Shown: piece by piece, positions 1-64,000 of the stretch | How positions within the stretch are numbered: the stretch's first letter is position 1 | Layout of the letters: each line of letters opens with the position of its first letter | Assembly (NCBI GenBank): GCA_964550035.1 | Contig: CAZJVU010000003.1 | Span: 65,383-129,382, forward strand | Direction: 5' to 3' | Length of the DNA stretch: 64,000 bases | DNA from: an uncultured Candidatus Saccharibacteria bacterium | Lineage (GTDB): Bacteria > Patescibacteriota > Saccharimonadia > Saccharimonadales > EFPC-124 | Made by a program: the position numbers and the translations under genes | Notes under the pieces: model-generated | Databases searched by the model: none | What the model was told of the DNA's origin: nothing | What the model saw: the letters and a program-made list of their open reading frames with translations, nothing else

Positions 1-725
1 GCGATATCTTTGGCGCAGATAACCCAATGGGTAAAACCATCAAGCTCGAGGACGACACATATACCGTCATCGGCGTCCTGAAAAGCAAAGAAGAAAGCGG
101 CTTCAACAACGCAAACCGTCAGATCTATGTCCCGGTCAGCAGCGCCCAAGCCACCTACAGTCTCACCAACTACAGCGCCATCTACGCCAAAGCGACGAAT
201 GACAGCGCTGTCGAATCGGCCAAGAACGCCATCAACGCCAAGCTCCTCAGCAACCACAGCAAGACCGACAAAACTGCCGACTTCAGTATCAGTACGCCGC
301 AAGACCTGCTCAACACCATCAAGCAGTCGACAGGCGTCTTCACGACATTGCTCGCCGGCATTGCCAGCATCAGCCTCGTCGTGGGCGGCATCGGCATCAT
401 GAACATCATGCTTGTGGCCGTCAGTGAACGCACGCGTGAGATTGGACTCCGCAAGGCGATTGGCGCGCGTACCCGCGACATACTGCAGCAGTTCGTGTTC
501 GAATCTGTCTTGCTCTGCCTGGCGGGCGGGCTGATCGGCATCGCCATCGGGGCACTGACCGCTGCAAATCTCAGCAAGGTTCTGACCGGTATCACGCCGG
601 TGGTCAGTATGGATTCTGTCCTTCTTGCTGTGGGTGTCTCGACGCTCGTCGGGCTCGTCTTTGGCATCTACCCAGCGGCCAAAGCTGCGCGGCTGAATCC
701 GATTGATGCGCTGCGTTACGAATAA
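1..725 (+). CDS. MacB/FtsX-type ABC transporter permease, C-terminal part (5' end outside window)
   Basis: Frame open from window edge; FtsX-domain 4-TM C-terminus (GIGIMNIMLVAVSERTREIGLRKAIGA...YPAAKAARLNPIDALRYE). Confidence 0.9.
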   Translation, partial: DIFGADNPMGKTIKLEDDTYTVIGVLKSKEESGFNNANRQIYVPVSSAQATYSLTNYSAIYAKATNDSAVESAKNAINAKLLSNHSKTDKTADFSISTPQDLLNTIKQSTGVFTTLLAGIASISLVVGGIGIMNIMLVAVSERTREIGLRKAIGARTRDILQQFVFESVLLCLAGGLIGIAIGALTAANLSKVLTGITPVVSMDSVLLAVGVSTLVGLVFGIYPAAKAARLNPIDALRYE

Positions 726-731
726 CAGGGT

Positions 732-985
732 GGCTGACCGACGCCGCTCATCCCCTTCTCGCCCTCGACTGTGTCGAAGCCCGGCGACGAAGGAACGGTA
801 GTTCCTGAGACCCGAGCAGGAGAGGGTGAGAATGGGGATGAAAAGGCGTCTGAGGATTCTGCGTGGACCGGCTTTTCACCCATGTCCCCATTCCCTCCTG
901 CTTGGGTCTCAGAGCTAACGCTCTTCGCCGCCAGGCTTCGATGACAGCCCCGGAAGAGGACATGGGTGAGCGCCGGCTGGCGTAG
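732..985 (-). repeat. Palindromic (long-hairpin) repeat element, copy A
   Basis: ~254 nt imperfect palindrome. Arm pairs include ctgagacccaagcaggaggg/ccctctcctgctcgggtctcag and gaatgggga/tccccattc. A second copy lies at 56366-56575 in inverse orientation. Confidence 0.8.
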
Positions 986-1019
986 AGTCACCAACTATAT
1001 AACTAAGGAGATCATTAAA

Positions 1020-1487
1020 ATGCCAATCCATGAATACCAGAAACAGATGTACAAAAAAATCGCCATCATCGCGGCGTTGATCATACTCCCCGTCGCCGGA
1101 TTCTTTGCCGGCATGCAATACCAGAAACAAACCAACCCCGAGAGCAATCAGCGCGCCGCGCGGTTCGGCGCCAACGGTCCGCACATGATGCGTAACCGCG
1201 CGATCGGTACCGTAAAGACAATCAACGACACCGCTATCACCGTCACCAGCCGTGTCGATAACAGCGACAAAACCTACACATTATCGTCCGGCACAACATA
1301 TAAAAACGGCACAGCCGACGCAAAAGCCAGCGACATCAAAACCGGCGACACAGTTATGCTCACGCTCGATGCGTCAGATACCACTAAGGTCACGACCGTC
1401 ACGCTCAACCCAACCAACATGTTCCGCGGCACCGACGACACCGGCCCTACTACTGATACCAGTGGTGGCGATGTGATGGTACAATAG
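1020..1487 (+). CDS. Membrane-anchored hypothetical protein (N-terminal TM, Thr/Asp-rich beta-type domain)
   Basis: ATG at 1020 preceded by AAGGAG; the longer ORF from 966 overlaps the repeat and has no RBS. Confidence 0.6.
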   Translation: MPIHEYQKQMYKKIAIIAALIILPVAGFFAGMQYQKQTNPESNQRAARFGANGPHMMRNRAIGTVKTINDTAITVTSRVDNSDKTYTLSSGTTYKNGTADAKASDIKTGDTVMLTLDASDTTKVTTVTLNPTNMFRGTDDTGPTTDTSGGDVMVQ

Positions 1488-1538
1488 CCTCGCACACCTT
1501 TGATTACTGTGATTTTTCACGGATAGGTTGGAGCTGCC

Positions 1539-1823
1539 ATGGCCACCAGGACAATCGACATGAACGTTGCCATCATGAGGGACGATAGGAGGATCCACTT
1601 CCGTCTGGTCTGTGATGCTCGCGCGTCACTGGTCGGGAGCCAGACCTTCACGATCGTGTCACCCGGCTGCGAAACGGTAAGTGTGGTACCTAACGGGAAC
1701 AGGATCGACAACCGCTCCGACGGGACCACGATCTGTGTGGCAGTCGTGCTCAATCTCGACTTCAACACCACGCTGGCACGACTTCGCAAGCTGCCCAATG
1801 TCAGCAACGTCAGGGTGGAGTAG
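1539..1823 (+). CDS. Hypothetical protein (GC-rich orphan)
   Basis: 94-aa ORF, GGAG 7 nt upstream, followed by a 12-bp GC hairpin; no recognisable family. Confidence 0.5.
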   Translation: MATRTIDMNVAIMRDDRRIHFRLVCDARASLVGSQTFTIVSPGCETVSVVPNGNRIDNRSDGTTICVAVVLNLDFNTTLARLRKLPNVSNVRVE

Positions 1824-1833
1824 CCGAGCCTAC

Positions 1834-1872
1834 GTGCGCCCCGCTCGGCCCTCACCGGCCAGCGGGGCGCAC
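1834..1872 (+). terminator. GC-rich hairpin after orphan gene
   Basis: gtgcgccccgct / agcggggcgcac, 12-bp stem, no clear U-tract. Confidence 0.55.
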
Positions 1873-1889
1873 GGGTGCCTTCTTTGGAC

Positions 1890-2312
1890 TTATTTCTTCT
1901 CGAGTTGCTGCTTGCGAGCTTCGTTCGCCCAGTGGTCGGCAAGCTCGTTGCCAGGGTCGTTATTGTGACCGCGCACCCATATGAGTGTGGCTTTGGACTG
2001 GCGAAAGAGCGGGCAGACTTCCTTCACGATGTCGAGGTTTTTGATCTCGCCGCCTTTCTTTTTCCAGCCGTTCTTTTCCCATGCCAGTGACCATTTTGTG
2101 ATCACGTTGATCCAGAATTCACTGTCGGTGTGGATGAGGCATTCTTCGCCGTTGGCATCTTGTAATGCTGCGATAATTGCACGGCCTTCCATGCGGATGT
2201 TGGTGGTGTCGAAGTCACCGCCCAGTACGTGCGGTTTCATTTCTCGGATCACCGCAAACCCGCCCGTCCCGGGGTTTGGTTCGCAGCTACCATCGGTGTA
2301 GTAGGTAATCAT
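1890..2312 (-). CDS. rnhA: Ribonuclease HI
   Basis: 140 aa; YTDGSC...GGFAV...TNIRMEG...HTDSEF...W.KNGWKKKGG..KN.D...VRGH..D.GNE.AD: RNase H catalytic pattern. Confidence 0.92.
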   Translation of the reverse strand: MITYYTDGSCEPNPGTGGFAVIREMKPHVLGGDFDTTNIRMEGRAIIAALQDANGEECLIHTDSEFWINVITKWSLAWEKNGWKKKGGEIKNLDIVKEVCPLFRQSKATLIWVRGHNNDPGNELADHWANEARKQQLEKK

Positions 2313-2327
2313 CTCTACTAGTATACG

Positions 2328-2831
2328 TTATGTGAGCTGTTTCGTGTTGGTGCGGCGGCCGGCAAAATAATCGTACCACCCCTTGCACAGCACGAGGATG
2401 CTCACGCCCAGCCACGCGTACATGCTGTACGGAATAAGCACAAGGAAGAACAGCAAAAAGAGTTGATTATCGACACACGACGCTTGCGTCCCAAAGAATC
2501 CGGCGCACTGGATACCCATAGCGTCCTTCAGCACGCCGTAGCCCAGAATAAGCCCGGCGATCACCACCACCGCTAGCCAAAAGTTGCCGGCGAACCGCAA
2601 CGTCTTAGGGAGCTTCTTGCCGAGTATAAGGAGCAGAAAAGTCGGCGCCAAAAGGGCATAGAAGATGACAAGCGCCACGCCTATCAATGTATACCCGTCG
2701 TCTGCGGTTACATAGCCGTGTGCAATCCACAAAATATAGCTGATACAGACCAGCGATATCCCATAACCTATTCTCAGAAGAATGTCCCAGACCTGGCTGC
2801 GGCGGACCGTAGATTTTGTGTCAGTGCTCAT
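2328..2831 (-). CDS. Polytopic membrane protein, unknown function
   Basis: 167-aa ORF with about 5 hydrophobic spans; tightly follows rnhA. Confidence 0.6.
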   Translation of the reverse strand: MSTDTKSTVRRSQVWDILLRIGYGISLVCISYILWIAHGYVTADDGYTLIGVALVIFYALLAPTFLLLILGKKLPKTLRFAGNFWLAVVVIAGLILGYGVLKDAMGIQCAGFFGTQASCVDNQLFLLFFLVLIPYSMYAWLGVSILVLCKGWYDYFAGRRTNTKQLT

Positions 2832-2939
2832 GTGCGCAATATAGCATACCCAGCTTTACTTAGTCCCTCCTAAAACGAATAATGTCATGTGTGTTCGAGG
2901 GAGGGGCCGAGAAGATCTCGGCCCACGCCCCTCTTCGGA

Positions 2940-3311
2940 TCACCAGTCGTACTGCGTCCCCCACGTCCAGCGCACCGGCCGGTACTGCGGACCATAGACT
3001 GGATAGTTTCGGTTCAGGAAGCGCTTGATCCGCGTCCCGTCCACGCCGATGACGCCCGAGGCTTTGCGCTGGGCGGTTGGCACGAACAGACAACGCTTGC
3101 CGTCGAATCGAACCTGCATCGGCAGCTCGGCCGCCTGCACTTGCCTGCCGAGCACTTCCGACCGGAAAAACTCCTGGATCGGAACGTCGGTCCAGTGATA
3201 GCCGTCCTTGTCTCGGCCCGCGTACTGCGAGACGGACACCACCCAGACACCTTCCCTCGTGTAGATGACACTGCCGGCGTAATCACCGACCGGCGGCATT
3301 CGTAATCTCAT
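2940..3311 (-). CDS. Hypothetical protein (GC-rich orphan)
   Basis: 123 aa; SD GAGGTGAGG upstream; hairpin ggccgag/ctcggcc downstream (2900-2925). Confidence 0.55.
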   Translation of the reverse strand: MRLRMPPVGDYAGSVIYTREGVWVVSVSQYAGRDKDGYHWTDVPIQEFFRSEVLGRQVQAAELPMQVRFDGKRCLFVPTAQRKASGVIGVDGTRIKRFLNRNYPVYGPQYRPVRWTWGTQYDW

Positions 3312-3330
3312 TTATTGCCTCACCTCGATA

Positions 3331-4971
3331 GTGACGAACGAATCAACTCTTTTATACCATGATATGACCAATCTGACAATGCTCGATTGGCTCAGGTTCT
3401 CTGCTATAATGAAACGCATGCAACCTCAGCTAACTCCTGAAGGCGAACGATTAGTTCGTGATCTTGACACTGCCGAAGCTCATATCCCGCATACGGAGGG
3501 CGACAAAATCCACGTCAGCGGCGTGGCAGGTACCATTTATTTTGCGTACGAACAGCTGCGCAATATTGCAGAGTACACCGAGCAGCACCTGATCTTGCGC
3601 GCGACGATCGAGCGCTTCCTCAAGCGGCACATGCAGTTCACCGAGCAGCCAAAGAAACTCGGGTTCGAGCTAGTCGAAGAGCTGACACAAGAGCGTTACA
3701 TCAGTAACGACAGCGTCACGCAATACACCATCGACCGTATCGACGCATACACCGACTACTACATCAAGCTACACCTGACGCTGCACAACGGCATCCACAA
3801 AGTCTCAAAAGAAGAAACCACCCGCTGGACCATTCAGGCTGCATCTGTCGCAGTTGAGCAACAGCTTGCGCCGGCGCACAAGACCGAGGCATTTATCAAC
3901 TTTGCCTACGCGCACTGCCTGAAAGCTATCGATCGCGAAGACTTTGGGGGGCTTGGTGAAGAAGAGTTCACCGTCGCCGTCTACTGCGCCACACACCGTG
4001 CACTTATCAAGTCCGACATCGCGACAACCCGAGCCTACTACATCACCGCCAACCCCGAGAGTGCTCGCACCGTTGATGAGTTCATTCGCGTCAATCGTCT
4101 CATCGACAAGCTGTTCGACGCACCGCTTACCATTCGCCTCAGCCGGCTCATTAGCCGCAACGGCGCACCGCTACGCATTATCCACGAAGTTGGCCAGGCG
4201 CAGGACAGCTCGCTTATCATCCAGCAGTCTGCCAAGCTTGCCAGCTACGTCGGTGCGGTTGCCGACGAGCAATACCAGAAGACGCACAGTCGCCTAGTCA
4301 AAAGCATTATCCGCACGCTGATCTTCGTGTTCATCACTAAAGCTGCGATCGGCCTGCTCATCGAAATTCCGTACGACATCTGGAAACACGGTACGGTGCT
4401 CATGACGCCGCTGCTCGTCAACATGCTCTTCCCGCCGCTCTATATGGCAACAGCAATCTGGGCCGTCAAGCAACCCGATCAGGTCAATACCGACGCCATC
4501 CGTAAACAGATCGAACGCATTTTGTACAGCGGCGAAAACGAAGTGCATTACCGCATCCCAAAGCGCGATATCAGCTCAGCGCTACGCATCGCTTTCAGGC
4601 TTATCTATACGCTCGCGTACGCCGCGTCGTTTAGCTTGGCGGTGTGGCTCCTGCTAAAGCTCGACTTTTCGTTCGTACATATTGGTGTGTTCTTCTTGTT
4701 CTTTAGCGCGGTGAGCTTCTTCCGCTTCCGGCTCATCCAGCAGTCACGCGAGCTCGACATCAACGACCGCCGCGAGAGCATCTTCGACATCATCGGCGAC
4801 TTCTTTTACACACCATTCATCAAGCTTGGCGAATGGCTCAGCGCGCGCTACAAGCGCATCAATGTCATCACCGTCATCCTTGACCTCATGATCGAGATGC
4901 CGCTGAAGACAACACTCCGTATCCTGCAGGAATGGGTACGATTTATGCGGGACAAGCGCGAAGGGTTTTAG
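3331..4971 (+). CDS. Large membrane protein, unknown function (soluble N-terminal ~330 aa plus C-terminal TM bundle)
   Basis: 546-aa ORF; start uncertain (GTG 3331 or a downstream ATG); several C-terminal hydrophobic helices. Confidence 0.65.
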   Translation: MTNESTLLYHDMTNLTMLDWLRFSAIMKRMQPQLTPEGERLVRDLDTAEAHIPHTEGDKIHVSGVAGTIYFAYEQLRNIAEYTEQHLILRATIERFLKRHMQFTEQPKKLGFELVEELTQERYISNDSVTQYTIDRIDAYTDYYIKLHLTLHNGIHKVSKEETTRWTIQAASVAVEQQLAPAHKTEAFINFAYAHCLKAIDREDFGGLGEEEFTVAVYCATHRALIKSDIATTRAYYITANPESARTVDEFIRVNRLIDKLFDAPLTIRLSRLISRNGAPLRIIHEVGQAQDSSLIIQQSAKLASYVGAVADEQYQKTHSRLVKSIIRTLIFVFITKAAIGLLIEIPYDIWKHGTVLMTPLLVNMLFPPLYMATAIWAVKQPDQVNTDAIRKQIERILYSGENEVHYRIPKRDISSALRIAFRLIYTLAYAASFSLAVWLLLKLDFSFVHIGVFFLFFSAVSFFRFRLIQQSRELDINDRRESIFDIIGDFFYTPFIKLGEWLSARYKRINVITVILDLMIEMPLKTTLRILQEWVRFMRDKREGF

Positions 4972-6017
4972 AGCTCTTCTTTCTCCTCCTCTGGCTTCGA
5001 AGCCAGAGGAACGCGAACCGTGAAGGTCGAACCTTTGTCGACTTTACTTGTCACTTCGATGGCGCCTTTGTGGAGGTCAACGATCTTCTTGGCGATGGAC
5101 AGGCCGAGACCGTAGCCATGAACTTTTGTACCTTTGGTGCGGGAGCTGTCCGCGCGGTAGAGACGGTCGAAGATGTGTGGCAAATCGTCTGGCTTGATAC
5201 CGCAGCCTTGGTCGGCCACGGCGATGTAGGCGTTGCCACCTTTGACGCTGGAACTCAGGGTGATCTGCGACTTTTCGGGACTATACTTGATGGCGTTATC
5301 GAGCAGAATCGCAAAGAGTTGGACAAGCCCGTCTTTACTGCCTAGCACAGCCAGTCCTTCAGTCTGGTCGTCGATGGCGATCTTGTGCTGTTTGGCAACT
5401 TTGTCGGTACGCTCTATGGCGCCCTTCAAAACTTGCTTTGTTTCTACGCGATGCGGCTCAAAGGTGTCTTTGTCTTGATTGGCGAGCATGAGGAGGCCAT
5501 TGCTGAGCTCCTGGAGTTTGTTGACCTCCTCGAGGTTGCTTTCCAGGAGTTCACGCGCCTCAGCAATTGATAAGTTCTTATCACGCAGTGAGACTTCGAT
5601 CTCGGTTTGCATTGCCGTCAGCGGCGTCCGGAGCTCGTGCGAGGCATCACCCGTGAACCGCGCTTGCGCCTCCATGGCTTGTTCCAGCGGGCGCAGTGTG
5701 CGGCGCGCCATATAGAAACTCGCCAGGCCGCCCACTACCAATACACCGACATTCGCAAGCGTCAGGTTCGCGATCAGCCGCTGCTGACCCGAGCTAATCT
5801 CGCGGTCACGCAACCGGTCGAGGTCCAGTGGCGAAGGCGTAAAGCCAAACGAATTATAGTATTGCTGGCGAATCGCTGAGCGCTGGTGGTCATAGGCTGC
5901 GTCCAGTGTCTCAGCCGATGAATTGTACAGCACAAAGCTAAACGCCAAGCTCAGCCCCATCACCAGCGCCAAGTACCACGCCGTCAATTTAATTGTTGCA
6001 GACTGAAACATTCTCAC
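4968..6017 (-). CDS. Sensor histidine kinase
   Basis: H-box SHELRTPLTAM; N/G boxes DQGCGI...GYGLGLSIAKKIV; two N-terminal TM segments; 4-nt overlap with the response regulator. Confidence 0.92.
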   Translation of the reverse strand: MRMFQSATIKLTAWYLALVMGLSLAFSFVLYNSSAETLDAAYDHQRSAIRQQYYNSFGFTPSPLDLDRLRDREISSGQQRLIANLTLANVGVLVVGGLASFYMARRTLRPLEQAMEAQARFTGDASHELRTPLTAMQTEIEVSLRDKNLSIAEARELLESNLEEVNKLQELSNGLLMLANQDKDTFEPHRVETKQVLKGAIERTDKVAKQHKIAIDDQTEGLAVLGSKDGLVQLFAILLDNAIKYSPEKSQITLSSSVKGGNAYIAVADQGCGIKPDDLPHIFDRLYRADSSRTKGTKVHGYGLGLSIAKKIVDLHKGAIEVTSKVDKGSTFTVRVPLASKPEEEKEEL

Positions 6018-6691
6018 CCATCTAGTTTATAACCAAATCCTCGCACTGTCTTGAGCAGTTGCGGCTCGCCGCGGAACGGGCGATCGATCTTGTTGCGAAG
6101 ATACCCGATGTACACCTCGACTGTGTTAAATAAAACGTCGGCGTCGTAGCTCCAGACATGCTGGATGATCATCTCTTTGCTGAGGGTGCGGCCTTTGTTG
6201 CGCATGAGGTATTCCAGCAGCGCGAATTCACGCTGTGACAAGTCGATTGTTTTATCTGCGCGACGGACTTCATAGCTTGTGGTGTCGAGCGTTAGGTCAC
6301 CTACCTCAAGCTTCATGCCGAGTGAGTCTTGCGGTCGGCGAAGAAGCGCACGGACGCGGGCCAAGAGCTCTTCGAATGCGAATGGCTTGACTAGGTAGTC
6401 GTCGGCGCCAGCGTCCAACCCAGCGACTCGATCGCGGACAGCGCCTTTGGCGGTTAGCATAAGTATCGGTGTGTGGTTGCCTTCTCCCCTGAGTTCTTTG
6501 CAGACACCGACGCCGTCCATCTCGCCCGGGAGCATGCGGTCGAGGATTATCATGTCATAGTCGTCGGCGCGGGCGCTGGCCAATCCGTCATCGGCATCAT
6601 ACACGACATCGACAGCAAAGGATTCTTGCTGGAGGCCTTTCTTGATTGCGTTCGCGATTTTGTGCTCGTCTTCTACTACTAGGATCTTCAT
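6014..6691 (-). CDS. OmpR-family response regulator
   Basis: Receiver domain (MKILVVEDE...DMIILD...LTAK) plus winged-helix C-terminus (LSQREFALLEYL...TVRGFGYKL). Confidence 0.93.
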   Translation of the reverse strand: MKILVVEDEHKIANAIKKGLQQESFAVDVVYDADDGLASARADDYDMIILDRMLPGEMDGVGVCKELRGEGNHTPILMLTAKGAVRDRVAGLDAGADDYLVKPFAFEELLARVRALLRRPQDSLGMKLEVGDLTLDTTSYEVRRADKTIDLSQREFALLEYLMRNKGRTLSKEMIIQHVWSYDADVLFNTVEVYIGYLRNKIDRPFRGEPQLLKTVRGFGYKLDG

Positions 6692-6804
6692 ATCTTGACC
6701 TATAGTATACCGGCTAACTGAGCTGTGTCTGAGAAATAGTGAAGTTGTTTTTATGTAGTATTATGGTATATTATTGTTGACTCTACGAGAAATGAGGCAC
6801 GATC

Positions 6805-7203
6805 ATGCAGCATGAAGGTGTCAAGGCAGTACATGGTGGCCTGCAGTACGTCATCAAGCCGTCATCCCACGTCAAAGTGAGCACAATCCGAGAGCGCGCA
6901 CAAAGGCGTCATCCTCGGTGCGTTACGGTCGAGATCACGATCGCAAGGCCCGTCAACGGTTCCCCCACGGTGTTGGTGACGTTCAAAAACGACACACTGA
7001 CACAACTGAGCGGAAAGTTGCGGGTAGCCGATCGGCCGGCCGCAGCCTGCAACGACAACGTGCTGGAAGGCATCGTCGGCACCACCATGACAACCAGGAG
7101 AACCCGGGAGAAAACCATGCAGCACGTGGCCGGATGCAAAACCTACGCCGAGTGGATCTGCGGCATGCGCGGCGCCAAACCACCGCGCATCCCACGGCCG
7201 TGA
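6805..7203 (+). CDS. Hypothetical protein (GC-rich orphan)
   Basis: 132-aa ORF after an AT-rich promoter region; followed by hairpin 7214-7243. Confidence 0.5.
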   Translation: MQHEGVKAVHGGLQYVIKPSSHVKVSTIRERAQRRHPRCVTVEITIARPVNGSPTVLVTFKNDTLTQLSGKLRVADRPAAACNDNVLEGIVGTTMTTRRTREKTMQHVAGCKTYAEWICGMRGAKPPRIPRP

Positions 7204-7213
7204 GTCGCGTCAA

Positions 7214-7243
7214 AGGGCGGGGCGCACCACTGTGCCCCGCCCT
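7214..7243 (+). terminator. GC-rich hairpin
   Basis: agggcggggc / gccccgccct, 10-bp stem; sequence-related to hairpin 7701-7733. Confidence 0.6.
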
Positions 7244-7335
7244 GCTTCATTTCTGAGAATGCCTGTCGGGCTTGACTACTCGCCTTGTTCATACAATACT
7301 AGCAGCTGACGAACTTCCCGGGAGAGGTGAGAATC

Positions 7336-7686
7336 ATGGCGCTACCGGTACCAACGCGCGTGAGAGCGACCGAGGATGGCCTCGTGTACCTCATGCAACG
7401 AGCGCGCGGCTTCAGCTGGGCAATGGTGGAGCGCCGCGCCGACCAAGACAACAACGGCTACTGGATCACCGTCGCCCAGCCACGCAACCGCAAGCTGAGA
7501 CGTAAGGGGTTCGTGGTAGTGACAATCACAGGTAACCAGGTGTCGAGTATGAGGGTGGAACTCATGACACCGCCATACAGTTCCTTGCCCATCGACCCAT
7601 ATGGTCCACGTCTGCTGCACGTCACGAAGCGTATCCAGTACATCTGTGGCTACTGGGACTACCCACCAGACCTCTTGGTGGTTTAG
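7336..7686 (+). CDS. Hypothetical protein (GC-rich orphan)
   Basis: ATG 7336 preceded by GGAGAGGTGA; TTGACT...TACAAT promoter at ~7271-7300; hairpin follows. Confidence 0.5.
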   Translation: MALPVPTRVRATEDGLVYLMQRARGFSWAMVERRADQDNNGYWITVAQPRNRKLRRKGFVVVTITGNQVSSMRVELMTPPYSSLPIDPYGPRLLHVTKRIQYICGYWDYPPDLLVV

Positions 7687-7700
7687 TCGTCACCCCGCAA

Positions 7701-7733
7701 AGGGCAGGGCGCACTCTCCGCGCGCCCTGCCCT
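7701..7733 (+). terminator. GC-rich hairpin
   Basis: agggcagggcgc / gcgccctgccct, 12-bp stem. Confidence 0.6.
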
Positions 7734-7756
7734 GCTTTACTTTTATGGCACCAATG

Positions 7757-7796
7757 CAAAAGCAGGCCCTAAGGGGAAGGCCTGCTTTTGGGTTTT
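7757..7796. terminator. Bidirectional rho-independent terminator
   Basis: caaaagcaggcc / ggcctgcttttg with T-run on plus and A-run on the other side. Confidence 0.7.
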
Positions 7797-7974
7797 AAAG
7801 TAAGTGTCTTTTACTTCTGGTTCCAATATATAGTAGTTTCAAGGATTATTCAGGCTGTTTCTTATAGGCTCCCTCCTTTGGTTGGTTTGTTTGTAAGTAA
7901 TACTGTAGGCTTTGTAGCTGAGCGATGGCTGAGCAATAGCATCAAATGTTAATTTCGCAACAATTGCAGCTGCC

Positions 7975-8877
7975 TCAGATCTCGAGGAGCTGCTGGAACT
8001 CATGCGGGTCTCCATAGTGATAGATGAGCTTATCGAGCAAATGCGCAATCGGGTATTCTTCGAGCCGCACCACATGAGGCAGCTCCTGCAAGGTAAAAAG
8101 TCCTTCACTCTGGACGTTTGTATCTGCGATTCGCTCCACGATGCTTCGACCCACGCGGTAGTTAAACGAGTTATCGCCAGTCCCAGCCGCCACAAGGTCG
8201 CCCAAACCGGCGAGGCTCTCAGCAGTTTCCGGCGTAACATTCAGATCGTGCAGAATGCGCTTCATCTCACGCAGAATCATAACGACCAAGCGTCCGCGCG
8301 CGTTGGCGCCGAGCTTGAGTCCATCGCACATGCCAAACGCAATGGCGTAGACATTCTTCAACACGCCACTCACGGCAGTGGCATGCATGTCACTGGAGAT
8401 TTCTAAGAAGACGCGCGCCTTGGCAAAGATGTCGCGAACCGTATTGTCGTAGTCTACTTCCGACAGAGCCAAAATCCCCGAACCCATCTGATGCGCAATG
8501 AGCTCACTTGCGGTCATAGGACCATAGATAAGCCCGTACGGCACACCATGTGGGAGCGTCTCGGCCAGGACGTGGTCGATAGTGACGAAACCTTTCTCAA
8601 CACCCTTGCTGAATGAGATCACCAGCGGTGGGTTCTGCGGGTCGAGGTGTTTCGCTATCTCTTTGGCAACCTCGCGATTGGCCCAGGATGGCACGCAGAT
8701 GAGAAGCACACTGCATGCGACGACAACGTCACGAATGCTCGCGGTCGTCGTGCGGCTGTCCTCGCGGTCGTAATACAGCACCTGCGAGCCAGCCTTCTCG
8801 AGCACGTGGCCAAGCGCCTGACCAAGCTCACCCGCACCAATAATGCCGATCTGGTCTGTTTTGGCTGCGTTCTCCAT
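7975..8877 (-). CDS. gpsA: NAD(P)H-dependent glycerol-3-phosphate dehydrogenase-like
   Basis: IGIIGAGELG Rossmann start, AGLGDLV...G.NSFNYRVG motif; ATG 8877 lies 2 nt after the ndh stop; the longer ORF to 8985 overlaps ndh. Confidence 0.75.
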   Translation of the reverse strand: MENAAKTDQIGIIGAGELGQALGHVLEKAGSQVLYYDREDSRTTTASIRDVVVACSVLLICVPSWANREVAKEIAKHLDPQNPPLVISFSKGVEKGFVTIDHVLAETLPHGVPYGLIYGPMTASELIAHQMGSGILALSEVDYDNTVRDIFAKARVFLEISSDMHATAVSGVLKNVYAIAFGMCDGLKLGANARGRLVVMILREMKRILHDLNVTPETAESLAGLGDLVAAGTGDNSFNYRVGRSIVERIADTNVQSEGLFTLQELPHVVRLEEYPIAHLLDKLIYHYGDPHEFQQLLEI

Positions 8878-8879
8878 GG

Positions 8880-10112
8880 CTACTCTTGCGTCTCCGCGTC
8901 GGTAGATTGGCCTTTTGCGCCACACACAGGGCATGATTCCTCGGTTTCGGCTTCCGCCAGGAAAAGCTCCGACGCCTTCCACCACGGCTCGACATCGTGA
9001 TAGCCTACCCAGTCAGCAGCCTCACGCAGCGCCCAACCGAGCCAGCCATAGATACGAATGCCACCCCAAAGGACTGCCGACCAGTGCTCGCCGGCCGGGT
9101 AGACGTAGATCGGGCGCTTTGGCCGATACACTTTTGGCACGCCGCCGTGAGCCAACCTGCGCAGGTTCTCCGCCAGGAAAACCGCGTCATGCAGCGCCGT
9201 CTGAGCCATACCGCTATATTCAGTCAGCGCATTGTCTCCAATGACGTAAATGTTCTCGGCTGGTTCGTTCTTGGCGCGGAGGAATTCATCCACCACAACC
9301 TTGCCGTGCTCCAGCGTAAAGCCGTTCTCGGCCAAAAACTTATTGCTCGACATACCCGCAGTCCAGATAACCGTGTGGCTCTTGAGCGGGCGACCATTGA
9401 CCATGAGCTCATCGGCAGTCTGCGCCTGCACGGTTTGACCGAGGTATAGCTTGATGCCTTGCTTTCGCAGATGGCGCGCAACGGCGGCCGACAGATCTTT
9501 TGGCATGCGCGGCAAAAGCCGTGGCGAGGCCTCGACAAGCTCGATATTGATCTTGCGCTCCTTCATGCCGTGATTCTTCATAATCCACCGCAAGTAGTGC
9601 GGCAATGCACCTGCCAGTTCGATACCAGTCGGACCACCACCCACAACGACGTAATTGAGGTCTGGCTTGTGCTGGTCGAGCATAAGTTTGTGAAGATGAG
9701 CTTTGAGTTCTTCGGCCTCTTCGATGGATTTGATGCCGTAACTATATTCGGGAAGGCCTTGGATACCGAAGTAATTAGTGATCGAGCCAAGAGCGACGAT
9801 CAAAATATCGTAGGGAATTTTCTTCTTCGAGGCCGTGACTACGACACTCCGTTCGCGGTCGAGTTTCTCGGCAGTTTCTTGGAGCAGCGTCACGCGCTTG
9901 TCTTGGAAAATCTCACTTAATGGGATGACGGACGCCGTCCGGCCCCCACCTGTCGCCGAGCGATACAGCGCCGGGTAATATTTGAAGTCGGTTTTGTCGC
10001 TCAGGAGTGTCACGTCGTACGCGTCAGAATCACTGAGATTAAGTGCTGTCTTGATGCCGCCGAACCCGCCACCGAGGATAAGGACTTGTTTTTTCTGTGC
10101 TTCAGATGCCAT
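8880..10112 (-). CDS. ndh: Type II NADH:quinone oxidoreductase (NDH-2)
   Basis: Two dinucleotide folds (VLILGGGFGG; VVVGGGPTGIELAG); 410 aa with a short Cys-containing C-terminal tail. Confidence 0.88.
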   Translation of the reverse strand: MASEAQKKQVLILGGGFGGIKTALNLSDSDAYDVTLLSDKTDFKYYPALYRSATGGGRTASVIPLSEIFQDKRVTLLQETAEKLDRERSVVVTASKKKIPYDILIVALGSITNYFGIQGLPEYSYGIKSIEEAEELKAHLHKLMLDQHKPDLNYVVVGGGPTGIELAGALPHYLRWIMKNHGMKERKINIELVEASPRLLPRMPKDLSAAVARHLRKQGIKLYLGQTVQAQTADELMVNGRPLKSHTVIWTAGMSSNKFLAENGFTLEHGKVVVDEFLRAKNEPAENIYVIGDNALTEYSGMAQTALHDAVFLAENLRRLAHGGVPKVYRPKRPIYVYPAGEHWSAVLWGGIRIYGWLGWALREAADWVGYHDVEPWWKASELFLAEAETEESCPVCGAKGQSTDAETQE

Positions 10113-10173
10113 GTGTGTGTTTTACCCTTCTTGCACTGCATTATACAAGATAGATAAGGACAAATAAATCGGT

Positions 10174-10210
10174 TGAGAGGGAGCGGGCTCACGAGGAGCC
10201 CGCTCCCTCT
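10174..10210 (-). terminator. GC-rich hairpin
   Basis: gagagggagcgggctc / gagcccgctccctctc, 16-bp stem immediately 3' of gene 10229-10669. Confidence 0.65.
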
Positions 10211-10228
10211 CCCTTCACCACGAGTAAG

Positions 10229-10669
10229 TCACCGGTTAACCTTGATGACCTCGGCCCTCCCGCCAGCCACTCCGCGGAAGCCGCTCAGGGTCGCTCTCCC
10301 GGCCATCTCGGCCGACTTGAACCGGAACGCTCGTGCCTTGCCGGTCTGACCCTGCGCCCAGCGAAGCGTGCCTTCCTGGAGGACGACGTAGTACTCACGG
10401 CCGTTGGTCCCTCTGCAGCCGATCAAGAAACCGCGTCGTCTGGCCGGTTTCTCGCTCGCCGCCGACAACGGGTCCTTGACGACCCGAGTAGGCATGGCCA
10501 CGTGCGTGGGGTGCTTGAGGATCAGTTCGACAGCATCGTCCACCGTTGCGAAACGCGCGGCGGCCCGGATCCCTTCATCACCCTCAACCCACTTGTAGCC
10601 GCGCCTCGACTCCTGGACAACGAAGCTGAACGTGTGCTCGGCGCCTTGTGCCTGTACTATGTATCCCAC
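10229..10669 (-). CDS. Hypothetical protein with internal tandem duplication (GC-rich orphan)
   Basis: GTG start with GAAAGAAGG SD; two ~45-aa repeats (GYIVQAQGAEHTFSFVVQE... / GFLIGCRGTNGREYYVVLQE...). Confidence 0.55.
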   Translation of the reverse strand: MGYIVQAQGAEHTFSFVVQESRRGYKWVEGDEGIRAAARFATVDDAVELILKHPTHVAMPTRVVKDPLSAASEKPARRRGFLIGCRGTNGREYYVVLQEGTLRWAQGQTGKARAFRFKSAEMAGRATLSGFRGVAGGRAEVIKVNR

Positions 10670-10704
10670 CTTGTGCCTTCTTTCGTAGGATGGCGTGGAT
10701 GTCG

Positions 10705-10878
10705 TCAGCCGCGCGGCGCGTCCGCTGCGCGCTGCAGTGGACAGGTTGCGGTGGCCTTTCTTCCCTGTTCGTGCTCCTTACCCAGCTCGTTGCAGCGAGC
10801 CGCCGGGTCTTCGCCCGAGGTCGCCAGCCGCTTCAGGTAGAGGAGCGTTGGACATTTCGAATTGCAGGACAGTGCCAT
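10705..10878 (-). CDS. Small Cys-containing hypothetical protein (GC-rich, upstream of 10229-10669)
   Basis: 57 aa from ATG 10878 with GAGAGGTGA SD; same strand, 35-nt gap to the next gene. Confidence 0.4.
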   Translation of the reverse strand: MALSCNSKCPTLLYLKRLATSGEDPAARCNELGKEHEQGRKATATCPLQRAADAPRG

Positions 10879-11008
10879 GGTGCTCACCTCTCATGTGGTG
10901 CATGACTATATTATACAATATTATCGCTATATATGTAATATAGCAAAATACTTGAGGTTGCCCGCGTGCTTGCATTTTACTGCTCATAAGGGTTACGCTT
11001 GAGCTAAC

Positions 11009-12673
11009 ATGGAAGACTTTACAAACGCCCTCAAATCGCGAGGCTTCAATGGCGATATAGATACGAGCGATAAATCGCTCAACTTCTATAGCCACGATGC
11101 TTCACTGTTCGAAATCAAACCCAAACTGGTAGTAGCGCCGAAAGACAGCAGCGACGTCCAGAAGCTGGTCGCACTCGTGGCCGAGCAAAAGAAATCTAAC
11201 CCGGAGTTGTCCCTCACCGCACGCTCGGCTGGCACCGATATGAGTGGCGGCGCGATCAACGATTCGATCATCGTCGACTTCAACAAATATTTTACAAGCA
11301 TCGAAGGCGTCACACCGACAGAAGGTCACGCCCAGCCTGGTGTGTTCTTTCGTGATTTCGACGCCGAGACGGCCAAGCAAAACGTCCTCCTACCACCGTA
11401 CCCTGCCAGCCGTGACCTCTGTACCATCGGTGGAATGGTCAATAACAACTCAGGTGGCGAGAAGTCGCTCGAATTCGGCAAGACTGAAAACTTCGTGAAC
11501 GAACTGCACGTCGTGTTTGCAGATGGCGTCGAGCGTATGGTCAAGCCTCTAAACAAGCAAGAACTCAATGCCAAAATGGCGCAAGATGACTTCGAAGGCA
11601 AAGTCTACCGCGAGATATTCCAGCTCGTGGACGGCAATTATGAAAAAATCAAAGCCGCCAAGCCGCACGTTAGCAAAAACTCCACCGGCTACAATCTCTG
11701 GGACGTCTGGGACCGCGAAACGCAGATCTTTAATCTTTGCAACTTGATCGTCGGCGCTCAAGGCACGCTTGGCTTCACCACCGACATCAAGTTCAAACTC
11801 GTTCCGCGTCGCGCGCACTCCGGCCTCCTGGTACTCTTCCTGCGCGGTATGGACGACCTCGGCGAGCTTATCCCGAAAATACTCGAGAGCAAGCCGGCTA
11901 CCTTCGAGAGTTTCGACGACCAGACGCTGTGGCTGTCGATTCGATTTATGCCGTCGTTCCTCAAGATGCTCGGACCATGGCGATTCATCAAGCTGCTCTT
12001 CAGCTTGATTCCGGATGGCCTGCTCCTGTTGCGCGGCATTCCGAAGCTGATCTTAATGGTTGAGTTCAATGGCGACACCGAAAAAGAAGTCAGGGGGAAG
12101 ATTCGCGCCCTCCACCAAGAGCTTGGCGCCCACCGCGCGCGCTACGAGATCAACGGCTTCGAAGAAACTCCCACCGAAGGCCGTAGCGAAAAGTTCTGGT
12201 TGATGCGTCGCCAGAGCTTCAAACTGCTTCGCGATAAGGTCAAGGACAAGCACACCGCGCCATTCATCGACGACCTAGTGGTCAATCCGCCGCATTTGGT
12301 TGAGTTCTTGCCGCAGATCCAGCAGATCATTCGCAAGTACAAACTCTTTGCCACCGTTGCTGGGCACATGGGCGACGGCAATTTCCACATTATTCCGCTT
12401 ATGAAGCTCGAGAATCCTGAGGACCGCGCCAAACTCGAACCAGCCATGAGAGAAGTTAATACATTGGTGCTCAAATACAAGGGTTCACTCAGTGGTGAGC
12501 ACAACGACGGCTTAGTACGCGGCCCCTGGCTCGAGCAGATGTACGGCCCTGAAGTTCTGGGCTACTTCCGGCAAGCGAAAGACATCATGGACCCTGAGCA
12601 CATCTTCAATCCACACAAGAAGGCTAATGCCGATTGGGATTACAGCTTTAGCCACGTTCGCGAGCATTTCTAG
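11009..12673 (+). CDS. FAD-binding oxidoreductase (GlcD/D-lactate dehydrogenase-like)
   Basis: 554 aa; FAD_binding_4-type N-terminus (LTARSAGTDMSGGAI), C-terminal FAD-oxidase domain (GSLSGEHNDGL). Confidence 0.85.
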   Translation: MEDFTNALKSRGFNGDIDTSDKSLNFYSHDASLFEIKPKLVVAPKDSSDVQKLVALVAEQKKSNPELSLTARSAGTDMSGGAINDSIIVDFNKYFTSIEGVTPTEGHAQPGVFFRDFDAETAKQNVLLPPYPASRDLCTIGGMVNNNSGGEKSLEFGKTENFVNELHVVFADGVERMVKPLNKQELNAKMAQDDFEGKVYREIFQLVDGNYEKIKAAKPHVSKNSTGYNLWDVWDRETQIFNLCNLIVGAQGTLGFTTDIKFKLVPRRAHSGLLVLFLRGMDDLGELIPKILESKPATFESFDDQTLWLSIRFMPSFLKMLGPWRFIKLLFSLIPDGLLLLRGIPKLILMVEFNGDTEKEVRGKIRALHQELGAHRARYEINGFEETPTEGRSEKFWLMRRQSFKLLRDKVKDKHTAPFIDDLVVNPPHLVEFLPQIQQIIRKYKLFATVAGHMGDGNFHIIPLMKLENPEDRAKLEPAMREVNTLVLKYKGSLSGEHNDGLVRGPWLEQMYGPEVLGYFRQAKDIMDPEHIFNPHKKANADWDYSFSHVREHF

Positions 12674-12721
12674 CGTATAATAGTCCTGGATTGTTCGCCT
12701 CACACGCAGACTGGAGAGCAT

Positions 12722-13087
12722 ATGTGCACCACCCCAGATGCCGCAGGTAAACGCCAAATTACAGTGGCGTTCTGGCGGTGCTCGGCTCGAGGAATCGAGT
12801 TCTACATCCCGTTAAACTCCGGATACCCGCAAGCCATGGCACACTGCACAAACGATCGCCCGGCGGATGCCGCACGGTCGTGGGTCGAAGAAAGGTTTGG
12901 CTTCAACCCGCGTTCAGAAGCACGCGTGTTCGACGCCGCAGCTATTGGCTGCATGGTAGTGTTCTCGCTGACCACCACAGAGCTCGATGCTCTGTCCCGC
13001 CAGATGATTGGCGCATGGTTGTCGGCATGGGACGCGGCCTTTCCCACCAGCCAGATGCTCGGCTATGTCCAGCGACACCTTGCCTGA
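12722..13087 (+). CDS. Hypothetical protein (GC-rich orphan)
   Basis: 121-aa ORF; TATAAT at ~12676-12681 and GGAGAG SD. Confidence 0.45.
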   Translation: MCTTPDAAGKRQITVAFWRCSARGIEFYIPLNSGYPQAMAHCTNDRPADAARSWVEERFGFNPRSEARVFDAAAIGCMVVFSLTTTELDALSRQMIGAWLSAWDAAFPTSQMLGYVQRHLA

Positions 13088-13215
13088 CCAGGCGTCCGGC
13101 CCCGCCCGCACTCTCGCGCGTGAGAGGACCTTCCCAAGTGGAATGGCTCGCTTTAGACGCGAGGCGGGCGGTAAACCCAGATTTCTCTCAGTTTATCTAC
13201 TATAATGTCTAAAGT

Positions 13216-13680
13216 ATGAAGAAGCTATTCATCTCGCTCTCAGTCATCGCCATGTTCGGCCTGTACGTGTGGCACGCTCGAACCGACCAAGACGCGGGTA
13301 AGGTCACTACAAAAGTAGCAGCCGCTAAGGACATGAACGCGCCATCAGCGTCCGCATCTACAACGATGCCCGCAACAGCCCAATCGACCTCGGCTCCGTA
13401 CAAAGATGGCTCGTACATCGGCAGTGCAGCTCGCTCCTATTACGGCAACGTCCAAGTCAGCGCCACTATCGGCGGCGGCAAGCTAACCGATATCGAGTTC
13501 CTGCAATACCCGCGCGACCACCGCGAATCGATGCAAATCAACGAGCAAGCCATGCCACTCCTCAAACAAGAAGCTATCAAGGCGCAAACCGCGCAGATTG
13601 ATGGCGTCAGCGGCGCGACTGACACCAGCGAAGCATTTATCGAATCGCTCAAATCAGCGCTCGATCAGGCCCGAAGCTAA
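13216..13680 (+). CDS. Exported FMN-binding domain protein (flavinylation substrate)
   Basis: N-terminal signal/anchor; FMN_bind domain with the flavinylation motif DGVSGATDTS. Confidence 0.85.
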   Translation: MKKLFISLSVIAMFGLYVWHARTDQDAGKVTTKVAAAKDMNAPSASASTTMPATAQSTSAPYKDGSYIGSAARSYYGNVQVSATIGGGKLTDIEFLQYPRDHRESMQINEQAMPLLKQEAIKAQTAQIDGVSGATDTSEAFIESLKSALDQARS

Positions 13681-14411
13681 TGCAAAAAACCGAACTTATC
13701 ATGGGCATGCCTGTCACCATCAAGCTGACAGACACGTCGAACGACACGCATTTTTCCGAGCTCTTTGATTACTTTCGCGATATCGACGGGCGCTACAGCA
13801 CCTACAAACCGACGAGTGAAATCTCACAAATCAACGCCGGCCTTCCGCGGTCAAAGTGGAGTAACGAAATGCGCCACATGATGGAGCTGTGCGAGCAAAC
13901 CAAGCAGGCAACCGAGGGCTATTTCGACGTTCGTCACGACGGACGCATTGACCCATCAGGCCTCGTAAAGGGTTGGGCCATCCATAACGCCGCCCAGAAA
14001 CTTCTCGCCAAAGGTGTAGCCGACTTCAGTATCGAAGCCGGCGGCGATATCGAGGTTCATGGCCGCAGCGAATCGGGTGATGAGTGGCGTATCGGCATCA
14101 GGAACCCATTCGACAGGACGCAGGTCGTAAAGGTCGTAGGCCTGCGCGATCAAGGTATCGCCACCTCCGGCACATACATTCGCGGCCAACACGTCTACAA
14201 CCCACTTACCGATCAAGAAATTACCGACATCGTGAGCCTCACCGTCATTGGCCCCGACATATACGAAGCCGACCGGTTTGCAACGGCAGCGTTCGCGATG
14301 GAGGCGAAGGGAATTTTGTTTATCGAAAGCCTTCCGGGCTTCGAAGGTTATATGATAGATACAAAAGGCATAGCAACCATGACAAGTGGCTTCGAGGAGT
14401 ACGTGCGGTGA
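13680..14411 (+). CDS. apbE: FAD:protein FMN transferase (ApbE family)
   Basis: MGMPVTI...GIATSGTYIRG pattern typical of ApbE; start codon overlaps the upstream stop by 1 nt (TAATG at 13678-13682). Confidence 0.85.
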   Translation: MQKTELIMGMPVTIKLTDTSNDTHFSELFDYFRDIDGRYSTYKPTSEISQINAGLPRSKWSNEMRHMMELCEQTKQATEGYFDVRHDGRIDPSGLVKGWAIHNAAQKLLAKGVADFSIEAGGDIEVHGRSESGDEWRIGIRNPFDRTQVVKVVGLRDQGIATSGTYIRGQHVYNPLTDQEITDIVSLTVIGPDIYEADRFATAAFAMEAKGILFIESLPGFEGYMIDTKGIATMTSGFEEYVR

Positions 14412-15898
14412 AATGGATCGATGAGTTTCTAGATAAGATTACGATGTATCGGCTGCTGCTGTACTACCTGATCGGGCTGGAGGTTGTCGCGGTCGGGCTG
14501 AGTATCGCCGGCGTACTGCATTTTAAGCCGCTCGATGTTATCTTCTCGGCGCTGTTCGTGACCGGTGTGTGTTGGGTGGCAAATAAGGTCTTGGCCTATG
14601 TGTTTAATGCACCGACAAATGTCGAATCGCCACTTATTACAGGCTTGATCTTGGCGCTTATCATCACGCCGACGCACGAGATGCATGGACTGGTCTTTCT
14701 GGCGGCGGCGGGCGGGCTTGCGATGGCGTCGAAATACATCTTGGCTATCAACGGACGGCATTTGTTTAATCCTGCAGCCATAGCCGTCATTCTCACGAGC
14801 TACGGTGCCGGCGACGCGGCAAGCTGGTGGGTTGGCACGGCGAGTATGTTGCCGTGGGTGCTCATCGGTGGTGCACTACTCACACGACGAATTCGTCGAG
14901 CCGGGATGGTCACGTGGTTTGTCGGTGTCGCATTGGCAGCCACCGTTGTATACGGCCTGATAGACGGCGCAAGCCCTATCACACTTGTCGAGAAGGAAAT
15001 CCTCAACTCCGCACTCTTCTTCTTTGCCTTTGTTATGCTCACCGAACCCCTCACGTCGCCGACAACGCAGGGCAAACGAGCGTGGTTTAGCGCACTCGTG
15101 GGCGCGCTATTCCCGCCCCAGTTCAGTATCGCTGGCGTGTTCGCCTCGCCAGAAGTTGCACTGGCTGTGGGTAATATCTTCAGCTATATCGTCGGGCCTC
15201 GCACTAAGACTCGTTTACACTTCAGAGAGCGTGTCGAGCTTTCGCACAGCACCGCTGACTTTATCTTCCGCCCCGAGCGACCGTTTACCTACCGCCCAGG
15301 TCAATACATGGAGCTCACCTTTCAGCACCCACACACCGACGCTCGTGGCGCTCGCCGATACTTCACATTGGCCAGCTCGCCAACCGAACAGGAAATGCGC
15401 ATTGGCGTCAAATTTTACGAGCCCGGCAGCAGCTATAAACGCGCGCTCCTGGACGTTACGCCCGACACGCCCATCATTGCGTCGCAGCTAGGCGGCGACT
15501 TTGTGATGCCCAAGGACACCAGTAAACGGCTCGTATTCATTGCCGGTGGTATTGGCGTGACGCCGTTTCGGAGTATGATCAAATACCTCCTCGACAAAGG
15601 CGAAAAGCGCGACATCACCCTCCTCTACTCTGCCAAGTCTGCTCACGAGCACGTCTACAAAGAGATCTTCGACGAAGCTACCGCAAAACTCGGCATCACC
15701 GTCGTCTACATCGCGACAGACAAAACAAAACAGGCACGCTACGCCGAGCTCATTGCTCAGCACGTGCCTGATTTTGCGGACTGTACGTTCTATATTTCTG
15801 GTCCACACGCCATGGTCACCGACACAGAACATACGCTCGAGACCATGGGCGTGAGTTTCTCAAGGATCAAGAAAGACTTCTTCTCGGGGTATGCCTAA
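14408..15898 (+). CDS. Membrane oxidoreductase: RnfD/NqrB-like polytopic domain fused to an FNR-type FAD/NAD(P)-binding domain
   Basis: GTG 14408 overlaps the apbE stop. RnfD-like motifs HLFNPAA and MLTEPLTSP. C-terminal RRYFTLASSP (RxYS), GGIGVTPF, YISGPHAM. The ORF extension to 14084 overlaps apbE. Confidence 0.8.
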   Translation: MKWIDEFLDKITMYRLLLYYLIGLEVVAVGLSIAGVLHFKPLDVIFSALFVTGVCWVANKVLAYVFNAPTNVESPLITGLILALIITPTHEMHGLVFLAAAGGLAMASKYILAINGRHLFNPAAIAVILTSYGAGDAASWWVGTASMLPWVLIGGALLTRRIRRAGMVTWFVGVALAATVVYGLIDGASPITLVEKEILNSALFFFAFVMLTEPLTSPTTQGKRAWFSALVGALFPPQFSIAGVFASPEVALAVGNIFSYIVGPRTKTRLHFRERVELSHSTADFIFRPERPFTYRPGQYMELTFQHPHTDARGARRYFTLASSPTEQEMRIGVKFYEPGSSYKRALLDVTPDTPIIASQLGGDFVMPKDTSKRLVFIAGGIGVTPFRSMIKYLLDKGEKRDITLLYSAKSAHEHVYKEIFDEATAKLGITVVYIATDKTKQARYAELIAQHVPDFADCTFYISGPHAMVTDTEHTLETMGVSFSRIKKDFFSGYA

Positions 15899-17067
15899 GC
15901 TTTTGCCTTCTTTGGCTCGGCATCACGAGTGCGAAGGTAGCGGCCAAATGCCAACGACAAACCGCCTAGACCCCAAACCAGCGCCAGGAAACCGAACAGG
16001 CCACCGACAACCGGAATAAGCATCAAGATCGAAAGAATCAGCAGGCCAACAACCAGCGAGATGAAGCGCGGCCATTTCAGCCTCCACTTCATCTGCAGCG
16101 CCGTCCATTCACCCAGCGTGTAGCCACTGTAAGCAAAGCTTGCTACCAGTCCGACTCCCCAGATGAGAAACAGTGCAATGCCGACTGGAATACCGATAAT
16201 CGTCACCATCAGTAGCACAGCGATGATCGGCGTCATGATCAGCGCCGCAAGCCCAGCCAGAAGTGCCCAACCGACTTGCTTCACCATCAACGGTGCTGTG
16301 CTTCGGTAGCTTCGCGGTGCGAGCCCCAGCAGGAACAGCCCGAACAGGAGCGTCGCCGCAAACCAGTACGCGATACCCGCTACACGAGTAGCCCACGTCT
16401 CCTGACGCTTCTCTTCGTGTTTTGGCGGGTCGTGGCGCTGCGTCTTGCCGACAATGGCGCCAGTGGTTGTGCCTTCGATTTGGTTGCGGCTAGTGTAGTC
16501 GACGCTGCCACCAATGTGCGCGCCGTTGCTGATCGCCAAGTGTTCGACATTTGAGACGACATTGCGACCAATCGTCCCCGCTAGTGTTACGTTCTGACCG
16601 TTGACTACAGCATCGCGGCCGATTTTGCCGCCGACCTGTACCATCGTTCCCATAGCAGTGACGTCGCCGTTTACCACTGTATTACCAGTGAACGTTACGT
16701 TCTGACCAAACGCGCTCACATTGCGCGCAACAGGACCACTCACCGCGACCGTCTGTCCAGCAACACGCACGTTGCCCAGCACCGTACCACTGACATTTAC
16801 AGTCTGGCCAGCACAAATGACGTCGCCCTCAACCGTTCCGGTCACATCGACATTTTGACCAGCACAGTACAAGTCGCCCTTTACCGTACCGGCAACCGTG
16901 ACTGTCGCGCCTGCCAGGTAAACGCTACTGTCGACCGTTTCGCCCGGCGCAACACTTGCCGTCGTCCCGCTGCGCATGTTGCCTACTGCGTGCGCCGTCA
17001 GTGGCGCCGCCAAAAGTGTAACCAGCGTCGCCAATGCCAGCACCGCTATTACTCTATATTTCTTCAT
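15895..17067 (-). CDS. Signal-peptide protein with bactofilin-like beta-helical repeats and a polytopic C-terminal membrane domain
   Basis: Repeated G.V.G[DN]V/V.V.G.V units over ~180 aa, then about 6 TM helices. Confidence 0.7.
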   Translation of the reverse strand: MKKYRVIAVLALATLVTLLAAPLTAHAVGNMRSGTTASVAPGETVDSSVYLAGATVTVAGTVKGDLYCAGQNVDVTGTVEGDVICAGQTVNVSGTVLGNVRVAGQTVAVSGPVARNVSAFGQNVTFTGNTVVNGDVTAMGTMVQVGGKIGRDAVVNGQNVTLAGTIGRNVVSNVEHLAISNGAHIGGSVDYTSRNQIEGTTTGAIVGKTQRHDPPKHEEKRQETWATRVAGIAYWFAATLLFGLFLLGLAPRSYRSTAPLMVKQVGWALLAGLAALIMTPIIAVLLMVTIIGIPVGIALFLIWGVGLVASFAYSGYTLGEWTALQMKWRLKWPRFISLVVGLLILSILMLIPVVGGLFGFLALVWGLGGLSLAFGRYLRTRDAEPKKAKA

Positions 17068-17674
17068 AGAGACTCTCCTCCTTATCTAATTCTATTGTAG
17101 CAGCCTTGTGTATACTCGCCGGATTTCGGAAATGCGCTTCAATCGCGCTCAGCATCTGTCGATAATATCCTTCGTAGGGAATCATGTGAAGCTGCGGGAG
17201 GCCCTTGTGGTGGAAGAGCACATCGTGAACGGTACTGACCGGCAGCAGCCGAACATCTTGCACTTCACTTTTCTGAAGCTGCAGCTTCGCAGGGTCTATC
17301 TCGGCGATAAACGCATAGAGAAATAGTTTCATGTGCATGCCGTAGGCGGGCAGGTGATGGTTGTACTTCCAGCGCGTGACCGGTTGCAGATTGCTCACCA
17401 GTACACCCACTTCTTCCTCGACCTCGCGCAGAGCCGCGTCATAGATCGATTCGCCAGCACCGACAACGCCACCGACGCCAAGCTCCCATTGCCCCGGATA
17501 GAACATAATTGTCTTGCTGCGCTGCTGGAGGAGCACACGGCGATCAGGAGTATAGAGTGCGACATGCACGCCAGCATGCCACTCACCGGCAAGGTTTGTG
17601 CCGGTATGAGTCATAGTGGTGCCGGTTGGGTTGCCGTCATCGTCCAGGATGTCGACATTTTCAGGGTGAGCCAT
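17054..17674 (-). CDS. NUDIX hydrolase
   Basis: Nudix box GAGESIYDAALREVEEEVGV. Confidence 0.88.
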   Translation of the reverse strand: MAHPENVDILDDDGNPTGTTMTHTGTNLAGEWHAGVHVALYTPDRRVLLQQRSKTIMFYPGQWELGVGGVVGAGESIYDAALREVEEEVGVLVSNLQPVTRWKYNHHLPAYGMHMKLFLYAFIAEIDPAKLQLQKSEVQDVRLLPVSTVHDVLFHHKGLPQLHMIPYEGYYRQMLSAIEAHFRNPASIHKAATIELDKEESLYEEI

Positions 17675-17741
17675 GGTTTTTGATTTTTAGGATTAGTGCT
17701 AATCGTATTATAGCGTCTAAGGCGAAATAACTGCTAGTTTG

Positions 17742-19274
17742 TTATGCGCCAGATTTGATTTCGACGTCGTCGCCATAATGCTTCTTGAGGCGGGCACGGA
17801 TGGAACCAGGATGTCGGCCAAATTCTGTGACCAGATCGTCGAGCGGCTTGCCATCGGTGAAGAGCGACTTGAGCTTATCATCGTCTTCGGTCGACCACGG
17901 CTTAAACGCGTTGGGGTGCGTCTCGCGCATCTTGGCGATCTTGTCGTGCCAGTTGGAGTCGCCTTTTTTCTTTTCTTCTTCGGGCTCGTCCTTGCGCTTT
18001 TTAGCCAGTTCGCGGAGTGGGGCAAACTTCTCGGCGTCTTTCTTGGCACGCGCCCTGAGGAGCTCATCGATCTCGAGCGCATCACGACTCACCTTGAGCG
18101 ACATGTTGTTGAGACCAAGCAGGCTGAGGCTATCCAAACGCTTCACGCGCGACAGCGCAACGTATCCCATGCCTTCCACAAATGCTTTGCGCAGATCAAT
18201 CCGCGCGGCGTCGAGTGTCATGCCCTGACTCTTGTGCACGGTGATCGCCCACGCAAGACGTAACGGAATTTGCGTGAGGCTCGCGCGCTTCTTGTCGCCA
18301 TCACGGAGCTCCCACGTCTCGAGGCCGATAGTCACTTCCTTGCCATTTCGCAGCTTCACAACTGGATAGCCCAGCAGCGGCTCGAACCCAACCACCACGC
18401 CGAGGCTGCCGTTTGCAAACTTCTTATCAGGGCTGTTGCGGACGCACATGACGAGCGCACCTGTTTTGAGCGTGAGCGTTTCGAGCGCCAAGCATGACCG
18501 CTTGAGCGTCTCGACATAATTCTGCGAGCCAGTCGTGTCCATAGTGTAGACATGCGTTTCACCGTCGATACCATTCAGGCGACTCTCGTTGATACTATCG
18601 ACATTCATATTGGTGACGTACAGCTCGGTCACGGCGTTGTTGCTGGGAAGTTCGGCGCCGACACGTGCAAGCAGCGACTCGGCATGGCGCCGGCGAATAT
18701 CACCGGCGCGAAGAGCGTTCAATATCTCGAGGAAGGCATCATCGTCCTGGCGATGCTGCTCGCTGAGGTAGCAAATACTCGGATCGAGCTCGGACCATGC
18801 AGCAGCGTTGACCACGAAACCGCCCTGCTTCGAATCATGACGATTCACTGGTGGCAGCTGGAAGAAATCGCCGCATAGTATGACCTGAATACCCCCAAAC
18901 GGCGCCTCGTTTTCGCGGACTTTCTTGGCAATCTCGTTCACCATGTCGAGGCGATAATCGTGGAGCATCGAAATCTCATCGATGATCAGCACGTTGGTCT
19001 TCTGAATTGTTTCGCGACGAGCTTTACTGAGGTGGTCGAAAAATTTGTTTGGCAGCTCGTTGTGAATCCCCATGCCGCTCCATGAATGAATCGTGCTGCC
19101 GTTAAGGTGCGTAGCAGCGAGCCCGGTTGTGGCGGTGACCGAGACGTGCTTGCCAGACTTTTTGACACGACGAATAAATTCATTGAGTGCATACGTCTTG
19201 CCCGAACCAGCCGGTCCGGTCAGTAGCACGCTCTCGCCGCTGAGCATTACCTCGAGTGCCAAACTTTGTTCCAT
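17742..19274 (-). CDS. PIF1/RecD-family ATP-dependent DNA helicase with Lys-rich, Myb-like C-terminal extension
   Basis: Walker A GPAGSGKTYAL, IIDEISM, ITVHKSQGMTLD; C-terminal WSTEDDDKL...GRHPGSIRARL. Confidence 0.88.
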   Translation of the reverse strand: MEQSLALEVMLSGESVLLTGPAGSGKTYALNEFIRRVKKSGKHVSVTATTGLAATHLNGSTIHSWSGMGIHNELPNKFFDHLSKARRETIQKTNVLIIDEISMLHDYRLDMVNEIAKKVRENEAPFGGIQVILCGDFFQLPPVNRHDSKQGGFVVNAAAWSELDPSICYLSEQHRQDDDAFLEILNALRAGDIRRRHAESLLARVGAELPSNNAVTELYVTNMNVDSINESRLNGIDGETHVYTMDTTGSQNYVETLKRSCLALETLTLKTGALVMCVRNSPDKKFANGSLGVVVGFEPLLGYPVVKLRNGKEVTIGLETWELRDGDKKRASLTQIPLRLAWAITVHKSQGMTLDAARIDLRKAFVEGMGYVALSRVKRLDSLSLLGLNNMSLKVSRDALEIDELLRARAKKDAEKFAPLRELAKKRKDEPEEEKKKGDSNWHDKIAKMRETHPNAFKPWSTEDDDKLKSLFTDGKPLDDLVTEFGRHPGSIRARLKKHYGDDVEIKSGA

Positions 19275-19411
19275 TGCGTCTATTAGTATATCCTGCTATT
19301 GCTTGGTTGCGATATTGTAATAATGTCTTATCAAAATGCTTGCAAGCTTAGTGTATTCATAGTTTAATAATTCACGGCTTGTTTCTGTCACTCAAAAGGG
19401 AGGACCAGTCG

Positions 19412-19786
19412 ATGACTGCTCAACGCGTCATCAAGGGATTGTTCTGCGCTCACGCCGGCGAGGTGTTCGCACTGCTGGAGACCAAGCAGCCGTACGACAT
19501 CCCCGGAACCGCCGCGCTCATGCGGCGTGCCGCGAGCTGCTCCGGCGGCAACCTGGGTACCATCACGGTGCACATGGTCGAGCACGAGAGTTTCCCGAAG
19601 ACTCAGGGGTTCACCGTGCTGTCCGACCGACACAGGGCCGACCGCGCCCTGTTCGCGCAGGCGGTGAGCCTGCTGTTCCCCGGCTGCAAGCTGGAGATCG
19701 AGTGGGCCACGGGCACGCTGCAGGACAACGATCGACTGTTCCTGGCGGTCGTGTACAGGGAACTCCTGCGACTGCGTCAGTCCTGA
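19412..19786 (+). CDS. Hypothetical protein (GC-rich orphan)
   Basis: ATG 19412 after GGGAGGA SD; hairpin gccgcgac/gtcgcggc downstream. Confidence 0.5.
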   Translation: MTAQRVIKGLFCAHAGEVFALLETKQPYDIPGTAALMRRAASCSGGNLGTITVHMVEHESFPKTQGFTVLSDRHRADRALFAQAVSLLFPGCKLEIEWATGTLQDNDRLFLAVVYRELLRLRQS

Positions 19787-19884
19787 CGAACCACCCGAGC
19801 TGGCCGCGACCTCACCTCGAGCGTCGCGGCTGGCTTGGCCGAACCACACACTGAACTTATGACAACCTGCCCGGCCAATGCAAG

Positions 19885-21318
19885 CTATATCATCGTCCGC
19901 AGCTGCGCAAGCTTTGGCTTGCCGCTGCGGGTCTTGGGCATCTCGTCGAGCTTGATGATGCGATCTGGCCGCCAAGCGCCGGGCAGATTCTGCTTGCAGT
20001 AGTTGATAATCTCTTGCTCACTGAGGTCCGAAACGACAAAGTATACCATCGTGTCACTCAAGGCATCAGCCTCCTGCACGCCAATCACCACCACATCGTG
20101 CACGGCCGAATTCTGCATCAGCGCCCATTCGACATCGCGCGGGAAAACCGTGTAGCCCAGCTTCTTGATCTTCTCCTGAATCCGCCCCTTCAGCCGCAGC
20201 TCGCCGTCGTCATTGAATTCGCCGATGTCACCCGTTAGCCACATGCCGTCTGACGTGAAGTTCTTCTCGGTCGCCTCTGGGTTGCGGAAATATCCGAGGA
20301 ACCGACCCGGCGAACGCATGCTCAACTGGCCATCATCTTCCGCGCGGACCTCAACGCCAGGAAGCACGCGCCCCACAACGCCTGGGTGGCGAACATCCAG
20401 CGTATTGCTGGCAATGAGTCCTGTCTCTGAACTGCCATAGCGCTCGAGTATTTCCCGACCAAATGACTTCTTGAACCCCTCCCAAATAGCCGGCGGAAGA
20501 TACGATGACCCCGAGATGCATAGGCGCACCGAGCTGATATCGAATGTCTGGTCGCCCGCAAACTCGACCAGCTTGAAGTACGCAATTGGTACGTGCATAA
20601 AGAGCGACACGTCACCGCTCTGCAGCGCCTTAACTGTGTCTTGGGCGTTAAAACGCTCATGGAGGTACACGGTGTTACCCCGATGAATTGCGCCGGCAAT
20701 ACCCATCACCAAACCATGCCAGTGACTGAGCGGCAGAGACAATAGGATAGTGTCGTCAACTGTCCATTCCCAGAGATCAGCAACGGCATCGATATTCCAC
20801 ATATGGTTGGCGTGGGTGTAGGCCGTCACCTTTGGCTTGCCTGTCGTGCCAGAGGTAAATAGAAGCGTCGCGATCTGCTCCTCGGCCGGCAATCGCAGCG
20901 CGCGGTTCAGTTCGCCGGCACCTTCGGGGATCTTGCCCTCAAATAAAATCGTCTCGAATCCATCCGGTATTTCCGACAGAAACGTATTATTCGTCACCGT
21001 AACAACCGGCTTCACTTGCTCGGTGATTGATTCGTTCTCGAGCTTCTTAAAGCTTGGGTCTAACGGCAACACAATATGCCCAGCGCGCAGAATACCCAGA
21101 TATGCCACGACAAACTGCCATGAATTGTACATAAGGAGCCCCACAACCTGTTGCTCCTGCTGTGGCACGGCTGCGAGGACTGCGCGAGCCATGCGCTCTG
21201 ACTCGGACTGTACGTCGGCCCACGTAAGGGTGCGGTCTTTGCAGACGAACGCTGGTTTGTCGGGGAATTTCTGCGCTGTCAAAGCTAGATGGTCGGTGAT
21301 GTGGGTCGGTTTTGTCAT
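19885..21318 (-). CDS. AMP-dependent synthetase/ligase (acyl/aryl-CoA ligase-like)
   Basis: LLFTSGTTGKPKV, GYG..E motif region, C-terminal K (SGKPK); ATGA overlap with the upstream acyltransferase gene. Confidence 0.88.
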   Translation of the reverse strand: MTKPTHITDHLALTAQKFPDKPAFVCKDRTLTWADVQSESERMARAVLAAVPQQEQQVVGLLMYNSWQFVVAYLGILRAGHIVLPLDPSFKKLENESITEQVKPVVTVTNNTFLSEIPDGFETILFEGKIPEGAGELNRALRLPAEEQIATLLFTSGTTGKPKVTAYTHANHMWNIDAVADLWEWTVDDTILLSLPLSHWHGLVMGIAGAIHRGNTVYLHERFNAQDTVKALQSGDVSLFMHVPIAYFKLVEFAGDQTFDISSVRLCISGSSYLPPAIWEGFKKSFGREILERYGSSETGLIASNTLDVRHPGVVGRVLPGVEVRAEDDGQLSMRSPGRFLGYFRNPEATEKNFTSDGMWLTGDIGEFNDDGELRLKGRIQEKIKKLGYTVFPRDVEWALMQNSAVHDVVVIGVQEADALSDTMVYFVVSDLSEQEIINYCKQNLPGAWRPDRIIKLDEMPKTRSGKPKLAQLRTMI

Positions 21319-22487
21319 GCTGCCTCTTCGTTCGTTAGTTGCCATCGTTGGACGCCTTCGGTTACTTTACGCTTCGCTCGCTTGGTGACGTATGCGACCG
21401 TCATCACGATGCCGTACACTGCGGCGATCACGAGCGCGCTGAGTAGGCTGTTAACCACGTAGCCGTGATCGCCCGCCAAGACAAGCTGCAGCGCAAAGAT
21501 CATAAAAGCATGCACCACATAGACAATCAACGAGCGCTCACCAAGTGTCTTGAGAAAACCTCGTGTCCAGCGCTGGATCCACGCCTCGTGTTGGCGAGTC
21601 AGCACGTACAGCGCGCCGAACCATACCACGGCCGTCACGATACGAACTGGCTCCAGCGTCCACTTGACGATCAGCGGCGTCATAACATCGCGGGCGCTAT
21701 CGAGCCATGTGAAGACTCCTTGCCACACGGCCGGCAGCGTCGCAAAGCCTGCATATTCGTGCACCATCACTTCACCGATTCGAATAGTCAGCACACTCGC
21801 CACCACAAGCGCCACGGCCGCGCCATACAGCCCTATCTTCAGCCGCTTCTGGACCACCGGCGCTAGAGCGCGGACGCGCGCCTCGATCTGCGGCAGATAC
21901 CATCCGACGACCATTGCCCCCATAAACAGCAATTGCCAACTCAGCTCGAAACTCTGCCCCCGCAGTAGCCAGCACACCGCGCTTATAGCCAAAACAATCC
22001 ACGCCTTACCCCGCGTGATCAGATACAGCGCAATCGGCGCCCACGCCATAAAGATCGCATAGTACGGCAAGAAATCCGCCCAGCCGTAGTAGTACTGCAA
22101 TGTCAGTGACTTAAAGATAAGCTCAGGTATATTCGGCTGCGTCCACAGCCCTTCCTTGACGTGCGCGATGTCACTCAGATTTCCCCACCACACGAACACA
22201 AATGTCAGCAGGACCGTCAGCGCGTACAGCAGGAAAGCACGCTTCCAGATCTTCTTGGTGGCACCCAGCGCATTACGAACCATGCGCGGCCCATACACGT
22301 ACCCCACAAGCATGCCAGAGATCATAAAGAACCCTTCGGCAGCGGATGCCCACATTTCGCCTCGCCCCGTAAAGGCCTCGAACAGACTAGGGAAAAACCC
22401 CATATGATCAACCAGTATAACGAAGAGAAAGTACCCTCGCAGCAAATCAAGTGTCAGTATTCGTGATCTCTTCGCTTCTATATGCAC
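21315..22487 (-). CDS. Polytopic membrane acyltransferase-like protein (OpgC/acyltransferase-3-like)
   Basis: N-terminal RILTLDLLRGYFLFVILVDH motif, about 10 TM helices. Confidence 0.65.
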   Translation of the reverse strand: MHIEAKRSRILTLDLLRGYFLFVILVDHMGFFPSLFEAFTGRGEMWASAAEGFFMISGMLVGYVYGPRMVRNALGATKKIWKRAFLLYALTVLLTFVFVWWGNLSDIAHVKEGLWTQPNIPELIFKSLTLQYYYGWADFLPYYAIFMAWAPIALYLITRGKAWIVLAISAVCWLLRGQSFELSWQLLFMGAMVVGWYLPQIEARVRALAPVVQKRLKIGLYGAAVALVVASVLTIRIGEVMVHEYAGFATLPAVWQGVFTWLDSARDVMTPLIVKWTLEPVRIVTAVVWFGALYVLTRQHEAWIQRWTRGFLKTLGERSLIVYVVHAFMIFALQLVLAGDHGYVVNSLLSALVIAAVYGIVMTVAYVTKRAKRKVTEGVQRWQLTNEEAA

Positions 22488-22595
22488 CTACCCATTACAC
22501 CGCCGGAACCTTAATTTTGGCTGAGCGTTGCCGCCCTCCTCGCCGTGTCACTCTTCCTAGCCTACGACAAGAAACGGTGAGGGTCTACCGCGCAT

Positions 22596-23504
22596 TTAGC
22601 TTTTGGCTTGGCTAGCTGCGGCGCGAAGATTCGCCTGTATCTGTTCTATCTGACGTCCCGCGTCGTTTGCAACTGGCGCACATAATGTTTCGATGTGGTG
22701 TTGCTCGACGAGTTTTGTGCCATCGTGCTTGTAGTACAGCGCATGGAGGCCGGACATACAGCCGCTGAATCCGTGGCGTAAGCTCTCGAGCTTGGCGGTC
22801 GTGAGCGTGATCTCATCATTCTTGGCATCATACGAGTAGAATGCATCCGAGAGGCTGTCCGTCAACGGAACAGTTATGCTCCATTCGTTTATCTTGAGGC
22901 TCGTAAGACCGGCTGGAGGCTTCGTGGCCGTAAACCGCTGGCCATCCCGGGTAACGCATACTGACGGGTACGTCGTGAGGACGCTTCCGCCTTGGTGGGC
23001 GCACTGTTCGTACGAGGTGATTCTATTGGCATGCGGATTCAAGATCGCTATACCAATAGTCAGCGCCGTCGCAAAGCTCACCCATAGCAGGTATGGCACC
23101 AACAGGTACACCGCGCGCCGCGAAAACTGCCAAAACTGCACCATCGTTGCCGCTATCGCCACCAGCAGCGCAAAGATAACAGCCACCGCCGTGACTGGCT
23201 GGTGAAATCCAAAGAACACCACCGACCACGCTGTGTTCAAGACCAGCTGCAGCCCAAAGAATGCAAACGCGAGCTGTTTGGAGCGCTTGCTCTGTTGCAT
23301 CCACACAAGATACAAGCTGATTCCCATCAGCAGATACAATACTGTCCACACCGGCCCAAACACCCAGTTCGGCGGTACGAACGTCGGCTTCATAAGATCA
23401 GCGTACCACGTCGAGATAGAAGGAAGTGTCGCCAAGCTACCCAATGCACCCGCAGCAAATGACAACGCAAGCGAGACAATAAGGCGCTTTCGATTACGAA
23501 CCAT
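22596..23504 (-). CDS. tspO: TspO/MBR family protein fused to a ~150-aa C-terminal domain
   Basis: WYADLMKPTFVPPNWVFGPVWTVLYLLMG and 5 TM helices; the non-TspO C-terminal half has 4 Cys. Confidence 0.8.
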   Translation of the reverse strand: MVRNRKRLIVSLALSFAAGALGSLATLPSISTWYADLMKPTFVPPNWVFGPVWTVLYLLMGISLYLVWMQQSKRSKQLAFAFFGLQLVLNTAWSVVFFGFHQPVTAVAVIFALLVAIAATMVQFWQFSRRAVYLLVPYLLWVSFATALTIGIAILNPHANRITSYEQCAHQGGSVLTTYPSVCVTRDGQRFTATKPPAGLTSLKINEWSITVPLTDSLSDAFYSYDAKNDEITLTTAKLESLRHGFSGCMSGLHALYYKHDGTKLVEQHHIETLCAPVANDAGRQIEQIQANLRAAASQAKS

Positions 23505-23714
23505 TTATACTCCCAACGCCTGCATACCGTGGTAAACCAAGAAAGCTGGCCAGACAATCGCCTTAATAAGTGCCAGGATAAACCCACCGAAGCTCGGCGA
23601 TTGATCAAAGAAGTACACCACCGCCCCAATATACGCTACGAACAATACGAACCCAGTCGGCCCATGCTGGCTCGTCACTTTTACGAGTGAATTGTCGATT
23701 TTAACTTTATGCAT
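23505..23714 (-). CDS. Small membrane protein
   Basis: 69 aa from ATG 23714 (SD AAAGGGGG); 2 TM helices; stop abuts the tspO start. Confidence 0.5.
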   Translation of the reverse strand: MHKVKIDNSLVKVTSQHGPTGFVLFVAYIGAVVYFFDQSPSFGGFILALIKAIVWPAFLVYHGMQALGV

Positions 23715-23742
23715 GCCACCCCCTTTTGTATTCATCATACCG

Positions 23743-24552
23743 CTACTGCGGCGATAATTCACGCATATAGTGCGCTGGCGCCTGGCCAATGAGTCGTTTG
23801 AAGTCCCTTATAAAGTGCGACTGATCGGTGTAGCCAAACTCTGCGGATATAAGCGTCCAGTCAACTTTCTCTAGTTCGCGTGCTCGCTTGATAACTTCGA
23901 TAAAACGCGCACGCATAATTGCCCACTTTGCTCCGACACCAACATAGGTTCGAAACAAATGCTGCAACGATCGCTCACTCATACCGAACTGCTCAGCAAT
24001 GGATGCCACTGTCGCGTCGCCGTGGCTGTTTTCGATTGTCGTGATGATCGTATTGACCAGCGTTATCATAGGGTCGAGACGAGGCTTTCGGGTTTGGAGC
24101 AACCCTTCGATCTGCGCCAGAATCTCTTGGTCTGAGCGCGCAAGCAGAGCCTTGTGATCGATGGTTTGGCCACATACTTCCTCAACCGAGATCTTTTTCT
24201 CGGCAAGCTCGCTGAGCGGCCGCCGCCACAATGGATAGAATCCACCCGGACGAAACTGCGCGCCAACATAGATCGGTGAATCGCGTGCAACGAGCGTCCG
24301 TTTCTGCGTCGTCGGCCCCTCAAAGTACGCGCCTTCTGGCTTAACAAACAGCGTCACTACTGGCTGCGAGAGCACATCGTTACCCGTGTAGCTCGGGTCA
24401 TACACTACTCTTCGCCGCGAGATAAAGTAATGTTCTACGAATGGTCGCATGGACACGGAGGGCACGAAACACTTGAGGTCATAGTTCTCCACAAAAGGGC
24501 CAGGCTTGAGAATGCCTTCGCGAAATAGTTCTTTTTGGATGTATGGTGTCAT
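23743..24552 (-). CDS. AraC-family transcriptional regulator
   Basis: C-terminal HTH_18 (FGYTDQSHFIRDFKRLIGQAPAHY). Confidence 0.88.
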   Translation of the reverse strand: MTPYIQKELFREGILKPGPFVENYDLKCFVPSVSMRPFVEHYFISRRRVVYDPSYTGNDVLSQPVVTLFVKPEGAYFEGPTTQKRTLVARDSPIYVGAQFRPGGFYPLWRRPLSELAEKKISVEEVCGQTIDHKALLARSDQEILAQIEGLLQTRKPRLDPMITLVNTIITTIENSHGDATVASIAEQFGMSERSLQHLFRTYVGVGAKWAIMRARFIEVIKRARELEKVDWTLISAEFGYTDQSHFIRDFKRLIGQAPAHYMRELSPQ

Positions 24553-24643
24553 TGTTGCGGATTTTTACAAGTCTACGCTACGCAGTATCAGTATTATAAG
24601 GGCCAGAAGCGCTTTCTACTAATCAATAACAAGGAGAAATTTT

Positions 24644-25126
24644 ATGGCAGATCAAACACAGAACCAGAACCCAGGTATGCCAACACCTGACCCATCACTC
24701 AAGGCCTTAGACAAGTTCGTAGGCACATGGAGTATGAGCGGTAACCTTGTAGGTGCCGACGAAGAAATCCTCAAAGGCAAAGCTACATTTGAGTGGCTTC
24801 CTGGCGGCTTCTTCCTTAAACAACAAGTTAAGATGACATTCATGGGCATGCCTATCGAGAGCACCGAGCTCGTGGGGTACGACCCAGAGACAAAGGGCCT
24901 CAAGTCGTTTGTATACTCGAACATGTCACCGATGCCACTTCCCTACTTTTGGAAAGTCGATGGCGATGACATCGAGATCTCAGTTTCGTACGGTCCACTC
25001 AACGCAACAATGACCGCACAGTTCAGCAAGGACGGCGAAAGCTACAGCGGTGGCTGGCGTCCGAACGCTGGCGCCGACGCTAACGTAAACGTACCCTACG
25101 ACATTCGCGGCAAAAAGGAGAAATAG
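24644..25126 (+). CDS. Hypothetical protein (DUF1579-like small beta protein)
   Basis: 160 aa, AGGAGA SD; family call is from memory only. Confidence 0.6.
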   Translation: MADQTQNQNPGMPTPDPSLKALDKFVGTWSMSGNLVGADEEILKGKATFEWLPGGFFLKQQVKMTFMGMPIESTELVGYDPETKGLKSFVYSNMSPMPLPYFWKVDGDDIEISVSYGPLNATMTAQFSKDGESYSGGWRPNAGADANVNVPYDIRGKKEK

Positions 25127-25128
25127 TA

Positions 25129-25734
25129 ATGGGAAAATTAATCGTCGCTAACATCGTTTCACTCGACGGCAACTACGAAGGCCCCGGCCACAACGTCATG
25201 ATGCTGCCGATGGACGGCGCGTTCGACGCGTTCAACCTCGAGCACATGAAGGCAGCTGAGGTCATCCTGCTCGGCGGGAACTCGTACAAATTCTTCGGCG
25301 GTTTCTGGCCAGCCATGGCAGACAACAATGAAACCTCTGAAAACAACCGAGAGTTTGCCCGCCGTTACAACGAGATCCAGAAAGTTGTCGTTTCTAACTC
25401 AGTCACGTCAGCGGACTTCCCTAAGCCATGGGCCGACAGCACAAAGATCATCGCCGAAAACACATACGATGAAGTACAGAAGCTCAAAGATGAAACCAAA
25501 GGCGACATTGTTATGTTCGCAAGCCGCATGCTCTGGAATGACCTGCTTGCTCACGGGCTCATCGATGAGATCCACCTGGTTGTAGGCAACGTTGTCCTGG
25601 GCAAAGAAGGTACCGCGCTCTTCACCGAGCAAATCACCTACGACGACCAGAAGACTAAGCTCCACCTTCTCGACACTAAAAAATGTGACGACTCAAACAA
25701 CTACGTCGTCCACTACGCAGTAAAGAAAGCATAG
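25129..25734 (+). CDS. Dihydrofolate reductase-family protein (RibD C-terminal domain)
   Basis: IVSLDGNYEGPG...ILLGGNSYKFF...MFASRMLWNDLL pattern. Confidence 0.8.
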   Translation: MGKLIVANIVSLDGNYEGPGHNVMMLPMDGAFDAFNLEHMKAAEVILLGGNSYKFFGGFWPAMADNNETSENNREFARRYNEIQKVVVSNSVTSADFPKPWADSTKIIAENTYDEVQKLKDETKGDIVMFASRMLWNDLLAHGLIDEIHLVVGNVVLGKEGTALFTEQITYDDQKTKLHLLDTKKCDDSNNYVVHYAVKKA

Positions 25735-25742
25735 GAAGCAAC

Positions 25743-26378
25743 ATGAACGTAACAAAGACCGCAAAGATTACCTTTGCACTAAGTATCAGCTACCTGGTCA
25801 TCCTGGCGCTGCTGCATATTATCAAGCCAGAAGTGACGCCATCATGGCAGACCCTGAGCATCTACGCTCGTGGCGACTGGGGTTGGATCGGCCAACTAGC
25901 CTACATCCTGCTTGGCCTGACGCACGTTGCGCTCTTTATGACCGTAAAGTCACAGGTGAAGAGTCTCGGCGGTAAGATTGGCCTCGGCTTCTTGCTCGTC
26001 GCCGGTTTGGGCGGAGTGCTCGGCGGCATCGGCGTGTCCGACCCTCTGAACACACCGCAGGCGCAGATGACGGCTAGCGGCACGCTGCACTCTATCGGTG
26101 CTGCACTCGAGATCTGGGGTGCACCGATTGCAGCATTGCTGATCAACATCAACATTCTACGCAAAAACGCCGACTGGAAACCATACCGCACCGCCCTGCT
26201 GTGGAGCGGACTGCTCCCAATCGTTGGGCTGGTACTGTTCATGGGTTCAGGCGCGAGCGCTGGCGAAAGTGTTGGCCCTGGCGACGTGATCGGCTACATG
26301 AACCGCGTTGCGATCCTAGCCTACATGGCATGGCAGATCACTATCGTTCACATCATGCTACGACAAGAAGACAAATAG
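25743..26378 (+). CDS. Polytopic membrane protein (DUF998-like)
   Basis: 211 aa, about 6 TM helices. Confidence 0.65.
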   Translation: MNVTKTAKITFALSISYLVILALLHIIKPEVTPSWQTLSIYARGDWGWIGQLAYILLGLTHVALFMTVKSQVKSLGGKIGLGFLLVAGLGGVLGGIGVSDPLNTPQAQMTASGTLHSIGAALEIWGAPIAALLININILRKNADWKPYRTALLWSGLLPIVGLVLFMGSGASAGESVGPGDVIGYMNRVAILAYMAWQITIVHIMLRQEDK

Positions 26379-26441
26379 CTCCTTTCAAAAAAGGAAGGCC
26401 GGCCCGTGTTGGGGCCGGCCTGTCCATCTGGGGCGTAGCGA

Positions 26442-26702
26442 TCAGTTGAACTCGACGTTCGTGAGCTCACCACCACGCCTGATGAGCTTGGAGGTCCAGC
26501 GGCAGTCGATCGTCTTCTCGAGCACGAACAGGTTGACCGCCGCGAGGCTGACGTTCTCGACGTTGATGATGACCGTCAACTTGCGGTTGTCCTGCGCGGA
26601 CGCCTTGGCGACCAGGAACCGTCGCCGGAGGTCGGCCATTTCGTCGGCGATCGGATGACCGATGCTGGCCAGGAACTGCTCACGTTCGCTCTTCTTGCTC
26701 AT
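26442..26702 (-). CDS. Hypothetical protein (GC-rich orphan)
   Basis: ATG 26702 with GAAGGG SD (alternative ATG 26717); hairpin ggccggccc/gggccggcc at 26399-26424. Confidence 0.5.
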   Translation of the reverse strand: MSKKSEREQFLASIGHPIADEMADLRRRFLVAKASAQDNRKLTVIINVENVSLAAVNLFVLEKTIDCRWTSKLIRRGGELTNVEFN

Positions 26703-26785
26703 GGTGCTGCCCTTCATCAGATGGCGTCTGTTGACAAAAGTATGATACCATATAATAGTAACAATTCAATAGCACGAGCACTCAC

Positions 26786-27487
26786 ATGACATCATTCGAA
26801 GGTTATAGCTTGGACTTCTTCGGCAGCAAACGGCTGTCCGATTCGCCATACATCCACTGGATTTGGTCGGGCATGGCCATGCGCGACGGCAGCCAGACCA
26901 CTGCCGCAGACGGCAACCTCGACTTCACTATCATCCGCCGCAACGGCGACGCAACCGTCCAGCTCTCAGGCCCCACAACTACTGCGAGCGAAGTTGTGTA
27001 CCGAGCCGGCGACGCTGTCTTCAACATTCGGTTCCGTCCTGGCGTCTATCTCACCGACATAAAAGCCAAAGACATGCTCGACGCGCACCTGAGATATATG
27101 ATTACCAGCACGCGTACATTCTGGCTCGGCTCGACGCCCTTCTCGATTCCGACGTTCGAGACAGCAGAAGATTTTGTCGAAGACCTCATGCGCAAACAAA
27201 TCCTCAGCTATGATCCGGTCGTTGCGACCGTGCTTGCCGGCCACAAAACAACGATCGCCGAGCGAACCGTGCAGCACCACTTCCTGCACACGGTCGGCCT
27301 GAGCCACAAGATGCTCACACAGATTCACCGCGCCGAGAAAGCCAGTCAGCTGCTTCAGCGCGGACACGCAGCGATGGAGGTTGCGTTCGATACTGGTTTC
27401 AGCGATCAATCACACATGATTCATTCGCTCAAGCGTTTCACCGGCCTTACCCCAAGGCAACATAGCCGTGCGCATCACGACTGGTAG
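26786..27487 (+). CDS. AraC-family transcriptional regulator
   Basis: TTGACA-17-TATAAT promoter upstream; C-terminal TGFSDQSHMIHSLKRFTGLTPRQH. Confidence 0.85.
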   Translation: MTSFEGYSLDFFGSKRLSDSPYIHWIWSGMAMRDGSQTTAADGNLDFTIIRRNGDATVQLSGPTTTASEVVYRAGDAVFNIRFRPGVYLTDIKAKDMLDAHLRYMITSTRTFWLGSTPFSIPTFETAEDFVEDLMRKQILSYDPVVATVLAGHKTTIAERTVQHHFLHTVGLSHKMLTQIHRAEKASQLLQRGHAAMEVAFDTGFSDQSHMIHSLKRFTGLTPRQHSRAHHDW

Positions 27488-27533
27488 AGGCTGGAATGAG
27501 CCCGCAGTATCTGTTATAATCGTCACGTATTGA

Positions 27534-27608
27534 TGGCGAGTGGCCAAATGGTAAGGCACTAGTTTCTGGCACTAGGGATTGAAGGTTCGAGTCCTTCCTC
27601 GCCAGCCA
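27534..27608 (+). tRNA. tRNA-Gln (anticodon CTG)
   Basis: Manual cloverleaf: acceptor tggcgag/ctcgcca, D arm gcc/ggc, anticodon stem ctagt/actag with loop ttCTGgc, T arm gaagg-ttcgagt-ccttc, encoded CCA; TATAAT at ~27515. Confidence 0.9.
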
Positions 27609-27715
27609 TGAAATTATTCAGATCAAAAGAGTTCCAAATTCTGGAGCACTTTTGCTCCCCACCACACCCAGCGGCAGGAGCAAATAATCGCAAAATATGG
27701 TATTATAACCATACT

Positions 27716-28960
27716 ATGCGAATACGAACTATTATTCTTAGCCTACTAACTATCACGACACTTGTAGTGGGCACTATCGCACCAAGCGTATCTGCCCAAA
27801 CCGATACATGGGGAGATTATTCTCAGATGTTCAAACAGAGCGCCGGACAATTCTTTAGCGGTGCCGACTACGGTGGCCAATGGGGCTGGACGCCTCAAAG
27901 CAGTACTACCAGCGACATCTCATGGTCGCCAAATTATGCCGAGCGTTTTATCAAGTCTGACAATTGGGTACTGCTTGATGGCTACAACAATGGGCCGGGC
28001 ACCGCAATCACGCAAGTTCAACGAGTAACTTCTGAGCAAATGGGCGACGCCAACTGTAATGGTATGACCGACCTGCCTTCTGCAAATGGCATGCAGCATT
28101 ACGCGCAGTGGAACATTCCGGCCTCGGGTTACTGCCTGGATGCAACCGGTACAATTACCTCGCCTACCAACGGTACGACCGTGAACTTCCGCCACCGTCA
28201 GCAGTGGAGCCCGCCTGCGGCATGTTCAAACGCGACCTTTACAGGCAAGACATGCATCAGTCAGCACGAACAGTGGTGGGACGACAATGGCCACCCATAC
28301 GGTTTGCAGCTAGATCGTTCAGGTTCACTCGCGAAGGGTCTTGGCATGGCCTTTACGATCCAGCAGACATACCCAAGTGCCTGGAATGCTGAGGGCAAGT
28401 TCTATAATCTGTCACTGGACGGAACGACAGCCTGGAGTCCCAGCACGGGGGCTCACCAAATCTATGGCGAAATTGCTAAAAAATGGAAAGCAATGGGAGC
28501 ATTTAATGGCCCCCAAGGCTACCCTACTTCCGATGAAAGCAGTACGCCTAATGGCTCAGCTCGATACAACAACATGCAGAACGGTGGCATTTACTGGTCA
28601 ACCTCTACCGGAGCGCAGGCAGTTTATGGCGCCATCTACCAGAAGTGGGGCCAATACGGTTATGAAACAGGTATTTTAAAACTCCCGACCACAAGTGAAG
28701 CCTCGACTCCAGACGGCGTCGGCCGCTACAATCATTTTCAAGGCGAGAATGGCTCTATATACTGGACCCCTTCTACCGGGGCACACGTGATACAGGGGAT
28801 GATCAAGTCGCGTTGGGCTGCACTCGGCTGGGAGCGTTCCTACCTGGGTTACCCCACGAGCGATGAGTTTGCAATTTCTGGCGGCCGCCAATCAAACTTC
28901 CAGAACGGCTATATCACATACAATGCTGCGACAGGAAAAGTCACTGACTACCACAAATAG
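27716..28960 (+). CDS. Secreted protein with C-terminal LGFP repeats
   Basis: Signal peptide (MRIRTIILSLL...SVSAQ); 3-4 tandem LGFP-type repeats (G.LGYPTSDE...G.YW/ITY...TG); the extension to 27608 overlaps the tRNA. Confidence 0.8.
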   Translation: MRIRTIILSLLTITTLVVGTIAPSVSAQTDTWGDYSQMFKQSAGQFFSGADYGGQWGWTPQSSTTSDISWSPNYAERFIKSDNWVLLDGYNNGPGTAITQVQRVTSEQMGDANCNGMTDLPSANGMQHYAQWNIPASGYCLDATGTITSPTNGTTVNFRHRQQWSPPAACSNATFTGKTCISQHEQWWDDNGHPYGLQLDRSGSLAKGLGMAFTIQQTYPSAWNAEGKFYNLSLDGTTAWSPSTGAHQIYGEIAKKWKAMGAFNGPQGYPTSDESSTPNGSARYNNMQNGGIYWSTSTGAQAVYGAIYQKWGQYGYETGILKLPTTSEASTPDGVGRYNHFQGENGSIYWTPSTGAHVIQGMIKSRWAALGWERSYLGYPTSDEFAISGGRQSNFQNGYITYNAATGKVTDYHK

Positions 28961-29025
28961 CTACGGTTTCGATCCCCCTAGATACTTTTCAGCCAGGAGC
29001 ACCGCTCTAGCTTTTTGGACTACAG

Positions 29026-29055
29026 TACTATAATCGCCCAGGGGAGATTATAGTA
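29026..29055. promoter_or_regulatory. Perfect 10-bp inverted repeat overlapping a TATAAT box
   Basis: tactataatc-N10-gattatagta, ~30 nt upstream of ATG 29083. Confidence 0.5.
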
Positions 29056-29082
29056 CGTAAGCAATCCTTGGAGGTTACCAGG

Positions 29083-29736
29083 ATGGTTGATTTGCTCGCC
29101 TTGGCCGACTCACTTATGAAGGTCAGAGAGGTCAAAGACTTGTTGCTCCAGGAGCGGCTGGAGATAATGATCGAGTTTCTCAAAAAGGTTGGCGAAGTTC
29201 AAATAAAGACTGCCATCGACGAGCTACACGACTTGCCGCGCAGCACGCAACCGGAAAAAGAATGTGACCGTGCTATCGGCCACCTGAAGGTAGCGGCGAA
29301 CGCACTCGTCATGTCGCTTAAAAAGCGCCCACTTCTACGGCGCGCCGCAGGGTTCGATAAAAAGCGCACGATGCGAACCTATCGGCAAATTGCCGGCTGC
29401 TACCTGATAATCACCGTACTGTACCGATGCCAGCAAAATACGCAGCTGGCCGCAGAGTACGCTGACAGAACCCTAACGGCGTTCGAGGGGTGCGCCTCGA
29501 TCCGGACGCTCATGCTGTCGAGAGAATACGGGCTGCGGTTTACGTGCAATGGCGGTACCGATCAAGCGCCGACGATTGCCGTTATCGATTGCCCAGAACT
29601 CCGGACACTCATGGCGCGTTATAAACTTCCGGGGCTACCTGACGAAACGACTTTCGGCAGAATCGCGAACGCCCAAGTAAATGAAGAGCGTATGCGTTTG
29701 CTCGGCTGGCTCAATCAGCGCAAGCAACTCCCCTAG
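29083..29736 (+). CDS. Hypothetical protein (helical)
   Basis: ATG 29083 after GGAGG; hairpin ccccggatg/catccgggg at 29749-29785. Confidence 0.55.
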   Translation: MVDLLALADSLMKVREVKDLLLQERLEIMIEFLKKVGEVQIKTAIDELHDLPRSTQPEKECDRAIGHLKVAANALVMSLKKRPLLRRAAGFDKKRTMRTYRQIAGCYLIITVLYRCQQNTQLAAEYADRTLTAFEGCASIRTLMLSREYGLRFTCNGGTDQAPTIAVIDCPELRTLMARYKLPGLPDETTFGRIANAQVNEERMRLLGWLNQRKQLP

Positions 29737-29815
29737 CACCAGTGACCCCGGATGTCGCCGTGAACGAGCGGCATCCGGGGTCCGAATCCGAACAATTTGG
29801 AAGCTTTTGTGTTCG

Positions 29816-30877
29816 TTATCCGATAACCGCAGGGACAAGCGGATATGGAATCGACGAGCCAACAACCGGCGGCTCTTCGTACGCTCCGCGAGCTAGCCCT
29901 AGTCGCGCAATTCTGTTAATCATCTCCTCGTAACCTAAGCCAATGTTCAGCTCGCAGGCCTTCGGGAAGGAGCCGTATCCGCTGATGAGGCTCGGTAGCA
30001 AGTTGGCTTCGAGGAAATGCGCTTCACCAAACTCGTCTAGCCGAATGTCAATCCGCCCGTAGTCTTCCCCACCTAAAGCATGAAACACGCCAACAGCGAG
30101 GGCGCATATACGTGCCTTGAGTGCCTGGTCAGTTACCATGCTGACGACCTCTGTGTTTGATGATTTCACTTCTGCACTCAGAAGGCGTGACCCATTATCA
30201 TCCTGCGCGGCAACGAGTTCGAGTGGCATGGCTATATATTCAGCCGTTGGCTCGTCTTTGAGGATGGCCACGCTAAACTCGCGGCCGGATAAGTACTTCT
30301 CTATGAGTGCATCAGAATCGAGATCGGTAAAGATCGATGCTATTTTTGACTGCAACGCTGGGAAGTTACGCACAACCGAATTACTGTCTATACCCAAACC
30401 ACCGCCTCTATTCGTGGGCTTAACGAACAATGGATAATCAAATACTGAGTCTTCGGCAATTGGAGCCTCACCAACAGTCGCCACCATGTACTGCGATGTC
30501 TTCAGGCCTGATTCCAGCACGCGCCGCTTGGCACGTGGTTTATCCAGCTCGACATTGTGAGCTTCATGGCCGGAGCCCGTGTAGGCAATCCCGTGGCTGC
30601 GGAGGTAGTGAGCTAACCAGATTTTTTGAGGATCCTGCAGCCCCAAGTGTAGATTGCGCGGAATGAACTTCATGCCCAGAAACACCAGGTCTGGCTTTTT
30701 GCGAACCAGCTCAGCGAGATCATCCATGTCATTGACGATGGTGATGCCCACGCGTGTGTAGCGCTTTGTAAGGACAGCAAGAATAGCATCGCGCGACTCC
30801 TTGCTCATGGAGCTCAGACTGACGATGGTTGAGGAAACAATTTCAATATGCTTATCGATTTTCATTTTACTGGGCAC
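29816..30877 (-). CDS. ATP-grasp ligase, D-Ala-D-Ala ligase-like
   Basis: DYPLFVKPTNRGGGLGI..., EKYLSGREFSVAIL, GRIDIRLDEFGEAHFLEANLLPSL (Ddl-type C-terminal ATP-grasp); atypical N-terminus. Confidence 0.78.
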   Translation of the reverse strand: MPSKMKIDKHIEIVSSTIVSLSSMSKESRDAILAVLTKRYTRVGITIVNDMDDLAELVRKKPDLVFLGMKFIPRNLHLGLQDPQKIWLAHYLRSHGIAYTGSGHEAHNVELDKPRAKRRVLESGLKTSQYMVATVGEAPIAEDSVFDYPLFVKPTNRGGGLGIDSNSVVRNFPALQSKIASIFTDLDSDALIEKYLSGREFSVAILKDEPTAEYIAMPLELVAAQDDNGSRLLSAEVKSSNTEVVSMVTDQALKARICALAVGVFHALGGEDYGRIDIRLDEFGEAHFLEANLLPSLISGYGSFPKACELNIGLGYEEMINRIARLGLARGAYEEPPVVGSSIPYPLVPAVIG

Positions 30878-31096
30878 TCAGAGGTCGGCCGTGCGTTGGG
30901 TCGCTTCGGCTGCCTAAATTATTAGTTAGTATCTCAGCATTAATATTGTCTGACCGCGATACTAGGAAGCCGAAGAAGGGTTCGTAAAGATTACGGAGAG
31001 GTTATAGAAACCACATGAGTATCTTTAGTCTATCACAAAAAACACTATTATAATACTCCTACGTATTTATCAAGCGTGATTCGCTTGTCTCTAGAC

Positions 31097-32272
31097 TTAG
31101 CTATATATGTGCTCACGGGTGAGCGGAGCGTCGTTTTGCGGACCTTTTGTAAACACATACTGCGATAAATCGAGTTGCCCATATCGGAAGCTCGAAGCCG
31201 AACATGCGAGCCATGCATGCCACATACGATAAAACTTCTCATCAAACATCTTTTCGATTTGTGGTTTGTGCTGCTCGTAACGCCGCATCCATTCCTCCAA
31301 GGTCATGGCGTAGTGAATGCGAAGGTTTTCGTAATCGACCAGTCGGAAATTATGATTCGGGAGCGCTTTGACAATCTCTCGATTCGAAGGAATATAACCG
31401 CCCGGGAAAATGTACTTATCGATCCACGGGTCATTAGGCTGCTCGGTCTGCTGGGTTATGCTATGGAGCACGGAAAGGCCGTTCGGTTTTAAGAGTTGGT
31501 CAACCGCCTTGTAGTAGTTATAGTGATTGCCCTTGCCGACATGCTCGAACATGCCAACGCTGACGATACGGTCGAACTGCAGGCCGCGCTTTGGCAGGTC
31601 TTGGTAATTAGCGAGCTCGAAGGTGATCTTATCTGCCACGCCGGCCTTTTTGGCCATGGCGGTTGCGTAGGCGAGCTGTTCTTTACTGAGGGTGACACCG
31701 TGTCCAGTCACGCCATATTTTTTGGCAGTGGTTATGAGTAGCGTCCCCCACCCCGATCCAATATCCAGCAGGGTCTGTCCTTTGCTAAGTTGGAGCTTTT
31801 TCAGAATGTGCTGAACCTTTTGCTCCTGTGCGGTTTCCAAGGAATCCTTTGGCGTGCGGAAGTAAGCGCAGCTATACGTCATGCTCTTGTCGAGCCACAG
31901 TTTGTAAAAATCATTGCCAATATCGTAGTGATGGGCAATATATGAGCGCTGTTTCTTTGTGACATTTTTGCGAAGCCGTGTCAGCGATACGAGTTTGTTG
32001 AGCCCAGCAAATGCCTCCTGGTTTTCTGCCAAGAGCTGGACCGGACCTTCGAGGTCGCCCTCGACCTCGATAAGGCCTTCGGCGTACGACTCGCCAAACC
32101 CAAGCGATAGGTTTTTTAAAATTCGCCGAATAGCCTTGGGGCTTTTTATATGCAGGTGGTAGTAAGGTTTCTCTGGGCCAAACGTGCAGGTATCTCCGTC
32201 CCAGTAGGTTACGCGGACTCCCCCGTGTTTGATGTGTCCAAGGATTGCATTAAGGAGATTTTTTTCTATCAT
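31097..32272 (-). CDS. cfa: Cyclopropane-fatty-acyl-phospholipid synthase family methyltransferase
   Basis: CMAS family: SAM motif LLDIGSGWGTL, FDRIVSVGMFEHVG; start taken at MIEKNLL (32272). The in-frame extension to 32401 is judged non-coding. Confidence 0.88.
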   Translation of the reverse strand: MIEKNLLNAILGHIKHGGVRVTYWDGDTCTFGPEKPYYHLHIKSPKAIRRILKNLSLGFGESYAEGLIEVEGDLEGPVQLLAENQEAFAGLNKLVSLTRLRKNVTKKQRSYIAHHYDIGNDFYKLWLDKSMTYSCAYFRTPKDSLETAQEQKVQHILKKLQLSKGQTLLDIGSGWGTLLITTAKKYGVTGHGVTLSKEQLAYATAMAKKAGVADKITFELANYQDLPKRGLQFDRIVSVGMFEHVGKGNHYNYYKAVDQLLKPNGLSVLHSITQQTEQPNDPWIDKYIFPGGYIPSNREIVKALPNHNFRLVDYENLRIHYAMTLEEWMRRYEQHKPQIEKMFDEKFYRMWHAWLACSASSFRYGQLDLSQYVFTKGPQNDAPLTREHIYS

Positions 32273-32454
32273 ACTGAAATCATACTGCAAATGGGCACTC
32301 TGCGTCACTCCCGCCTGAGCTTGTCGACAGCTTGCAGCACTTCGCCAGGTCGGTCGGGTGCGCTCAGCCGTAAAGTCCGTCACCAGCACCAGACAGAGCA
32401 TCTGCCCGCCAGACTAGCAGTTTGGGCTAATGGTTCGAGGTCTTTTCTTGCGCT

Positions 32455-32509
32455 TATCGTTTCGTCCTTGACGGGACTCATCAGAATGACGAACAAGTCA
32501 TTGACGATA
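32455..32509 (-). ncRNA. Type III hammerhead self-cleaving ribozyme
   Basis: Minus strand: UAUCGUC|AAUGAC-UUGUUC-GUCAUU-CUGAUGA-GUCC-CGUCAA-GGAC-GAA-ACGAUA. Complete conserved core, three stems, GUC cleavage triplet. Confidence 0.88.
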
Positions 32510-32519
32510 GTCAGCCCGG

Positions 32520-32552
32520 GGGTGACCTGCGGCACAGGCCGGCAGGTCACCC
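32520..32552 (-). terminator. GC-rich hairpin 3' of gene 32559-32900
   Basis: gggtgacctgc / gcaggtcaccc, 11-bp stem; 10 nt upstream (in RNA sense) of the hammerhead. Confidence 0.6.
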
Positions 32553-32558
32553 TTTTCA

Positions 32559-32900
32559 TCATGCGAACTTCCGCAGGGCTTTGGCCATCTCTTTGTCCAT
32601 CGTGGACTCCGAGTTGGTCAGCTTCTCGATGAGAGCCGCCCAGGCCAAGGGGTCGCGGGTGGAACCCAGAGTGGCGTGGCGAAGCGCCATCTCCATGTCG
32701 GCGGCGGAAGCGCTTCTGGTGCGGCTAGAGAGCGCCTTAGCGAAGGCCTCGAACTGGGCCTTGCAGGCGAGAAGTTCTCCCCCGACCTCGAAGTCGAGAT
32801 TGATGTCCTCGCACCGCTGGCACAGCTCCTTCAGCTGCAGCATGCCCGCCGAAGCCTTCAGGCCGCGGGCGAAGAGGCTGAGCAGAGTGACGTCGGTCAT
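32559..32900 (-). CDS. Hypothetical helical protein (GC-rich orphan)
   Basis: 113 aa; own TTGACT-17-TATAAT promoter; AAAGG SD. Confidence 0.55.
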   Translation of the reverse strand: MTDVTLLSLFARGLKASAGMLQLKELCQRCEDINLDFEVGGELLACKAQFEAFAKALSSRTRSASAADMEMALRHATLGSTRDPLAWAALIEKLTNSESTMDKEMAKALRKFA

Positions 32901-32975
32901 GAGACACTACCTTTCACATGATTGGGCTGTTAAGGTGTACCCAGGAAAAGTGTTACTACCCCGAATACAACGAAT

Positions 32976-33004
32976 ATTATATCATTTCTAAGTAAATAAG
33001 TCAA
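32976..33004 (-). promoter_or_regulatory. Sigma70-type promoter for 32559-32900
   Basis: Minus strand TTGACT-17 nt-TATAAT (extended TGaTATAAT). Confidence 0.6.
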
Positions 33005-33143
33005 GTATATATAACCGGAATAGACTCTCTTCGATTGCCCCAAGCTCTCTGTGTGGATCGCCTTGGCCTAAAGGGCATATGCGCACCTGACGTAACTCGA
33101 GTACCCTGAGCAAAAAGCTAGTAGTGTTCCTGTCGTGTAAGTA

Positions 33144-33800
33144 CTACCGCGTCAAACCTAGCGTCAGGCCATCTACAGCTCGAAGAACCTCATCTGTACT
33201 CACGCGTGCGTGGTTGAGCCCATCACCGGAATAGTAACTCTCGTGCGGATTATCACCGGTCATACGGGGGAGAGCCGCCCACTCCTGAGCAAGATTGGCC
33301 GCGAACTCCTCACGAGTGATCTTGCGCTGCACAAACGCATGCGAACCGCGCCGGTCGATGAGTGCGCGAGCCAAGCGGTCTTGCAGCGCGGGGTCAAATG
33401 TCGCGTGTGGGCTGATGCTTAGCTGCTTTACGAGCCCCGCAAGCGTCGTGCCCATGAACTGATATCGTCCGACTGCGTTGCTCGCATTTCCCTGGCGGAT
33501 ATACTCTTGCTGCCACTGCATAACCTCCGCAACAGTCATGCGCGTAAACGGCACCTCTGAGCTAGCGGTGCGGCCAAAATATGCGTTGTAGTTGCCGCCG
33601 CTCTCGCCTTTGGCAATGGTATCGAGAAGCGGCTGGTAGGCGGATGCGTCAATCATTGGTCGTGTTCCTTGTAGTGTGATTATAAAGACAATACAGGCCG
33701 CGACGGTCAGCCCTAGAATGCGGCGTTTTCTGCGGGTGAGTTTCCGCCACACGCGCTTTGCTTTTTTGTAGAGTAGTCGTACACGCTTTTCCATAGCCAA
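33144..33800 (-). CDS. Membrane-anchored lambda-lysozyme-like (GH104-type) muramidase/lytic transglycosylase
   Basis: N-terminal Arg/Lys-rich segment plus TM; AKGESGGNYNA (catalytic Glu context) and VGRYQF motif as in phage lambda R. Confidence 0.7.
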   Translation of the reverse strand: MAMEKRVRLLYKKAKRVWRKLTRRKRRILGLTVAACIVFIITLQGTRPMIDASAYQPLLDTIAKGESGGNYNAYFGRTASSEVPFTRMTVAEVMQWQQEYIRQGNASNAVGRYQFMGTTLAGLVKQLSISPHATFDPALQDRLARALIDRRGSHAFVQRKITREEFAANLAQEWAALPRMTGDNPHESYYSGDGLNHARVSTDEVLRAVDGLTLGLTR

Positions 33801-33847
33801 CCACTAGCTTAGCAAGAAGTACGAGGTGTCGCCATGATGTTTATAAA

Positions 33848-33876
33848 TTGACATAATAATATTTTAATGCTACAGT
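33848..33876 (+). promoter_or_regulatory. Sigma70-type promoter for 33913-34164
   Basis: TTGACA-17 nt-TACAGT followed by ATATAT. Confidence 0.6.
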
Positions 33877-33912
33877 ATATATCAAGCTGAACTACTCACC
33901 GAGGAGAGCATC

Positions 33913-34164
33913 ATGAGCGGTTTCAAGGTGGTCAACACCACCCGCAAGGGCAACCTGGTCGCGCTCGAGCTCCGGCACGACGGCCAGATCCCGACGATCG
34001 TGCGGGAGCACCTGCGCGGGCACGACGACGTCCTGCGCGTGGTTCCGGGCAACAACCCCACCAAGCTCTTCGTCCTCACGGCCGTCTCCGGCCACGCGAG
34101 GAACAACGAGCAGCGAGCGGCGTTCGTCGACAGCCTCAGCCAGACGGCCAACGCCGCGGCGTAA
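33913..34164 (+). CDS. Hypothetical protein (GC-rich orphan)
   Basis: 83 aa; GAGGAGAG SD; imperfect long GC hairpin downstream. Confidence 0.5.
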   Translation: MSGFKVVNTTRKGNLVALELRHDGQIPTIVREHLRGHDDVLRVVPGNNPTKLFVLTAVSGHARNNEQRAAFVDSLSQTANAAA

Positions 34165-34280
34165 CAGCCTCGCGCCCCAGCACACGGAAAGCTCCGTGCC
34201 TGCGGGCGCGGGGCTTTTCTCATCTAGTATCCCAATGAAGCGTCCCGGCCAGTTACCCGGCCGGGGTCGCTCCTGTATGC

Positions 34281-34721
34281 TCAGTAGATGTACTTGAAGG
34301 TGATGGCTGGCGCCGTTCGGGATGCAACGCGGTTCCAGCCGCTCTGGCCATCCATCTCGGTGATGATCACGAGGGCGTAGTCGATAGTGACGTCTTCGAC
34401 GATGGCAACTTGACCGTTCGTACCGCGATCGGTCCAGGCGATAGCGCCCTTTCGAGGCGCATCGCCAACTGCGTAGCCGGATTGCTGAGCGCGGTCGTAC
34501 CAGTACCTGGCGTCGCCCCAATTGGGCGGCACCTTCCGGCGCGATGCGACGTAGTAGGTACCAGAGCCGTACTCGTAGCCGTTGGCAGCATCGGAGCCCA
34601 CCGTCGTCGTGGTCGATGGGGCATTTGTGGTTGGCTGTACCCCCGAAGGTTGCGCCGAACATGCGGGTACGACCAGAACAAGTGCGACCATGCACCGTAA
34701 GAACAAACGTTTCGCCCTCAT
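34281..34721 (-). CDS. Lipoprotein with CHAP-like domain lacking the catalytic Cys and His
   Basis: Lipobox LVVPAC|S. CHAP-like layout: YGSGTYYVASRR (expected GQCTWYV) ... P.KGAIAW...NGQVAIVEDV (expected GHVAIVE). Confidence 0.65.
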   Translation of the reverse strand: MRAKRLFLRCMVALVLVVPACSAQPSGVQPTTNAPSTTTTVGSDAANGYEYGSGTYYVASRRKVPPNWGDARYWYDRAQQSGYAVGDAPRKGAIAWTDRGTNGQVAIVEDVTIDYALVIITEMDGQSGWNRVASRTAPAITFKYIY

Positions 34722-34896
34722 TACACCATCCTCACGTAGCGGAAACAGGAGCGTCACTTATTATACCGCCCATCACAACAAGGCAGCTATCATAAGTCTA
34801 TGCGCAACGGCGCGCTTGCATGCGTCACCTCCTATAACAGTACATGCAAATAGGGGCCCGAAATTCGAGCCCCTATTTGCATTATCGTTTTACTTT

Positions 34897-35499
34897 TTAA
34901 ATTTCGATCGTACCGATCTTGATGTCACCATTGCGTGCATAGCGATTCATGGTTACGCCACTTGGCGTTACGGTGCTTTGGGTTAGCTTGAATGCGACAG
35001 GCAATGTGCCTTCACCGAACAAACGCTTGCCCGAACCCAGCGTTACTGGAATGATCTTGAGCCATACTTCGTCGACCAAGTCATTCTGAAGAAGCATCTG
35101 CACAAGCTTGCTACTACCCCAAACCTGCAGGTCGGCGCCTTCTGTCTGCTTGAGCGCTTTAATTTGCTCCAGAACGTCATCGCCGGTAATCACCTTCGTA
35201 TTCTTCCAAGTGAACTCTTCTGGCTTGCTCGAAACAACGTATTTCATTCCATCGTTAATGCCCGGCCAAAATTCAGGGTGCTGAGGCCAGTAGCCGGCAA
35301 AGATCTCGTATGTCTTGTAACCCAAGAGGTAGTCCGATGGAGCGAGCTCTTTTGCGAACTCTTCGTTAAAGACGTCATCACCGAATGATCCAGCCCAACC
35401 GCCGTATTTGAAGCCACCCGAAGTGTCTTCTTTCGGACCGCCAGGGCCTTGCATGACACCGTCGAGTGAGACTGTTGTAGTTACGATTATTTTTCTCAT
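34897..35499 (-). CDS. Dihydrofolate reductase-family protein (RibD C-terminal domain), paralog 2
   Basis: MRKIIVTTTVSLDGVMQGPGGP...; 200 aa; terminator gcaaataggggc/gcccctatttgc downstream. Confidence 0.82.
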   Translation of the reverse strand: MRKIIVTTTVSLDGVMQGPGGPKEDTSGGFKYGGWAGSFGDDVFNEEFAKELAPSDYLLGYKTYEIFAGYWPQHPEFWPGINDGMKYVVSSKPEEFTWKNTKVITGDDVLEQIKALKQTEGADLQVWGSSKLVQMLLQNDLVDEVWLKIIPVTLGSGKRLFGEGTLPVAFKLTQSTVTPSGVTMNRYARNGDIKIGTIEI

Positions 35500-35557
35500 A
35501 TTATAGTTTCCTTCCTTATCTTTATATTGCTACTATAGCGAACCGCGAAGTGTGGGT

Positions 35558-35576
35558 ATTGGATATTTTGGACAAT
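35558..35576. promoter_or_regulatory. Conserved 19-nt motif ATTGGATATTTTGGACAAT (copy 1)
   Basis: Identical 19-mer also at 38871-38889; both lie 58-60 nt upstream of paralogous DHFR-family genes. Confidence 0.55.
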
Positions 35577-35676
35577 TGCCTTCGTCACTTACTCGGCAGA
35601 ATTGTTGCATAAACGTTATAATATTTTATAATTATAGACAATCAGTTTGCCTGATTCCTCAACTTGGGAAGGTGAC

Positions 35677-36696
35677 ATGAAGCACCCGACGGTTTTGTTC
35701 TTGGACAACACGAGCGCTGACAACTTGGCGCTGGCGCTGGCGGCGACCCGGCCTTCGTCCTTGTTGGACGTGAAGGCTATTTTCGTCACGGGGCGTGCAG
35801 CGCACACCGACCCCAGTGCCTCGATCGAAGACCGAGAAGAAAACTTTTCCAACTACATCCACTTCCTCAACGCCGCGCGCATGCTGGAGTTCCTCCAGAG
35901 TGCCGGTCGCCCGGACATCCCCATCATCATGGGGCGGCGCGTGCAGCGAACCGGAATTCGTACCGTCATCCCCCACCACATCCACGCAGACGAGAAGATC
36001 TACGACCTGTGGGACTCCTGGGGCAAAGCCAGAATTCACGAGTTCGCTGACGGCGTCCAGTACCTTCGTCACCTCAAGGCGAAGAAGCTCCTCGCGCTCG
36101 TCGGCGGACCGCTCACCGAAGTGGCGTGGATCCTGCAGCACGCGCCCGACGTCGCAGCCAAGTTCGGCACGATGCTCATCCAGGGAGGCGACTTCGCCAC
36201 CGACGAGTCTAGCAACCTCATCGGCGGCAAGGGCAACTCGTTCAACATCGCGTGTGACCCGAAGGCGGCGAACGTCGCGCTGAAAATGCATCGTGGGAAA
36301 GCCATCTTCCTCCCGTCAAACATGACCAAGCAGCGCGAACTCGGCTTCGCCACGCCCGACGAGATCGCGGCGCTGGGGGTGTACCGCCGGCTCGTCGACG
36401 TCTACCGGGTGCACTACGAGCACTCCGCCAAGCGGCGGGGAACCTCGTTGTTCATCCACGACCTGGGGTTGGTCATGCTCGCCGAGCAGCTCATTCGACG
36501 CAAGCGAGGCTTCCCCTACCAGCTGGAGCCGATCATGGTCCTGGAGGTACCCTTCCAGGCGCCAAAACCCGGTCAGCCCGAACGTCGCGGCACGGTCGTG
36601 GTCAAGCCGGTGCGGGTCAGCACGAACCGTTTCAGGGTGGTGTGGCAAGACACAAGGGACTACCGCACCCGCGTGGCTGCGTATCTCCGAAGTTGA
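35677..36696 (+). CDS. Inosine-uridine nucleoside hydrolase-like protein with degenerate N-terminal Asp motif
   Basis: VLFLDNTSADNLALALA (versus DxDxxxDD), GGPLTEVAWILQHAPDV...MLIQGG, NFNIACDPKAANV, IHDLGLVM; SD GGGAAGGTGA before ATG 35677. Confidence 0.6.
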   Translation: MKHPTVLFLDNTSADNLALALAATRPSSLLDVKAIFVTGRAAHTDPSASIEDREENFSNYIHFLNAARMLEFLQSAGRPDIPIIMGRRVQRTGIRTVIPHHIHADEKIYDLWDSWGKARIHEFADGVQYLRHLKAKKLLALVGGPLTEVAWILQHAPDVAAKFGTMLIQGGDFATDESSNLIGGKGNSFNIACDPKAANVALKMHRGKAIFLPSNMTKQRELGFATPDEIAALGVYRRLVDVYRVHYEHSAKRRGTSLFIHDLGLVMLAEQLIRRKRGFPYQLEPIMVLEVPFQAPKPGQPERRGTVVVKPVRVSTNRFRVVWQDTRDYRTRVAAYLRS

Positions 36697-36700
36697 GGAA

Positions 36701-36742
36701 AGGCCCTCCCGTGGTTGCCATCGTGGCGACCCGGGAGGGCCT
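36701..36742 (+). terminator. GC-rich hairpin
   Basis: aggccctcccg / cgggagggcct, 11-bp stem followed by TTTTCCTTT. Confidence 0.65.
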
Positions 36743-36778
36743 TTTCCTTTCCTACAGAGGGTAGTGTGGGTAGTAGCG

Positions 36779-38197
36779 CTACTCGGCCATCATAGGTTCT
36801 GCTGCTGCCTTGCGCGGCATCAGGAACACGAACGGAAGGCTGACTACCGTGAGAGCCAGGACGACGATGAGAGCGATCTCCATCGCGCTGACAAATCCAG
36901 CGGTTGCGGCCTGGAAAAATACCGAGGCAACTGCAGCCGAACCAATTGCTGACGAAAGCTGCTGAATCGAGCTGAACGAACCGCTCGCGCTCCCCGCCTC
37001 GTCCGGCTTGGCGTCGCCCAGCGCGATGGTTGGAATCGCCGCAAACGAAAACCCAATACCGATACCGATGATAAAGAACACCGGCACCAGCGCCCAAAGG
37101 TTGAGGTGCATTCCAAAGGAAGCAACGAGCGCCAGCAGCCCAACACAGCCAATGATATTTATCCCGAGGCCGATGAACACGAGCTTGCGCCCGAGCTTGG
37201 TCACGAGACCACCCATCGCAGCAAACCCGGCAGCAACGAGGCCCAAAGTGAGCGGCATCATGCTCAGCGAGGTATCCCTTGCGTTAACATGCAGCCCTAC
37301 TTGCAGGAACAGCGACAGCACAAAGAGCAACCCCGCCCCCGCAGCAACCGCCACAAGACACACGACCAGACCAGAGGTAAACCCGCGGTTATGGAAGAGT
37401 GACGGCTTGATGAGTGGATGATCCGCAGTTCGTTGACGATACGCAAAGGCGATGAACGCCAGAAGCCCGATGATGATCGAAACGATCGGCACGGCGCTCC
37501 AGCCATTGGTCGAACCTTCGATCAAGCCATACAGCAGCCCGAACATCGTGACACCAAGGATGCCCGACGCCCAGCCATCGATAACGATGGAGCGATCGCC
37601 CTTATCATCGCGCGGCAAAAGCTTCACTGCCATGATTATTCCCACGACACCAAGCACGAGGTTGATGAGGAAGATCGGGCGCCATGTCAGCCCAAACCAA
37701 TTGGCGCTAATGATGAACCCGGCAATGACCGGGCCAAGCACGCTCGAGATACCGAGCATTGGGCCAAACAACCCGAACGCCTTACCGAGCATTTCCTTAT
37801 CGAATGCTTTTGTCATGATCGCCATACCTTGTGGAATGAGCAAGGCACCGAATGCACCCTGCGCAATGCGCGCCGCGATAAGCACCGCCGGGTCAGGCGA
37901 AAATCCTGCGACCGCTGAGGCGAGCGTGAAGCCGCCCATGCCCAGCAGGAACAGCTTGCGCTGACCAAATTTATCGCCGAGCCGTCCGCCGATAACCAGC
38001 AGAACACCCATAGCGAGCATGTATGCTGGGCCCAACCACTTGATCAAGCTCACGCCGCCGCCCAGGTCATGCGCAATAGTCGGCGCGGCGATGTTGGTAA
38101 TGGTGCTGTCGATGACATCCAGTGCGTCGGCCAGAATAACCAGCCCAAGGATCGCCCACAGCCGGGGCTTTGAAAGTTTGTTGATTACCTTTTCCAT
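36779..38197 (-). CDS. MFS transporter, DHA2 (EmrB/QacA-like, 14 TMS)
   Basis: 472 aa; motif A GGRLGDKFGQRK; about 14 hydrophobic spans. Confidence 0.88.
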   Translation of the reverse strand: MEKVINKLSKPRLWAILGLVILADALDVIDSTITNIAAPTIAHDLGGGVSLIKWLGPAYMLAMGVLLVIGGRLGDKFGQRKLFLLGMGGFTLASAVAGFSPDPAVLIAARIAQGAFGALLIPQGMAIMTKAFDKEMLGKAFGLFGPMLGISSVLGPVIAGFIISANWFGLTWRPIFLINLVLGVVGIIMAVKLLPRDDKGDRSIVIDGWASGILGVTMFGLLYGLIEGSTNGWSAVPIVSIIIGLLAFIAFAYRQRTADHPLIKPSLFHNRGFTSGLVVCLVAVAAGAGLLFVLSLFLQVGLHVNARDTSLSMMPLTLGLVAAGFAAMGGLVTKLGRKLVFIGLGINIIGCVGLLALVASFGMHLNLWALVPVFFIIGIGIGFSFAAIPTIALGDAKPDEAGSASGSFSSIQQLSSAIGSAAVASVFFQAATAGFVSAMEIALIVVLALTVVSLPFVFLMPRKAAAEPMMAE

Positions 38198-38207
38198 TGT
38201 TATTCCT

Positions 38208-38810
38208 TTACTTCATCGAGCCTGTTTTGAACTCACCGGCTCTTTTATAGTTGGCGATGATGATGCCGTTATTGAGGGCGCCGCTCTCTATCAGCTCGAA
38301 CGACGCCGGGATTGTTCCCTCTGCAAAGAGTCGCTCGCCACTGCCGACCGTCACGGGGAAAATTCGGAGGCGAAGCTCGTCGACGAGATCATTCTTCAGC
38401 AGTGTCTGGATAAGTTTGCCGCTTCCCCATACCTGGAGCATTGGGCCGTCTTCTTCCTTCAGTGCCTTGATCTTGGCAACAACATCGCCGTCGATACGCA
38501 CCGACTTTTCCCAAGTCAAGTCGATTGGCTTGTTCGAGACAACGTACTTCACGGCTTTATTGAACGCATCGGCGATAGCACCCGACTGCTTTGGCCAATA
38601 CGGCGCAAATATACCGTACGTCTTGGTGCCGAGAAGCAAGTCGAACGATTCGCTCATTTCTTTGTCGATGATCTCGCCAAGCGCCCCATCGACAAATGGA
38701 ACAGCCCAACCACCGTGCTTGAATCCGAGCGAGGTATCTTCCTCTGGCTCGCTCGGCGACTGCATAACGCCGTCGAGGGTGATCATCATGAGTACTGTTA
38801 TTTTTCTCAT
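38208..38810 (-). CDS. Dihydrofolate reductase-family protein (RibD C-terminal domain), paralog 3
   Basis: MRKITVLMMITLDGVMQSPSEP...; co-linear with 34897-35499 over the full 200 aa. Confidence 0.82.
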   Translation of the reverse strand: MRKITVLMMITLDGVMQSPSEPEEDTSLGFKHGGWAVPFVDGALGEIIDKEMSESFDLLLGTKTYGIFAPYWPKQSGAIADAFNKAVKYVVSNKPIDLTWEKSVRIDGDVVAKIKALKEEDGPMLQVWGSGKLIQTLLKNDLVDELRLRIFPVTVGSGERLFAEGTIPASFELIESGALNNGIIIANYKRAGEFKTGSMK

Positions 38811-38870
38811 TTACTATCCTTTACTTATGTACTTTATAGTGACTACTCTACCCGGTAGCACACAGTAAAT

Positions 38871-38889
38871 ATTGGATATTTTGGACAAT
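38871..38889. promoter_or_regulatory. Conserved 19-nt motif ATTGGATATTTTGGACAAT (copy 2)
   Basis: Identical to 35558-35576; lies 1 nt beyond the AraC gene stop codon. Confidence 0.55.
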
Positions 38890-38890
38890 C

Positions 38891-39565
38891 TTACGGTTTT
38901 TGCGGTACATCAAGGAGTTCCTTGGGAGTACGTCCAAAGAACTGCTTGGTTGCTCGGTTCAAATGAGCTTGGTCCACAAAACCAAGCTCAGCAGCAACAG
39001 TCGTTGCCGACCTACCCTGTTTGAGCAAGCTAAGCGCTTCATACACGCGTCGCAGCTGGTGAAGCTTGTGTGGCGATAAGCCGGTCGATCGCTTAATGAG
39101 TCGAGAATAACTTCGGGACGACAGTCCTTGTCGTGGCTGCTGCTCTGTATTGAGCGCTTTGCCAGTTATGAGTCCGAGGCTATGCATGTGCTCAATGAGC
39201 TGCTCGGCTTTTTTGAACTCCGGGAACTGCAACTGCACGCCCTCAAAAGTAAATTGCCCGCGCGCATCGGCAGGCAACGATAAGAAATGATTCGTAAACT
39301 GTGCAGTCGAAAAGTTTTTTACTTGCACGCCAGGCTGAAGCCTGATGGCCGTCACTGTCGTGCCAGGCAACAGGAGCTCATCACGCGGCCTGGTCTCTGG
39401 CCCCCTCAGAAAAACGCGTGAGTCTGTGGCACTTTGCGTCAGGATGATCGAAATGCAAGGATCAGCCAAGGCCGTGCGCGACATCACTTCTGTTGCGTTG
39501 CACGTCCAAATAGAAGCTATATACTCTAGCTCCGAAATACGCTCTTTCCAGGTGAGCTCGGTCAT
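38891..39565 (-). CDS. AraC-family transcriptional regulator
   Basis: C-terminal LGFVDQAHLNRATKQFFGRTPKEL; same strand as the DHFR-like and MFS genes. Confidence 0.85.
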   Translation of the reverse strand: MTELTWKERISELEYIASIWTCNATEVMSRTALADPCISIILTQSATDSRVFLRGPETRPRDELLLPGTTVTAIRLQPGVQVKNFSTAQFTNHFLSLPADARGQFTFEGVQLQFPEFKKAEQLIEHMHSLGLITGKALNTEQQPRQGLSSRSYSRLIKRSTGLSPHKLHQLRRVYEALSLLKQGRSATTVAAELGFVDQAHLNRATKQFFGRTPKELLDVPQKP

Positions 39566-39583
39566 ATAGAGAGTATATCGTTT

Positions 39584-39892
39584 TTAGGATGTTTCGTCAG
39601 GTCGCGCAGCGGTGGCGAGCGCTTCCCGTTTGTGCCGCATATGCGATTCCAGCAAGCCCAAGAAGCCAGCTGTGGTTGCCAAGAAGTTGCTGAGGCCGTC
39701 ATCGACGAAAAGACTTACATAGATGCTCGAGATCAACAGCACAAACGAAACAGCCAGCAAACTTATACTCAGTACCGGAAACTTCGGCTGCGAAGAATGC
39801 ATAGCGCGTTTGTATGACTGAACCATCGCTCGAGCTAAAAGAGCCAGTAGCACAAAGACAAGAGCGATGATAAGTAGTGTCATAATACTCAT
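39584..39892 (-). CDS. Small membrane protein
   Basis: 102 aa, 3 TM helices. Confidence 0.5.
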   Translation of the reverse strand: MSIMTLLIIALVFVLLALLARAMVQSYKRAMHSSQPKFPVLSISLLAVSFVLLISSIYVSLFVDDGLSNFLATTAGFLGLLESHMRHKREALATAARPDETS

Positions 39893-39967
39893 TATTATAA
39901 GTATATCAGAAAACGTACGAAGTCATGGTATAGTATAGCCTGGCAAAACCGACGAAGGAGATCTGAT

Positions 39968-40384
39968 ATGGAATCTGGCATCATCGTGGTCGTGGTCCTC
40001 ATGGGAGTGGCGGCGCTCGTCATGGGCATCCTGCACATTCGCGCGGGCATACCGACCAAATCCCAGCTGGAAAACGCCGAATACAGCATCGCACTGAAGC
40101 GCGGACACAAGAAGCGCCGCGGCCAGCTCCAGCGACTCTCGGCAACGTTCCTCGCGGCCTTCGCACTGCTGACCTTCGTCTCGGCGCTCTGGACTGTGCC
40201 CGCCCTCGTCCGCGAGATGCGCGACGCTCAGTACGACTTCTCCACGGGAACAACCCCCATCTCTGGGGTGCTGATCGCCGAGGCGGCGCTGACCGTCGTC
40301 GGGGCCATCGTGACCTTCGTGCTCTGGGTTCGGGCGTACCGCCGCCTCCAGGTGGTCAAGGCCATGCCCGACCTCGACAAATAG
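39968..40384 (+). CDS. Membrane protein (GC-rich orphan)
   Basis: 138 aa, 3 TM helices; followed by a 16-bp perfect hairpin. Confidence 0.55.
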   Translation: MESGIIVVVVLMGVAALVMGILHIRAGIPTKSQLENAEYSIALKRGHKKRRGQLQRLSATFLAAFALLTFVSALWTVPALVREMRDAQYDFSTGTTPISGVLIAEAALTVVGAIVTFVLWVRAYRRLQVVKAMPDLDK

Positions 40385-40390
40385 CACGGC

Positions 40391-40427
40391 CACGAGCGTG
40401 GGCGGGACTCACCCGCCCACGCTCGTG
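40391..40427 (+). terminator. GC-rich hairpin
   Basis: cacgagcgtgggcggg / cccgcccacgctcgtg, 16-bp perfect stem. Confidence 0.7.
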
Positions 40428-40519
40428 CATATGTACATCATCTGGCGCAGCGGGGAATCCGATCGCCAAGAGTAATGCAATCATCTATACTATGTTCTAC
40501 TAACAGTAAGGAGAAAATC

Positions 40520-40909
40520 ATGAGCAAAGCCATCTTTGTTAACCTGGCCGTCAACGACATCACCGCTTCACGCGCGTTCTACCAATCAATGGGCTTTTCA
40601 GTAAACGAAGCGTATAGCAACGAAGATGCTAGCTTCATTGTGATCGACGATAACATCAACATCATCCTCCTGACCCGCGACCTCTTCGCAAAGAGTTCAC
40701 TGCGCGATGTCGCCGATACAAGTAGCAGCCGCGAAGTAACCATCGCCATCCAACTTGACGATCGCGACGCAGTCAACAAAGCCGTTGACGCCGCTATCGC
40801 CGCGGGTGGTACCGAAGAGGGTGATGTTATGGATGACGAGATCATCTACTCCCGTGGTGTTGCAGACCTCGATGGCCACCGCCTCGATATCAACTGCCTC
40901 AAGAAATAA
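40520..40909 (+). CDS. VOC/glyoxalase-family protein
   Basis: ATG 40520 after AAGGAGAAAA; MSKAIFVNLAVNDITASRAFYQSMGF; rho-independent terminator at ~40932-40965. Confidence 0.75.
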   Translation: MSKAIFVNLAVNDITASRAFYQSMGFSVNEAYSNEDASFIVIDDNINIILLTRDLFAKSSLRDVADTSSSREVTIAIQLDDRDAVNKAVDAAIAAGGTEEGDVMDDEIIYSRGVADLDGHRLDINCLKK

Positions 40910-41070
40910 TTTTACTTCTTGTGCGCCGCAAACGGGCCTCTCTATCAGGAGGTCCGTTTTTTAATTTCAGACTTTACCAGTGTACGCAGCGAAATATTTG
41001 ACATCCCCCATGCATGTGACCATACTGAGAATACGCTTAACAGGTAGGAAACTACGGGAGGATACGGTAC

Positions 41071-43674
41071 ATGCGAAGCTTATTTATTAACGTATCAAAG
41101 CGGGTCGGCCTTATTGCATTAGTGGCGTCACTGGTTGTTAACAGTGGCGCCACTTTTGTTTTTGCCGCTCCGTCGCCAGCGAATTTGGTCGCGCACTGGA
41201 GCTACGACCAATCGTCCGGCACAACGCTTACAGACGATAGCGGCAATGGCCACACCGGCACATTCAGCAGCACGCCAACGTGGACGGCAGGCAAACTGAA
41301 TAACTCGCTCAAGTTCGACGGCACCGACAATGTCGCCCTTGGCAATATCACCCAGATCAACAACGTCAGTAAAGTAACGCTCGCCACATGGATAAAGCGC
41401 ACAACGACAGGCGCAGATATTTTTATCGGCAAGCAAGCCTCCAACCAAGATCTCGGCATCGAAGCCTACAGTGATGGCAAAGTATACTTCGACATGAGTA
41501 AAGGCTCGAGCGCATCGGGCAGCGTGACCCTCAACGACACTGCTTGGCACCATGTTGCGATGGTGTTTGACGGCACACAGACTGGCAACGCCAACCGCCT
41601 AAAGGCCTACGTCGATGGCACCCAGAAGACACTCACATTCAGTGGCACTATTCCTACAACAACATCGAGCAACACGACGGCATTCAACGTGGGCAAGATG
41701 AGCGGCGAATACTCCAACGGCCAAGTGGACGACACGTGGCTGTACGCACGCACACTGAGCACCAGCGAAATCCAAGATCTAGCCCAAGTATCGGCACCAG
41801 CACCCGACACAACTGCGCCGTCTGTACCGAGTGGCCTCAGCGCGACGGCTGTTTCGCAAAGCCAAATCAACCTGGCTTGGACGGCAGCGACAGACAATGT
41901 CGGCGTGGCTGGCTACCGTGTCTACCGAAACGGCGCTACCATCGCTACCACAAGTAGCACCTCCTACCAGAATACTGGCTTGACCGCGAGCACGGCATAC
42001 ACCTACACAGTCCGCGCCTACGATGCTGCCGGCAACGAGAGCGCCGACAGTACAGCCGCCTCGGCCACGACACTCGACCCACCAGCGCCCGACACGATTA
42101 CCCCAACAGTGAGTCTTTCCGCTCCGACCGATGGCGCAACCGTGAGCGGTACGGCTACCATTGCCGCTTCCGCCAGCGATAATGTCGGTGTGGCTGGCGT
42201 CAAATTTTACGCCAATGGCACGCAGGTTGGCGGCGAATCAACGACCGCGCCGTACAGCACCTCCTGGAACACCGCCGGTGTCGCAAATGGTTCAGTTCAA
42301 CTGACCGCTGTTGCACGCGACGCAGCCGGCAACACCACAACGAGCGATCCAGTGACCGTAACGGTCAACAATGTTGCGCAGACGCACAAATACGTCAGCG
42401 CAATCTCTTCGAACGGCCGCTTCTTTATGGATCAGACTGGCCTCCCGATCTTGATCAAAGGCGACTCGCCATGGGCAATGTTCAGCGACGTATCGCCAAC
42501 CCAAATCGAAACCTGGGCCGCAAACCGCGAAAACCATGGTTTCAACGCCGCCATCGTTTCACTCGTGGGTAGCACAACAAATGGTGGTCCATCCAACTCC
42601 GGCGCAACATACGACGGCGTTCTTCCGTTCGTCGGCGGCAACATCACCAGCTGGAACGAAACCTACTGGTCGCGCATGGACAGCTACCTCACGACGCTCA
42701 AGAACCACGGCATCACCGCCTTCCTCTACCCAATGGACGGCTGGAACACGCTCTCGGGCGCTGCATTCTCCGGCAAATCAGCCGCCGACTGCTACACCTA
42801 CGGACGAATGGTTGCGACGCGCTACGCAAGCTACCCGAACATCGTCTGGATGGCTGGCGGTGACTACAACGGCTATAGCGGTACCGTCAACACACAGTTC
42901 CAGAACATGCTCTCGGGCATTCGCTCTACCGGTGACACACGAGTGTTCTCGACACAGCTCAACAATGAAACGCTCACAACTGACGTATCGACATTTGAGT
43001 CACTCGCAAACTGGAACTTTGCTTACACCTACACACCTACTTACCAGAAAGTCCTCCGTGGTTATGATCGCACACCAAGCACGCGTGACCCACGCCCTGT
43101 TGTGTTCGGTGAAGGCAACTACGAAGGCGAAGACAATTACGGTGGCCCAGCCACGACCAATGAAACGCTCCGCCGCCAGCAGCTCTGGTCACTCACAAGC
43201 GGTGCCGCCGGTGAGTTCACCGGTTCGCAAGACTGGCAATTCAACGCTGGCTGGGAATCTCGCCTCGACACCGCCTGGATCACGCAGGCACAAAAGATGC
43301 GCGACTTCTTCAGCGACCTCAACTGGAGTCAGCTGGTACCAGATGAAACCACACCACTTGTTACTGCCGGCCGTGGCACCAAGCTCACATCTGACACCAG
43401 CCTCGACGTCCTCCAAAACGACTACGTTACGGCCGCTCAGACACCAGACAAATCCCAGGCAGTTGTCTACGTCCCGACCAGCGGAAGCGGTGCCGGAACT
43501 GCGCGAACCATCACGCTCAACCTTGCCCAACTGCCAGCTGGCTACACCGCGACGTGGGTAGACCCGACCGACGCGTCGTCAACGCAGTCTGCGACTGTCG
43601 ATGCCTCTGGCAATGTCACAACCCCAGGCACACACAGTGATGGCACACGAGACTGGTTACTGGTTATCCGGTAG
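41071..43674 (+). CDS. Secreted multidomain glycoside hydrolase-like protein (LamG + FN3 + Ig-like + DUF4038/GH140-like + collagen-binding-like C-terminus)
   Basis: Signal peptide. LamG-type LVAHWSYDQSSGTTLTDDSGNGH. FN3 (LSATAVSQSQINLAWTAATDNVGVAGYRVYRNG). DUF4038-type FFMDQTGLPILIKGDSPWAMF. Confidence 0.8.
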   Translation: MRSLFINVSKRVGLIALVASLVVNSGATFVFAAPSPANLVAHWSYDQSSGTTLTDDSGNGHTGTFSSTPTWTAGKLNNSLKFDGTDNVALGNITQINNVSKVTLATWIKRTTTGADIFIGKQASNQDLGIEAYSDGKVYFDMSKGSSASGSVTLNDTAWHHVAMVFDGTQTGNANRLKAYVDGTQKTLTFSGTIPTTTSSNTTAFNVGKMSGEYSNGQVDDTWLYARTLSTSEIQDLAQVSAPAPDTTAPSVPSGLSATAVSQSQINLAWTAATDNVGVAGYRVYRNGATIATTSSTSYQNTGLTASTAYTYTVRAYDAAGNESADSTAASATTLDPPAPDTITPTVSLSAPTDGATVSGTATIAASASDNVGVAGVKFYANGTQVGGESTTAPYSTSWNTAGVANGSVQLTAVARDAAGNTTTSDPVTVTVNNVAQTHKYVSAISSNGRFFMDQTGLPILIKGDSPWAMFSDVSPTQIETWAANRENHGFNAAIVSLVGSTTNGGPSNSGATYDGVLPFVGGNITSWNETYWSRMDSYLTTLKNHGITAFLYPMDGWNTLSGAAFSGKSAADCYTYGRMVATRYASYPNIVWMAGGDYNGYSGTVNTQFQNMLSGIRSTGDTRVFSTQLNNETLTTDVSTFESLANWNFAYTYTPTYQKVLRGYDRTPSTRDPRPVVFGEGNYEGEDNYGGPATTNETLRRQQLWSLTSGAAGEFTGSQDWQFNAGWESRLDTAWITQAQKMRDFFSDLNWSQLVPDETTPLVTAGRGTKLTSDTSLDVLQNDYVTAAQTPDKSQAVVYVPTSGSGAGTARTITLNLAQLPAGYTATWVDPTDASSTQSATVDASGNVTTPGTHSDGTRDWLLVIR

Positions 43675-43724
43675 CCAGCCGCATTCGGCTGTACTATAGC
43701 TAAAAAAGCTATAAAGTATAGGCT

Positions 43725-44735
43725 ATGAAAGAAAATCCGAAAAAACCCATCGTCAGAAACCGCAAAGCTGCCTGGACTCTCGCCCTCCTGACCCCGCTCA
43801 TTGCTGAACTCGCCTTTGGAAGCACGCCTATACGATTTGCGTACCTTATACTTCTCTGGTTGCCAATTTACGGCGCGGGCGTTTTGCTCATCCGTGAGTT
43901 GGTAGCCAGGACCGGTCGTGGTTGGCCAAGTATTTTGCTACTCGGCGTGGCGTATGAAATCGTCGAAGATGGCCTAGGCCTGCAGGCGCTCACCAGTCCA
44001 CATCTGTATCATGCAGCTGATTGGGCGCCGCAGATCCTGGGGTTCAATGTCGCGTACTGGGTGCTAAACATCATTTACCACGTTGTCTTCAGCGTTGCCA
44101 TTCCGATATTTATAACGAACTTGCTCTTTCCCGCCTTTAAGGACAAACCTTACCTCAAGAAAGGCGGTATCGTGTGGGTAACGCTCTTTACCATTATCGG
44201 CGTTCTGATGATGCGAGGAACCGTTCCGCCGAGCCAAGACCCGGGGTATAACGAGCCGCTCTCTATTATCATCGGCTGCGTTGTAGCCGCTATCGCCATC
44301 GGGTTTGTAGCGCTCCGCTTTTTACCGCGCAAACAAGCCACGCGGCCAACGGATACTCCGGTCCCTTCAGCCAAACTACTTGTAGCACTTGGGGCGGTCA
44401 GCACCGTCGTTACGTTCGGGCTTATGTATCCATTCGGGGGCGCCGTGCAACCACTCTTCACGCATGGTGCGTGGGCGTACGTGCCAGTGGCGATTGGCAC
44501 TGCGCTGGCCATCTGGGCCTACCGAGTTATCACGGCGTGGAGTCGTTCATCGCAGTGGAATAATCGCACAGCCCTCGCATTAGCCAGTGGCGCGCTCGTT
44601 GGGCACACGCTGTTTGGCCTGCTCGGTGCGAAACTTCAGCTTGTTGATCGTATCGGGCTGGCTGTGATACTGGCCATTATGTCGTGGCTGCTTTACCGAC
44701 TGTACCGAAAGCAGATGCCAACAACCGCCTCATGA
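43725..44735 (+). CDS. Polytopic membrane protein
   Basis: 336 aa, about 9 TM helices. Confidence 0.65.
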   Translation: MKENPKKPIVRNRKAAWTLALLTPLIAELAFGSTPIRFAYLILLWLPIYGAGVLLIRELVARTGRGWPSILLLGVAYEIVEDGLGLQALTSPHLYHAADWAPQILGFNVAYWVLNIIYHVVFSVAIPIFITNLLFPAFKDKPYLKKGGIVWVTLFTIIGVLMMRGTVPPSQDPGYNEPLSIIIGCVVAAIAIGFVALRFLPRKQATRPTDTPVPSAKLLVALGAVSTVVTFGLMYPFGGAVQPLFTHGAWAYVPVAIGTALAIWAYRVITAWSRSSQWNNRTALALASGALVGHTLFGLLGAKLQLVDRIGLAVILAIMSWLLYRLYRKQMPTTAS

Positions 44736-45178
44736 ACCGCTACCGCAAACGCGACGCGCCACCTATCAATGCACTCCCCGAGCATGATCTATTGCGCATG
44801 GCGAGCACGCACATAACCCAACTCGTCGTCGGATTCCTGGGGTTGAGTGTAGCGTTTTTCGTACTCACGGCTGTTGCCGACAACCTCTACCCAGGCACGG
44901 TTACTATCTACGTCTGGGGGCGGGTTATTACCGAACTCGTGCTTGGGGTGGCGTACTTCTTGTTCGCGTACCTGTTTCGACGTGGTAAATTTTGGGGATA
45001 CTTAAGGATGCTGATGACTTCAGCGCTGGCACTTTTGAGTACGTTGTCTGTCGTCTTTTTAGTGGGCGATTACCCCATATGGCTTCGTCTCGAGCAGGCG
45101 CTGCAAGCGATCGTGGTTCTGTATCTTATGTATCTTCTGACGCGGCCGGCGATGCGTACGCACTTTCGGAAGAAGTAA
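44732..45178 (+). CDS. Membrane protein
   Basis: ATGA overlap with the upstream gene; 148 aa, 4 TM helices. Confidence 0.6.
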   Translation: MNRYRKRDAPPINALPEHDLLRMASTHITQLVVGFLGLSVAFFVLTAVADNLYPGTVTIYVWGRVITELVLGVAYFLFAYLFRRGKFWGYLRMLMTSALALLSTLSVVFLVGDYPIWLRLEQALQAIVVLYLMYLLTRPAMRTHFRKK

Positions 45179-45203
45179 CTGGGGTAACCTTTATATAGAT
45201 ACC

Positions 45204-45232
45204 TTGACTTAAAACGTCGCTTATGCTATAGT
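45204..45232 (+). promoter_or_regulatory. Sigma70-type promoter for 45273-45896
   Basis: TTGACT-17 nt-TATAGT followed by ATATAT. Confidence 0.6.
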
Positions 45233-45272
45233 ATATATCGACGTAGAGTCCGATCGAGTTCCTGGAGGAACC

Positions 45273-45896
45273 GTGCACATCACCAAGAAGTTCCTGGCAG
45301 CCCTGGTTGTCGCCGTCGCCATCATCAGTGCCGTGGTGGGCGGCGGGATGGCGCTCCTCTTCGGAGGCAGCGCCACCCCGACCGCTTCCGCTCCGGTCAC
45401 CGTGACCGTGACGGCGGCACCGGCCACCGCCACGCCGCCGGCCAACCAGCCCAAGGTCATGAAGGCCGTGGACAACGGTCCGGCGGCCGAGCTCGTGCCC
45501 GACAGCAAGGGTGACACCTGGGACGCCAGCTACCGCTGCAAGGAAGGCTTCGTGCCCGTCCAGGTCGCCGTCGGCAAGACGACGCAGAAGGACGGCGCCA
45601 CGCTCAGCCTGACGGAGGAGCGCCACCGCGACTACGGCTACGCAACGTACAACACCGACCAGATCAGCGTGACCCTCCACGTCAAGCTGGACAACTACGT
45701 GTACGCGCCGACGCTGATCATCAACACCGGGGCGCACGGCGCACAGCCGTACCTGTACCCGCAGCACCTGTTCCAGGCCTCGCTGCAGCCGGGCGGGGCC
45801 AACGACTACAACTTCTTCACCCTGGCCTACACCCCTGCCCACTACGAGGACGACGGCATCACCGACGTCACCGTGTGCACGCACTCCACCAACTGA
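45273..45896 (+). CDS. Membrane-anchored exported protein (GC-rich orphan)
   Basis: GTG start after GGAGGAA; N-terminal TM, Pro/Thr/Ala linker, ~150-aa C-terminal domain. Confidence 0.6.
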   Translation: MHITKKFLAALVVAVAIISAVVGGGMALLFGGSATPTASAPVTVTVTAAPATATPPANQPKVMKAVDNGPAAELVPDSKGDTWDASYRCKEGFVPVQVAVGKTTQKDGATLSLTEERHRDYGYATYNTDQISVTLHVKLDNYVYAPTLIINTGAHGAQPYLYPQHLFQASLQPGGANDYNFFTLAYTPAHYEDDGITDVTVCTHSTN

Positions 45897-46015
45897 CCCT
45901 TCGATCTCCACGTCACGGCGAGCCCGCGCTCCGCGCGCGGGCCGCCAGTGGACCCTATCGCTCAAAGCAATTTGAGCCATGAGGTCCGCTCAATACAAAC
46001 TGCTACAATAAGCTC

Positions 46016-46687
46016 ATGATCAAGCTGATTATCTTTGATTGGGACGATGTCTTCACGCAAAACTCTATCGCTGGCTACTACGCCTGCTACCGCGAAGCGC
46101 TGAAGGGTGTCGGCATCTCGCTCGGCACCGAGGAGGAAGACAAACGCATCAAGGCAAAGTGGGGCGCTGGCCATCGCGAGCAGCTCATCTATCTGCTGAA
46201 GGAACGCCCCGAACTTATCGACAAAGCAATCAAAATCTACGAAGAACATTTCTTTGGCAACACATTCGTTGACCGCCTTACCATTATTCCCGGTGCGCAA
46301 GAACTGCTGAAAAGCCTCGCCAAGAAATACACGCTCACTGTCGCGACCGGCGGTCACCCGCGCATTATAAAAGACCGCTTGTTTCCCAAATTCAACATCC
46401 CCGATGTCTTCGCGCAGGTCCTAACCATCTATGATATCGACGACCTAGCACATGCCAAGCCGCACCCTTACATGGCCAACAAAATCCTCGAAACGCAGCA
46501 TATCCAACCAACTGAAGCAGTGCTTGTCGGCGACGCCGCAAGCGACATGCAAATGGCCTGGAACGCTGGCGTCGAACCGATCGCCGTGCTCACAGGCCAC
46601 CTAGACCGCGCCCAGGCCGAAGCATTGGGCGTGAACCATATTATCGAGAACGTCACCCTCCTCGAGACAGAACTCGAGAAGTTCTAG
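46016..46687 (+). CDS. HAD-family hydrolase
   Basis: Motif I IIFDWDDVF; GDAASDMQMAWNAG (motif IV). Confidence 0.85.
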   Translation: MIKLIIFDWDDVFTQNSIAGYYACYREALKGVGISLGTEEEDKRIKAKWGAGHREQLIYLLKERPELIDKAIKIYEEHFFGNTFVDRLTIIPGAQELLKSLAKKYTLTVATGGHPRIIKDRLFPKFNIPDVFAQVLTIYDIDDLAHAKPHPYMANKILETQHIQPTEAVLVGDAASDMQMAWNAGVEPIAVLTGHLDRAQAEALGVNHIIENVTLLETELEKF

Positions 46688-46690
46688 TAC

Positions 46691-47197
46691 TTATTTTTCT
46701 GCGTTGAGCTCAGGATAAAGCGGCTCAACTTCGCCGAAGTAGCTATCGAAGTCAGGCATCTCTTCGCCCGCAACATAGGCGACAAGCCGGTCTAGAACCA
46801 CATGTGTGCCTGGCGCAAACCCAACGCTCGAAGGCAATCCTGTCTGCGTAAATCGCAGCTCCGTACCACCATCCTTCGGTGCCACTGTCCAGGTAACAAT
46901 CGTGTTGGCGCCGCCAGGCATGTACTCATGCGTTGGGTGGTTGTGCTCGTACTTAAACTCTTTTTCTGGCTCCCACGCCAAGATTTTGCCGCTCCAGTCG
47001 AACGGCCCAGAGTGGACGGTAAAGGTGCCTCCCTGCTGCGGGTCAATGTCGACCGTGGCGTTGTACCATGTGCCGAACGCGCCTGGGCTTGTTAGCGCGC
47101 GCCACACATCGCTTGGTTGCTGTGGCAGTTGTCTTGTGAAGTCGAGTTTTACGCCGTCTTGCTCGAGGGTGACGGTACCTGATTGGGTTTTGGCCAT
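46691..47197 (-). CDS. SRPBCC/AHSA1-domain protein
   Basis: 168 aa; PSDVWRALTSPGAFGTWY pattern typical of the AHSA1/START-like fold. Confidence 0.72.
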   Translation of the reverse strand: MAKTQSGTVTLEQDGVKLDFTRQLPQQPSDVWRALTSPGAFGTWYNATVDIDPQQGGTFTVHSGPFDWSGKILAWEPEKEFKYEHNHPTHEYMPGGANTIVTWTVAPKDGGTELRFTQTGLPSSVGFAPGTHVVLDRLVAYVAGEEMPDFDSYFGEVEPLYPELNAEK

Positions 47198-47309
47198 GAT
47201 GGAATTCCTTTTTAGGTTCCTCTATTATACTGTAACTTGCCGTAACCCATATTTTAGTATATTATAACTTTCAGTCGCCACACGCTGGCACAGATACGAA
47301 GGAGTGGTT

Positions 47310-48197
47310 ATGGGTTCAGACCTACCCCCATTCGATGTAGCGTACAAAACGCTCTGCGCTCACGGCGCGCACATCGAACCGGAACATCGCAGAATTGTGC
47401 GGCTCAATGGCATCGCCGCGCGCGACGGAAATCGCATACTGCCCGTCCTTGTCGACACCTTCGCGATGCAGGGAGTCGGCCAGCTGTATGCCGGCGAAGA
47501 GATGCGAATTCTCCTCAACCGGCAGATGGCTGTTGGATCGAACAGCCTCACCGCCTTCGATTGCATGCTCGGCAAAGCCTACAGCAACAGAAACCGGCTT
47601 CTGATCGGATTCTCCGGTTATGGCACCGCCGGCCGCCCTTACGACGTCGAGGCCCAGGCCATGCAGGCAGTTCTGGCACGTCTGCGTCAGATAGGCCAGG
47701 TGCCGTCGCTGATCGTAGACGGCGGCGTGAGCGATGGCGTGCCCGGCCTCAGCGGTCTGCTCGCCAAACGAGCCGGCGTCTCCAGCCTGGGGTTCGTCCC
47801 TAAGTCTGGGCTCGACGCGATCGGTCCGCGCGATCACCTGGTTGTTCGCAAGAGCACATTCCAGGAGCGTGAACGGCTGGTCGGTTTGGCACCCGACGCG
47901 ATCATATGTCTGAACGGCCACGATGCGACGGTGCGTGAATGCGTGGCGGCGGGTGAGGCCGGTAGTGTCATCCTCTTGTTGGCTTTCCGCAGCAGCTACG
48001 ATCACAGGTCGTTCGCTGGCAGGTACGAAACGCTGTCGAAGCTTCGGAAAACCATGAGCGAGAGACGCCTGCGGGTCTGCCGTGACCCCAAGAATCTCCT
48101 GGCCGACGTTCGGTGGATGGTCCAGACTGCACTCGAGGCGAGCGTGCCCAATCGCCGCTCGCGCCAGCGGACGATCAACACCATTCTGGCCACCTGA
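47310..48197 (+). CDS. LOG/SLOG-superfamily Rossmann protein with N-terminal extension (GC-rich)
   Basis: LIGFSGYGTAG...SLIVDGGVSDGVPGLSGLLAKRAGVSSLGFVP...AIICLNGHDATVRE, co-linear with LOG/DprA-type motifs; AAGGAG SD before ATG 47310. Confidence 0.6.
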   Translation: MGSDLPPFDVAYKTLCAHGAHIEPEHRRIVRLNGIAARDGNRILPVLVDTFAMQGVGQLYAGEEMRILLNRQMAVGSNSLTAFDCMLGKAYSNRNRLLIGFSGYGTAGRPYDVEAQAMQAVLARLRQIGQVPSLIVDGGVSDGVPGLSGLLAKRAGVSSLGFVPKSGLDAIGPRDHLVVRKSTFQERERLVGLAPDAIICLNGHDATVRECVAAGEAGSVILLLAFRSSYDHRSFAGRYETLSKLRKTMSERRLRVCRDPKNLLADVRWMVQTALEASVPNRRSRQRTINTILAT

Positions 48198-48342
48198 CGG
48201 TGAGGCCGCTCCGCGCGCAGCAACCCTGCGTTAGTGGAGCGGCCCGCCGCAAAAAGTATGACATTATATATAAGTTCAGTTTTTCGCGCGGGCGCGGGCT
48301 CTCCATCCGGAAAGCCCGCGCCGTCGCGCTTCTCGAAGCCAG

Positions 48343-49596
48343 CTAGCAGTGCTGGAGTCCCAGACTCCGCGACCCCGGCGTGACGTAGACGAAGCTGATG
48401 TAGCCCGTCTGCCCGCCCCTCTGACCCTTGAGCCAGCGGTCGGTGTCGATGCGGTTGGGGTTGTTGTCGTCGACCGACGTGTTGCGGTTCTCGTTGGTCA
48501 TCCCGGCGCCGGTGTCCCAGCACAAGGCCGTGAACGTGTCACCGCTCCACATATCGGTCCCGCCGAGTTTGCAGCCATTGCTCGCGCAGTACGGCTGCAT
48601 GCTCGTCGAGAGGTACGACGGAGTAGAGTCCTCGCCCAGCCCACTGGCGCCTTCCAGGTGCATGTTCTGCACCGTCGCCACCGCGGTCTGCGGCGGGGGC
48701 GGCTGCGGGTTGGAGTGACCACCGTTGTTGCTGGTCCCGCCGCTGTGCCCGGTGTTGCCGGTCGGGGGCGGGGGCGGCGCCTGAGTGGTCGGCTTCGGCG
48801 GTGCCGGCGGCGTGTAGGCGTTGATGGTGAAGTCACGCGCCCCACTCTTCAACGACTCGTGGTCGCCCGTGACCGAGTGCCGCCACTTGGCGGTCTCGAA
48901 CATCTGGACGATGGCCTTGGGCAGGTCCTTGGCCAGACCCTTGAAGGCTGCGCGGCCGATGGCGAACAGGATGTTCCGGTCCACCAGCAGCACACAGCCC
49001 ACGTCACCCCATGTCTTGTTGCGATCGAGACACCGGATGTACTCATCCCCGACCTTGGCGATCTCGCTGAGGAACTCGGCCACGGTCTTGGACTTGTCGG
49101 CGCCACCACCGAGGGGAATGTAGCGCCAGACGACCTCACCGAGGAAGTACAGCCGCTGCGTGTCGTTGTCCGCCTCGGTGACGTGCACCTTGACCTGGCT
49201 GTTACCGATCGGCGTCCGCAGGTAGTAGCCCGGGGGGACCACGCCACTGCGGAAGTCCGGCCCGTTGATCTGCGGCTGCGAACCGAAGTCACCCGGCCGG
49301 ATGAACGCCAGCATCTGCGACGCCCCGATGTCGCCCTGCGGCGACCGCGCCGGTGTACCGACACCATCACCCGAGAGCGTGACCGCCACCGGAATGCTCG
49401 TGTCGTTGAGCAGGTGCAGCGTCTTGCCGTCGAAGCAGGCCTTGATCGGCAGGTCGCCAGGGATGCTCACGCGGCTGTTGTCTTCCGCGCACATCCCTTT
49501 GTCTTCACCGGCCCATGCCGGGACGGCCACACCACCGACCAGCGCGATGAACGCCAGTACGAGAGTGAACGCCGAACGCGTTACTTTGCTGCGCAT
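48343..49596 (-). CDS. Secreted protein, two domains joined by a Pro-rich linker (GC-rich)
   Basis: Signal peptide ...VPAWA|GE; PPAPPKPTTQAPPPPPTGN...PQPPPPQ linker; Cys-containing C-terminal ~110 aa; no family recognised. Confidence 0.65.
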   Translation of the reverse strand: MRSKVTRSAFTLVLAFIALVGGVAVPAWAGEDKGMCAEDNSRVSIPGDLPIKACFDGKTLHLLNDTSIPVAVTLSGDGVGTPARSPQGDIGASQMLAFIRPGDFGSQPQINGPDFRSGVVPPGYYLRTPIGNSQVKVHVTEADNDTQRLYFLGEVVWRYIPLGGGADKSKTVAEFLSEIAKVGDEYIRCLDRNKTWGDVGCVLLVDRNILFAIGRAAFKGLAKDLPKAIVQMFETAKWRHSVTGDHESLKSGARDFTINAYTPPAPPKPTTQAPPPPPTGNTGHSGGTSNNGGHSNPQPPPPQTAVATVQNMHLEGASGLGEDSTPSYLSTSMQPYCASNGCKLGGTDMWSGDTFTALCWDTGAGMTNENRNTSVDDNNPNRIDTDRWLKGQRGGQTGYISFVYVTPGSRSLGLQHC

Positions 49597-50015
49597 GTGT
49601 TGTCCACTACCTTCCCGAGGGATTCGAACGTACTACCGAAACCGTTGGCCTCGTCGTCGCTGAGTTGCGTGCTGGAGGCCACCTTGTCGAGCGCCGATGC
49701 GCCGTTGGACAGCATGGTCTTCGTGTCGGCCGGAACCGACGCGTCGCCAGCAGCCCCACGGAGCTGTGCCGCCGCCTGCATGATGATGGTCTTGTCGTCG
49801 TTCGTGGCGGTGCCCGACACCGCGTTGGTCACGGCGTTGGTCAGCCCATCGGGCAGCTTGATCAGCTGCTGACAGTAACCGGGCGCACCCTCTCGGAGGG
49901 ACACAGCCGAATCGTCGCTGCACGCGGCCGTGGGCAGGATCGTCGCAACCGCCACAGCCAAAACGACCATGGAGCGACTGCACGAAGTGAACCTCAAGGT
50001 TACCCAACTCCTCAC
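49581..50015 (-). CDS. Lipoprotein, helical (GC-rich); start uncertain (TTG 49997 likely)
   Basis: Lipobox ILPTAAC|S; 16-nt overlap with the downstream secreted-protein gene. Confidence 0.6.
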   Translation of the reverse strand: MRSWVTLRFTSCSRSMVVLAVAVATILPTAACSDDSAVSLREGAPGYCQQLIKLPDGLTNAVTNAVSGTATNDDKTIIMQAAAQLRGAAGDASVPADTKTMLSNGASALDKVASSTQLSDDEANGFGSTFESLGKVVDNTCAAK

Positions 50016-50218
50016 TTAAACTGCAAGCCCCGAATTGCACGGGGCTCTTATCCTAACTTGGCTTCCAATAAATATACTACAGAAACAGCTTCGTCACAAT
50101 TTTGCAAATAATTTCATGGACTGAGGCCCCCTCCGGGTGGAGGGGGCCGTTCGCGCACACAGTCCTCAGTGGCTTCTGTCTTTAGAGCCTCCTCGACATA
50201 GATGGTCCGGCTGATTGG

Positions 50219-52549
50219 TTAACCAGCCGGTTGTCCTGTTCCTTCGCCGGTTGCCGACGGTGGAGCGACCGTACCGGTGATCGGCCCGCCCGATTGCTCG
50301 GGAGGAGGTGTGCTCCGCGTCGGCGGGGACGTCGTCGCGGTGTGCGACGGCTTGGGCTTCACAGCCTTCGTCGTCGTGGGCGTCGGCGTCTCCGTTTCGG
50401 GAGTCGTCTCCGGCGCTGGCGGCGGCTGCTCGGTGGTCTTCGGTGCCGGCGGTGGGTCTTGTTTCAGACCCACTTTCTTGCCCGAGTCCAGGTCTGCCTT
50501 CGGGAAACTGACCGAAGGCGTTCCTTTGAGCTTGGCTGCGAAGACCCCCTGGCAGACGCGACCCGTATCGGCACCCGAACCGCTGGGATTCTTGCCTTCC
50601 CAGACGGTACAGACGTATGCCGGCGCGTCCGGGACGTCCGGATTGACGGCGTTGAACGCTGTCATCCAAGTGTCGCCCTGCTGCGTCTTCTCGTCACCGT
50701 CGGTCGTACCCGTCTTGCCGGCCAGCTCATGCTCGGGGACCTGGTCGTGAACCGCGGTACCGTGCGTGAAGACACCAGTCATGGCCTGGGCGACGACACG
50801 CGCGGTGTCTTCGTCCATGGCGTCACTGGATTCGTCTTCGTGCTCGAAGACGCGGTCGCCATCCGACAGCGTGATCGCGTCGATGATGTGCGGCTTGTGG
50901 TACGTTCCGCCGTTGGCGATCGTGGCAGTCATCACCGCCAGCTTCAGCGGCGACAGTTCGACAGAACCACCGATGGCGAGTCGCGGCTCGACGCTGAGCT
51001 TGGCCGGCGCGTTCTTGCCCGGGACCGGACTGGAGTCGGCACCCGCCTTCTTCAGCAGACTGGCCACGCTCTTGGGTGTGACCGAGTAGCCGCTGATGTC
51101 GGCCAGCGACTTGCGATCATCGCAGTTCGCCATCTTGCCAGTTGCTGCCTCGACGTAGACAACGTTGTTGCTCGCCGCCAACGCATCGGCCAGGGTCATC
51201 TTGCACCCCGGCGCATCCGCTCTTGTGTGGTCCCAGATCGGCGGTCCGTCGATCTGGATGTACTTGGGAGCGGCGAACGTCGAGTTCGGCGAAACGCCCT
51301 TGCCGACCGCATCGGCCAGCACGAACGGTTTCATCGTCGAACCCGGCGGCCTGGAGGCGTACATGGCATAGTTGTTCGCGTCAGCACCGTAATTGATGCC
51401 ACCGCTCATGCCGAGCACGCCGCCGTCGCGGGGGTTGAGGATGACCGCGCCCGAAGGACGCCCACCGCGGATTTCTCTTTGGTGAGCCTTGACCAACGCG
51501 TCCTGCACACTGGGATCGATGGAGAGCTGAATCTTCAGCCCACCTCGCGCCAACATGCTGTCCACGGTGGTCGCACCCTGTTCGGCTGCGTCCGATTCCT
51601 TCAGCCCATCATTGTCGATGGCCAGCTGGGTCTGCCACGCGGCCATCCAGTCGCGGATGTAGTGCATCAGGTACGGATCGCCGTCGCCCTTCTGGGGCTG
51701 CTTGATGGTATCCGTCAGCTTGAGCGGCAGAAGCGCCTTGGCCCTGTTCACGACGTCTTCCGACACCATGTTCGGGACGCCCTCGAGATCGCGGTAGCCG
51801 TCGAGCACGTACTTCACGCGATCGTTCAGCGCGTCGGCATTGACCAGGTTGCTTGGCCGGCCCTCGTACTTCGAGAACGCGCCCGGTCGCTGAACCAACG
51901 CCGCCAGGAACGCCGCTCGGGCGACCTGTAACGGGTCGTTGATGTCAGTGAGTGTCGTCGCCGACACGCCGAACCACGTCTGCGCCGCGTCCTCGACGCC
52001 GTACGCACCCCGACCGTAGTAGTTGGAGTTGACGTACTTCGTCAAGATCTGGTCTTTGGAGAAATCCTTCTCCAACCGGTACGCGTAGATCCACTCGTTG
52101 ACCTTGCGGCTCGCGGTCTTCGACTGGGTCAAGTACGCGTTCTTGACGTACTGCTGGGAGATGGTGCTCCCACCAGACGCCCACGACCCGGTCCGAGCGT
52201 CCACCAGGACTGCTCGAGCCGTTCCCAGCAGCGAGACCGCTTCGTGGTCGTAGAAGCTACGATCCTCCGCGGCCATGTGCGCCTGCCGGATGAGCGGCGA
52301 GACCTGCTTGTCGTCGAGCTGTTTGCCGCTGGCGGTGCTGGGGATGTGCCCCAGCTCGGTCTTGCCATCTGCAGCAAGCACGACCGTCGGCTGACCGACG
52401 GTGTATGCCGGCAGTTCGGTGTGGTCCGCCTGGTACTTGACGTACACCAGGAATCCACCGGCGCAGAGCGCACCGATGAGGGCGAAAATCAGCCCCACCT
52501 TTATCACGCGGGCTCGGAAACTGGGTTTCCCTTTCCTTGCTTGCGCCAC
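50219..52549 (-). CDS. Class A penicillin-binding protein (transglycosylase/transpeptidase) with Pro-rich C-terminal tail
   Basis: GT51 motifs AAEDRSFYDHEA and GGSTISQQ. TPase motifs STMK, SNN, KTGT. GTG 52549 preceded by AAGGAG. C-terminal PPPAPKTTEQPPPAPETTPETETP. Confidence 0.9.
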   Translation of the reverse strand: MAQARKGKPSFRARVIKVGLIFALIGALCAGGFLVYVKYQADHTELPAYTVGQPTVVLAADGKTELGHIPSTASGKQLDDKQVSPLIRQAHMAAEDRSFYDHEAVSLLGTARAVLVDARTGSWASGGSTISQQYVKNAYLTQSKTASRKVNEWIYAYRLEKDFSKDQILTKYVNSNYYGRGAYGVEDAAQTWFGVSATTLTDINDPLQVARAAFLAALVQRPGAFSKYEGRPSNLVNADALNDRVKYVLDGYRDLEGVPNMVSEDVVNRAKALLPLKLTDTIKQPQKGDGDPYLMHYIRDWMAAWQTQLAIDNDGLKESDAAEQGATTVDSMLARGGLKIQLSIDPSVQDALVKAHQREIRGGRPSGAVILNPRDGGVLGMSGGINYGADANNYAMYASRPPGSTMKPFVLADAVGKGVSPNSTFAAPKYIQIDGPPIWDHTRADAPGCKMTLADALAASNNVVYVEAATGKMANCDDRKSLADISGYSVTPKSVASLLKKAGADSSPVPGKNAPAKLSVEPRLAIGGSVELSPLKLAVMTATIANGGTYHKPHIIDAITLSDGDRVFEHEDESSDAMDEDTARVVAQAMTGVFTHGTAVHDQVPEHELAGKTGTTDGDEKTQQGDTWMTAFNAVNPDVPDAPAYVCTVWEGKNPSGSGADTGRVCQGVFAAKLKGTPSVSFPKADLDSGKKVGLKQDPPPAPKTTEQPPPAPETTPETETPTPTTTKAVKPKPSHTATTSPPTRSTPPPEQSGGPITGTVAPPSATGEGTGQPAG

Positions 52550-52662
52550 CTCAATGCTCCTTAGGCACCTCGAAATGGACAATCATCTATGTTAAATGAC
52601 TCGTATGCGCTCGCTATACTATAACATATATTTAACAGATGTCACGATATATCGTACAATGC

Positions 52663-52690
52663 TTGACATATTCGGTTTACACACTATAAT
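52663..52690 (+). promoter_or_regulatory. Near-consensus sigma70 promoter for 52775-53320
   Basis: TTGACA-16 nt-TATAAT; the ATG at 52691 abuts the -10 box, so it is unlikely to be in the transcript. Confidence 0.65.
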
Positions 52691-52774
52691 ATGTCTCAGC
52701 GTCGTGCTCCCTCGTGGGAGCATTTTTCGTGCAGTTGCACGGCCAACGCGCACCGTTTCGAACTTGGAGGCACA

Positions 52775-53320
52775 ATGCGTATCCGGATCGTCATCATCTC
52801 CGCAGCTCTGGCGTTCGCGTCGCTCACCGCGTGCGGTTCCGAGGACGACACGACTCCGTCGCCGGTGAACGCACCGTCGGCTCAGAACAGCGCACCCACG
52901 GACAACGACCTGTCGTTCAACCCCTGTGCGCTGATCAACGCCGCCGACGTGTCGAACGCCGCGGGCGGGGTATTCACTCTGGTGAAAGACGACAACCCGC
53001 CGGTCATGGGGCCGTTCTCGGAGCGCGCCTGCGCCTACACCAGCCCCGATGGTCGCGACGCGATAGTCCGGACGTTGCTGGACGACGCACCGGGCGGCAC
53101 CGTCTGGAAGAACAGCGTCATCGGCGGCAAAAACAGCAGCAGGGAGGGCGCCTACAAGCCGCTCCCCACGGTGGGCGACGAAGCATTCTTCGGCCCCGCC
53201 GGCACGGTGACGGTTCGCAAGGCCTACCTCGTGGTCATCATCGACATGAGCGGCGGGACGCAGGACACGAAGGAGTCGCTGCGAATGCTCGCCACGACAG
53301 CGATTTCGCGCGTCGGCTGA
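52775..53320 (+). CDS. DUF3558-like lipoprotein (GC-rich)
   Basis: MRIRIVIISAALAFASLTAC|G lipobox; FNPCALI... pattern as in actinobacterial DUF3558 lipoproteins; GGAGG SD. Confidence 0.65.
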   Translation: MRIRIVIISAALAFASLTACGSEDDTTPSPVNAPSAQNSAPTDNDLSFNPCALINAADVSNAAGGVFTLVKDDNPPVMGPFSERACAYTSPDGRDAIVRTLLDDAPGGTVWKNSVIGGKNSSREGAYKPLPTVGDEAFFGPAGTVTVRKAYLVVIIDMSGGTQDTKESLRMLATTAISRVG

Positions 53321-53391
53321 ACAGGCTTCGCCACGACCACGTGCGGGGAGCGGCTCCACTCCGGAGCCCTCCTCGCACAACCGAATTGCAC

Positions 53392-53928
53392 TTATTTTTT
53401 GGAAAGCTCTGACAGCTTGCGGCGAAAATCTTTCTGATTGAATCGTCCCGGATAGTCTACCAGTTCATGATTCAACACCGTAAAACCTGCGTCGCGGAGT
53501 GGCTGCGCGGCAACGTCAAAGACGTTTGACTTGATCAGAATAATCTTCGTATCTGGCTCAGCCAATTGTCGTACGCGCTCGAGCAGTTGTGGCAGCGCGG
53601 CGCGGATTCGCTCTTGGCGCTGATGCTTGGTTACTTCGTGTTCCTGTGAGTTTTCGAGCGCCTCGATCATGTACCACCCGTCTGCCTTGAAGCGATTTAA
53701 CCATCCGATCTTGTCCTGCTCGAGCTCGGACTCGGGCCGCTCGATAGCCTCGGGGTACAGCGCGCGAATGGTGTTCGTAAACAGCCGATCGTCTTTGCGC
53801 TCGCGGTCAGTGTAATAGAACTGCCGGCTGCTCTGCACTTCCGCTGCGGGCGGTGGTGATTCGGCGATCATGAGGAACTTGATATGCTCTGGCTTGTACT
53901 TCTTTCTCTCGTCGTCGTATGAACTCAT
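53392..53928 (-). CDS. Hypothetical protein, possibly uracil-DNA-glycosylase-superfamily fold
   Basis: 178 aa from ATG 53928; IKFLMIAESPPP...FYY...LF.N layout resembles the UDG-like motif order; weak. Confidence 0.5.
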   Translation of the reverse strand: MSSYDDERKKYKPEHIKFLMIAESPPPAAEVQSSRQFYYTDRERKDDRLFTNTIRALYPEAIERPESELEQDKIGWLNRFKADGWYMIEALENSQEHEVTKHQRQERIRAALPQLLERVRQLAEPDTKIILIKSNVFDVAAQPLRDAGFTVLNHELVDYPGRFNQKDFRRKLSELSKK

Positions 53929-53978
53929 AGCTATATAGTACCTCGCTTTGCAATTGCTGTTTGTAGTACCATAAGCAT

Positions 53979-54746
53979 ATGCGTGCAATTTGGAATGGAT
54001 CAATCAGCTTCGGACTCGTCAGTATTCCCGTCAGACTTTACAGTGGTAGCAATTCGCGGGCCGGTATCGACCTCGATATGCTTCACAAGGAAGACCACTC
54101 GCCGATTCGCTTTGCGCGGATTTGCCGCAAGGACGGCGAGGAAGTGCCTTGGGACGACATCGTGAAGGGGTACGAATACCGCGACGGCGACTACATCGTG
54201 CTGAGCCAGAAGGAACTCGACGAGCTCGATGCCAAGAAATCCCAGACCATCGATATCCTCCAATTCGTCAATGAAGACGACATCGACATCCGCTACTTCG
54301 AAAAACCATACTACCTCGAGTCCGACAAGGGCGGTGACAAAGCTTACGCGCTCCTGCGTGCAGCATTGAAGAAATCCGGCAAGCTAGCCCTCGCCCGATT
54401 TGCCATGCACGAGCACGCGCACATTGCGGTTATTAAACCCGTTGGCCGCGCGCTGGTGCTGAACCAAATGCGTTATCCTTCTGACCTTCGTGAGCCGGGC
54501 GAGCTGCACTTGCCAACCGAGAAAGAACTCTCTGAGAAGGAAATCGACATGGCGCTCAAACTCGTCAAGCAAGAGACCAAACCATTCATTCCCGAAGACC
54601 TGCGCGACACCTACACCGAAGAGCTCGAGGAACTCATCAAGGACAAAGCTAAAGGCAAGAAGCTCCCTAAAGGTCATGAATCCAAGGGCGCTTCCGGCAA
54701 CGCCAAAGACCTGATGAGCGCGCTCAAAGCCAGTTTAAAGGAGTAG
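53979..54746 (+). CDS. ku: Ku protein (NHEJ DNA end-binding)
   Basis: MRAIWNGSISFGLVSIPVRLYS...; Lys-rich C-terminal tail. Confidence 0.93.
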   Translation: MRAIWNGSISFGLVSIPVRLYSGSNSRAGIDLDMLHKEDHSPIRFARICRKDGEEVPWDDIVKGYEYRDGDYIVLSQKELDELDAKKSQTIDILQFVNEDDIDIRYFEKPYYLESDKGGDKAYALLRAALKKSGKLALARFAMHEHAHIAVIKPVGRALVLNQMRYPSDLREPGELHLPTEKELSEKEIDMALKLVKQETKPFIPEDLRDTYTEELEELIKDKAKGKKLPKGHESKGASGNAKDLMSALKASLKE

Positions 54747-54752
54747 CTGCCT

Positions 54753-56774
54753 ATGGGCTTGCGGGAGTATTTCCGGAAACGCAGTTTTAGCGAGACGCCT
54801 GAGCCAGAGGGCAACAGGAAGCCGGCGCGAGGCCGCGCTACTCCTCGGGCACAAGACGGTCGTCGGAGCAACACGACCTCGCGCCGCCATACGTTAAAAT
54901 TCGTTGTTCAGGAGCACCACGCCACCGCGCTGCACTACGATTTCCGCCTCGAGATGGACGGCGTTCTCAAAAGCTGGGCCGCGCCGAAGGGTCCGAGCAT
55001 GAATCCGCACGATCACCACCTGGCCATCCAGACCGAAGATCACCCTTACGAGTATCGCAACTTCGAAGGCGTCATCCCCGAAGGGAACTACGGCGCGGGT
55101 AACGTCATCATCTGGGATGAAGGCACGTACGAACCACGTGACCCGCAGGGCGACGAGAAGTCACTCTTGCGCGACCTGAAGAAAGGTCACGTCACATTTG
55201 TAATGCATGGCAAGAAACTCCAGGGCGAGTTTGCGCTCATCCGTATGCCGAATGCCAAGGAAGACGACGCCTGGCTTCTCATAAAGAAAGGCGACGAATA
55301 CGCCAACAGCACCGACGTCACCAAAGAAGACGAGTCTGTTCGCTCGCACCGCCATGTCGACGACCTCGGTGCGCACGGTAAGTTGCCTGATCTCAGCGAG
55401 TTTCCCAAAGTCCGCCAGCCCTGGACGGTCACGCCCATGCTTTGCACGCTCGTGGATGAGCCGTTTGACCGCGACGGGTGGATTTTTGAGATCAAATGGG
55501 ATGGCTACCGCGCGATCGGCACCAAGCATGGCGCCGACACGCAGCTTTACTCGCGCAATCAACTCGACTTCCGCGAGAGGTTTCCGCCCGTCGTCGAGGC
55601 GCTGCGCGAGATCAAGCACGACGTGATCCTCGATGGCGAAGTTGTTGTCGTGGATGATGAAGGCCGCGCACATTTTGAATGGCTACAAGGCTGGAATAAG
55701 GTCCCGCACGGCACACTCCAATATCACATCTTTGATATCCTCTGGTGTGACGGTCACGATGTGCGCAACTTGCCGCTCGTACGTCGCAAGGCTTTGCTCA
55801 GTGCCATCCTCCCGAAGAGCTCGGTGCTGCGCTACAGCGACCACGTCACTGGCAAAGGGCTCAAACTCTTCCACGAAATGCAGCGCCGCGGGCTGGAGGG
55901 CATGGTCGCAAAGCGCGCTGACAGCACATATCGTGAGAATGTCCGCGGTGGCGACTGGCTGAAAGTAAAGACACACATGCGCCAAGAGGTTGTGATCGGC
56001 GGCTACACTGAGCCACGTGGTGGGCGTAAATATCTCGGCTCGCTGCTCGTGGGCACATACGAGAAAGGTGAGCTGATATACCGTGGTCACTCCGGCGGCG
56101 GCATTGGCGATGAGCAACGCAAACAATTACAGGCAAAGCTCGCGCGGCTGGAGCGCAAGACGTCGCCGTTCAGCACCGAGCCAAAGCCGAACGCGCCGGT
56201 TCACTGGGTGAAGCCTGAGCTGGTATGTGAGATGGAATTTAGTGAATGGACGAGTGAGGGATCTATGAGGCATCCAGAGTTTAAGGGTTTGCGACCGGAT
56301 AAGAAGCCGGAAGATGTACACCGCGAGAAGTCAAAGTCCGTCAGCCACGCTGAGCATAGTCAGACCCACGCCAGCCAGCGCTCGTCTATGTCCTCTTCCC
56401 GACGGTATCGAAGCCTGGCGGCGAGGAGCGATAGCTCCGAGACCCAAGCCGGAGGGAACGGGGACATAGACGAAAAGCTGGTCCACGCAGAATCCTCAGA
56501 CGCCTCTTCGCCCCATTCTCCACCCCTCCTAAGACAGTCGGGATCGAAGAAGGGGGCGAGCGGCGTCAGCAGGCCGAATCGAAAAGTAAGGGACAAAAAG
56601 AAGGGGCGGACCGACCAACAGGACCCCAGTCCTTTAGTCTCCCGTTCGAACCAACTCACCTCGACAAAGTCTTCTTCCCCAAACACAAATACACCAAAGG
56701 CGACCTCTTCGAATACTACACCGCCGCCGCCGAGTACATCCTCCCCTACCTCAAGGACCGCCCACTCTCCATGA
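54753..56774 (+). CDS. ligD: LigD, phosphoesterase plus ATP-dependent ligase domains. The 3' third reads through a repeat insertion and out of frame into the polymerase region
   Basis: PE: FVVQEHHATALHYDFRLE..LKSWAAPKGPS. Ligase: EIKWDGYRA (KxDG), ...HPEFKGLRPDK. After ~56360 the sequence is low-complexity. Confidence 0.85.
   Translation: MGLREYFRKRSFSETPEPEGNRKPARGRATPRAQDGRRSNTTSRRHTLKFVVQEHHATALHYDFRLEMDGVLKSWAAPKGPSMNPHDHHLAIQTEDHPYEYRNFEGVIPEGNYGAGNVIIWDEGTYEPRDPQGDEKSLLRDLKKGHVTFVMHGKKLQGEFALIRMPNAKEDDAWLLIKKGDEYANSTDVTKEDESVRSHRHVDDLGAHGKLPDLSEFPKVRQPWTVTPMLCTLVDEPFDRDGWIFEIKWDGYRAIGTKHGADTQLYSRNQLDFRERFPPVVEALREIKHDVILDGEVVVVDDEGRAHFEWLQGWNKVPHGTLQYHIFDILWCDGHDVRNLPLVRRKALLSAILPKSSVLRYSDHVTGKGLKLFHEMQRRGLEGMVAKRADSTYRENVRGGDWLKVKTHMRQEVVIGGYTEPRGGRKYLGSLLVGTYEKGELIYRGHSGGGIGDEQRKQLQAKLARLERKTSPFSTEPKPNAPVHWVKPELVCEMEFSEWTSEGSMRHPEFKGLRPDKKPEDVHREKSKSVSHAEHSQTHASQRSSMSSSRRYRSLAARSDSSETQAGGNGDIDEKLVHAESSDASSPHSPPLLRQSGSKKGASGVSRPNRKVRDKKKGRTDQQDPSPLVSRSNQLTSTKSSSPNTNTPKATSSNTTPPPPSTSSPTSRTAHSP
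56366..56575 (+). repeat. Palindromic repeat element, copy B (210 nt, in frame within ligD)
   Basis: Aligns to the reverse complement of 732-985 with a ~45-nt deletion in one arm; 70 codons with no stop in the ligD frame. Confidence 0.8.
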
Positions 56775-57520
56775 ACCGCATGCCCAACGGCATCAAAGGC
56801 CCAAGCTTCTTCCAGAAAAACAACGAGCACCTGCCCGATTGGGTCCCGAGCGCTGACATCTGGAGCGACAGCAACAACGCCGACCTGCATTGGATTGTCG
56901 GCGACAAGCTCGACACGCTCCTCTACCTCGTACAGCTTGGTTCGATCGAAATCAACCCCTGGAACTCACGCGTCGGTCAACTCGACAGACCCGACTGGAT
57001 CGTCATCGACCTTGACCCCGAAGGCGTCACATTCAACGACGTCATCAAGGTGGCCAAAACAGTCCACGAAGTCACCAGCGAATGGGACATCCCAGCCTAC
57101 CCCAAGACTTCCGGCAAGACCGGCATTCACATCTTCATCCCCATGGGCGCGAAATACACCTACGAACAAGCCAAGAACCTCGCCCACCTCATAGCCCTTG
57201 AGGTCAACAAGCGCCAGCCCAAGCTTACCAGCGTCGAGCGTAACCCAGAGAAGCGCAAACACCGTATCTATCTCGACTTCCTCCAAAACCGCGAGGGTCA
57301 AACCCTCGCCGCGCCTTACTCTGTCCGCCCAACCGAGGAAGCCAGCGTCTCGATGCCGCTCCACTGGCGCGAAGTGAAGCTCGGCCTCAGCCCCATGGAC
57401 TTCACCATCAAGAACGCCCTTGCCCGCCTCAAGCGCACCGGCGACTTATGGGAGCCAGTCATGGGTAAGGGCATCGACCTCGCAAAAGTCCTGAAAAAAA
57501 TTGAATCTTCCAGCAAGTAA
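56435..57520 (+). CDS. ligD: LigD polymerase/primase domain reading frame (-1 relative to upstream ligD ORF)
   Basis: Frame open from 56435. It translates ...FEPTHLDKVFFPKHKYTKGDLFEYY...RPLSMNRMPNGIKGPSFFQKN...IVIDLDP... No ATG/GTG/TTG before ATG 56771. Confidence 0.75.
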   Translation, partial: LRDPSRRERGHRRKAGPRRILRRLFAPFSTPPKTVGIEEGGERRQQAESKSKGQKEGADRPTGPQSFSLPFEPTHLDKVFFPKHKYTKGDLFEYYTAAAEYILPYLKDRPLSMNRMPNGIKGPSFFQKNNEHLPDWVPSADIWSDSNNADLHWIVGDKLDTLLYLVQLGSIEINPWNSRVGQLDRPDWIVIDLDPEGVTFNDVIKVAKTVHEVTSEWDIPAYPKTSGKTGIHIFIPMGAKYTYEQAKNLAHLIALEVNKRQPKLTSVERNPEKRKHRIYLDFLQNREGQTLAAPYSVRPTEEASVSMPLHWREVKLGLSPMDFTIKNALARLKRTGDLWEPVMGKGIDLAKVLKKIESSSK

Positions 57521-57549
57521 CCGCGTCCGTCGCGTGATACAGTATATAT

Positions 57550-57960
57550 ATGACACGGGCGCGTATTGCGATCTTAGGGGTAGTAGCTCTTCTTTGTATT
57601 GGAGGAATAGTGACGGGCGTCTTTGCGCTAGCCAATAACTCGCTCGGCTCGCCCAAAGAGCACACGCATACGGCCTGCAGTGGCGACCATAACGAGTACA
57701 CCGTTACCATCCAAAACGCCAAGCTCAGCATCGACAATATCCATGCCAAACGCTGCGACAAGCTCACCATCATAAATGGCGACGATACATTACGGCTCAT
57801 GGCCTTTGGCGTCCACGACCATCACCAAGCATACGACGGCACCGAGGAAAAGACCCTCAAGCGCGGCGATCAGCTGAGCGTCACACTCGACCAAGCCGGC
57901 ACATTTACCTTCCACGACCACTTGCACGATGAAGTAAAAGGCACATTCACGGTGGAGTAA
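57550..57960 (+). CDS. Membrane-anchored cupredoxin-like protein
   Basis: N-terminal TM; C-terminal GTFTFHDHLHDEVKGTFTV beta-sandwich signature; ATG directly follows TACAGTATATAT (leaderless?). Confidence 0.6.
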   Translation: MTRARIAILGVVALLCIGGIVTGVFALANNSLGSPKEHTHTACSGDHNEYTVTIQNAKLSIDNIHAKRCDKLTIINGDDTLRLMAFGVHDHHQAYDGTEEKTLKRGDQLSVTLDQAGTFTFHDHLHDEVKGTFTVE

Positions 57961-57964
57961 GGCT

Positions 57965-58852
57965 ATGAAGTTTACCTTTCCCAAACAGCTCAAAGTCCTT
58001 CTCATCACTGGCGGCATCCTCGTCACGCTTGCGGCGGTTGCGGCAGCGATATGGTTTATCAGCAACCACAACATTGCCGTGCTCAACCCGATGGGAACGA
58101 TTGCTGATCAGCAGCGACAACTACTAACTACCTCCGTATTACTGATGGCGCTGGTGGTGATTCCCGTCTTTGTGCTCACCTTCGGCATCGCCTGGCGATA
58201 TCGCGCCGGCAACAAGAAAGCCACGTACTCGCCTGAGCTTACTGGCAATAAGTGGGCTGAGGCGATCTGGTGGCTGATTCCGTTTGCAATCATCGTCGTT
58301 CTCGCTGGCATGGTTATTGTGAGTAGTCACACGCTCGACCCGTTCAAGAAACTTACGAGCAATAAACCGCCGCTCAAGGTACAAGTCATCGCGCTGGAAT
58401 GGAAATGGCTGTTCCTGTACCCCGAGCAGCACGTCGCCGCGGTCAACTACCTGCCGATTCCGACTGACCGACCAATTGATTTCCAGCTGACGAGCGATGC
58501 GCCGATGAACTCATTCTGGATTCCACAGCTCGGCGGTCAAGTCTACGCCATGTCGGGCATGAGCACACAGCTGCACCTCATGGCCAGCAAGCCGGGCGAC
58601 TACCGCGGCTCGAGCGCGAACATTAGCGGTGAAGGATTCGCCGGTATGACATTCACGACACACGCCACACCGCAATCCGACTTCGACAAGTGGGTTGCCG
58701 AAACGCAAAAGTCAAACAAGACAATGACGCTGGACACCTACAACGACCTCGCCAAGCAGTCCAAAAATGTCCCACCAGCTAGCTACACGTTCCCCGCCGC
58801 ATACGACAAACTCTACGATACCGTCATAATGAAATACATGTCACACCAGTAG
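57965..58852 (+). CDS. cyoA: Cytochrome bo3-type quinol oxidase subunit II
   Basis: Two TM helices plus a cupredoxin domain lacking CuA Cys ligands (quinol-oxidase type). Confidence 0.9.
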
Positions 58853-58857
58853 GAGGA

Positions 58858-60801
58858 ATGATGTTCGGACGACTTACTCTCGATGCAATCCCTAAAGAAC
58901 CGGTCACCCTCGGTGGTGTTGCAACGATGCTTTTGGGCGGCTTGGCCGTTGTGGCGCTCATCACGTACTTCAAAAAGTGGCGCTGGTTGTGGCAGAACTG
59001 GCTCACCTCGCTGGACCCAAAGAAAATTGGCGTGATGTATCTGGTCGTCGCGGGTATTATGCTGCTGCGTGGTCTTGGCGATGCACTGCTCATCCGTGTG
59101 CAGCAAGCGCTCGATGCCAATGCGCCGCTCAGCACCGACACGTTCCAGCAGATCTTTTCGGCGCACGGCACGATGATGATTTTCTTTGTGGCCATGGGCG
59201 TGATCTTTGGCATGATGAACCTCCTGATACCACTGATGATTGGCTCGCGCGATGTGGCGTTTCCGTTCCTGAACGCGGTGAGTTTCTGGCTGTTTGCCGC
59301 CGGCATGGTGCTGGTGAATGTGTCGTTGATGGTCGGTGAATTCCAGGCCGCTGGTTGGCTGGCTTATCCGCCGCTGAGCGAGCTCCAGTATAGCCCGGGT
59401 GTCGGCGTGGACTACTGGCTTTGGACGCTCCAGATTGCTGGCGCAGGAAGTTTGCTGAGTGGCATTAACTTTATGGTGACGATCATCAAAATGCGCGCGC
59501 CGGGTATGACGCTGATGAAGATGCCGCTTTTTGTATGGGCGTGCCTCGGCAGCTTGAGCCTTATCGTCGCTGCGTTCCCGATTCTCACCGCGACGCTGGC
59601 TATGTTGTCGCTGGACCGATTACTGGGCATGCATTTCTTTACGAGTAACGCCGGCGGCAACCCGATGATGTATATCAACCTCATCTGGGCATGGGGGCAT
59701 CCAGAAGTCTACATCCTCGTGCTACCGGCATTCGGCGTTTTCTCGGAAGTCGTAGCGACGTTCTCGCGTAAACCGCTCTTTGGCTACACCAGTATGGTGT
59801 GGGCGATTGTGGGTATTACCCTCCTGTCGTTTGTCGTATGGCTGCATCACTTCTTTACCATGGGCGCGGGTGCAGATGTGAATGCGTTCTTTGGCATCAT
59901 GACGATGATCATTGCTGTGCCGACGGGCGTGAAGGTCTTTAACTGGCTGTTCACGATGTACCGCGGCCGCGTCAGGTTCACCACACCGATGCTGTGGTTT
60001 ATGGGATTTGTTACGACATTTACGATCGGTGGCGCGACGGGCGTGTTGATGTCCGTGCCGGCGGTTGATTTCCAGATTCACAACAGTCTGTTCCTGGTTG
60101 CACACTTCCACAATATGATCATCGGTGGCGTTATCTTTGGCGCCATGGCTGGGCTGACGTATTGGTTCCCCAAGTTTACCGGTTTTCGCCTCAATGAATT
60201 CCTGGGCAAATGCGCGTTCTGGTGCTGGCTGGGCGGATTCCTTTTGGCCTTCGTACCGCTCTACATCCTCGGTCTGATGGGCGCGACTCGCCGCCTTGAC
60301 CATTACGACCCGTCGCTTGGCTGGCAATGGTTGTTCATAGTGGCTGGGTTCGGCGTGTTACTGATCTTGCTCGGCGTTGGTTTCCAGCTGCTGCAGATTG
60401 GCTACAGCATTTGGGACCACAAGAAGCACCCGAAGCCGGCAGAATCCGACCCATGGGATGGTCGCACGCTCGAATGGGCCGCATCTTCGCCGCCAAAGGA
60501 ATACAACTTTGCGGTTATTCCAACCGTCACCGAACGAGACGCCTTTTGGCATACAAAACAACGCGGTGTTGAGGTCCCCAAACACTACGAAGACATCGAA
60601 ATCCCCAAGAACACGCCACTCGGCATGTTCATTGCCGCCGGCGCGTTCCTGATTGGGTTCGGACTGGTGTGGCATATGTGGTGGTTGGCGATAGCTGGCT
60701 TTGTCGCAATTGTCGTGTTCATGCTTGTACGTTTTAGCGACGACAACACCGAACGGGTCATTACTGCCCGTGAAGTCGAGAAGATGGAGGCTGCGCTATG
60801 A
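58858..60801 (+). CDS. cyoB: Quinol oxidase subunit I (heme-copper oxidase)
   Basis: [25 protein letters not shown] motifs; 647 aa. Confidence 0.95.
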
Positions 60802-61379
60802 ATAACGACGCAGTAGCAACGACTCGTTCCGACAAAACAATCTTTGGGTTCTGGGTCTACATCATGACCGACTGCGTATTGTTTGCGACGCTTTTTGCGA
60901 CGTACGCCGTGCTACGTAATTCGACTGCGGGCGGACCGAGCTCGCACGATCTCTTTAATATGCCGTATGTACTTGTCGAGACGCTACTTCTTCTGACCAG
61001 CAGCTTTACGTGCGGGCTCGCACTGCTCGCGGCACGCACGCAGAAACTCAAACAGGTTAGCGTCTGGCTGAGCATCACGTTCCTGCTCGGGCTGTCGTTC
61101 ATCACGATGGAGCTGACCGAGTTCGCGCACCTTGCTGCCGAGGGCAACAGCTGGAATGCCAGCGCGTTTCTGTCGGCGTTCTTTACGCTTGTGGGTACGC
61201 ACGGGCTGCACATCAGCATCGGGCTGCTGTGGATGCTCGTGATGGGCGCATTCCTCCTGCGCCGCGGGCTGAATGAACATTCTACGCGGCGCCTCGAGTT
61301 GTTTAGTATTTTCTGGCATTTCCTGGATATTGTATGGGTATTTATCTTTACCATTGTGTATCTGATGGGGGTCGCATAA
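60798..61379 (+). CDS. cyoC: Quinol oxidase subunit III
   Basis: 5-TM subunit III pattern; 4-nt overlap with cyoB. Confidence 0.9.
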
Positions 61380-61723
61380 TGAAACGGTCACTTGTTCGCT
61401 ACATCAGCGGGTTTGTATTGTCTCTGCTGTTTACAGCTGCGGCGTACCTGGCTGTTACGCAGAAAGTCTGGGGCGCCGGAGCGCTCGTGGGCGTGATCAT
61501 CGGGCTTGCGATTGCGCAGGTGCTCGTGCAGCTGTATTTCTTCTTGCACCTGGGGCAAGAGACGAAGCCGCGATGGAAGCTTATGGTCTTGATCTCGACA
61601 ATCGGCATCCTTGGTATCCTCGTGTTTGGATCGCTCTGGATTATGCAGAACCTCAACTACAATATGATGTCGCCGCAAGAAATGAACGTCTACATGATCG
61701 ACCAGAACAGCCGAGGCTTTTAG
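61379..61723 (+). CDS. cyoD: Quinol oxidase subunit IV
   Basis: 114 aa, 3 TM helices; TAATG overlap with cyoC. Confidence 0.8.
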   Translation: MKRSLVRYISGFVLSLLFTAAAYLAVTQKVWGAGALVGVIIGLAIAQVLVQLYFFLHLGQETKPRWKLMVLISTIGILGILVFGSLWIMQNLNYNMMSPQEMNVYMIDQNSRGF

Positions 61724-61726
61724 CGA

Positions 61727-62590
61727 GTGTCCAAACTTAACGCGTATTTTCAGCTCACTAAGCCAGGTGTACTTTTCGGCAATGCACTGTCGGCTTTGGC
61801 GGGGTTTTTGTTTGCGAGTGGCGGTGCGGTCGATGTATGGCGCTTCGTATGGTTAAGCATCGGCACGACGCTGCTCATTGCATCAGCCTGCGTACTCAAT
61901 AACTACCTCGACCAAGACATCGACGCCAAAATGTCGCGCACCAAGAAACGTGCCGCCTGGATGCGAACGGTTGGCGGGCGAGGCGCTGTTAGTTTCTCGA
62001 TCGCTTTGGGCGTCGTCGGGCTTGGTGTGCTCATCGCCTACACCAACCCCTGGGTCGTGCTCATCGAGCTCATCGGCTGGTTTGACTACGTGGTGCTCTA
62101 CGGCATGTGGTCAAAGCGCACGTCCGTCCATGGCACCCTCGTCGGTAGCATCTCTGGCGCGGCGCCAATCCTGGCAGGCTACGTCGGTGCGCGTGGCTCT
62201 ATCGACATAGGGGCGGTGCTGATCTTCCTCGTCCTTTTCGTGTGGCAGATGCCAGAGTTCTATTCCATCTCGATCTATCGCCGCCGTGAATACGCTGCCG
62301 CGGGTATACCCGTTATTTCGGTCGTGCGTGGCGTCAAACGGACGATCACCGAAATTTTTGTGTACACTATACTCTTCACGATCTTTGCGCTCGCGCTCGG
62401 CCTAACTGGCTATGCGAGTACAACGTACACCGTTATTATGGCGCTCGTGTGCGCGTTGTGGCTGCGGGTTGGACTCCAAGGCTTCGCAGCTGAGGATGCA
62501 GACACCTGGGCTCGCAAGATGTTCAAATTCGCCATCAATATTCTCCTGCTTTTTTGCGTCCTCGTCGCCATCGACCCATGGCTCCCGTAG
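61727..62590 (+). CDS. cyoE: Protoheme IX farnesyltransferase (heme O synthase)
   Basis: UbiA-family NNYLDQDIDAKMSRT motif; GTG start. Confidence 0.9.
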   Translation: MSKLNAYFQLTKPGVLFGNALSALAGFLFASGGAVDVWRFVWLSIGTTLLIASACVLNNYLDQDIDAKMSRTKKRAAWMRTVGGRGAVSFSIALGVVGLGVLIAYTNPWVVLIELIGWFDYVVLYGMWSKRTSVHGTLVGSISGAAPILAGYVGARGSIDIGAVLIFLVLFVWQMPEFYSISIYRRREYAAAGIPVISVVRGVKRTITEIFVYTILFTIFALALGLTGYASTTYTVIMALVCALWLRVGLQGFAAEDADTWARKMFKFAINILLLFCVLVAIDPWLP

Positions 62591-62591
62591 T

Positions 62592-62620
62592 TTGACGTGA
62601 TGAAATAACAATGCTATAAA
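62592..62620 (+). promoter_or_regulatory. Sigma70-type promoter for 62666-63058
   Basis: TTGACG-17 nt-TATAAA. Confidence 0.55.
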
Positions 62621-62665
62621 TATACTTTCAACCATCCGACTACGTAGTCCTGGAGAGGCAGCACC

Positions 62666-63058
62666 ATGCGGCGGCGACTCATAGCCCTGCTCGTACTCGC
62701 GCTCACGCTCCTCGCTAGCTGCGGGCGTGAGCCCTACGACCCGTCCAGCCCGATCGAACAGCAGCCGGCCAAGGCTGAGCAAGTGGTTCAGTACCAGGAG
62801 CACGACCTTTTCTGCATCGAGCAAGCCCTTGCTCACCAGGCGAGTTCGTACACCTGTGACTTCGCCAGCTTTTACAACGAGCCGCCCAAGCACGGCTCGA
62901 AGCTCCCCACGGCGAAGGTCACGCTGGCGACCATACCGTACCGAGGCCACACGCTGTACTGCTTCGCCTACGACGGCGGACACAACAGCACCGGCTTCAC
63001 CTGTGACTTCGAGCGGTTCTATCGCGAAAACAAAGGGCCATTCCCGGACCACGGCTGA
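62666..63058 (+). CDS. Lipoprotein with duplicated [YF]TCDF..FY.E motif (GC-rich orphan)
   Basis: Lipobox LLASC|G; YTCDFASFYNE and FTCDFERFYRE; GGAGAGG SD. Confidence 0.6.
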   Translation: MRRRLIALLVLALTLLASCGREPYDPSSPIEQQPAKAEQVVQYQEHDLFCIEQALAHQASSYTCDFASFYNEPPKHGSKLPTAKVTLATIPYRGHTLYCFAYDGGHNSTGFTCDFERFYRENKGPFPDHG

Positions 63059-63062
63059 ACAA

Positions 63063-63111
63063 CGCGCCCGATGAGCAAGCGCCCTCCATGTGCGGGTGCT
63101 CATCCGGGCGC
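63063..63111 (+). terminator. GC-rich hairpin
   Basis: gcgcccgatgagca / tgctcatccgggcgc. Confidence 0.6.
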
Positions 63112-63168
63112 TCACACATGAACTTATTGCTATTTTGAAAAGAAACCTCGACTCGGTATACTACGCTT

Positions 63169-63423
63169 ATGGTACTCATCCTTCATATTCTTATCGCACT
63201 CTCAAGTATTATCGTCAGCGGACTTGCCTATGCCCGCCCAAGCGCCGCACGACTCAATGCGTCGTACGGACTTGTCGCCGCGACCCTCGCAACCGGTACA
63301 TTCCTCGTCGTTTCTGCGCCATCGCATCTGGCGAGTGCTTGCGTTTCTGGTCTTGTATACCTCGCTACTGTGAGCGCTGCCATCATAGCGGCGCGCGCCA
63401 AACTTGCCCACGAGCAGATCTAG
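63169..63423 (+). CDS. Small membrane protein
   Basis: 84 aa, 3 TM helices; stop 2 nt before the next ATG. Confidence 0.5.
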   Translation: MVLILHILIALSSIIVSGLAYARPSAARLNASYGLVAATLATGTFLVVSAPSHLASACVSGLVYLATVSAAIIAARAKLAHEQI

Positions 63424-63425
63424 CC

Positions 63426-63956
63426 ATGAAGTTTGTCGCATTTCTCCGCGGCATCAATGTCGGCGGCAAAAGCATGATCAGCATGAGTGATCTCAAGTCG
63501 TGCTTCGAAACACTTGGTTTTACCGATGTCCGCACCTACATCAATAGCGGCAACGTCATCTTCACGACCGACGGCGACGAGCGCGCATTCGAGCTCAGCA
63601 TCGAAGGTGCATTGCACAAGCAGTTCGGTATGCCCATCCGCGCGATGGTCCGCTCGCAGGCAGATATGCAAAAGCTCCTCGCCAGCATCCCGAAATCTTG
63701 GCTCACCGCCACCGACCACAAGTACGAATTTATCTTCCTGACCCACCAAGCCGACAAGCCTGACATCATCGAACAGATCGTTACCCGGCCGGAAATCGAA
63801 GAGCTCCGCTACGTTCCGGGTGCGCTCGTATGGTTCTTCAACAGCGCCAGCAAGACAAAAAGCCGCGTCATGAAGATCAACCAAATGCCCATATACCAGC
63901 AGATGTCCGTGCGTACATCGGGCACTGTCCACAAACTCGTCGAGCTAATGCAGTGA
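63426..63956 (+). CDS. DUF1697-family protein
   Basis: MKFVAFLRGINVGGKSMISMSDLK...YINSGNVIF signature; the longer ORF from 63090 is a frame artefact. Confidence 0.8.
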   Translation: MKFVAFLRGINVGGKSMISMSDLKSCFETLGFTDVRTYINSGNVIFTTDGDERAFELSIEGALHKQFGMPIRAMVRSQADMQKLLASIPKSWLTATDHKYEFIFLTHQADKPDIIEQIVTRPEIEELRYVPGALVWFFNSASKTKSRVMKINQMPIYQQMSVRTSGTVHKLVELMQ

Positions 63957-64000
63957 GATAGCTCTTTGCAACGTTGTAATTTTAGCTTATAATGTGCGGT

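Follow-up and report, generated by a model that had tools for sequence, protein, structure and literature searches.

Two inverted copies of a palindromic repeat, designated E1, occur in a 64,000-nt stretch of an uncultured Candidatus Saccharibacteria genome (the window), copy A in the spacer between two genes and copy B within a gene, in the linker that joins the ligase and polymerase domains of LigD. We consider it probable (roughly 0.6) that E1 is a new, low-copy, non-autonomous palindromic repeat, of the REPIN/RPE/MITE-like kind, belonging to a soil Saccharimonadales lineage. The element is assembled from hairpin units of two sizes, S (~90 nt) and L (~130 nt), which occur solo or as inverted pairs. 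Bacteria of the candidate phyla radiation, Saccharibacteria among them, have very small and densely packed genomes, and the literature that we searched contained no description of palindromic repeats in these organisms. E1 and two unrelated palindromic families, E2 and E3, accumulate at a few places that tolerate additional DNA, namely, an operon spacer and the LigD interdomain linker, and such elements can be carried over the long term as translated linker, with their DNA hairpins preserved through paired substitutions. Their presence can also be detrimental to a host gene, as the only LigD of the window is split by a difference of one base within the repeat.

E1 copies and their hairpin units

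The two copies and the units that compose them are listed below, with scores from a covariance model, R1, that was built from five S-type units.

732-998, plus strand: E1 copy A, an L unit and an inverted L unit in the macB/DUF5666 spacer, delimited by alignment to copy B and by its long-hairpin fold
56352-56579, minus strand: E1 copy B, an S unit and an inverted L unit, antisense in the LigD ligase-polymerase linker, with a two-domain fold
844-869, plus strand: central 26-nt block, identical in copies A and B, connecting the 3' tail of unit 1 with the inverted tail of unit 2
728-859, plus strand: copy A unit 1 (L, forward), R1 81.7 bits, fold of -64.8 kcal/mol, with pair counts
858-989, minus strand: copy A unit 2 (L, inverted), R1 22.5 bits (E = 7e-4), main helix 876-887 / 958-969
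56490-56579, minus strand: copy B S unit, R1 98.8 bits, P1 helix GACGCC/GGCGTC, tip GACTGTCTTAGGAG at 56526-56539
56362-56491, plus strand: copy B inverted L unit, R1 26.1 bits (E = 7e-5), main helix 56382-56393 / 56462-56473

Copies A and B lie in opposite orientation and are 85.5% identical over 166 nt (blastn, E = 8e-47), as anticipated by the original prediction, which had reported two regions aligning in reverse orientation and had quoted two shared blocks, both of which are present. Their inverted-repeat arms match at 824-942 / 56407-56525 (119 nt, 86%) and at 952-983 / 56368-56399 (32 nt, 88%). The block AGGCGTCTGAGGATTCTGCGTGGACC is identical in both copies over its entire 26 nt (844-869 on the plus strand, 56480-56505 on the minus strand), and a 21-mer taken from it occurs exactly twice in the window, with 0 occurrences expected; the copy in the related locus L104 has 6 additional nucleotides within this block. 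Homology ends at ~732 and ~998 for copy A and at ~56579 and ~56352 for copy B, slightly beyond the limits first proposed (732-985 and 56366-56575), and yields an element of 226-267 nt (about 230-270). Since the similarity stops at the element ends, the copies are not part of a larger duplicated block. The original prediction had named such a block, or a loss of similarity in a formal alignment, as what would speak against it; the homology proves to be confined to the element, and the similarity holds in a gapped alignment as well as in blastn.

Either strand of copy A folds into a single long hairpin (-137.9 and -142.5 kcal/mol; z = -6.9 and -7.8), whereas copy B folds more poorly and into two separate domains (-118.7 kcal/mol; z = -4.6). 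The description of the full copy as one long hairpin therefore stands for copy A but not for copy B, and the structure that is conserved is the hairpin unit of ~90-130 nt; the long hairpin arises in copy A secondarily, from pairing between its two L units. Each S unit has a base helix, GACGCC/GGCGTC, and the tip GACTGTCTTAGGAG, and the L unit is an S-type unit with ~42 nt added at the tip. In unit 1 of copy A, the P1 helix is formed by GACGCC (740-745) and GGCGTC (845-850), and the extra tip of ~42 nt (~775-817) contains a local hairpin at 792-805. R1 recovers the five units from which it was built at 82-111 bits and also matches the opposite strand of the other half of each copy (22.5 bits, E = 7e-4, in copy A and 26.1 bits, E = 7e-5, in copy B), so that this half of E1 is a diverged unit in inverted orientation, extended by ~42 nt at its tip.

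Gapped pairwise alignment places the segment that is absent from the left arm of copy B at ~775-817 of copy A. Its length, 42-43 nt, is close to the ~45 nt first estimated, but the short arm is a regular form of the element and no private deletion: it is the S form, and copies from other genomes share its boundaries exactly. The arrangements found in the window and at related loci (designated by L numbers) are as follows.

Window copy A, macB spacer: L and inverted L
Window copy B, LigD linker: S and inverted L
L086 (Logan run SRR29757261), macB spacer: S only, the left ~90 nt of E1, with the tip GACTGTCTTAGGAG and the end GGCGTCTGAAGAT
L105, LigD linker: S only, with the same GGCGTCTGAAGAT end as L086
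L104, LigD linker: S and inverted L (the contig begins within the L unit)
L107, LigD linker: L and S in tandem
L108, LigD linker: a single degenerate unit

The solo S-unit piece folds as a complete hairpin by itself, and the internal unit boundaries are identical across solo units and dimers, at both loci. Inverted unit pairs of the REPIN type are present in copy A (728-859 with 858-989) and in copy B (56490-56579 on the minus strand with 56362-56491 on the plus strand), and the orientation of the L unit differs between L104 and L107.

Insertion sites and neighboring palindromic families

The genes and short sequences that define the two sites are the following.

27-725, plus strand: 3' part of a MacB/FtsX permease gene (Pfam FtsX, MacB_PCD), upstream of copy A
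1020-1487, plus strand: DUF5666-like gene (homologues P0001-P0040, some with PF18914), Shine-Dalgarno AAGGAG at 1006-1011
722-726, plus strand: left ATAAC of a candidate target-site duplication, overlapping the macB stop TAA at 723-725 (direct reading)
999-1003, plus strand: right ATAAC of the same candidate duplication (direct reading)
54753-56330, plus strand: LigD phosphoesterase and ligase domains (Pfam LigD_N, DNA_ligase_A_M, and DNA_ligase_A_C, from the translation)
56642-57520, plus strand: LigD primase-polymerase domain (Pfam LigD_Prim-Pol, 1-254 of 254), in the -1 frame relative to the ligase
56511-56514, plus strand: CCCC run in the copy B S unit, one base shorter than the CCCCC of L104 and L107; site of the LigD frame break
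56591-56638, minus strand: half copy of E2 (nhmmer with the E2 profile, E = 2.6e-7, profile positions 2-49), adjoining copy B

Copy A lies, as first described, between the MacB stop and the next gene, from the TAA at 723-725 to the start of the DUF5666-like gene at 1020, both genes being on the plus strand. The protein encoded by the downstream gene is identical to one on record from a 168,558-nt NCBI contig and from short Logan contigs. The spacer measures 294 nt in the window and 10-19 nt at 14 orthologous metagenome loci of relatives, where it typically reads TAA-AGGAG-N7-ATG; it is similarly short at a further macB/DUF5666 locus (L102) and is 12 nt long in the contig of P0005, the most similar homologue (78%). 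Set against these short spacers, copy A is an insertion. With 727-1003 deleted in silico, the junction reads TAA-CTA-AGGAG, in agreement with the empty spacers of relatives. The original prediction had found no target-site duplications, which remains so for copy B, and none is clear at the L086 or L105 copies; at copy A, however, the ATAAC repeat is a candidate duplication of 5 bp, a single case that constitutes weak evidence.

Copy B belongs to a Ku-LigD locus, in which Ku (53979-54746) is followed by the phosphoesterase and ligase domains of LigD from 54753 and then by the primase-polymerase domain. Its placement within a coding region was correctly foreseen, the region being the reading frame of the LigD interdomain linker. 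The ligase frame remains open through copy B as far as the stop at 56772-56774, and the earliest start codon of the polymerase frame, at 56771, lies 26 residues into the domain; here, the source annotation has only an open reading frame (ORF) of 249 aa, P0045. Inserting one C at the 56511-56514 run yields a continuous LigD of 922 aa that comprises the phosphoesterase, the ligase, an E1-encoded linker, and the polymerase. The shorter run is the derived state, because the lost base leaves its partner unpaired in the S-unit hairpin, and it is either a real mutation or an assembly error. The break might be bypassed by -1 slippage on CAAAAAG (56594-56600, supplied by E2), which would produce both a ligase-only protein and a full-length LigD. 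Annotation pipelines are liable to call the LigD of the window as two genes or with a junk tail. This association of copy B with a broken LigD reading frame was not part of the original prediction.

LigD relatives in species-representative genomes come nearly all from Candidatus Saccharibacteria/Saccharimonadales metagenome-assembled genomes, the best at 80-84% protein identity. In 12 Saccharimonadales relatives whose LigD lacks E1, the ligase and polymerase share one frame and are joined by a linker of 20-55 aa, and comparison with these E1-free linkers shows copy B, too, to be an insertion. E1 units stand in frame within a continuous LigD ORF in P0162/L107 (891 aa) and P0161/L108 (939 aa), and the partial LigD P0044/L105 has a solo S unit in frame; a further full-length LigD, P0163 (845 aa), resembles the E1-linker LigDs at the protein level only. 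Linker peptides derived from E1 are confined to the LigDs nearest that of the window (~82% polymerase identity or more), and more distant homologues have other, unrelated-looking inserts. Linker length in this clade should not be taken as a functional difference. When searched against 1.84 billion representative proteins, the LigD-frame peptide of copy B returned a single match, with no individually significant stretch. An intron in LigD was ruled out, since the element is translated in relatives and its structured strand runs antisense to the gene.

The two sites also house other palindromes. E2, a second family of ~86 nt with the arms GGGGTCCTGTCAGTCGGTCCGCCCC ... GCCCCGCCGACTGCCACCCC, fills the macB spacer in L083, L084, L087, and L095 and is present in the LigD linker of L001, L002, and L108; it thereby shares both E1 loci, in the same relative orientation. 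The half copy beside copy B contains a pattern match at 56603-56627. E3, the third family, is found in the LigD linker of L106 and L108, and its first ~12 nt are apparently left upstream of copy B. The E2 profile detected no E2 remnants flanking copy A, of the sort that a nested insertion would produce. E1 was rejected as a diverged form of E2, as the E1 unit model finds no E2 copy and the E2 profile no E1 copy. Other lineages carry E2 and E3 at the two E1 sites, which accordingly accommodate DNA of this kind. The co-location of the three families could reflect a target preference that includes insertion into earlier elements, survival solely in the few places that a compact genome leaves open to insertion, or the sampling, which for E1, E2, and E3 in relatives covered the neighborhoods of the macB and LigD loci; each of these is possible.

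Hairpin conservation, mobility, and alternative explanations

Folding alignments of the copies, as the original prediction had proposed, uncovers compensatory changes in the unit hairpins, but the one long hairpin does not emerge as a conserved structure. For both unit types, the structures were derived from the same sequences that were tested, and the copies are related by descent, which calls for caution. In the five-copy S-unit alignment, 97.2% of cells form standard pairs, 10 of the 29 pairs have changed on both sides, and none of 500 shuffles matches the observed pairing on any of five measures. With the 3' partners displaced by 1-3 columns, pairing falls to 45-57%. For the four L units (alignment A7), RNAalifold recovers 38 pairs, 18 of them compensatory, and the main helix of the inverted L unit, TCACCCATGTCC/GGACATGGGTGA in copy A (876-887 / 958-969) and TCGTCTATGTCC/GGACATAGACGA in copy B, differs between the copies by three double substitutions in 12 bp. 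Palindromes can correct themselves by intrastrand templating, which generates "compensatory" changes without selection.

The units are also asymmetric between strands. All eight fold better on the forward strand than on its complement, by 3-11 kcal/mol (for the copy B S unit, -43.9 against -33.4 kcal/mol), and among the one-sided changes that keep a pair in the long-hairpin model, G-U falls on the forward strand in 7 cases and on the other strand in 2. The two units of a dimer favor opposite DNA strands, so one transcript is not optimal for both, which speaks somewhat against a simple RNA function.

E1 is at most a candidate for mobility, being found at two loci only, which are the same two in several lineages. 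As we picture it, a trans-acting or recombinational mechanism would have placed E1 units at two insertion-tolerant sites, the short macB spacer between the stop and the next ribosome-binding site and the flexible ligase-polymerase linker of LigD. In relatives, the linker copy is translated in frame as additional linker, in the manner of RPEs. The copies would be old and mostly inherited vertically, with their hairpins kept either by selection on the single-stranded form or by self-templated correction of the palindrome. S units across both loci and across genomes are ~86-88% identical, that is, ~12-14% divergent (hand count), and the macB 3' ends of the window and L086 have diverged to roughly the same degree as the S units (own count). 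As copies within a genome are no more alike than copies from different genomes, there is no ongoing homogenization. E1 shows no sign of recent transposition, and divergence among its copies looks comparable to that of the flanking genes.

Searches for further copies and for a mobilizing enzyme were negative within the following scopes. The unit model finds E1 nowhere beyond the macB spacer and LigD linker in the 64-kb window, in 433 kb of related Saccharimonadales loci around these two sites, or in 19 kb of L107/L108. An exact match to the 21-nt E1 core does not occur in the genome or metagenome contig collections, a null that is partly explained by the 6 extra nucleotides that L104 has inside the core; likewise, a gapped S-unit pattern has no match in the viral contig collection, and copy A has none in the plasmid and phage collections. 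No ORF is conserved within E1, and the open minus-strand frame of copy A yields no candidates in a set of 5.8 billion proteins. The original statement that no transposase is nearby is upheld by a Pfam search of the ~70 ORFs of the window, which contain no transposase, integrase, or reverse transcriptase domains, and no RAYT, HUH enzyme, or recombinase gene is present in the 64 kb. At the ends of E1, the terminal inverted repeats are weak and gapped (GG.TGAC..ACGCC..GCTCA) and are the outer part of the palindrome itself, no conserved target of 4-5 nt was identified beside the left ends (GGGT, ATTC, and AAAC in three copies), and the 5' ends of units do not conserve a GTAG-type head.

The same facts admit other readings. 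One is that E1 is not transposable: the palindromes would have been born locally in a permissive region, template switching in the LigD linker being one conceivable route, and would then have reached the second locus in one or a few copying events, through illegitimate recombination or end-joining capture, with subsequent gene conversion between the two loci. We regard this as unlikely but worth weighing, given that E1 occupies only two loci, the same two in several lineages, which the unrelated E2 shares in the same relative orientation, and that copy B adjoins a half E2 and retains the first bases of E3. The native LigD linker in L015, L107, and L108 has sequence similar to the right end of the L unit (CCGGCTGGCG), the L units of L104 and L107 differ in orientation, the searches turned up no transposase, and copy B lacks a duplication, all of which would suit a local origin. 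However, the two loci have no homology outside the elements with which to drive conversion, and the identity of ~86-88% in all comparisons leaves no within-genome homogenization of the kind that conversion would bring. Against it also stand the 5-bp direct repeat that flanks copy A, whose removal restores the ancestral spacer, and the presence of solo units and dimers with identical internal boundaries at both loci.

The hairpins themselves might be what is maintained. Heavy compensatory change and the bias toward folding on one strand could signify a selected function in place of selfish or neutral DNA. It is improbable, in our estimation, that the units are functional structured RNAs, acting in cis on the macB/DUF5666 transcript or as a small or antisense RNA opposite the LigD linker: the strong covariation in S and L units, the excess of G-U pairs among pair-keeping changes on the unit-forward strand (7 versus 2 in the long-hairpin model), and the superior forward-strand folding of 8/8 units by 3-11 kcal/mol would all accord with this, as would the macB site, where the forward strand and the sense strand of the operon coincide, but a single transcript cannot serve both units of an inverted dimer, and, in LigD, the favored strand of the S unit is antisense. 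Moreover, the same spacer in most relatives is 10-19 nt or holds another element, and E1 is therefore no conserved regulator of these genes; E1 corresponds to no Rfam family, neither copy has a sigma-70-like promoter or intrinsic terminator, and the compensatory changes could also follow from self-templated palindrome repair. A still smaller chance attaches to the broader proposal that the units are selected single-strand structures, long kept at two loci either as substrates of unrecognized HUH/RAYT-like enzymes or as antisense or cis RNAs of the Ku-LigD locus. Finally, the inverted pair 55 kb apart, or each hairpin, could act as a site at the DNA level, for binding or cleavage by a hairpin protein or for inversion. 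The opposite orientation of the copies, the conserved structure with one better-folding strand, reminiscent of the substrates of single-strand-specific HUH or tyrosine enzymes, and the L-unit orientation that perhaps differs between strains give this some basis, but the window contains no recombinase or HUH enzyme gene, and E1 is missing from one or both loci in many close relatives; we consider this reading highly improbable.

Several specific candidates were examined and rejected. A template/variable repeat pair of a diversity-generating retroelement (DGR) is ruled out because the differences between copies A and B are not adenine specific, no reverse transcriptase is present, and the copies lie 55 kb from each other in inverted orientation. 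A hammerhead ribozyme, suggested by CUGAGGA in the central block, has no fitting GAAA or stem arrangement and no Rfam match. A small protein gene, suggested by AGGAG in the tip with an ATG 9 nt later (MG.KRRLRIL...), is dismissed because the stop is not conserved and the substitutions that separate A, B, and L104 have no coding-like pattern. In an Rfam search of the window, only a tRNA-Gln passes the gathering score, E1 itself having merely subthreshold matches to generic microRNA hairpins, and no sigma-70-like promoter or intrinsic terminator was found in or beside either copy.

Relation to known palindromic repeats

The original prediction called the repeat RPE/MITE-like. This holds insofar as E1 is a non-coding palindromic repeat that most relatives lack at the corresponding positions, has no transposase nearby, and has in-frame copies in relatives, but the dimer is nearer to a REPIN/BIME than to a plain MITE. 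In Proteobacteria, REPINs and BIMEs are doublets of REP sequences mobilized by RAYT transposases (PMC3116915, PMC3337134), and long vertical persistence has been argued for REPINs (bioRxiv 10.1101/2021.07.10.451892). E1 is like these systems in being built from a small, imperfectly palindromic unit that stands alone or as an inverted pair folding into a longer hairpin, in having no ORF, in the age and vertical inheritance that its copies appear to have, and in folding asymmetrically between strands, as expected of a single-stranded substrate. It differs from REPINs in the size of its units (90-130 nt versus about 20-40 nt) and in abundance (two copies in 64 kb and two loci overall versus tens to hundreds), in the lack of a RAYT gene in the window, in having one copy inside a gene, and in sharing no sequence similarity with them.

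The likeness to MITEs such as Correia/CREE and ERIC lies in a non-autonomous, palindromic element that is intergenic between co-transcribed genes, in length variants that arise from an internal segment of ~40-50 nt, and in nesting or clustering with other elements (PMC10969869). Of the features that characterize MITEs, E1 has small size and no internal transposase ORF but not the many dispersed copies; in addition, it has no clear terminal inverted repeats apart from the palindrome itself, a tentative duplication at one copy only, a very low copy number, and no known matching insertion sequence. Palindrome-associated derivatives of IS200/IS605 and other substrates of HUH single-strand endonucleases could be comparable, in that function would hinge on strand-specific subterminal hairpins in place of terminal inverted repeats and that these elements insert without duplication (PMC6006769), but neither TnpA nor TnpB is encoded near E1, and no conserved target of 4-5 nt adjoins its left ends. 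Because copy number, terminal repeats, and a RAYT gene either fail or stay unsupported, E1 is best filed as working like MITEs and REPINs and assigned to no named family.

RPEs are found in frame in protein-coding genes and are translated (PMC10969869; also PMC1166351, PMC1458961). E1 belongs to another phylum and resembles RPEs in behavior only; it is present in a single host gene, LigD, rather than in dozens, its insertion in the window is out of frame, and it is modular in units. The shared traits are a palindromic repeat of 100-250 bp, residence in a small, reduced genome where no transposase is evident, and in-frame insertion at positions of a gene that are compatible with the protein fold, which for E1 is the interdomain linker in relatives.

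E1 repeats also coincide with the ends of assembled contigs. The starts inside copy A and inside the L unit of L104 are compatible with graph breaks induced by repeats or by strain variation, without amounting to proof. Logan contigs of three sequencing runs begin inside the repeats, and those of two runs both begin at window position 882, within copy A.

Further palindromic families in the LigD linker

A second palindromic repeat family, E2 (~86 nt), is unrelated to E1, the repeat built of hairpin units S (~90 nt) and L (~130 nt), and in other lineages it occurs at both sites known for E1, the spacer downstream of macB and the linker between the LigD ligase and polymerase domains. The window holds only a half copy. 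Two of the LigD-borne copies, those of L001 and L002, are both translated, in reading frames that differ from each other. A third palindromic element, E3, is sited in LigD linkers and has perfect arms of 16-20 nt.

Copies of E2 and E3 in the window and in loci of relatives (L-numbers)
Window 56591-56638: E2, half copy
L001 11553-11657: E2, LigD linker
L002 11678-11783: E2, LigD linker
L108 3244-3351: E2, LigD linker
L083 9877-9983: E2, macB spacer
L087 22-133: E2, macB spacer
L095 599-701: E2, macB spacer
L106 about 570-700: E3, LigD linker, arms ACTGAGTCTCACGACG/CGTCGTGAGACTCAGT
L108 about 3005-3130: E3, arms CAAGCTGCGAGTTCCCGTGA/TCACGGGAACTCGCAGCTTG
Window about 56340-56352: putative E3 remnant, first bases CCACGCTGAG

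Judging from its first bases, the start of E3 seems to have been retained in the window upstream of copy B, the E1 copy in the LigD linker. More distant LigD homologues (P0056, P0063, and P0065) have linkers with other long inserts, and the linker peptide of P0056 is near-identical in both directions (GPAALGRVTP...SPRVNALPRAAGPG), which suggests that there is more palindromic DNA in the LigD linker across the clade.

The split LigD reading frame

The sole LigD of the window (54753-57520) is broken into two frames. The frame encoding the phosphoesterase and ligase stays open across the repeat and ends at a stop codon at 56772-56774. This stop and the earliest ATG in the polymerase frame (56771) overlap as ATGA; a polymerase started at this ATG would be a domain without its first 26 residues. 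Adding one C at 56511-56514 regains a LigD of 922 aa. The segment open in both frames includes the motif CAAAAAG (56594-56600), read as GAC AAA AAG in the ligase frame, and a -1 slip there would, speculatively, fuse ligase with polymerase. The motif is part of E2, and relatives translate it without a frame shift.

E1 junctions in Logan contigs

Two Logan contigs of sister runs, L104 and L107, have the same sequence from the S unit on. Upstream of it (L104 1-75 versus L107 3500-3612), the L unit is inverted in one contig and direct in the other, with a similarity of only ~79%. This difference could reflect strain polymorphism, inversion, or a chimeric assembly path. The Logan contigs L081 and L082, assembled independently from two runs, start at the same base, window position 882, a common break inside copy A (the E1 copy in the macB spacer) a short way 3' of the central block.

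Other features of the window

Short palindromes at or near ORF ends (34844-34882, 40391-40427, and 10175-10211) are perfect or near-perfect, with arms of 16-19 nt and loops of 1-5 nt; they have no relation to E1 and look like ordinary terminator-type hairpins. Two RibD_C-domain paralogues lie in opposite orientation ~10 kb apart (25129-25734, forward; 34897-35499, reverse), and their 5' ends share an inverted match of 60 nt (72%). The tRNA-Gln(CTG) gene (27534-27608), with no integrase beside it, is followed directly by the gene for a 450-aa LGFP-repeat protein (27608-28960). Directly after LigD are genes for a cupredoxin-domain protein, cytochrome oxidase subunits I, II, and III, and a UbiA-family prenyltransferase (57550-63956), and the contig also encodes a PIF1-type helicase (17742-19274), a gene set richer than expected for small-genome Saccharibacteria.

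Follow-up and report, generated by a model that had tools for sequence, protein, structure and literature searches.

The locus at positions 13216-15898 of the window, the 64-kb stretch of DNA that was analysed as a whole, raises the question of whether three adjacent genes can move electrons out of the cytosol and to the exterior of the cell, and of where the flavin of their external carrier would be attached. This analysis revealed that the genes lie on the plus strand and are coupled by overlapping stop and start codons (TAATG between genes 1 and 2, GTGA between the gene 2 stop and the gene 3 start), in agreement with the initial annotation, which had described them as three translationally coupled genes of a transmembrane electron-transfer module. 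They probably constitute an operon for a two-subunit, flavin-only transmembrane oxidoreductase together with a dedicated flavin transferase, belonging to the NQR/RNF-like system. Domain identities, homology, the deletion of one loop, the operon structure and conservation across phyla were all observed directly. The locus, which probably belongs to a genome of Saccharimonadia, is an ordinary member of that system, and the earlier reading was correct but not new. The features of the module are the following.

13216-13680, plus strand: gene 1, a membrane-anchored FMN_bind protein of 154 residues, NqrC/RnfG-like, the predicted carrier of covalent FMN.
13225-13272, plus strand: N-terminal signal anchor of gene 1, MKK-LFISLSVIAMFGLYVW, from hydropathy and K/R distribution.
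13312-13398, plus strand: Ala/Ser/Thr/Pro tether of low complexity that joins the anchor to the FMN_bind domain, from reading of the sequence.
13600-13620, plus strand: ApbE target motif DGVSGAT, residues 129-135, from its position in the translation.
13680-14411, plus strand: gene 2, a leaderless 'mini' ApbE (FAD:protein FMN transferase) of 243 residues.
14408-15898, plus strand: gene 3, a fusion of 496 residues in which an RnfD/NqrB-like membrane domain is followed by an FNR-type NAD(P)H domain.
14408-15196, plus strand: N-terminal RnfD/NqrB-like polytopic domain of gene 3, residues 1-263, from Pfam PF03116, a profile, hhalign and a fold search.
15203-15898, plus strand: C-terminal cytoplasmic FNR-type flavin/NAD(P)H domain of gene 3, residues 266-496 and the stop codon, from Pfam and from fold and sequence matches.

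The first gene had been annotated as an exported FMN_bind protein with the motif DGVSGAT, and this is supported by a Pfam FMN_bind match over residues 75-150 (44.5 bits, where the cut-off is 22, and E=2.5e-11), by a hydrophobic anchor and by conservation of the motif. The protein begins with MKK followed by a 16-residue hydrophobic segment, and its export signal was called from hydropathy and charge; by the same reading of hydropathy and K/R distribution, the anchor contains neither a lipobox nor an AxA cleavage site, and it lacks a twin-arginine motif. The homologues of gene 1, which range from 132 to 342 residues in total length and differ greatly in the length of the tether, start with an MKK-hydrophobic segment, with a lipobox (LLGVVTGC, in Actinomycetota) or with a cleavable signal (in spirochaetal proteins). 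A [ST]G[AS][ST] motif is found 18-20 residues before the C-terminus in 65 of 72 homologues, and AGSS, AGAS or NGSS takes its place in the remaining seven. Thr135, encoded by the codon at 13618-13620, is the predicted site of FMN attachment. As E. coli RsxG, used as a phmmer query, matched nothing at E<=10 in the window translated in six frames, not even gene 1, the relationship of gene 1 to NqrC and RnfG rests on the Pfam FMN_bind match and on the literature.

With regard to gene 3, the longest open reading frame begins at 14084, inside gene 2; the start coupled to gene 2 is the GTG at 14408, with an alternative ATG at 14444, and an identical protein of 496 residues is already on record. The annotation of its N-terminal part as RnfD/NqrB-like is upheld by several independent searches. 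Pfam NQR2_RnfD_RnfE matches residues 152-236 with 31.1 bits (gathering cut-off 27.7), and the family profile, when run against PDB sequences, found RnfD alone (8ahx_D, E=7e-4), although this sequence-level evidence from Pfam and the profile spans only about 85 residues. An hhalign comparison of the membrane domain with E. coli RsxD gave E=1.8e-5. A fold search with the whole protein was swamped by the FNR domain and silent on the membrane domain, and residues 1-266 were re-modelled alone. The top 15 matches of this isolated domain were all RnfD or NqrB chains, with query TM-scores of 0.68-0.73 for RnfD and 0.56-0.62 for NqrB (0.56-0.73 overall), in a predicted structure that is of low confidence at residues 112-145 and 235-250. 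The fold is also related to that of urea channels.

The C-terminal part of gene 3 is an FNR-type domain, as had been proposed, with a Pfam NAD_binding_1 (PF00175) match over residues 379-476 (49.8 bits against a cut-off of 22, E=6.2e-13) and a weak match to NAD_binding_6. Fold and sequence searches returned flavohemoglobin reductase domains, the FAD domain of NqrF, Fre and the dehydrogenase domain of SpNOX. The NqrF match covers only the FAD/NAD part (chain residues ~265-408), and gene 3 contains no ferredoxin domain. No Pfam match was obtained to the ferric-reductase transmembrane domain PF01794. The expected Pfam families FMN_bind, ApbE, NQR2_RnfD_RnfE and NAD_binding_1 were thus recovered above their gathering cut-offs across the three genes, whereas FAD_binding_6 was not detected in gene 3 at E<=0.01; its beta-barrel is present in the predicted model. 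The sequence motifs named for the fusion show a similar pattern: HLFNPAA (residues 118-124, 14759-14779), MLTEPLTSP (residues 210-218, 15035-15061) and GGIGVTPF (residues 380-387, 15545-15568) are present, but a literal RxYS is absent and is replaced by an equivalent, the flavin-binding R317-Y-F-T320 within RRYFTLAS at 15353-15376, which conforms to R-x-[YF]-[ST].

One difference between gene 3 and its Rnf homologue lies in a loop. The membrane domain is collinear over its full length with E. coli RsxD in a MAFFT alignment, except that the RsxD loop of about 75 residues containing DGISQAT (T187) is deleted between residues 124 and 139 of gene 3, and only 14 residues separate FNPAA from SWWVG. 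The fusion therefore lacks a flavinylation site of its own, as the initial annotation had stated, and carries no RnfD-type threonine for covalent FMN. The conserved Ser139 of the fusion (GAGDAAS-WW) was considered as a remnant of such a site and was rejected, as there is no Asp at position -6, an Asp occupies position -3 where Ser or Thr is needed, and the RsxD loop is deleted. The positively charged tail that follows the last helix and leads into the FNR domain would place the NAD(P)H site inside the cell in the predicted model. By homology to RsxD, the vacated FMN pocket would face outside.

A system of this architecture has been described as NQR/RNF-like by Méheust 2021 (eLife, PMC8238504) and Huang 2024 (mSystems, PMC11334425), who found it chiefly in Actinobacteria and in bacteria of the candidate phyla radiation. 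The locus has each element of the operational definition of Méheust 2021, namely a PF03116 membrane domain, a PF00175 domain, and an adjacent anchored FMN_bind protein and ApbE. It also shows the feature added by Huang 2024, the loss of the flavinylated NqrB/RnfD threonine (PMC11334425), here through deletion of the loop. In the published model, NAD(P)H gives electrons to FAD, from where they enter the membrane domain and go on to an external covalent FMN (PMC8238504; PMC11334425), which is the same path that the initial annotation had suggested, and an AlphaFold-multimer model places the FMN_bind subunit on the outer face (PMC11334425). Our literature searches for experimental work on this system returned these two bioinformatic papers and a review only.

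For the cofactors of the module, its sidedness, the way in which electrons run and the acceptor, we infer the following. NAD(P)H would reduce the flavin of the cytoplasmic FNR-type domain of the fusion. Electrons would then cross the membrane through the RnfD/NqrB-like domain, which has lost its flavin-bearing loop and has probably kept a non-covalent flavin site, and would arrive at the FMN that ApbE is predicted to place on Thr135 of the external, tethered FMN_bind protein. This protein would finally pass them to an external acceptor. In outline, the module would follow the logic of NOX and ferric reductases, with flavins replacing haems.

The same gene order, FMN_bind, ApbE and fusion, is found in 65 of 80 related loci, and an FMN_bind homologue lies directly upstream in 66 of the 80. 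These loci span Patescibacteria, Chloroflexota, Alphaproteobacteria, Actinomycetota and Spirochaetota, Mesorhizobium, Agreia and Ktedonobacter are culturable hosts of the operon, and the family comprises 704 clusters at 50% identity (E<=1e-30). No rnfA, rnfB, rnfC or rnfE was found in the 80 neighbourhoods. When the window was translated in six frames and queried by phmmer, E. coli RsxA, B, C and E gave no match at E<=10, and RsxD alone matched, to gene 3. No NCBIfam equivalog reached its cut-off, and scans for promoters and terminators and against Rfam gave nothing useful.

The neighbourhoods also provide some indication of what the module may serve. A conserved gene for a terminal reductase or acceptor was not found across the 80 loci, but a few other genes recur, including a P-type ATPase (6 loci), VIT1 (4 loci) and OmpR-type two-component pairs, which adjoin the operon in 16-19 loci from several phyla and have a homologue in the window:

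4968-6691, minus strand: OmpR-family two-component system, with the histidine kinase at 4968-6017 and the response regulator at 6014-6691.

The window regulator and kinase are at most 63% and 43% identical, respectively, to those of the operon-adjacent pairs, and the pair is located 6.5 kb from the operon with unrelated genes between. The best NCBIfam match of the regulator is a heavy-metal response-regulator subfamily, below its cut-off. This neighbourhood evidence tentatively suggests that the two-component system could regulate the module. As heavy-metal-type two-component systems, VIT1 and the P-type ATPase recur nearby, our guess is that the acceptor is a metal ion or an oxidant-related substrate. 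Two further respiratory elements had been associated with the module. The gene at 8880-10112 on the minus strand encodes a Pyr_redox_2 protein, which is compatible with the proposed NDH-2 but not specific for it, and the region 57965-62590, proposed as a quinol oxidase, encodes CyoA/B/C/D-like subunits and a UbiA/CyoE-like protein. Their only tie to the module is that they share the same 64-kb window.

An N-terminal lipoprotein or secretion signal is typical, though not universal, of ApbE/Ftp proteins, and the absence of such a signal from gene 2 complicates the picture given above. The annotation of gene 2 as ApbE is supported (Pfam E=6.9e-39, 134.4 bits). In alignments to V. cholerae ApbE, Listeria FmnB and E. 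coli Ftp it is shorter by about 57 residues of inter-domain linker, and alignments to PDB entries 6nxi and 7esa indicate that it keeps the catalytic residues Ser163, His171 and Asp198, which makes it a predicted transferase; the triad was defined for V. cholerae ApbE as S241, H257 and D285 (PMC12052999). Neither a signal peptide nor a lipobox was found in gene 2, whose translation opens directly with the first strand of the mature fold; upstream of it there is no in-frame start codon. The expected lipobox signal was seen in E. coli Ftp, which served as a control. None of the 67 neighbouring cognate ApbEs has a signal peptide, while the substrate carries an export signal in every case. ApbE is accordingly predicted to be cytosolic, and the FMN_bind substrate to be exported, in these 67 cases as well as in the window. 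The operons fall into two subtypes, one with a short ApbE and an SGAT-type motif, the other with a longer ApbE and an SGSS/AGSS-type motif.

A leaderless ApbE with an exported substrate makes the place of flavinylation a question. It is possible, though rather doubtful, that throughout this class of operons ApbE acts in the cytoplasm and flavinylates the carrier before or during Sec export, or else that ApbE is itself exported by an unrecognised route. Two specific solutions were considered and rejected. Export of a pre-flavinylated gene 1 product by Tat conflicts with the finding that RR precedes the hydrophobic segment in just 4 of about 70 homologues, the window protein having KK. A fusion of genes 1 and 2 by frameshifting at TAATG, which would export ApbE, has no fused counterpart in the 80 loci, where reading frames that look longer have been over-extended and so overlap gene 1. 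In the two papers describing the system (PMC8238504 and PMC11334425), term searches turned up nothing on where ApbE is located, and our literature searches returned no work on a cytosolic ApbE acting on exported substrates. The simple picture of sidedness is complicated by the missing export signal, and the outward oxidoreductase, although the best explanation, leaves this mismatch unexplained.

The missing signal is also what gives rise to one of the competing readings, in which the FMN_bind domain lies inside the cell (N-out, C-in), where it takes electrons back and forth between the FNR domain and either the membrane domain or some partner in the cytosol. The uniform lack of a leader among the neighbouring ApbEs agrees with it, and a cytosolic ApbE with a cytosolic substrate does exist, for example that of the Klebsiella fumarate reductase (PMC12052999). 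It is nevertheless contradicted by the MKK-hydrophobic start of gene 1, which predicts an N-in, C-out topology, by the lipoboxes of actinobacterial homologues and the cleavable signal peptides of spirochaetal ones, and by the outward orientation that RsxD homology assigns to the vacated pocket. NqrC and RnfG, to which gene 1 is homologous, lie in the periplasm. In the published multimer model (PMC11334425), the subunit likewise sits on the outer face, and we consider an internal carrier decidedly unlikely. A different possibility is that the module is a miniature NQR, i.e. an NAD(P)H:quinone oxidoreductase that uses NqrB-derived quinone and riboflavin sites, feeds the bo3-type quinol oxidase of the window and needs the FMN_bind protein only for structure or as a relay within the complex. 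In Na+-NQR, electrons take their last steps towards ubiquinone through NqrB (PMC11334425), and a quinone pool is likely, since the window encodes CyoABCD-like and CyoE-like proteins. However, the TM-scores place the membrane domain nearer to the quinone-free RnfD than to NqrB, NqrD and NqrE (the outward path in NQR) are absent from the window, and an NDH-2-like gene is already present there. Furthermore, the reduction of quinone from a cytoplasmic FAD needs neither an exported FMN carrier nor an ApbE, both of which are strictly co-conserved. This reading is therefore regarded as unlikely.

The direction of electron flow could also be the reverse, from an external donor to NAD(P)+, or, as happens in Rnf and Nqr, the flow could drive or be driven by ion translocation. 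RnfD and NqrB sit in reversible ion-translocating complexes (PMC12174285), and the resemblance of the membrane domain to urea channels would suit such a role. The reduction of NAD(P)+ by flavins alone would demand a donor of very low potential or an input of energy, the A/E, B and C subunits, with which Rnf and Nqr close the loop, are missing from the window, and the neighbourhood suggests no donor, which renders an inward or energy-coupled function very improbable. Several homologues of gene 3 carry the NCBI name 'RnfABCDGE type electron transport complex subunit D', as would be expected if the genes were a fragment of a full Rnf or Nqr complex, with the genes for its remaining subunits at other sites of the genome. 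That the three genes are such a fragment is scarcely credible given the FNR fusion, the loss of the loop and a self-contained three-gene operon that is kept across phyla without rnfA/B/C/E neighbours; no other Rsx homologue occurs in the 64-kb window, and no NCBIfam equivalog attains its cut-off.

If the published model holds and the module is an outward, flavin-only oxidoreductase, it would be among the simplest known routes by which cytosolic reducing power crosses a membrane, with two proteins and only flavins, and no haem, iron-sulfur cluster or quinone. The route is widespread, with hundreds of clusters at 50% identity in at least five phyla, among them numerous ultra-small Patescibacteria with hardly any redox alternatives. 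The module would form part of how these bacteria interact with their surroundings at the cell surface, but the locus itself adds little beyond one more example. The leaderless ApbE is the more generally applicable point, as it turns the time and place of carrier flavinylation into a concrete and testable question. Flavinylation before export, if it takes place, would allow external flavoproteins to be made without an FAD exporter, which would fit minimal genomes such as those of Saccharimonadia, and it would mean that a chain bearing an FMN phosphoester is able to pass the translocon.

Compared with the published NQR/RNF-like system, nothing essential differs: a PF03116 N-terminal domain is fused to PF00175 and lies beside FMN_bind and ApbE. 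To the description of that system we add that the threonine is lost together with a deleted loop of some 75 residues, that ApbE is leaderless throughout, and that two subtypes exist. Rnf (E. coli RsxD/RsxG; PDB 7zc6, 8ahx and 9eri) shares the RnfD fold, with a TM-score of about 0.7, and the FNPA, SWW/GWQW and LTEP/LTDP motifs with gene 3, and its partner is likewise an anchored FMN_bind protein, RnfG, flavinylated by ApbE, as is predicted here for gene 1. In contrast to Rnf, the module has no RnfA, B, C or E in the window, no covalent FMN site in its RnfD-like domain and a fused C-terminal FNR domain, and it lacks the semicircular ferredoxin:NAD+ path. With Na+-NQR it shares homologues of three flavin parts, the NqrF-type FAD/NADH domain, the NqrB-type membrane domain and the NqrC-type FMN protein, whereas the 2Fe-2S domain of NqrF as well as NqrA, D and E are missing from the window, the fold is closer to RnfD than to NqrB, and the direction of electrons through the NqrB-like domain would be reversed. 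NOX and ferric reductases (SpNOX, PDB 8qq7; eukaryotic FRE/NOX/DUOX) have the same layout of an N-terminal membrane domain and a C-terminal FNR-type dehydrogenase domain, the latter matching structurally, and the same outward logic from NAD(P)H. However, the membrane domain of the module is unrelated to theirs, having an RnfD/urea-channel fold without a bis-haem domain, and its carriers would be flavins, of which one sits on a tethered subunit of its own, which makes the resemblance an analogy rather than family membership. The flavin-based extracellular electron transfer system of Listeria (Ndh2, EetA/B, PplA, FmnB) also combines an ApbE-type transferase with an external FMN_bind carrier and sends cytosolic reducing power to external acceptors, as predicted for the module. 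The Listeria route runs by way of a specialised NDH-2 and the quinone pool, and its FmnB, a lipoprotein that is secreted, receives FAD from a dedicated exporter, whereas the module would use a direct transmembrane flavoprotein and has a leaderless ApbE.

This analysis confirmed that the three genes recognized in the initial annotation are all present and are arranged head to tail on the + strand of the window, with Pfam matches above the gathering scores:

13216-13680, + strand: gene 1, FMN_bind protein, 154 aa, stop codon TAA
13680-14411, + strand: gene 2, ApbE flavin transferase, 243 aa, stop codon TGA
14408-15898, + strand: gene 3, fusion of an RnfD/NqrB-like membrane domain and an FNR-type domain, 496 aa, start codon GTG at 14408

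At the first junction (TAATG), the gene 1 TAA shares its final A with the gene 2 ATG, and at the second (GTGA), the gene 2 TGA is overlapped by the GTG of gene 3. An alternative start of gene 3 is the ATG at 14444, and the start at 14084, given by the mechanically longest ORF, was rejected, as this stretch runs inside gene 2. A 496-aa database protein is identical to the version starting at 14408, and gene calls on two metagenome contigs agree with this start. The gene 1 ATG has a perfect TATAAT 9 nt before it and no Shine-Dalgarno sequence (window 13201-13216), and the operon may be transcribed with little or no leader. This TATAAT was not reported by the consensus promoter scan because the -35 region is poor.

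With regard to the membrane domain of gene 3, the Pfam match to NQR2_RnfD_RnfE is short (residues 152-236, 31.1 bits against a gathering score of 27.7), and further tests of the homology to RnfD/NqrB were therefore made. When residues 1-266 of 13 family members were combined into a profile and compared with all sequences in the PDB, the one protein matched was Azotobacter RnfD (8ahx_D, E=7e-4), and hhalign aligned the domain with E. coli RnfD, called RsxD, over 104 columns (E=1.8e-5). When the AlphaFold2 model of the isolated domain (mean pLDDT 78.6) was used in a fold search, the top 15 matches were RnfD and NqrB chains, with query TM-scores of 0.68-0.73 and 0.56-0.62, respectively, and urea transporters came after them at E>0.1. 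Gene 3 and RsxD are also collinear end to end in a MAFFT alignment, sharing the landmarks LTGLLLA/ITGLILA, FNPA, GWQW/SWW, LTDPVTASTT/LTEPLTSPTT and ANI/GNI (RsxD/gene 3). The initial annotation had been made to depend on this homology being found in profile searches; Pfam, the PDB profile and hhalign all recover it, in agreement with the fold search and the collinearity. Missing from gene 3 are about 75 RsxD residues between FNPA and GWQW, including DGISQAT with the flavinylated T187, and 14 residues are left where the RsxD flavin loop stood. The membrane domain is homologous to RnfD/NqrB but has lost the flavin loop, and it is because of this deletion that the fusion, as correctly noted before, has no SGAT site of its own. 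By homology, the vacated FMN pocket would lie on the outer face.

In the full-length model of gene 3 (mean pLDDT 82.6), the last helix (248-262) is followed by a six-stranded barrel and then by a Rossmann-type domain; NAD_binding_1 matches residues 379-476 (49.8 bits). Structure and sequence searches matched this C-terminal domain to flavohemoglobin reductase modules and the NqrF FAD domain, as well as to Fre, cytochrome b5 reductase and the SpNOX dehydrogenase domain. The linker past the last helix is rich in Arg/Lys (GPRTKTRLHFRER), as is the RsxD tail, which puts the NAD(P)H domain on the cytoplasmic side. The motifs quoted in the initial annotation are present, except for the literal RxYS, which is R-Y-F-T within RRYFTLAS, a variant spelling of one flavin-binding motif, R-x-[YF]-[ST]. 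An S-A-K past strand two of the NAD domain may hint at NADPH, a conjecture based on general features of the FNR family.

The fusion family comprises at least 7490 relatives at E<=0.001, among 8000 candidates scored in a word-indexed search, and 704 clusters at E<=1e-30 among 50%-identity representatives; among the matches listed, the nearest named relatives are Saccharimonadia and Patescibacteria, and judged from these best matches the window probably stems from that group. Scanning one genome per species gave 80 loci (numbered L003-L082) from many Patescibacteria classes, Chloroflexota (Ktedonobacteria, Anaerolineae), Alphaproteobacteria (Mesorhizobium, Kaistia), Actinomycetota (Agreia, Herbiconiux, Arthrobacter) and Spirochaetota. 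FMN_bind and ApbE genes both adjoin the fusion gene in 66 of these loci, and 65 of the 66 have the gene order of the window, with genes overlapping or nearly abutting. Two subtypes were distinguished. The first (49 loci, like the window) has an ApbE core of at most 265 aa and mostly SGAT. The second (17 loci: L038, L041, L045, L050, L054, L058, L063, L064, L067, L068, L071, L074, L077, L078 and L080-L082), found in Actinomycetota and some Patescibacteria, has a longer, still leaderless ApbE (279-314 aa), a divergent FMN_bind partner and the motifs SGSS, AGSS or SGAS. FMN_bind without a nearby ApbE occurs in L011, L029 and L060. Neither gene is seen in 9 of the 80 loci, of which two (L051, L072) are truncated on the upstream side of the fusion gene, where the contig ends, and the fusion gene is alone in L022, L031, L034, L036, L048, L075 and L076. 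Judged from the neighbourhoods, the fusion gene lacks an adjoining ApbE, or both partners, in about one locus in eight.

The gene 1 protein (FMN_bind, 44.5 bits) starts with MKK and a 16-residue hydrophobic segment, followed by an Ala/Ser/Thr/Pro-rich tether (about 40 residues) and then by the FMN_bind domain, with DGVSGAT located 19 residues from the C-terminus; no lipobox, cleavage site or twin arginine was found in it. Among 72 FMN_bind partners of the related loci, 65 carry [ST]G[AS][ST] 18-20 residues from the end, the remaining seven having AGSS, AGAS or NGSS. Every partner has an N-terminal signal anchor, cleavable signal or lipobox, the last in Actinomycetota.

The gene 2 protein (ApbE, 134.4 bits) aligns to solved ApbE structures, and its Ser163, His171 and Asp198 line up with the triad that is conserved in V. 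cholerae ApbE and Listeria FmnB (PMC12052999). Its N-terminus is exactly the first strand of the mature fold, whereas E. coli ApbE (Ftp) has 40 additional N-terminal residues including the lipobox signal (MEISFTRVALLAAALFFVGC), and the window sequence has no in-frame start codon upstream of 13680. The linker joining its two T-fold halves is also about 57 residues shorter than in canonical ApbE, a deletion shared by 49 neighbouring ApbE genes in the related loci. Neither a hydrophobic N-terminal extension nor a signal peptide or lipobox was found in the window ApbE or in any of the 67 ApbE genes adjoining a fusion gene (top 12-residue hydropathy of any extension 1.48, versus 2.68 for the E. coli ApbE signal). 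Longer apparent ApbE ORFs were rejected as over-extensions overlapping gene 1.

The absence of such an extension leads us to predict a cytosolic transferase for an exported FMN_bind substrate, across five phyla with different envelopes, and this leaderless transferase is a concrete question raised by the operon class. Known cytosolic ApbE enzymes act on cytosolic substrates (PMC12052999). A cytoplasmic FMN_bind domain would be one explanation here, but the signals and lipoboxes of the FMN_bind partners speak against it. Flavinylation could possibly take place before or during Sec export, in which case FAD export would no longer be needed, or ApbE may be exported by an unrecognised route. A term search of the 2024 paper on the NQR/RNF-like system (PMC11334425) returned no passage on the location of its ApbE, and the 'signal peptide' passages of the 2021 paper (PMC8238504) concern general methods rather than ApbE location.

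No conserved terminal enzyme was found beside the operon in the 80 related neighbourhoods. Recurrent neighbours were an OmpR-type two-component system (16-19 of 80 loci in several phyla, directly beside the operon), a P-type ATPase (6 loci), a PepSY protein (5 Mesorhizobium-group loci) and VIT1 (4 loci), the last also noted near the system in the 2021 paper (PMC8238504). The window has a pair homologous to these operon-neighbour pairs:

4968-6017, - strand: OmpR-family histidine kinase
6014-6691, - strand: OmpR-family response regulator

This regulator is up to 63% identical to regulators beside the operon elsewhere, and its best family match, just below the cut-off, is the heavy-metal (CopR/CusR/SilR) subfamily. 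The neighbours and this match are a weak indication that the acceptor is a metal ion (Fe(III), Cu(II)) or an oxidant-related substrate.

Other genes of the window include several redox genes between the two-component system and the module (7975-12673, the first three listed) and three genes beyond the module:

7975-8985, - strand: GpsA-like glycerol-3-phosphate dehydrogenase
8880-10112, - strand: Pyr_redox_2/NDH-2-like protein
11009-12673, + strand: FAD-linked oxidase, GlcD/YdiJ type
15895-17067, - strand: convergent gene, 390 aa, overlapping the gene 3 stop codon by 4 nt
48343-49596, - strand: predicted secreted protein, 417 aa, Pro-rich linker, no Pfam match
50219-52582, - strand: class A penicillin-binding protein

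The NDH-2-like gene and a bo3-type oxidase (57965-62590) do exist, and the tie to the module proposed in the initial annotation amounts to no more than co-occurrence in the window. The N-terminus of the 390-aa protein is signal-like; the protein also has a repeat region resembling bactofilin (below the Pfam cut-off; DUF8173 in precomputed matches) and C-terminal membrane helices, and its gene is not conserved beside the operon in the other loci. The region 48000-52600 has 63-65% G+C, compared with about 55% in the rest of the window; besides the last two genes listed, it contains a long, probably spurious antisense ORF.

The domain identities, loop deletion, operon coupling and three-gene co-conservation are directly established, as is the retention of the ApbE catalytic residues and acceptor motif. 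In the proposed mechanism, the FAD of the FNR domain would take hydride from NAD(P)H, and the electrons would be relayed by a non-covalent flavin, analogous to the riboflavin of NqrB, in that half of the RnfD-like domain which faces the cytoplasm. The FMN on Thr135 of gene 1 would then dock in the outward pocket, be reduced, swing off on its tether and reduce an acceptor.

The operon agrees in every point with the NQR/RNF-like system of Méheust et al. 2021 (PMC8238504), a PF03116+PF00175 fusion in a flavinylation cluster, reported from 127 genomes, mainly of Actinobacteria and candidate phyla radiation bacteria. Huang et al. 2024 (PMC11334425) returned to the system with an AlphaFold-multimer model of the Ktedonobacter pair and pointed out that the threonine is missing. 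In their proposal, the covalent FMN on the external subunit samples the flavin pocket of its membrane partner, and they again put forward a one-way route from NAD(P)H to external acceptors. The electron-export interpretation of the initial annotation, reached independently, is this published model; our literature search found no experimental study of the system. The operon is a real finding, correctly interpreted in the initial annotation, of a kind already in the literature, and its class is common in ultra-small bacteria. True Rnf and Nqr complexes differ from it in two defining features, the covalent FMN on RnfD and the subunits A, B, C and E. The locus does not belong to such a complex, since both are absent here and neither the 64-kb window nor the related neighbourhoods yielded another Rsx homologue. 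Its working resembles that of NOX and ferric reductases, with flavins in place of haems, but this is analogy only, because the membrane domains are unrelated.

Follow-up and report, generated by a model that had tools for sequence, protein, structure and literature searches.

A predicted type III hammerhead ribozyme is situated between a small gene and the gene cfa on the minus strand of a contig from an uncultured Candidatus Saccharibacteria bacterium. Which of the two genes does this ribozyme serve? In the window (the whole stretch of 64,000 nt that was analyzed) the minus-strand order is as follows: a promoter, a gene coding for 113 aa, a hairpin, the hammerhead, a 181-nt spacer, and the cfa ATG (32272). 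This layout, with a hairpin lacking a U-tract, had been described in the first-pass annotation and was borne out. The distance of 10 nt given there between hairpin and ribozyme is correct if counted to the first pair of stem III (it is 9 nt to the Rfam start of the hammerhead), while the "leader" of 182 nt was counted as 181 nt (32273..32453, minus strand).

We found that the hammerhead upstream of cfa is the conserved tail of the transcript of the neighboring small gene and not a leader of cfa. The reading that we favor, and consider reasonably probable, is a self-contained single-gene cassette with a 3'-terminal hammerhead; its mRNA would be trimmed by the ribozyme and clamped at its ends, and cfa would be a bystander.

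The small gene and its genomic neighborhoods

The promoter of the cassette (32976..33004, minus strand) is a strong sigma70-like one, TTGACT-17-(TG)TATAAT, with 11 of 12 matches; a 17-nt spacer separates the -35 box TTGACT (33004-32999) from the TG-extended -10 box TATAAT (32981-32976). The TTGAC of the -35 box and the TAnnAT of the -10 box were kept in 10 out of 10 loci. Transcription is predicted to start at about 32971-32968 on the minus strand, and the 5' terminus of the mRNA is predicted to fold into a stem-loop (32937..32968, minus strand; GUAUUCGGGG...CCUGGGUAC; -12.3 kcal/mol). A stem-loop was observed at the equivalent 5' position in all the other loci with differing sequences, such as GUGCUC/GAGCAC, GUGUUC/GAAUAC, GUUCUC/GAGAGC, and others.

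The small gene (32559..32900, minus strand) is an ORF with coding periodicity and a GC3 of 0.84. In every locus the GC3 of the cassette gene was well above that of the surroundings, ranging from 0.73 to 0.86. The 113-aa product is predicted to be a six-helix bundle (pLDDT 85.8) and its function is unassigned: no usable Pfam, PADLOC, or PHROG family was found, and in Foldseek searches of PDB and BFVD no match had an E-value below 0.4. The gene had been called an orphan at first pass, and a word-indexed protein search did return the query alone, with nothing added by its profile version. It was the exhaustive HMMER search that revealed a family of eight homologs with 29-52% identity; a ninth relative was recovered by scanning DNA with the ribozyme pattern. 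The family is real, and the gene is no orphan.

The complete module (promoter, 5' UTR, gene, hairpin, GGGCUG linker, and hammerhead) was observed in nine of the 10 distinct loci, i.e., in the window, L082, L083, L085, L086, L087/88, L089, L090-95/98, and L097. The family is small, with 9-10 distinct loci, several of them on short contigs. Similarity between the loci begins at the -35 box and ends at the 3' end of the hammerhead. The cassette is independent of the gene that follows it; the downstream neighbor is different in every locus. For example, the downstream gene is convergent in four loci (L083, L085, L086, and L090), and unrelated co-oriented genes with -10 boxes of their own were found in L082 and L097. 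The cassette appears to reside in varied genomic neighborhoods of Saccharibacteria-type contigs; in tblastx, only L083 and L097 shared further genes with known Saccharibacteria loci.

The different neighborhood in each species raises the question of whether the cassette is a mobile or selfish element, with a hammerhead that aids propagation, e.g., by processing an RNA intermediate, and not mRNA maturation. The elevated GC3 would agree with such an origin, as would the IS and Fic genes seen nearby in some loci. Furthermore, L096 has a second unit, in which an unrelated small gene is accompanied by a hairpin and by a hammerhead having the same stem I, and this unit is inserted into the conserved nusG-rplK cluster. 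Nevertheless, no integrase, transposase, or reverse transcriptase was consistently adjacent to the cassette, no flanking direct repeats were seen, and the cassette is present in a single copy per locus. There is one ribozyme per unit, so an excised or circular RNA is not expected. The scans of viral contigs with the ribozyme patterns came back empty, and so did a distant blastn search of 32273-33010 against phage and plasmid records. The inverted repeat CAGCCC/GGGCTG was tried as a pair of transposon terminal repeats and rejected, since it is internal to the conserved unit. All in all, we regard a mobile origin of this kind as unlikely.

Hairpin, hammerhead, and the downstream gene

The GC hairpin (32520..32552, minus strand) has an 11-bp stem that continues past a bulge into 3 more pairs and a loop of 4 nt; its folding energy is -26.9 kcal/mol (z = -6.1). 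We observed covariation in an alignment of seven sequences, where 99% of the cells were paired and compensatory changes occurred at 3 of the 14 pairs; L089 and L090 have other hairpins at the equivalent position. An intrinsic terminator combines a GC stem with an immediate U-tract, and of these two the hairpin has the stem only. It is followed by CCGGGCUGAC in the window and by (C)CGGGCUG in all loci, there is no U-tract in any locus, and no terminator was called on the minus strand. The hairpin could terminate some fraction of the transcripts.

The linker GGGCUG (32512..32517, minus strand) is invariant in all nine hammerhead-bearing loci, and the order of hairpin, linker, and hammerhead is kept in each of them, with the predicted cut site 14-17 nt past the hairpin. 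This conserved order speaks in part for the earlier suggestion that cleavage leaves the upstream mRNA ending in a hairpin; as to protection, the other part of that suggestion, the hairpin may provide it.

The hammerhead (32454..32510, minus strand) matched the Rfam family RF00008 with 39.2 bits, at an E-value of 1.1e-6 locally and of 5.9e-5 over the whole window. On the minus strand it has three helices: stem I of 6 bp (32502-32497 with 32490-32485), stem II of 4 bp (32477-32474 with 32467-32464), and stem III of 5-8 bp (32509-32504 with 32460-32455), of which stems I and II are capped by loops and stem III is open. The core is formed by CUGAUGA (32484-32478) and GAA (32463-32461). All catalytic positions (C3 U4 G5 A6 N7 G8 A9; G12 A13 A14) are present in the window and identical in nine of nine loci. 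The A15.1-U16.1 pair is in place (A32460 with U32504), and the predicted cleavage triplet GUC, cut after C32503 (C17), conforms to the NUH rule. We infer that the RNA cleaves itself in vivo.

Seven homologous copies were found with RF00008 at 33.9-45.7 bits (E from 7e-7 to 2e-3). Since every copy, the window's included, stays under the Rfam gathering cut-off of 48.5 bits, the ribozyme is missed by standard annotation. Gene callers give instead a false 60-aa ORF over the ribozyme along with an N-terminally extended Cfa. We rejected the 60-aa ORF, which in the public gene call spans hairpin and ribozyme, as its frame is not conserved in L082.

Scores that are all under the cut-off could indicate an inactive relic or a chance resemblance, with the hairpin alone ending the transcript. 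Stems I and II are invariant within the family, and a formal count of pairs gave no significant covariation in the hammerhead stems because these stems do not vary. Also, a competing fold of the window copy was predicted to be more stable than the hammerhead fold by about 4 kcal/mol, and in the full-length model of the window the hammerhead stems had a pair probability of about 0.03, under an energy model that ignores the tertiary contacts of the core. On the other hand, the mean DNA identity (28 pairs) was 92% for the hammerhead compared to 58% for the CDS; the conserved stretch is about 55 nt long and adjoins a gene whose protein identity is 30-58%. The core is intact at every position in the nine loci and the variable positions are located in loops. 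One pair of stem III alternates between U-A and C-G, and in the related copy of L096 stem III differs by compensatory changes, UGCGU/ACGCA instead of AUCGU/ACGAU. With the hairpin lacking a U-tract in all loci as well, we find a relic or chance resemblance very hard to believe. A C.A mismatch was seen in stem II of L087.

In one locus, L084, the promoter, UTR, and gene are kept, the latter with a truncated C-terminus, and in place of the hairpin with the hammerhead there is a hairpin that resembles an intrinsic terminator, with a U5 run (identified by eye). This natural swap is consistent with a role of the replaced elements in 3'-end formation. The terminator scan detected a canonical terminator about 170 nt past the ribozyme in L091 and a terminator directly after the ribozyme in L096. 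Therefore, the ribozyme would trim the transcript and would not be the sole element able to end it.

The downstream gene in the window, cfa (31097..32272, minus strand), codes for a 391-aa protein of the cyclopropane-fatty-acyl-phospholipid synthase family (PF02353, E = 3.8e-96; DUF7884 from residue 7). The first-pass annotation had warned that the open cfa frame, which reaches back to 32401, could mislead gene callers, and this proved justified: the public gene call uses a 434-aa version. We rejected that start, since all cfa orthologs begin with M-x-E-K. No SD was found before cfa, as had been reported. The other statement made at first pass, that the leader has no convincing promoter, did not hold. 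A candidate promoter, GTGACG-18-TATGAT, is located at 32279..32308 (minus strand; 9/12 match), and its TATGAT box ends 6 nt before the ATG. We observed the same placement of the -10 box (6-7 nt) in the cfa orthologs L002, L003, L006, and L009, while -10 boxes at such spacing precede 1.5% of all ATGs in the window. There are other SD-less genes in the window with a -10 box 5-9 nt ahead of the start. The marks of a leaderless gene are the lack of an SD and a -10 box some 6-8 nt upstream of the start codon, and by prediction cfa has them both; the absence of an SD fits a leaderless start. Thus cfa probably has its own promoter and a leaderless mRNA, and its transcription would start downstream of the TATGAT box.

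Could the small gene and cfa be bicistronic nonetheless, transcribed together from 33004-32976, with cfa in need of read-through and with a hammerhead that gives the two messages independent stabilities? On the minus strand, no terminator-like site was found in the stretch from the ribozyme to cfa, so that read-through RNA into cfa may exist. The hairpin without a U-tract points in the same direction, the match of the cfa promoter is just 9/12, and ribozyme processing of polycistronic transcripts is a standard notion in published work (PMC3088659; PMC6765202, section 13). Still, the ribozyme accompanies the upstream gene whatever follows, with other downstream genes in nine loci, and no hammerhead was found at 80 other cfa loci, about 11 of them from Saccharibacteria. 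Contrary to what an operon would require, the gene pair and the ribozyme are not conserved together, and the downstream gene has a predicted promoter of its own. The spacer also argues against a shared message: when compared with homologous loci, as had been proposed for the leader, it was conserved in none of them. Finally, a read-through RNA has an internal AUG without an SD, which would be poorly translated in a genome otherwise using SDs; dependence of cfa on the upstream promoter is unlikely for this reason. We therefore give a bicistronic message little credence. Most likely cfa is a bystander with leaderless expression from its own promoter, and its adjacency to the cassette is incidental.

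Predicted pairing of the message ends

The 5' UTR of the cassette has complementarity to the sequences flanking the 3' hairpin on either side, and the two ends of the mRNA are predicted to pair in two helices, designated A and B. Helix B is formed by CAGCCC in the 5' UTR (32924..32929, minus strand; CAG(C/U)CC is invariant in 10 loci) and by the linker GGGCUG. All six of its pairs were present in the MFE structures of all eight full-length folds with a probability of 0.95-1.0. The core of helix B is invariant, and a flanking pair (A-U or G-C) in seven of nine loci was not beyond chance.

In helix A, the 5' UTR strand AUCAUGUGAA (32913..32922, minus strand) ends at the SD AAGG (32913-32910), and the 3' strand UUCGCAUGAU (32558..32567, minus strand) takes in the two final codons together with the stop codon, plus a single base beyond it. 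The duplex of the window has an energy of -12.8 kcal/mol, matched by none of 1000 shuffles, and a pair probability of 0.9-0.99. Across the loci, cognate duplexes ranged from -9.8 to -15.9 kcal/mol, each being equalled by at most 0.5% of the shuffles, and the cognate assignment of strands was the best of 120 permutations. We observed covariation of the two strands, AUCAUGUG/CGCAUGAU in the window, GAUCACACG/CGUGUGAUU in L086, and UAUCCACGG/CUGUGGAUA in L090. The pair probability of helix A was 0.85-1.0 in seven of the eight full-length folds, which were made for independent sequences. When the 5' UTR and the 3' tail were folded as a duplex, helix B alone was weakly better than shuffles and helix A was decisive. 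The cassette thus has both the complementary 5' and 3' segments and the covariation (via helix A) that are looked for in long-range UTR interactions. The second type of cassette in L096 has no such 5'-3' clamp (pair probability 0.06).

Helix A has a length of 7-11 bp and helix B of 6-9 bp, and both are present in the folds of eight loci. The hairpin (32552-32520) would be the middle arm of the resulting three-way junction. Helix B adjoins stem III, and the predicted cut is 9-10 nt past the clamp.

A terminating ribosome would be expected to open helix A, which counts against the clamp. The same expectation is part of a different proposal, that the ribozyme and the clamp make up a switch: ribosomes opening helix A, or the encoded protein binding the junction, would control folding and cutting of the hammerhead, and translation would be tied to decay. 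In helix A, the UTR strand lies directly next to the SD and the opposite strand contains the stop codon; helix B abuts stem III, with a two-base overlap in L090; and a competing fold of the ribozyme is seen in some copies. In icaR and hbs there are also precedents for 5'/3' UTR pairing with control over translation or decay (PMC7821165, PMC5737220). However, we found no conserved alternative pairing that could serve as an "off" state, the competing fold varies from copy to copy since it hinges on the variable loop 2, and neither the Pfam domain search nor Foldseek gave an indication of RNA binding by the small protein. We consider a switch rather doubtful, and keep to a message that is trimmed and clamped.

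Proposed maturation and known systems

In the maturation that we propose, RNA polymerase would read through the hairpin, which lacks a U-tract. The 5' UTR would then pair with both sides of the hairpin, with the stop-codon region in helix A and with the linker in helix B, and the three-way junction so formed would clamp both ends of the message. The hammerhead, located 0-2 nt past helix B, would cut after GUC. The RNA discarded by the cut would be the spacer and cfa in the window; elsewhere it would be the antisense of convergent genes or a tail reaching to a distant terminator. The product would be a compact mRNA, about 466 nt long, that has a structured 5' end and a clamped 3' end and terminates in a 9-10 nt tail with a 2',3'-cyclic phosphate. 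A defined, nuclease-resistant message and insulated neighbors would be the likely outcome.

Among bacterial hammerheads type II dominates. Those described earlier adjoin genes within polycistronic transcripts, most of them associated with prophages (Perreault et al. 2011, PMC3088659; reviewed in PMC6765202). The hammerhead of the cassette is similarly genomic, with a canonical core, and located between genes on the sense strand, and the proposed role is shared, i.e., mRNA processing into fragments of different stability. Unlike them, it is of type III, has one copy per unit with no tandem array, and was found in no phage context. It is also tied exclusively to one family of small-protein genes, at whose 3' end it adjoins a conserved hairpin with a predicted 5'-3' clamp.

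Pairing of message ends is known from B. subtilis hbs, where 14 bp joining the 5' UTR to the 3' UTR protect against RNase Y (PMC5737220), and from S. aureus, where icaR and RNAIII show 5'/3' UTR pairing at long range (PMC7821165). As in hbs and icaR, the complementary 5' UTR and 3' end of the cassette are in one short monocistronic message, near the ribosome-binding site, and an effect on nuclease access or translation is predicted. In contrast to these systems, the 5' UTR is predicted to pair with both flanks of a hairpin in a three-way junction, one of the strands includes the stop codon, and the 3' end would be made by a ribozyme and not by a terminator, as sequence predictions suggest.

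The glmS ribozyme (see also PMC6765202) is located in a 5' UTR, requires a metabolite cofactor, and destabilizes the coding fragment. The cassette would share with glmS a self-cleaving RNA within a bacterial mRNA, a downstream fragment with a 5'-OH, and an altered fate of the RNA. In the cassette, however, the ribozyme follows the ORF on its 3' side and nothing points to a ligand; the upstream product, with the cyclic phosphate, is predicted to be the coding fragment. Hammerheads are also present in 3' UTRs of Clec2 genes of mammals, and RiboJ is a synthetic ribozyme insulator, a 5' UTR unit with a hairpin downstream of the ribozyme. Here too a cis hammerhead would define an mRNA end or insulate neighbors, and RiboJ also combines a hammerhead with a hairpin. 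Clec2 is eukaryotic and RiboJ engineered; the hairpin of the cassette is upstream of the ribozyme and 3' of the gene.

Obelisks are rod-folding circular RNAs, about 1 kb in length, that carry type III hammerheads (bioRxiv 10.1101/2024.01.20.576352). They resemble the cassette in having a type III hammerhead beside a small ORF of unassigned function in bacteria-associated sequence. We rejected an Obelisk or viroid-like origin: the cassette is chromosomal DNA with a sigma70-type promoter and one ribozyme, and its protein was unrelated in all the searches that were run. A literature search found no paper joining hammerheads with Saccharibacteria or Patescibacteria/CPR, and of the papers listed by a search on leaderless mRNAs none mentions them.

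More tentatively, and with doubts outweighing our confidence, we suggest that this is a portable single-gene cassette of Saccharibacteria whose mRNA closes on itself via a covarying three-way junction and is matured by a hammerhead stacked on the junction, a kind of bacterial message previously undescribed. For most hammerheads encoded by bacterial genomes, no function is known (PMC6765202). The one described here is tied to one protein family, a fixed 3' position in the message, and a covarying clamp, which leads to falsifiable predictions for the purpose of the cut. Saccharibacteria are understudied, and some members can now be manipulated genetically (PMC10633639). If the suggestion is true, the ribozyme would have a defined cellular job, to make a clamped 3' terminus ending in a cyclic phosphate, and maturation of the clamped mRNA may also couple translation termination to re-initiation or decay.

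The cassette and its conservation

On the minus strand of the window, a near-consensus promoter (TTGACT, a 17-nt spacer and a TG-extended TATAAT at 33004-32976; 11 of 12 matches) was followed by a leader of ~69 nt, an ORF of 113 aa (32900-32559) and a 33-nt GC hairpin (32552-32520; -26.9 kcal/mol, z = -6.1) that continued into CCGGGCUGAC instead of a U-run. A type III hammerhead matching RF00008 (32510-32454) came next, with a spacer of 181 nt to the ATG (32272) of cfa, whose protein matched PF02353 (E = 3.8e-96) and DUF7884 from residue 7. The first-pass annotation described this layout correctly to within one base; its observation was largely right, apart from calling the small gene an orphan and finding no promoter for cfa.

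A word-indexed protein search matched only the small gene itself. Searched exhaustively with HMMER, 1.84 billion cluster representatives yielded eight relatives that were 111-140 aa long and 29-52% identical, so the gene is not an orphan. AlphaFold, given the small family alignment, predicted a confident six-helix bundle (pLDDT 85.8), and the coding sequences of all family members showed coding periodicity and GC3 of 0.73-0.86. We conclude from the fold prediction and these coding signals that the small gene is genuinely coding. Pfam, PADLOC and PHROG assigned the protein to none of their families, and no fold in PDB or BFVD matched it.

In every locus GC3 of the cassette CDS (0.73-0.86) was far higher than the 0.56-0.70 of the neighbouring genes and the overall locus GC of 0.45-0.56; such values could result from a foreign source, from transfer on repeated occasions or from selection acting on mRNA structure. 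Around the window copy (28000-37000), GC varied from ~0.38 to 0.70 within a few hundred bases, changing gene by gene, and GC3 was 0.69-0.82 for the CHAP and nucleoside-hydrolase genes compared to 0.56-0.60 for cfa and RibD_C, which suggests a mosaic of genes from different sources.

From the contigs encoding the relatives, together with JGI metagenomes scanned with a pattern of stem I and the core, we obtained 10 distinct loci. The same series was present in nine (the window, L082, L083, L085, L086, L087/88, L089, L090-95/98 and L097; the L089 contig stops within the ribozyme): -35 (TTGAC) and -10 boxes, a stem-loop in the 5' region, a UTR containing CAG(C/U)CC, the gene, a GC hairpin, (C)CGGGCUG and the hammerhead. 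Similarity between loci ran from the -35 box to the stem III 3' strand. Over 28 pairs, DNA identity was 92% for the hammerhead compared to 58% for the CDS, and hammerhead differences were confined to its two loops. Since the hammerhead stems were invariant within the family, they carried no covariation signal. For the GC hairpin, 99% of cells in an alignment of seven sequences were paired, with compensatory changes in 3 of 14 pairs; the aligned sequences support this hairpin by covariation. L089 and L090 had different hairpins at its position. The conserved order of hairpin and hammerhead also supports the earlier proposal that a cut would leave the upstream message with a protective hairpin end.

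The window hammerhead scored 39.2 bits against RF00008 (E = 5.9e-5 over the whole window). It was not reported at the Rfam gathering cut-off (48.5 bits), and with E-value reporting it was the sole ribozyme match in the window. Direct reading showed a core canonical at every position (CUGAUGA and GAA), stems of 6, 4 and 6 bp and an A15.1-U16.1 pair, with cleavage predicted after GUC, at C32503. All seven further copies matched RF00008 at 33.9-45.7 bits, also below the cut-off. RF01055, the aptamer of the Moco/Tuco riboswitch, was also matched weakly in the window at 26363-26477 (-), with 25 bits, a cut-off of 36 and E = 0.12.

Predicted pairing of the message ends

Two stretches of the 5' UTR were complementary to the flanks of the hairpin. 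CAGCCC (32929-32924) may pair with the invariant linker GGGCUG (32517-32512) just past the hairpin (helix B). Similarly, AUCAUGUGAA (32922-32913), ending at the SD, was complementary to UUCGCAUGAU (32567-32558), which takes in the stop codon, the two codons preceding it and one more base, just before the hairpin (helix A).

The strands of helix A, UTR side first, were AUCAUGUG and CGCAUGAU in the window, GAUCACACG and CGUGUGAUU in L086, and UAUCCACGG and CUGUGGAUA in L090, with more variants in L087 and L089; judged by these strands, the putative helix covaries across loci. Cognate duplexes had energies of -9.8 to -15.9 kcal/mol, reached by at most 0.5% of shuffles, and the mean for duplexes across different sequence classes was -9.2 kcal/mol. 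The cognate assignment ranked best of the 120 permutations of five sequence classes.

We folded the predicted processed mRNAs of eight loci (460-560 nt, from the estimated transcription start to C17). Helix B was present in the MFE structure of all eight with pair probability 0.95-1.0; for helix A, pair probability was 0.36 in L087 and 0.85-1.0 in the other seven. A 5'-terminal stem-loop, differing in sequence among loci, was predicted at each. Helix A, the GC hairpin and helix B are predicted to form a three-way junction bridging both ends of the message, and stem III of the hammerhead begins 0-2 nt past helix B.

Predicted start signals of cfa

As the first-pass annotation stated, there was no SD before the cfa ATG at 32272. 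Its failure to find a convincing promoter in the leader, on the other hand, did not hold: a promoter scan gave a candidate, GTGACG-18-TATGAT at 32308-32279, with the -10 box ending 6 nt before the ATG, as in Saccharibacteria orthologs. Among these, L002, L003 and L006 had TATAAT or TATACT 6 nt before the start, L009 had TACAAT at 7 nt, L004 had a box at 9 nt, and in L007 a short leader with an SD came after the -10 box. As a background figure, just 1.5% of the window's ATGs had a -10-like box 5-8 nt upstream. Several other window genes lacked an SD and had their -10 box 5-9 nt upstream of the start codon, and many others had GGAG or AGGA. The SD-less genes included 1890-2312(-), 2328-2831(-), 2889-3305(+), 13216-13680(+), 38891-39565(-) and 46016-46687(+). 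These patterns suggest that leaderless mRNAs are common in the source genome, beside SD-bearing genes, and the simplest reading is that the cfa mRNA is leaderless, with a predicted start at ~32272.

All Cfa orthologs start with M-x-E-K, which corresponds to 32272, and therefore the frame open back to 32401 is non-coding. The warning that this frame could mislead gene callers proved apt: the public gene calls give Cfa 434 aa, 43 of them as an N-terminal extension (32273-32401(-)), a start that looks artefactual given those of the orthologs. Also likely artefactual is a called 60-aa ORF over the hairpin and hammerhead (32380-32562(-)), whose frame was not conserved in L082.

Among species-representative genomes, the closest Cfa loci were all from Candidatus Saccharibacteria (best L002, 73% amino-acid identity), followed by Firmicutes at no more than 46%, which places the window in a Saccharibacteria (TM7) genome. 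None of 80 related cfa loci had a type III hammerhead.

Downstream context and proposed processing

Besides cfa in the window, the downstream neighbours were an unrelated gene in L082 (TATAAT 7 nt before its ATG), a Fic-family gene in L097 (TATAAT 12 nt before its ATG) and convergent genes in L085, L086, L090 and L083, in the last just 4 nt past the ribozyme. L091 had a canonical terminator ~170 nt past the ribozyme. The family member in L084 had a truncated C-terminus, with the C-terminal helix lost; there, an A-tract, stem and U5 terminator-like hairpin (5337-5420; -12.3 kcal/mol) replaced the hairpin and ribozyme, and the promoter and CAGUCC/AAUCAUG UTR motifs were retained. A second type of cassette (L096:8340-9140 (+)) was built around an unrelated gene of 153 aa that has its own promoter. 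This gene is followed by a hairpin, 10 nt of spacer, a hammerhead and a bidirectional terminator; the hammerhead shares stem I with the first type, has a compensated stem III and carries ~90 nt inserted into stem II. No clamp was predicted here. This cassette was inserted into the conserved secE-nusG-rplK-rplA cluster, in reverse orientation between rplK (7826-8254, -) and nusG (9153-9695, -).

From the varied neighbours and the L084, L091 and L096 loci, we therefore regard the ribozyme as serving the 3' ends of small gene cassettes and not as a leader element of cfa. The proposed bicistronic dependence of cfa is unsupported, given the varied downstream genes and its own predicted start signals; read-through RNA into cfa may exist and would have an internal AUG without an SD.

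Fic/DOC-family genes were located less than 5 kb from the cassette in three loci (L083:7415-7798, L086:8776-9825 and L097:3608-4792), directly adjoining it downstream in L097. A scan of eight neighbouring ORFs around the window copy (29068-36696) gave no Fic/DOC match.

We infer a mechanism in which RNA polymerase would pass the GC hairpin, which is without a U-tract, the 5'-3' clamp would form, and the hammerhead would then cut off the downstream RNA, leaving a 9-10 nt tail after the clamp. The resulting message would be compact and structured at its ends and would carry a 2',3'-cyclic phosphate; neighbouring genes would be insulated from read-through. Several observations count against this mechanism: the invariant helix B core and hammerhead stems, hammerhead scores uniformly below the Rfam threshold, a C.A mismatch in stem II of L087, a competing fold of the window copy that is favoured over the hammerhead fold by ~4 kcal/mol, and the small number of loci.

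Precedents exist for single parts. In hbs and icaR, pairing of 5' and 3' UTRs alters RNase access and translation (PMC5737220, PMC7821165), and a role in processing polycistronic RNAs was proposed for bacterial hammerheads (PMC3088659, PMC6765202). In the literature we found no paper that connects hammerheads to Saccharibacteria or to other members of the CPR, and a gene-specific 3' hammerhead together with a 5'-3' clamp that covaries seems to be a new combination.
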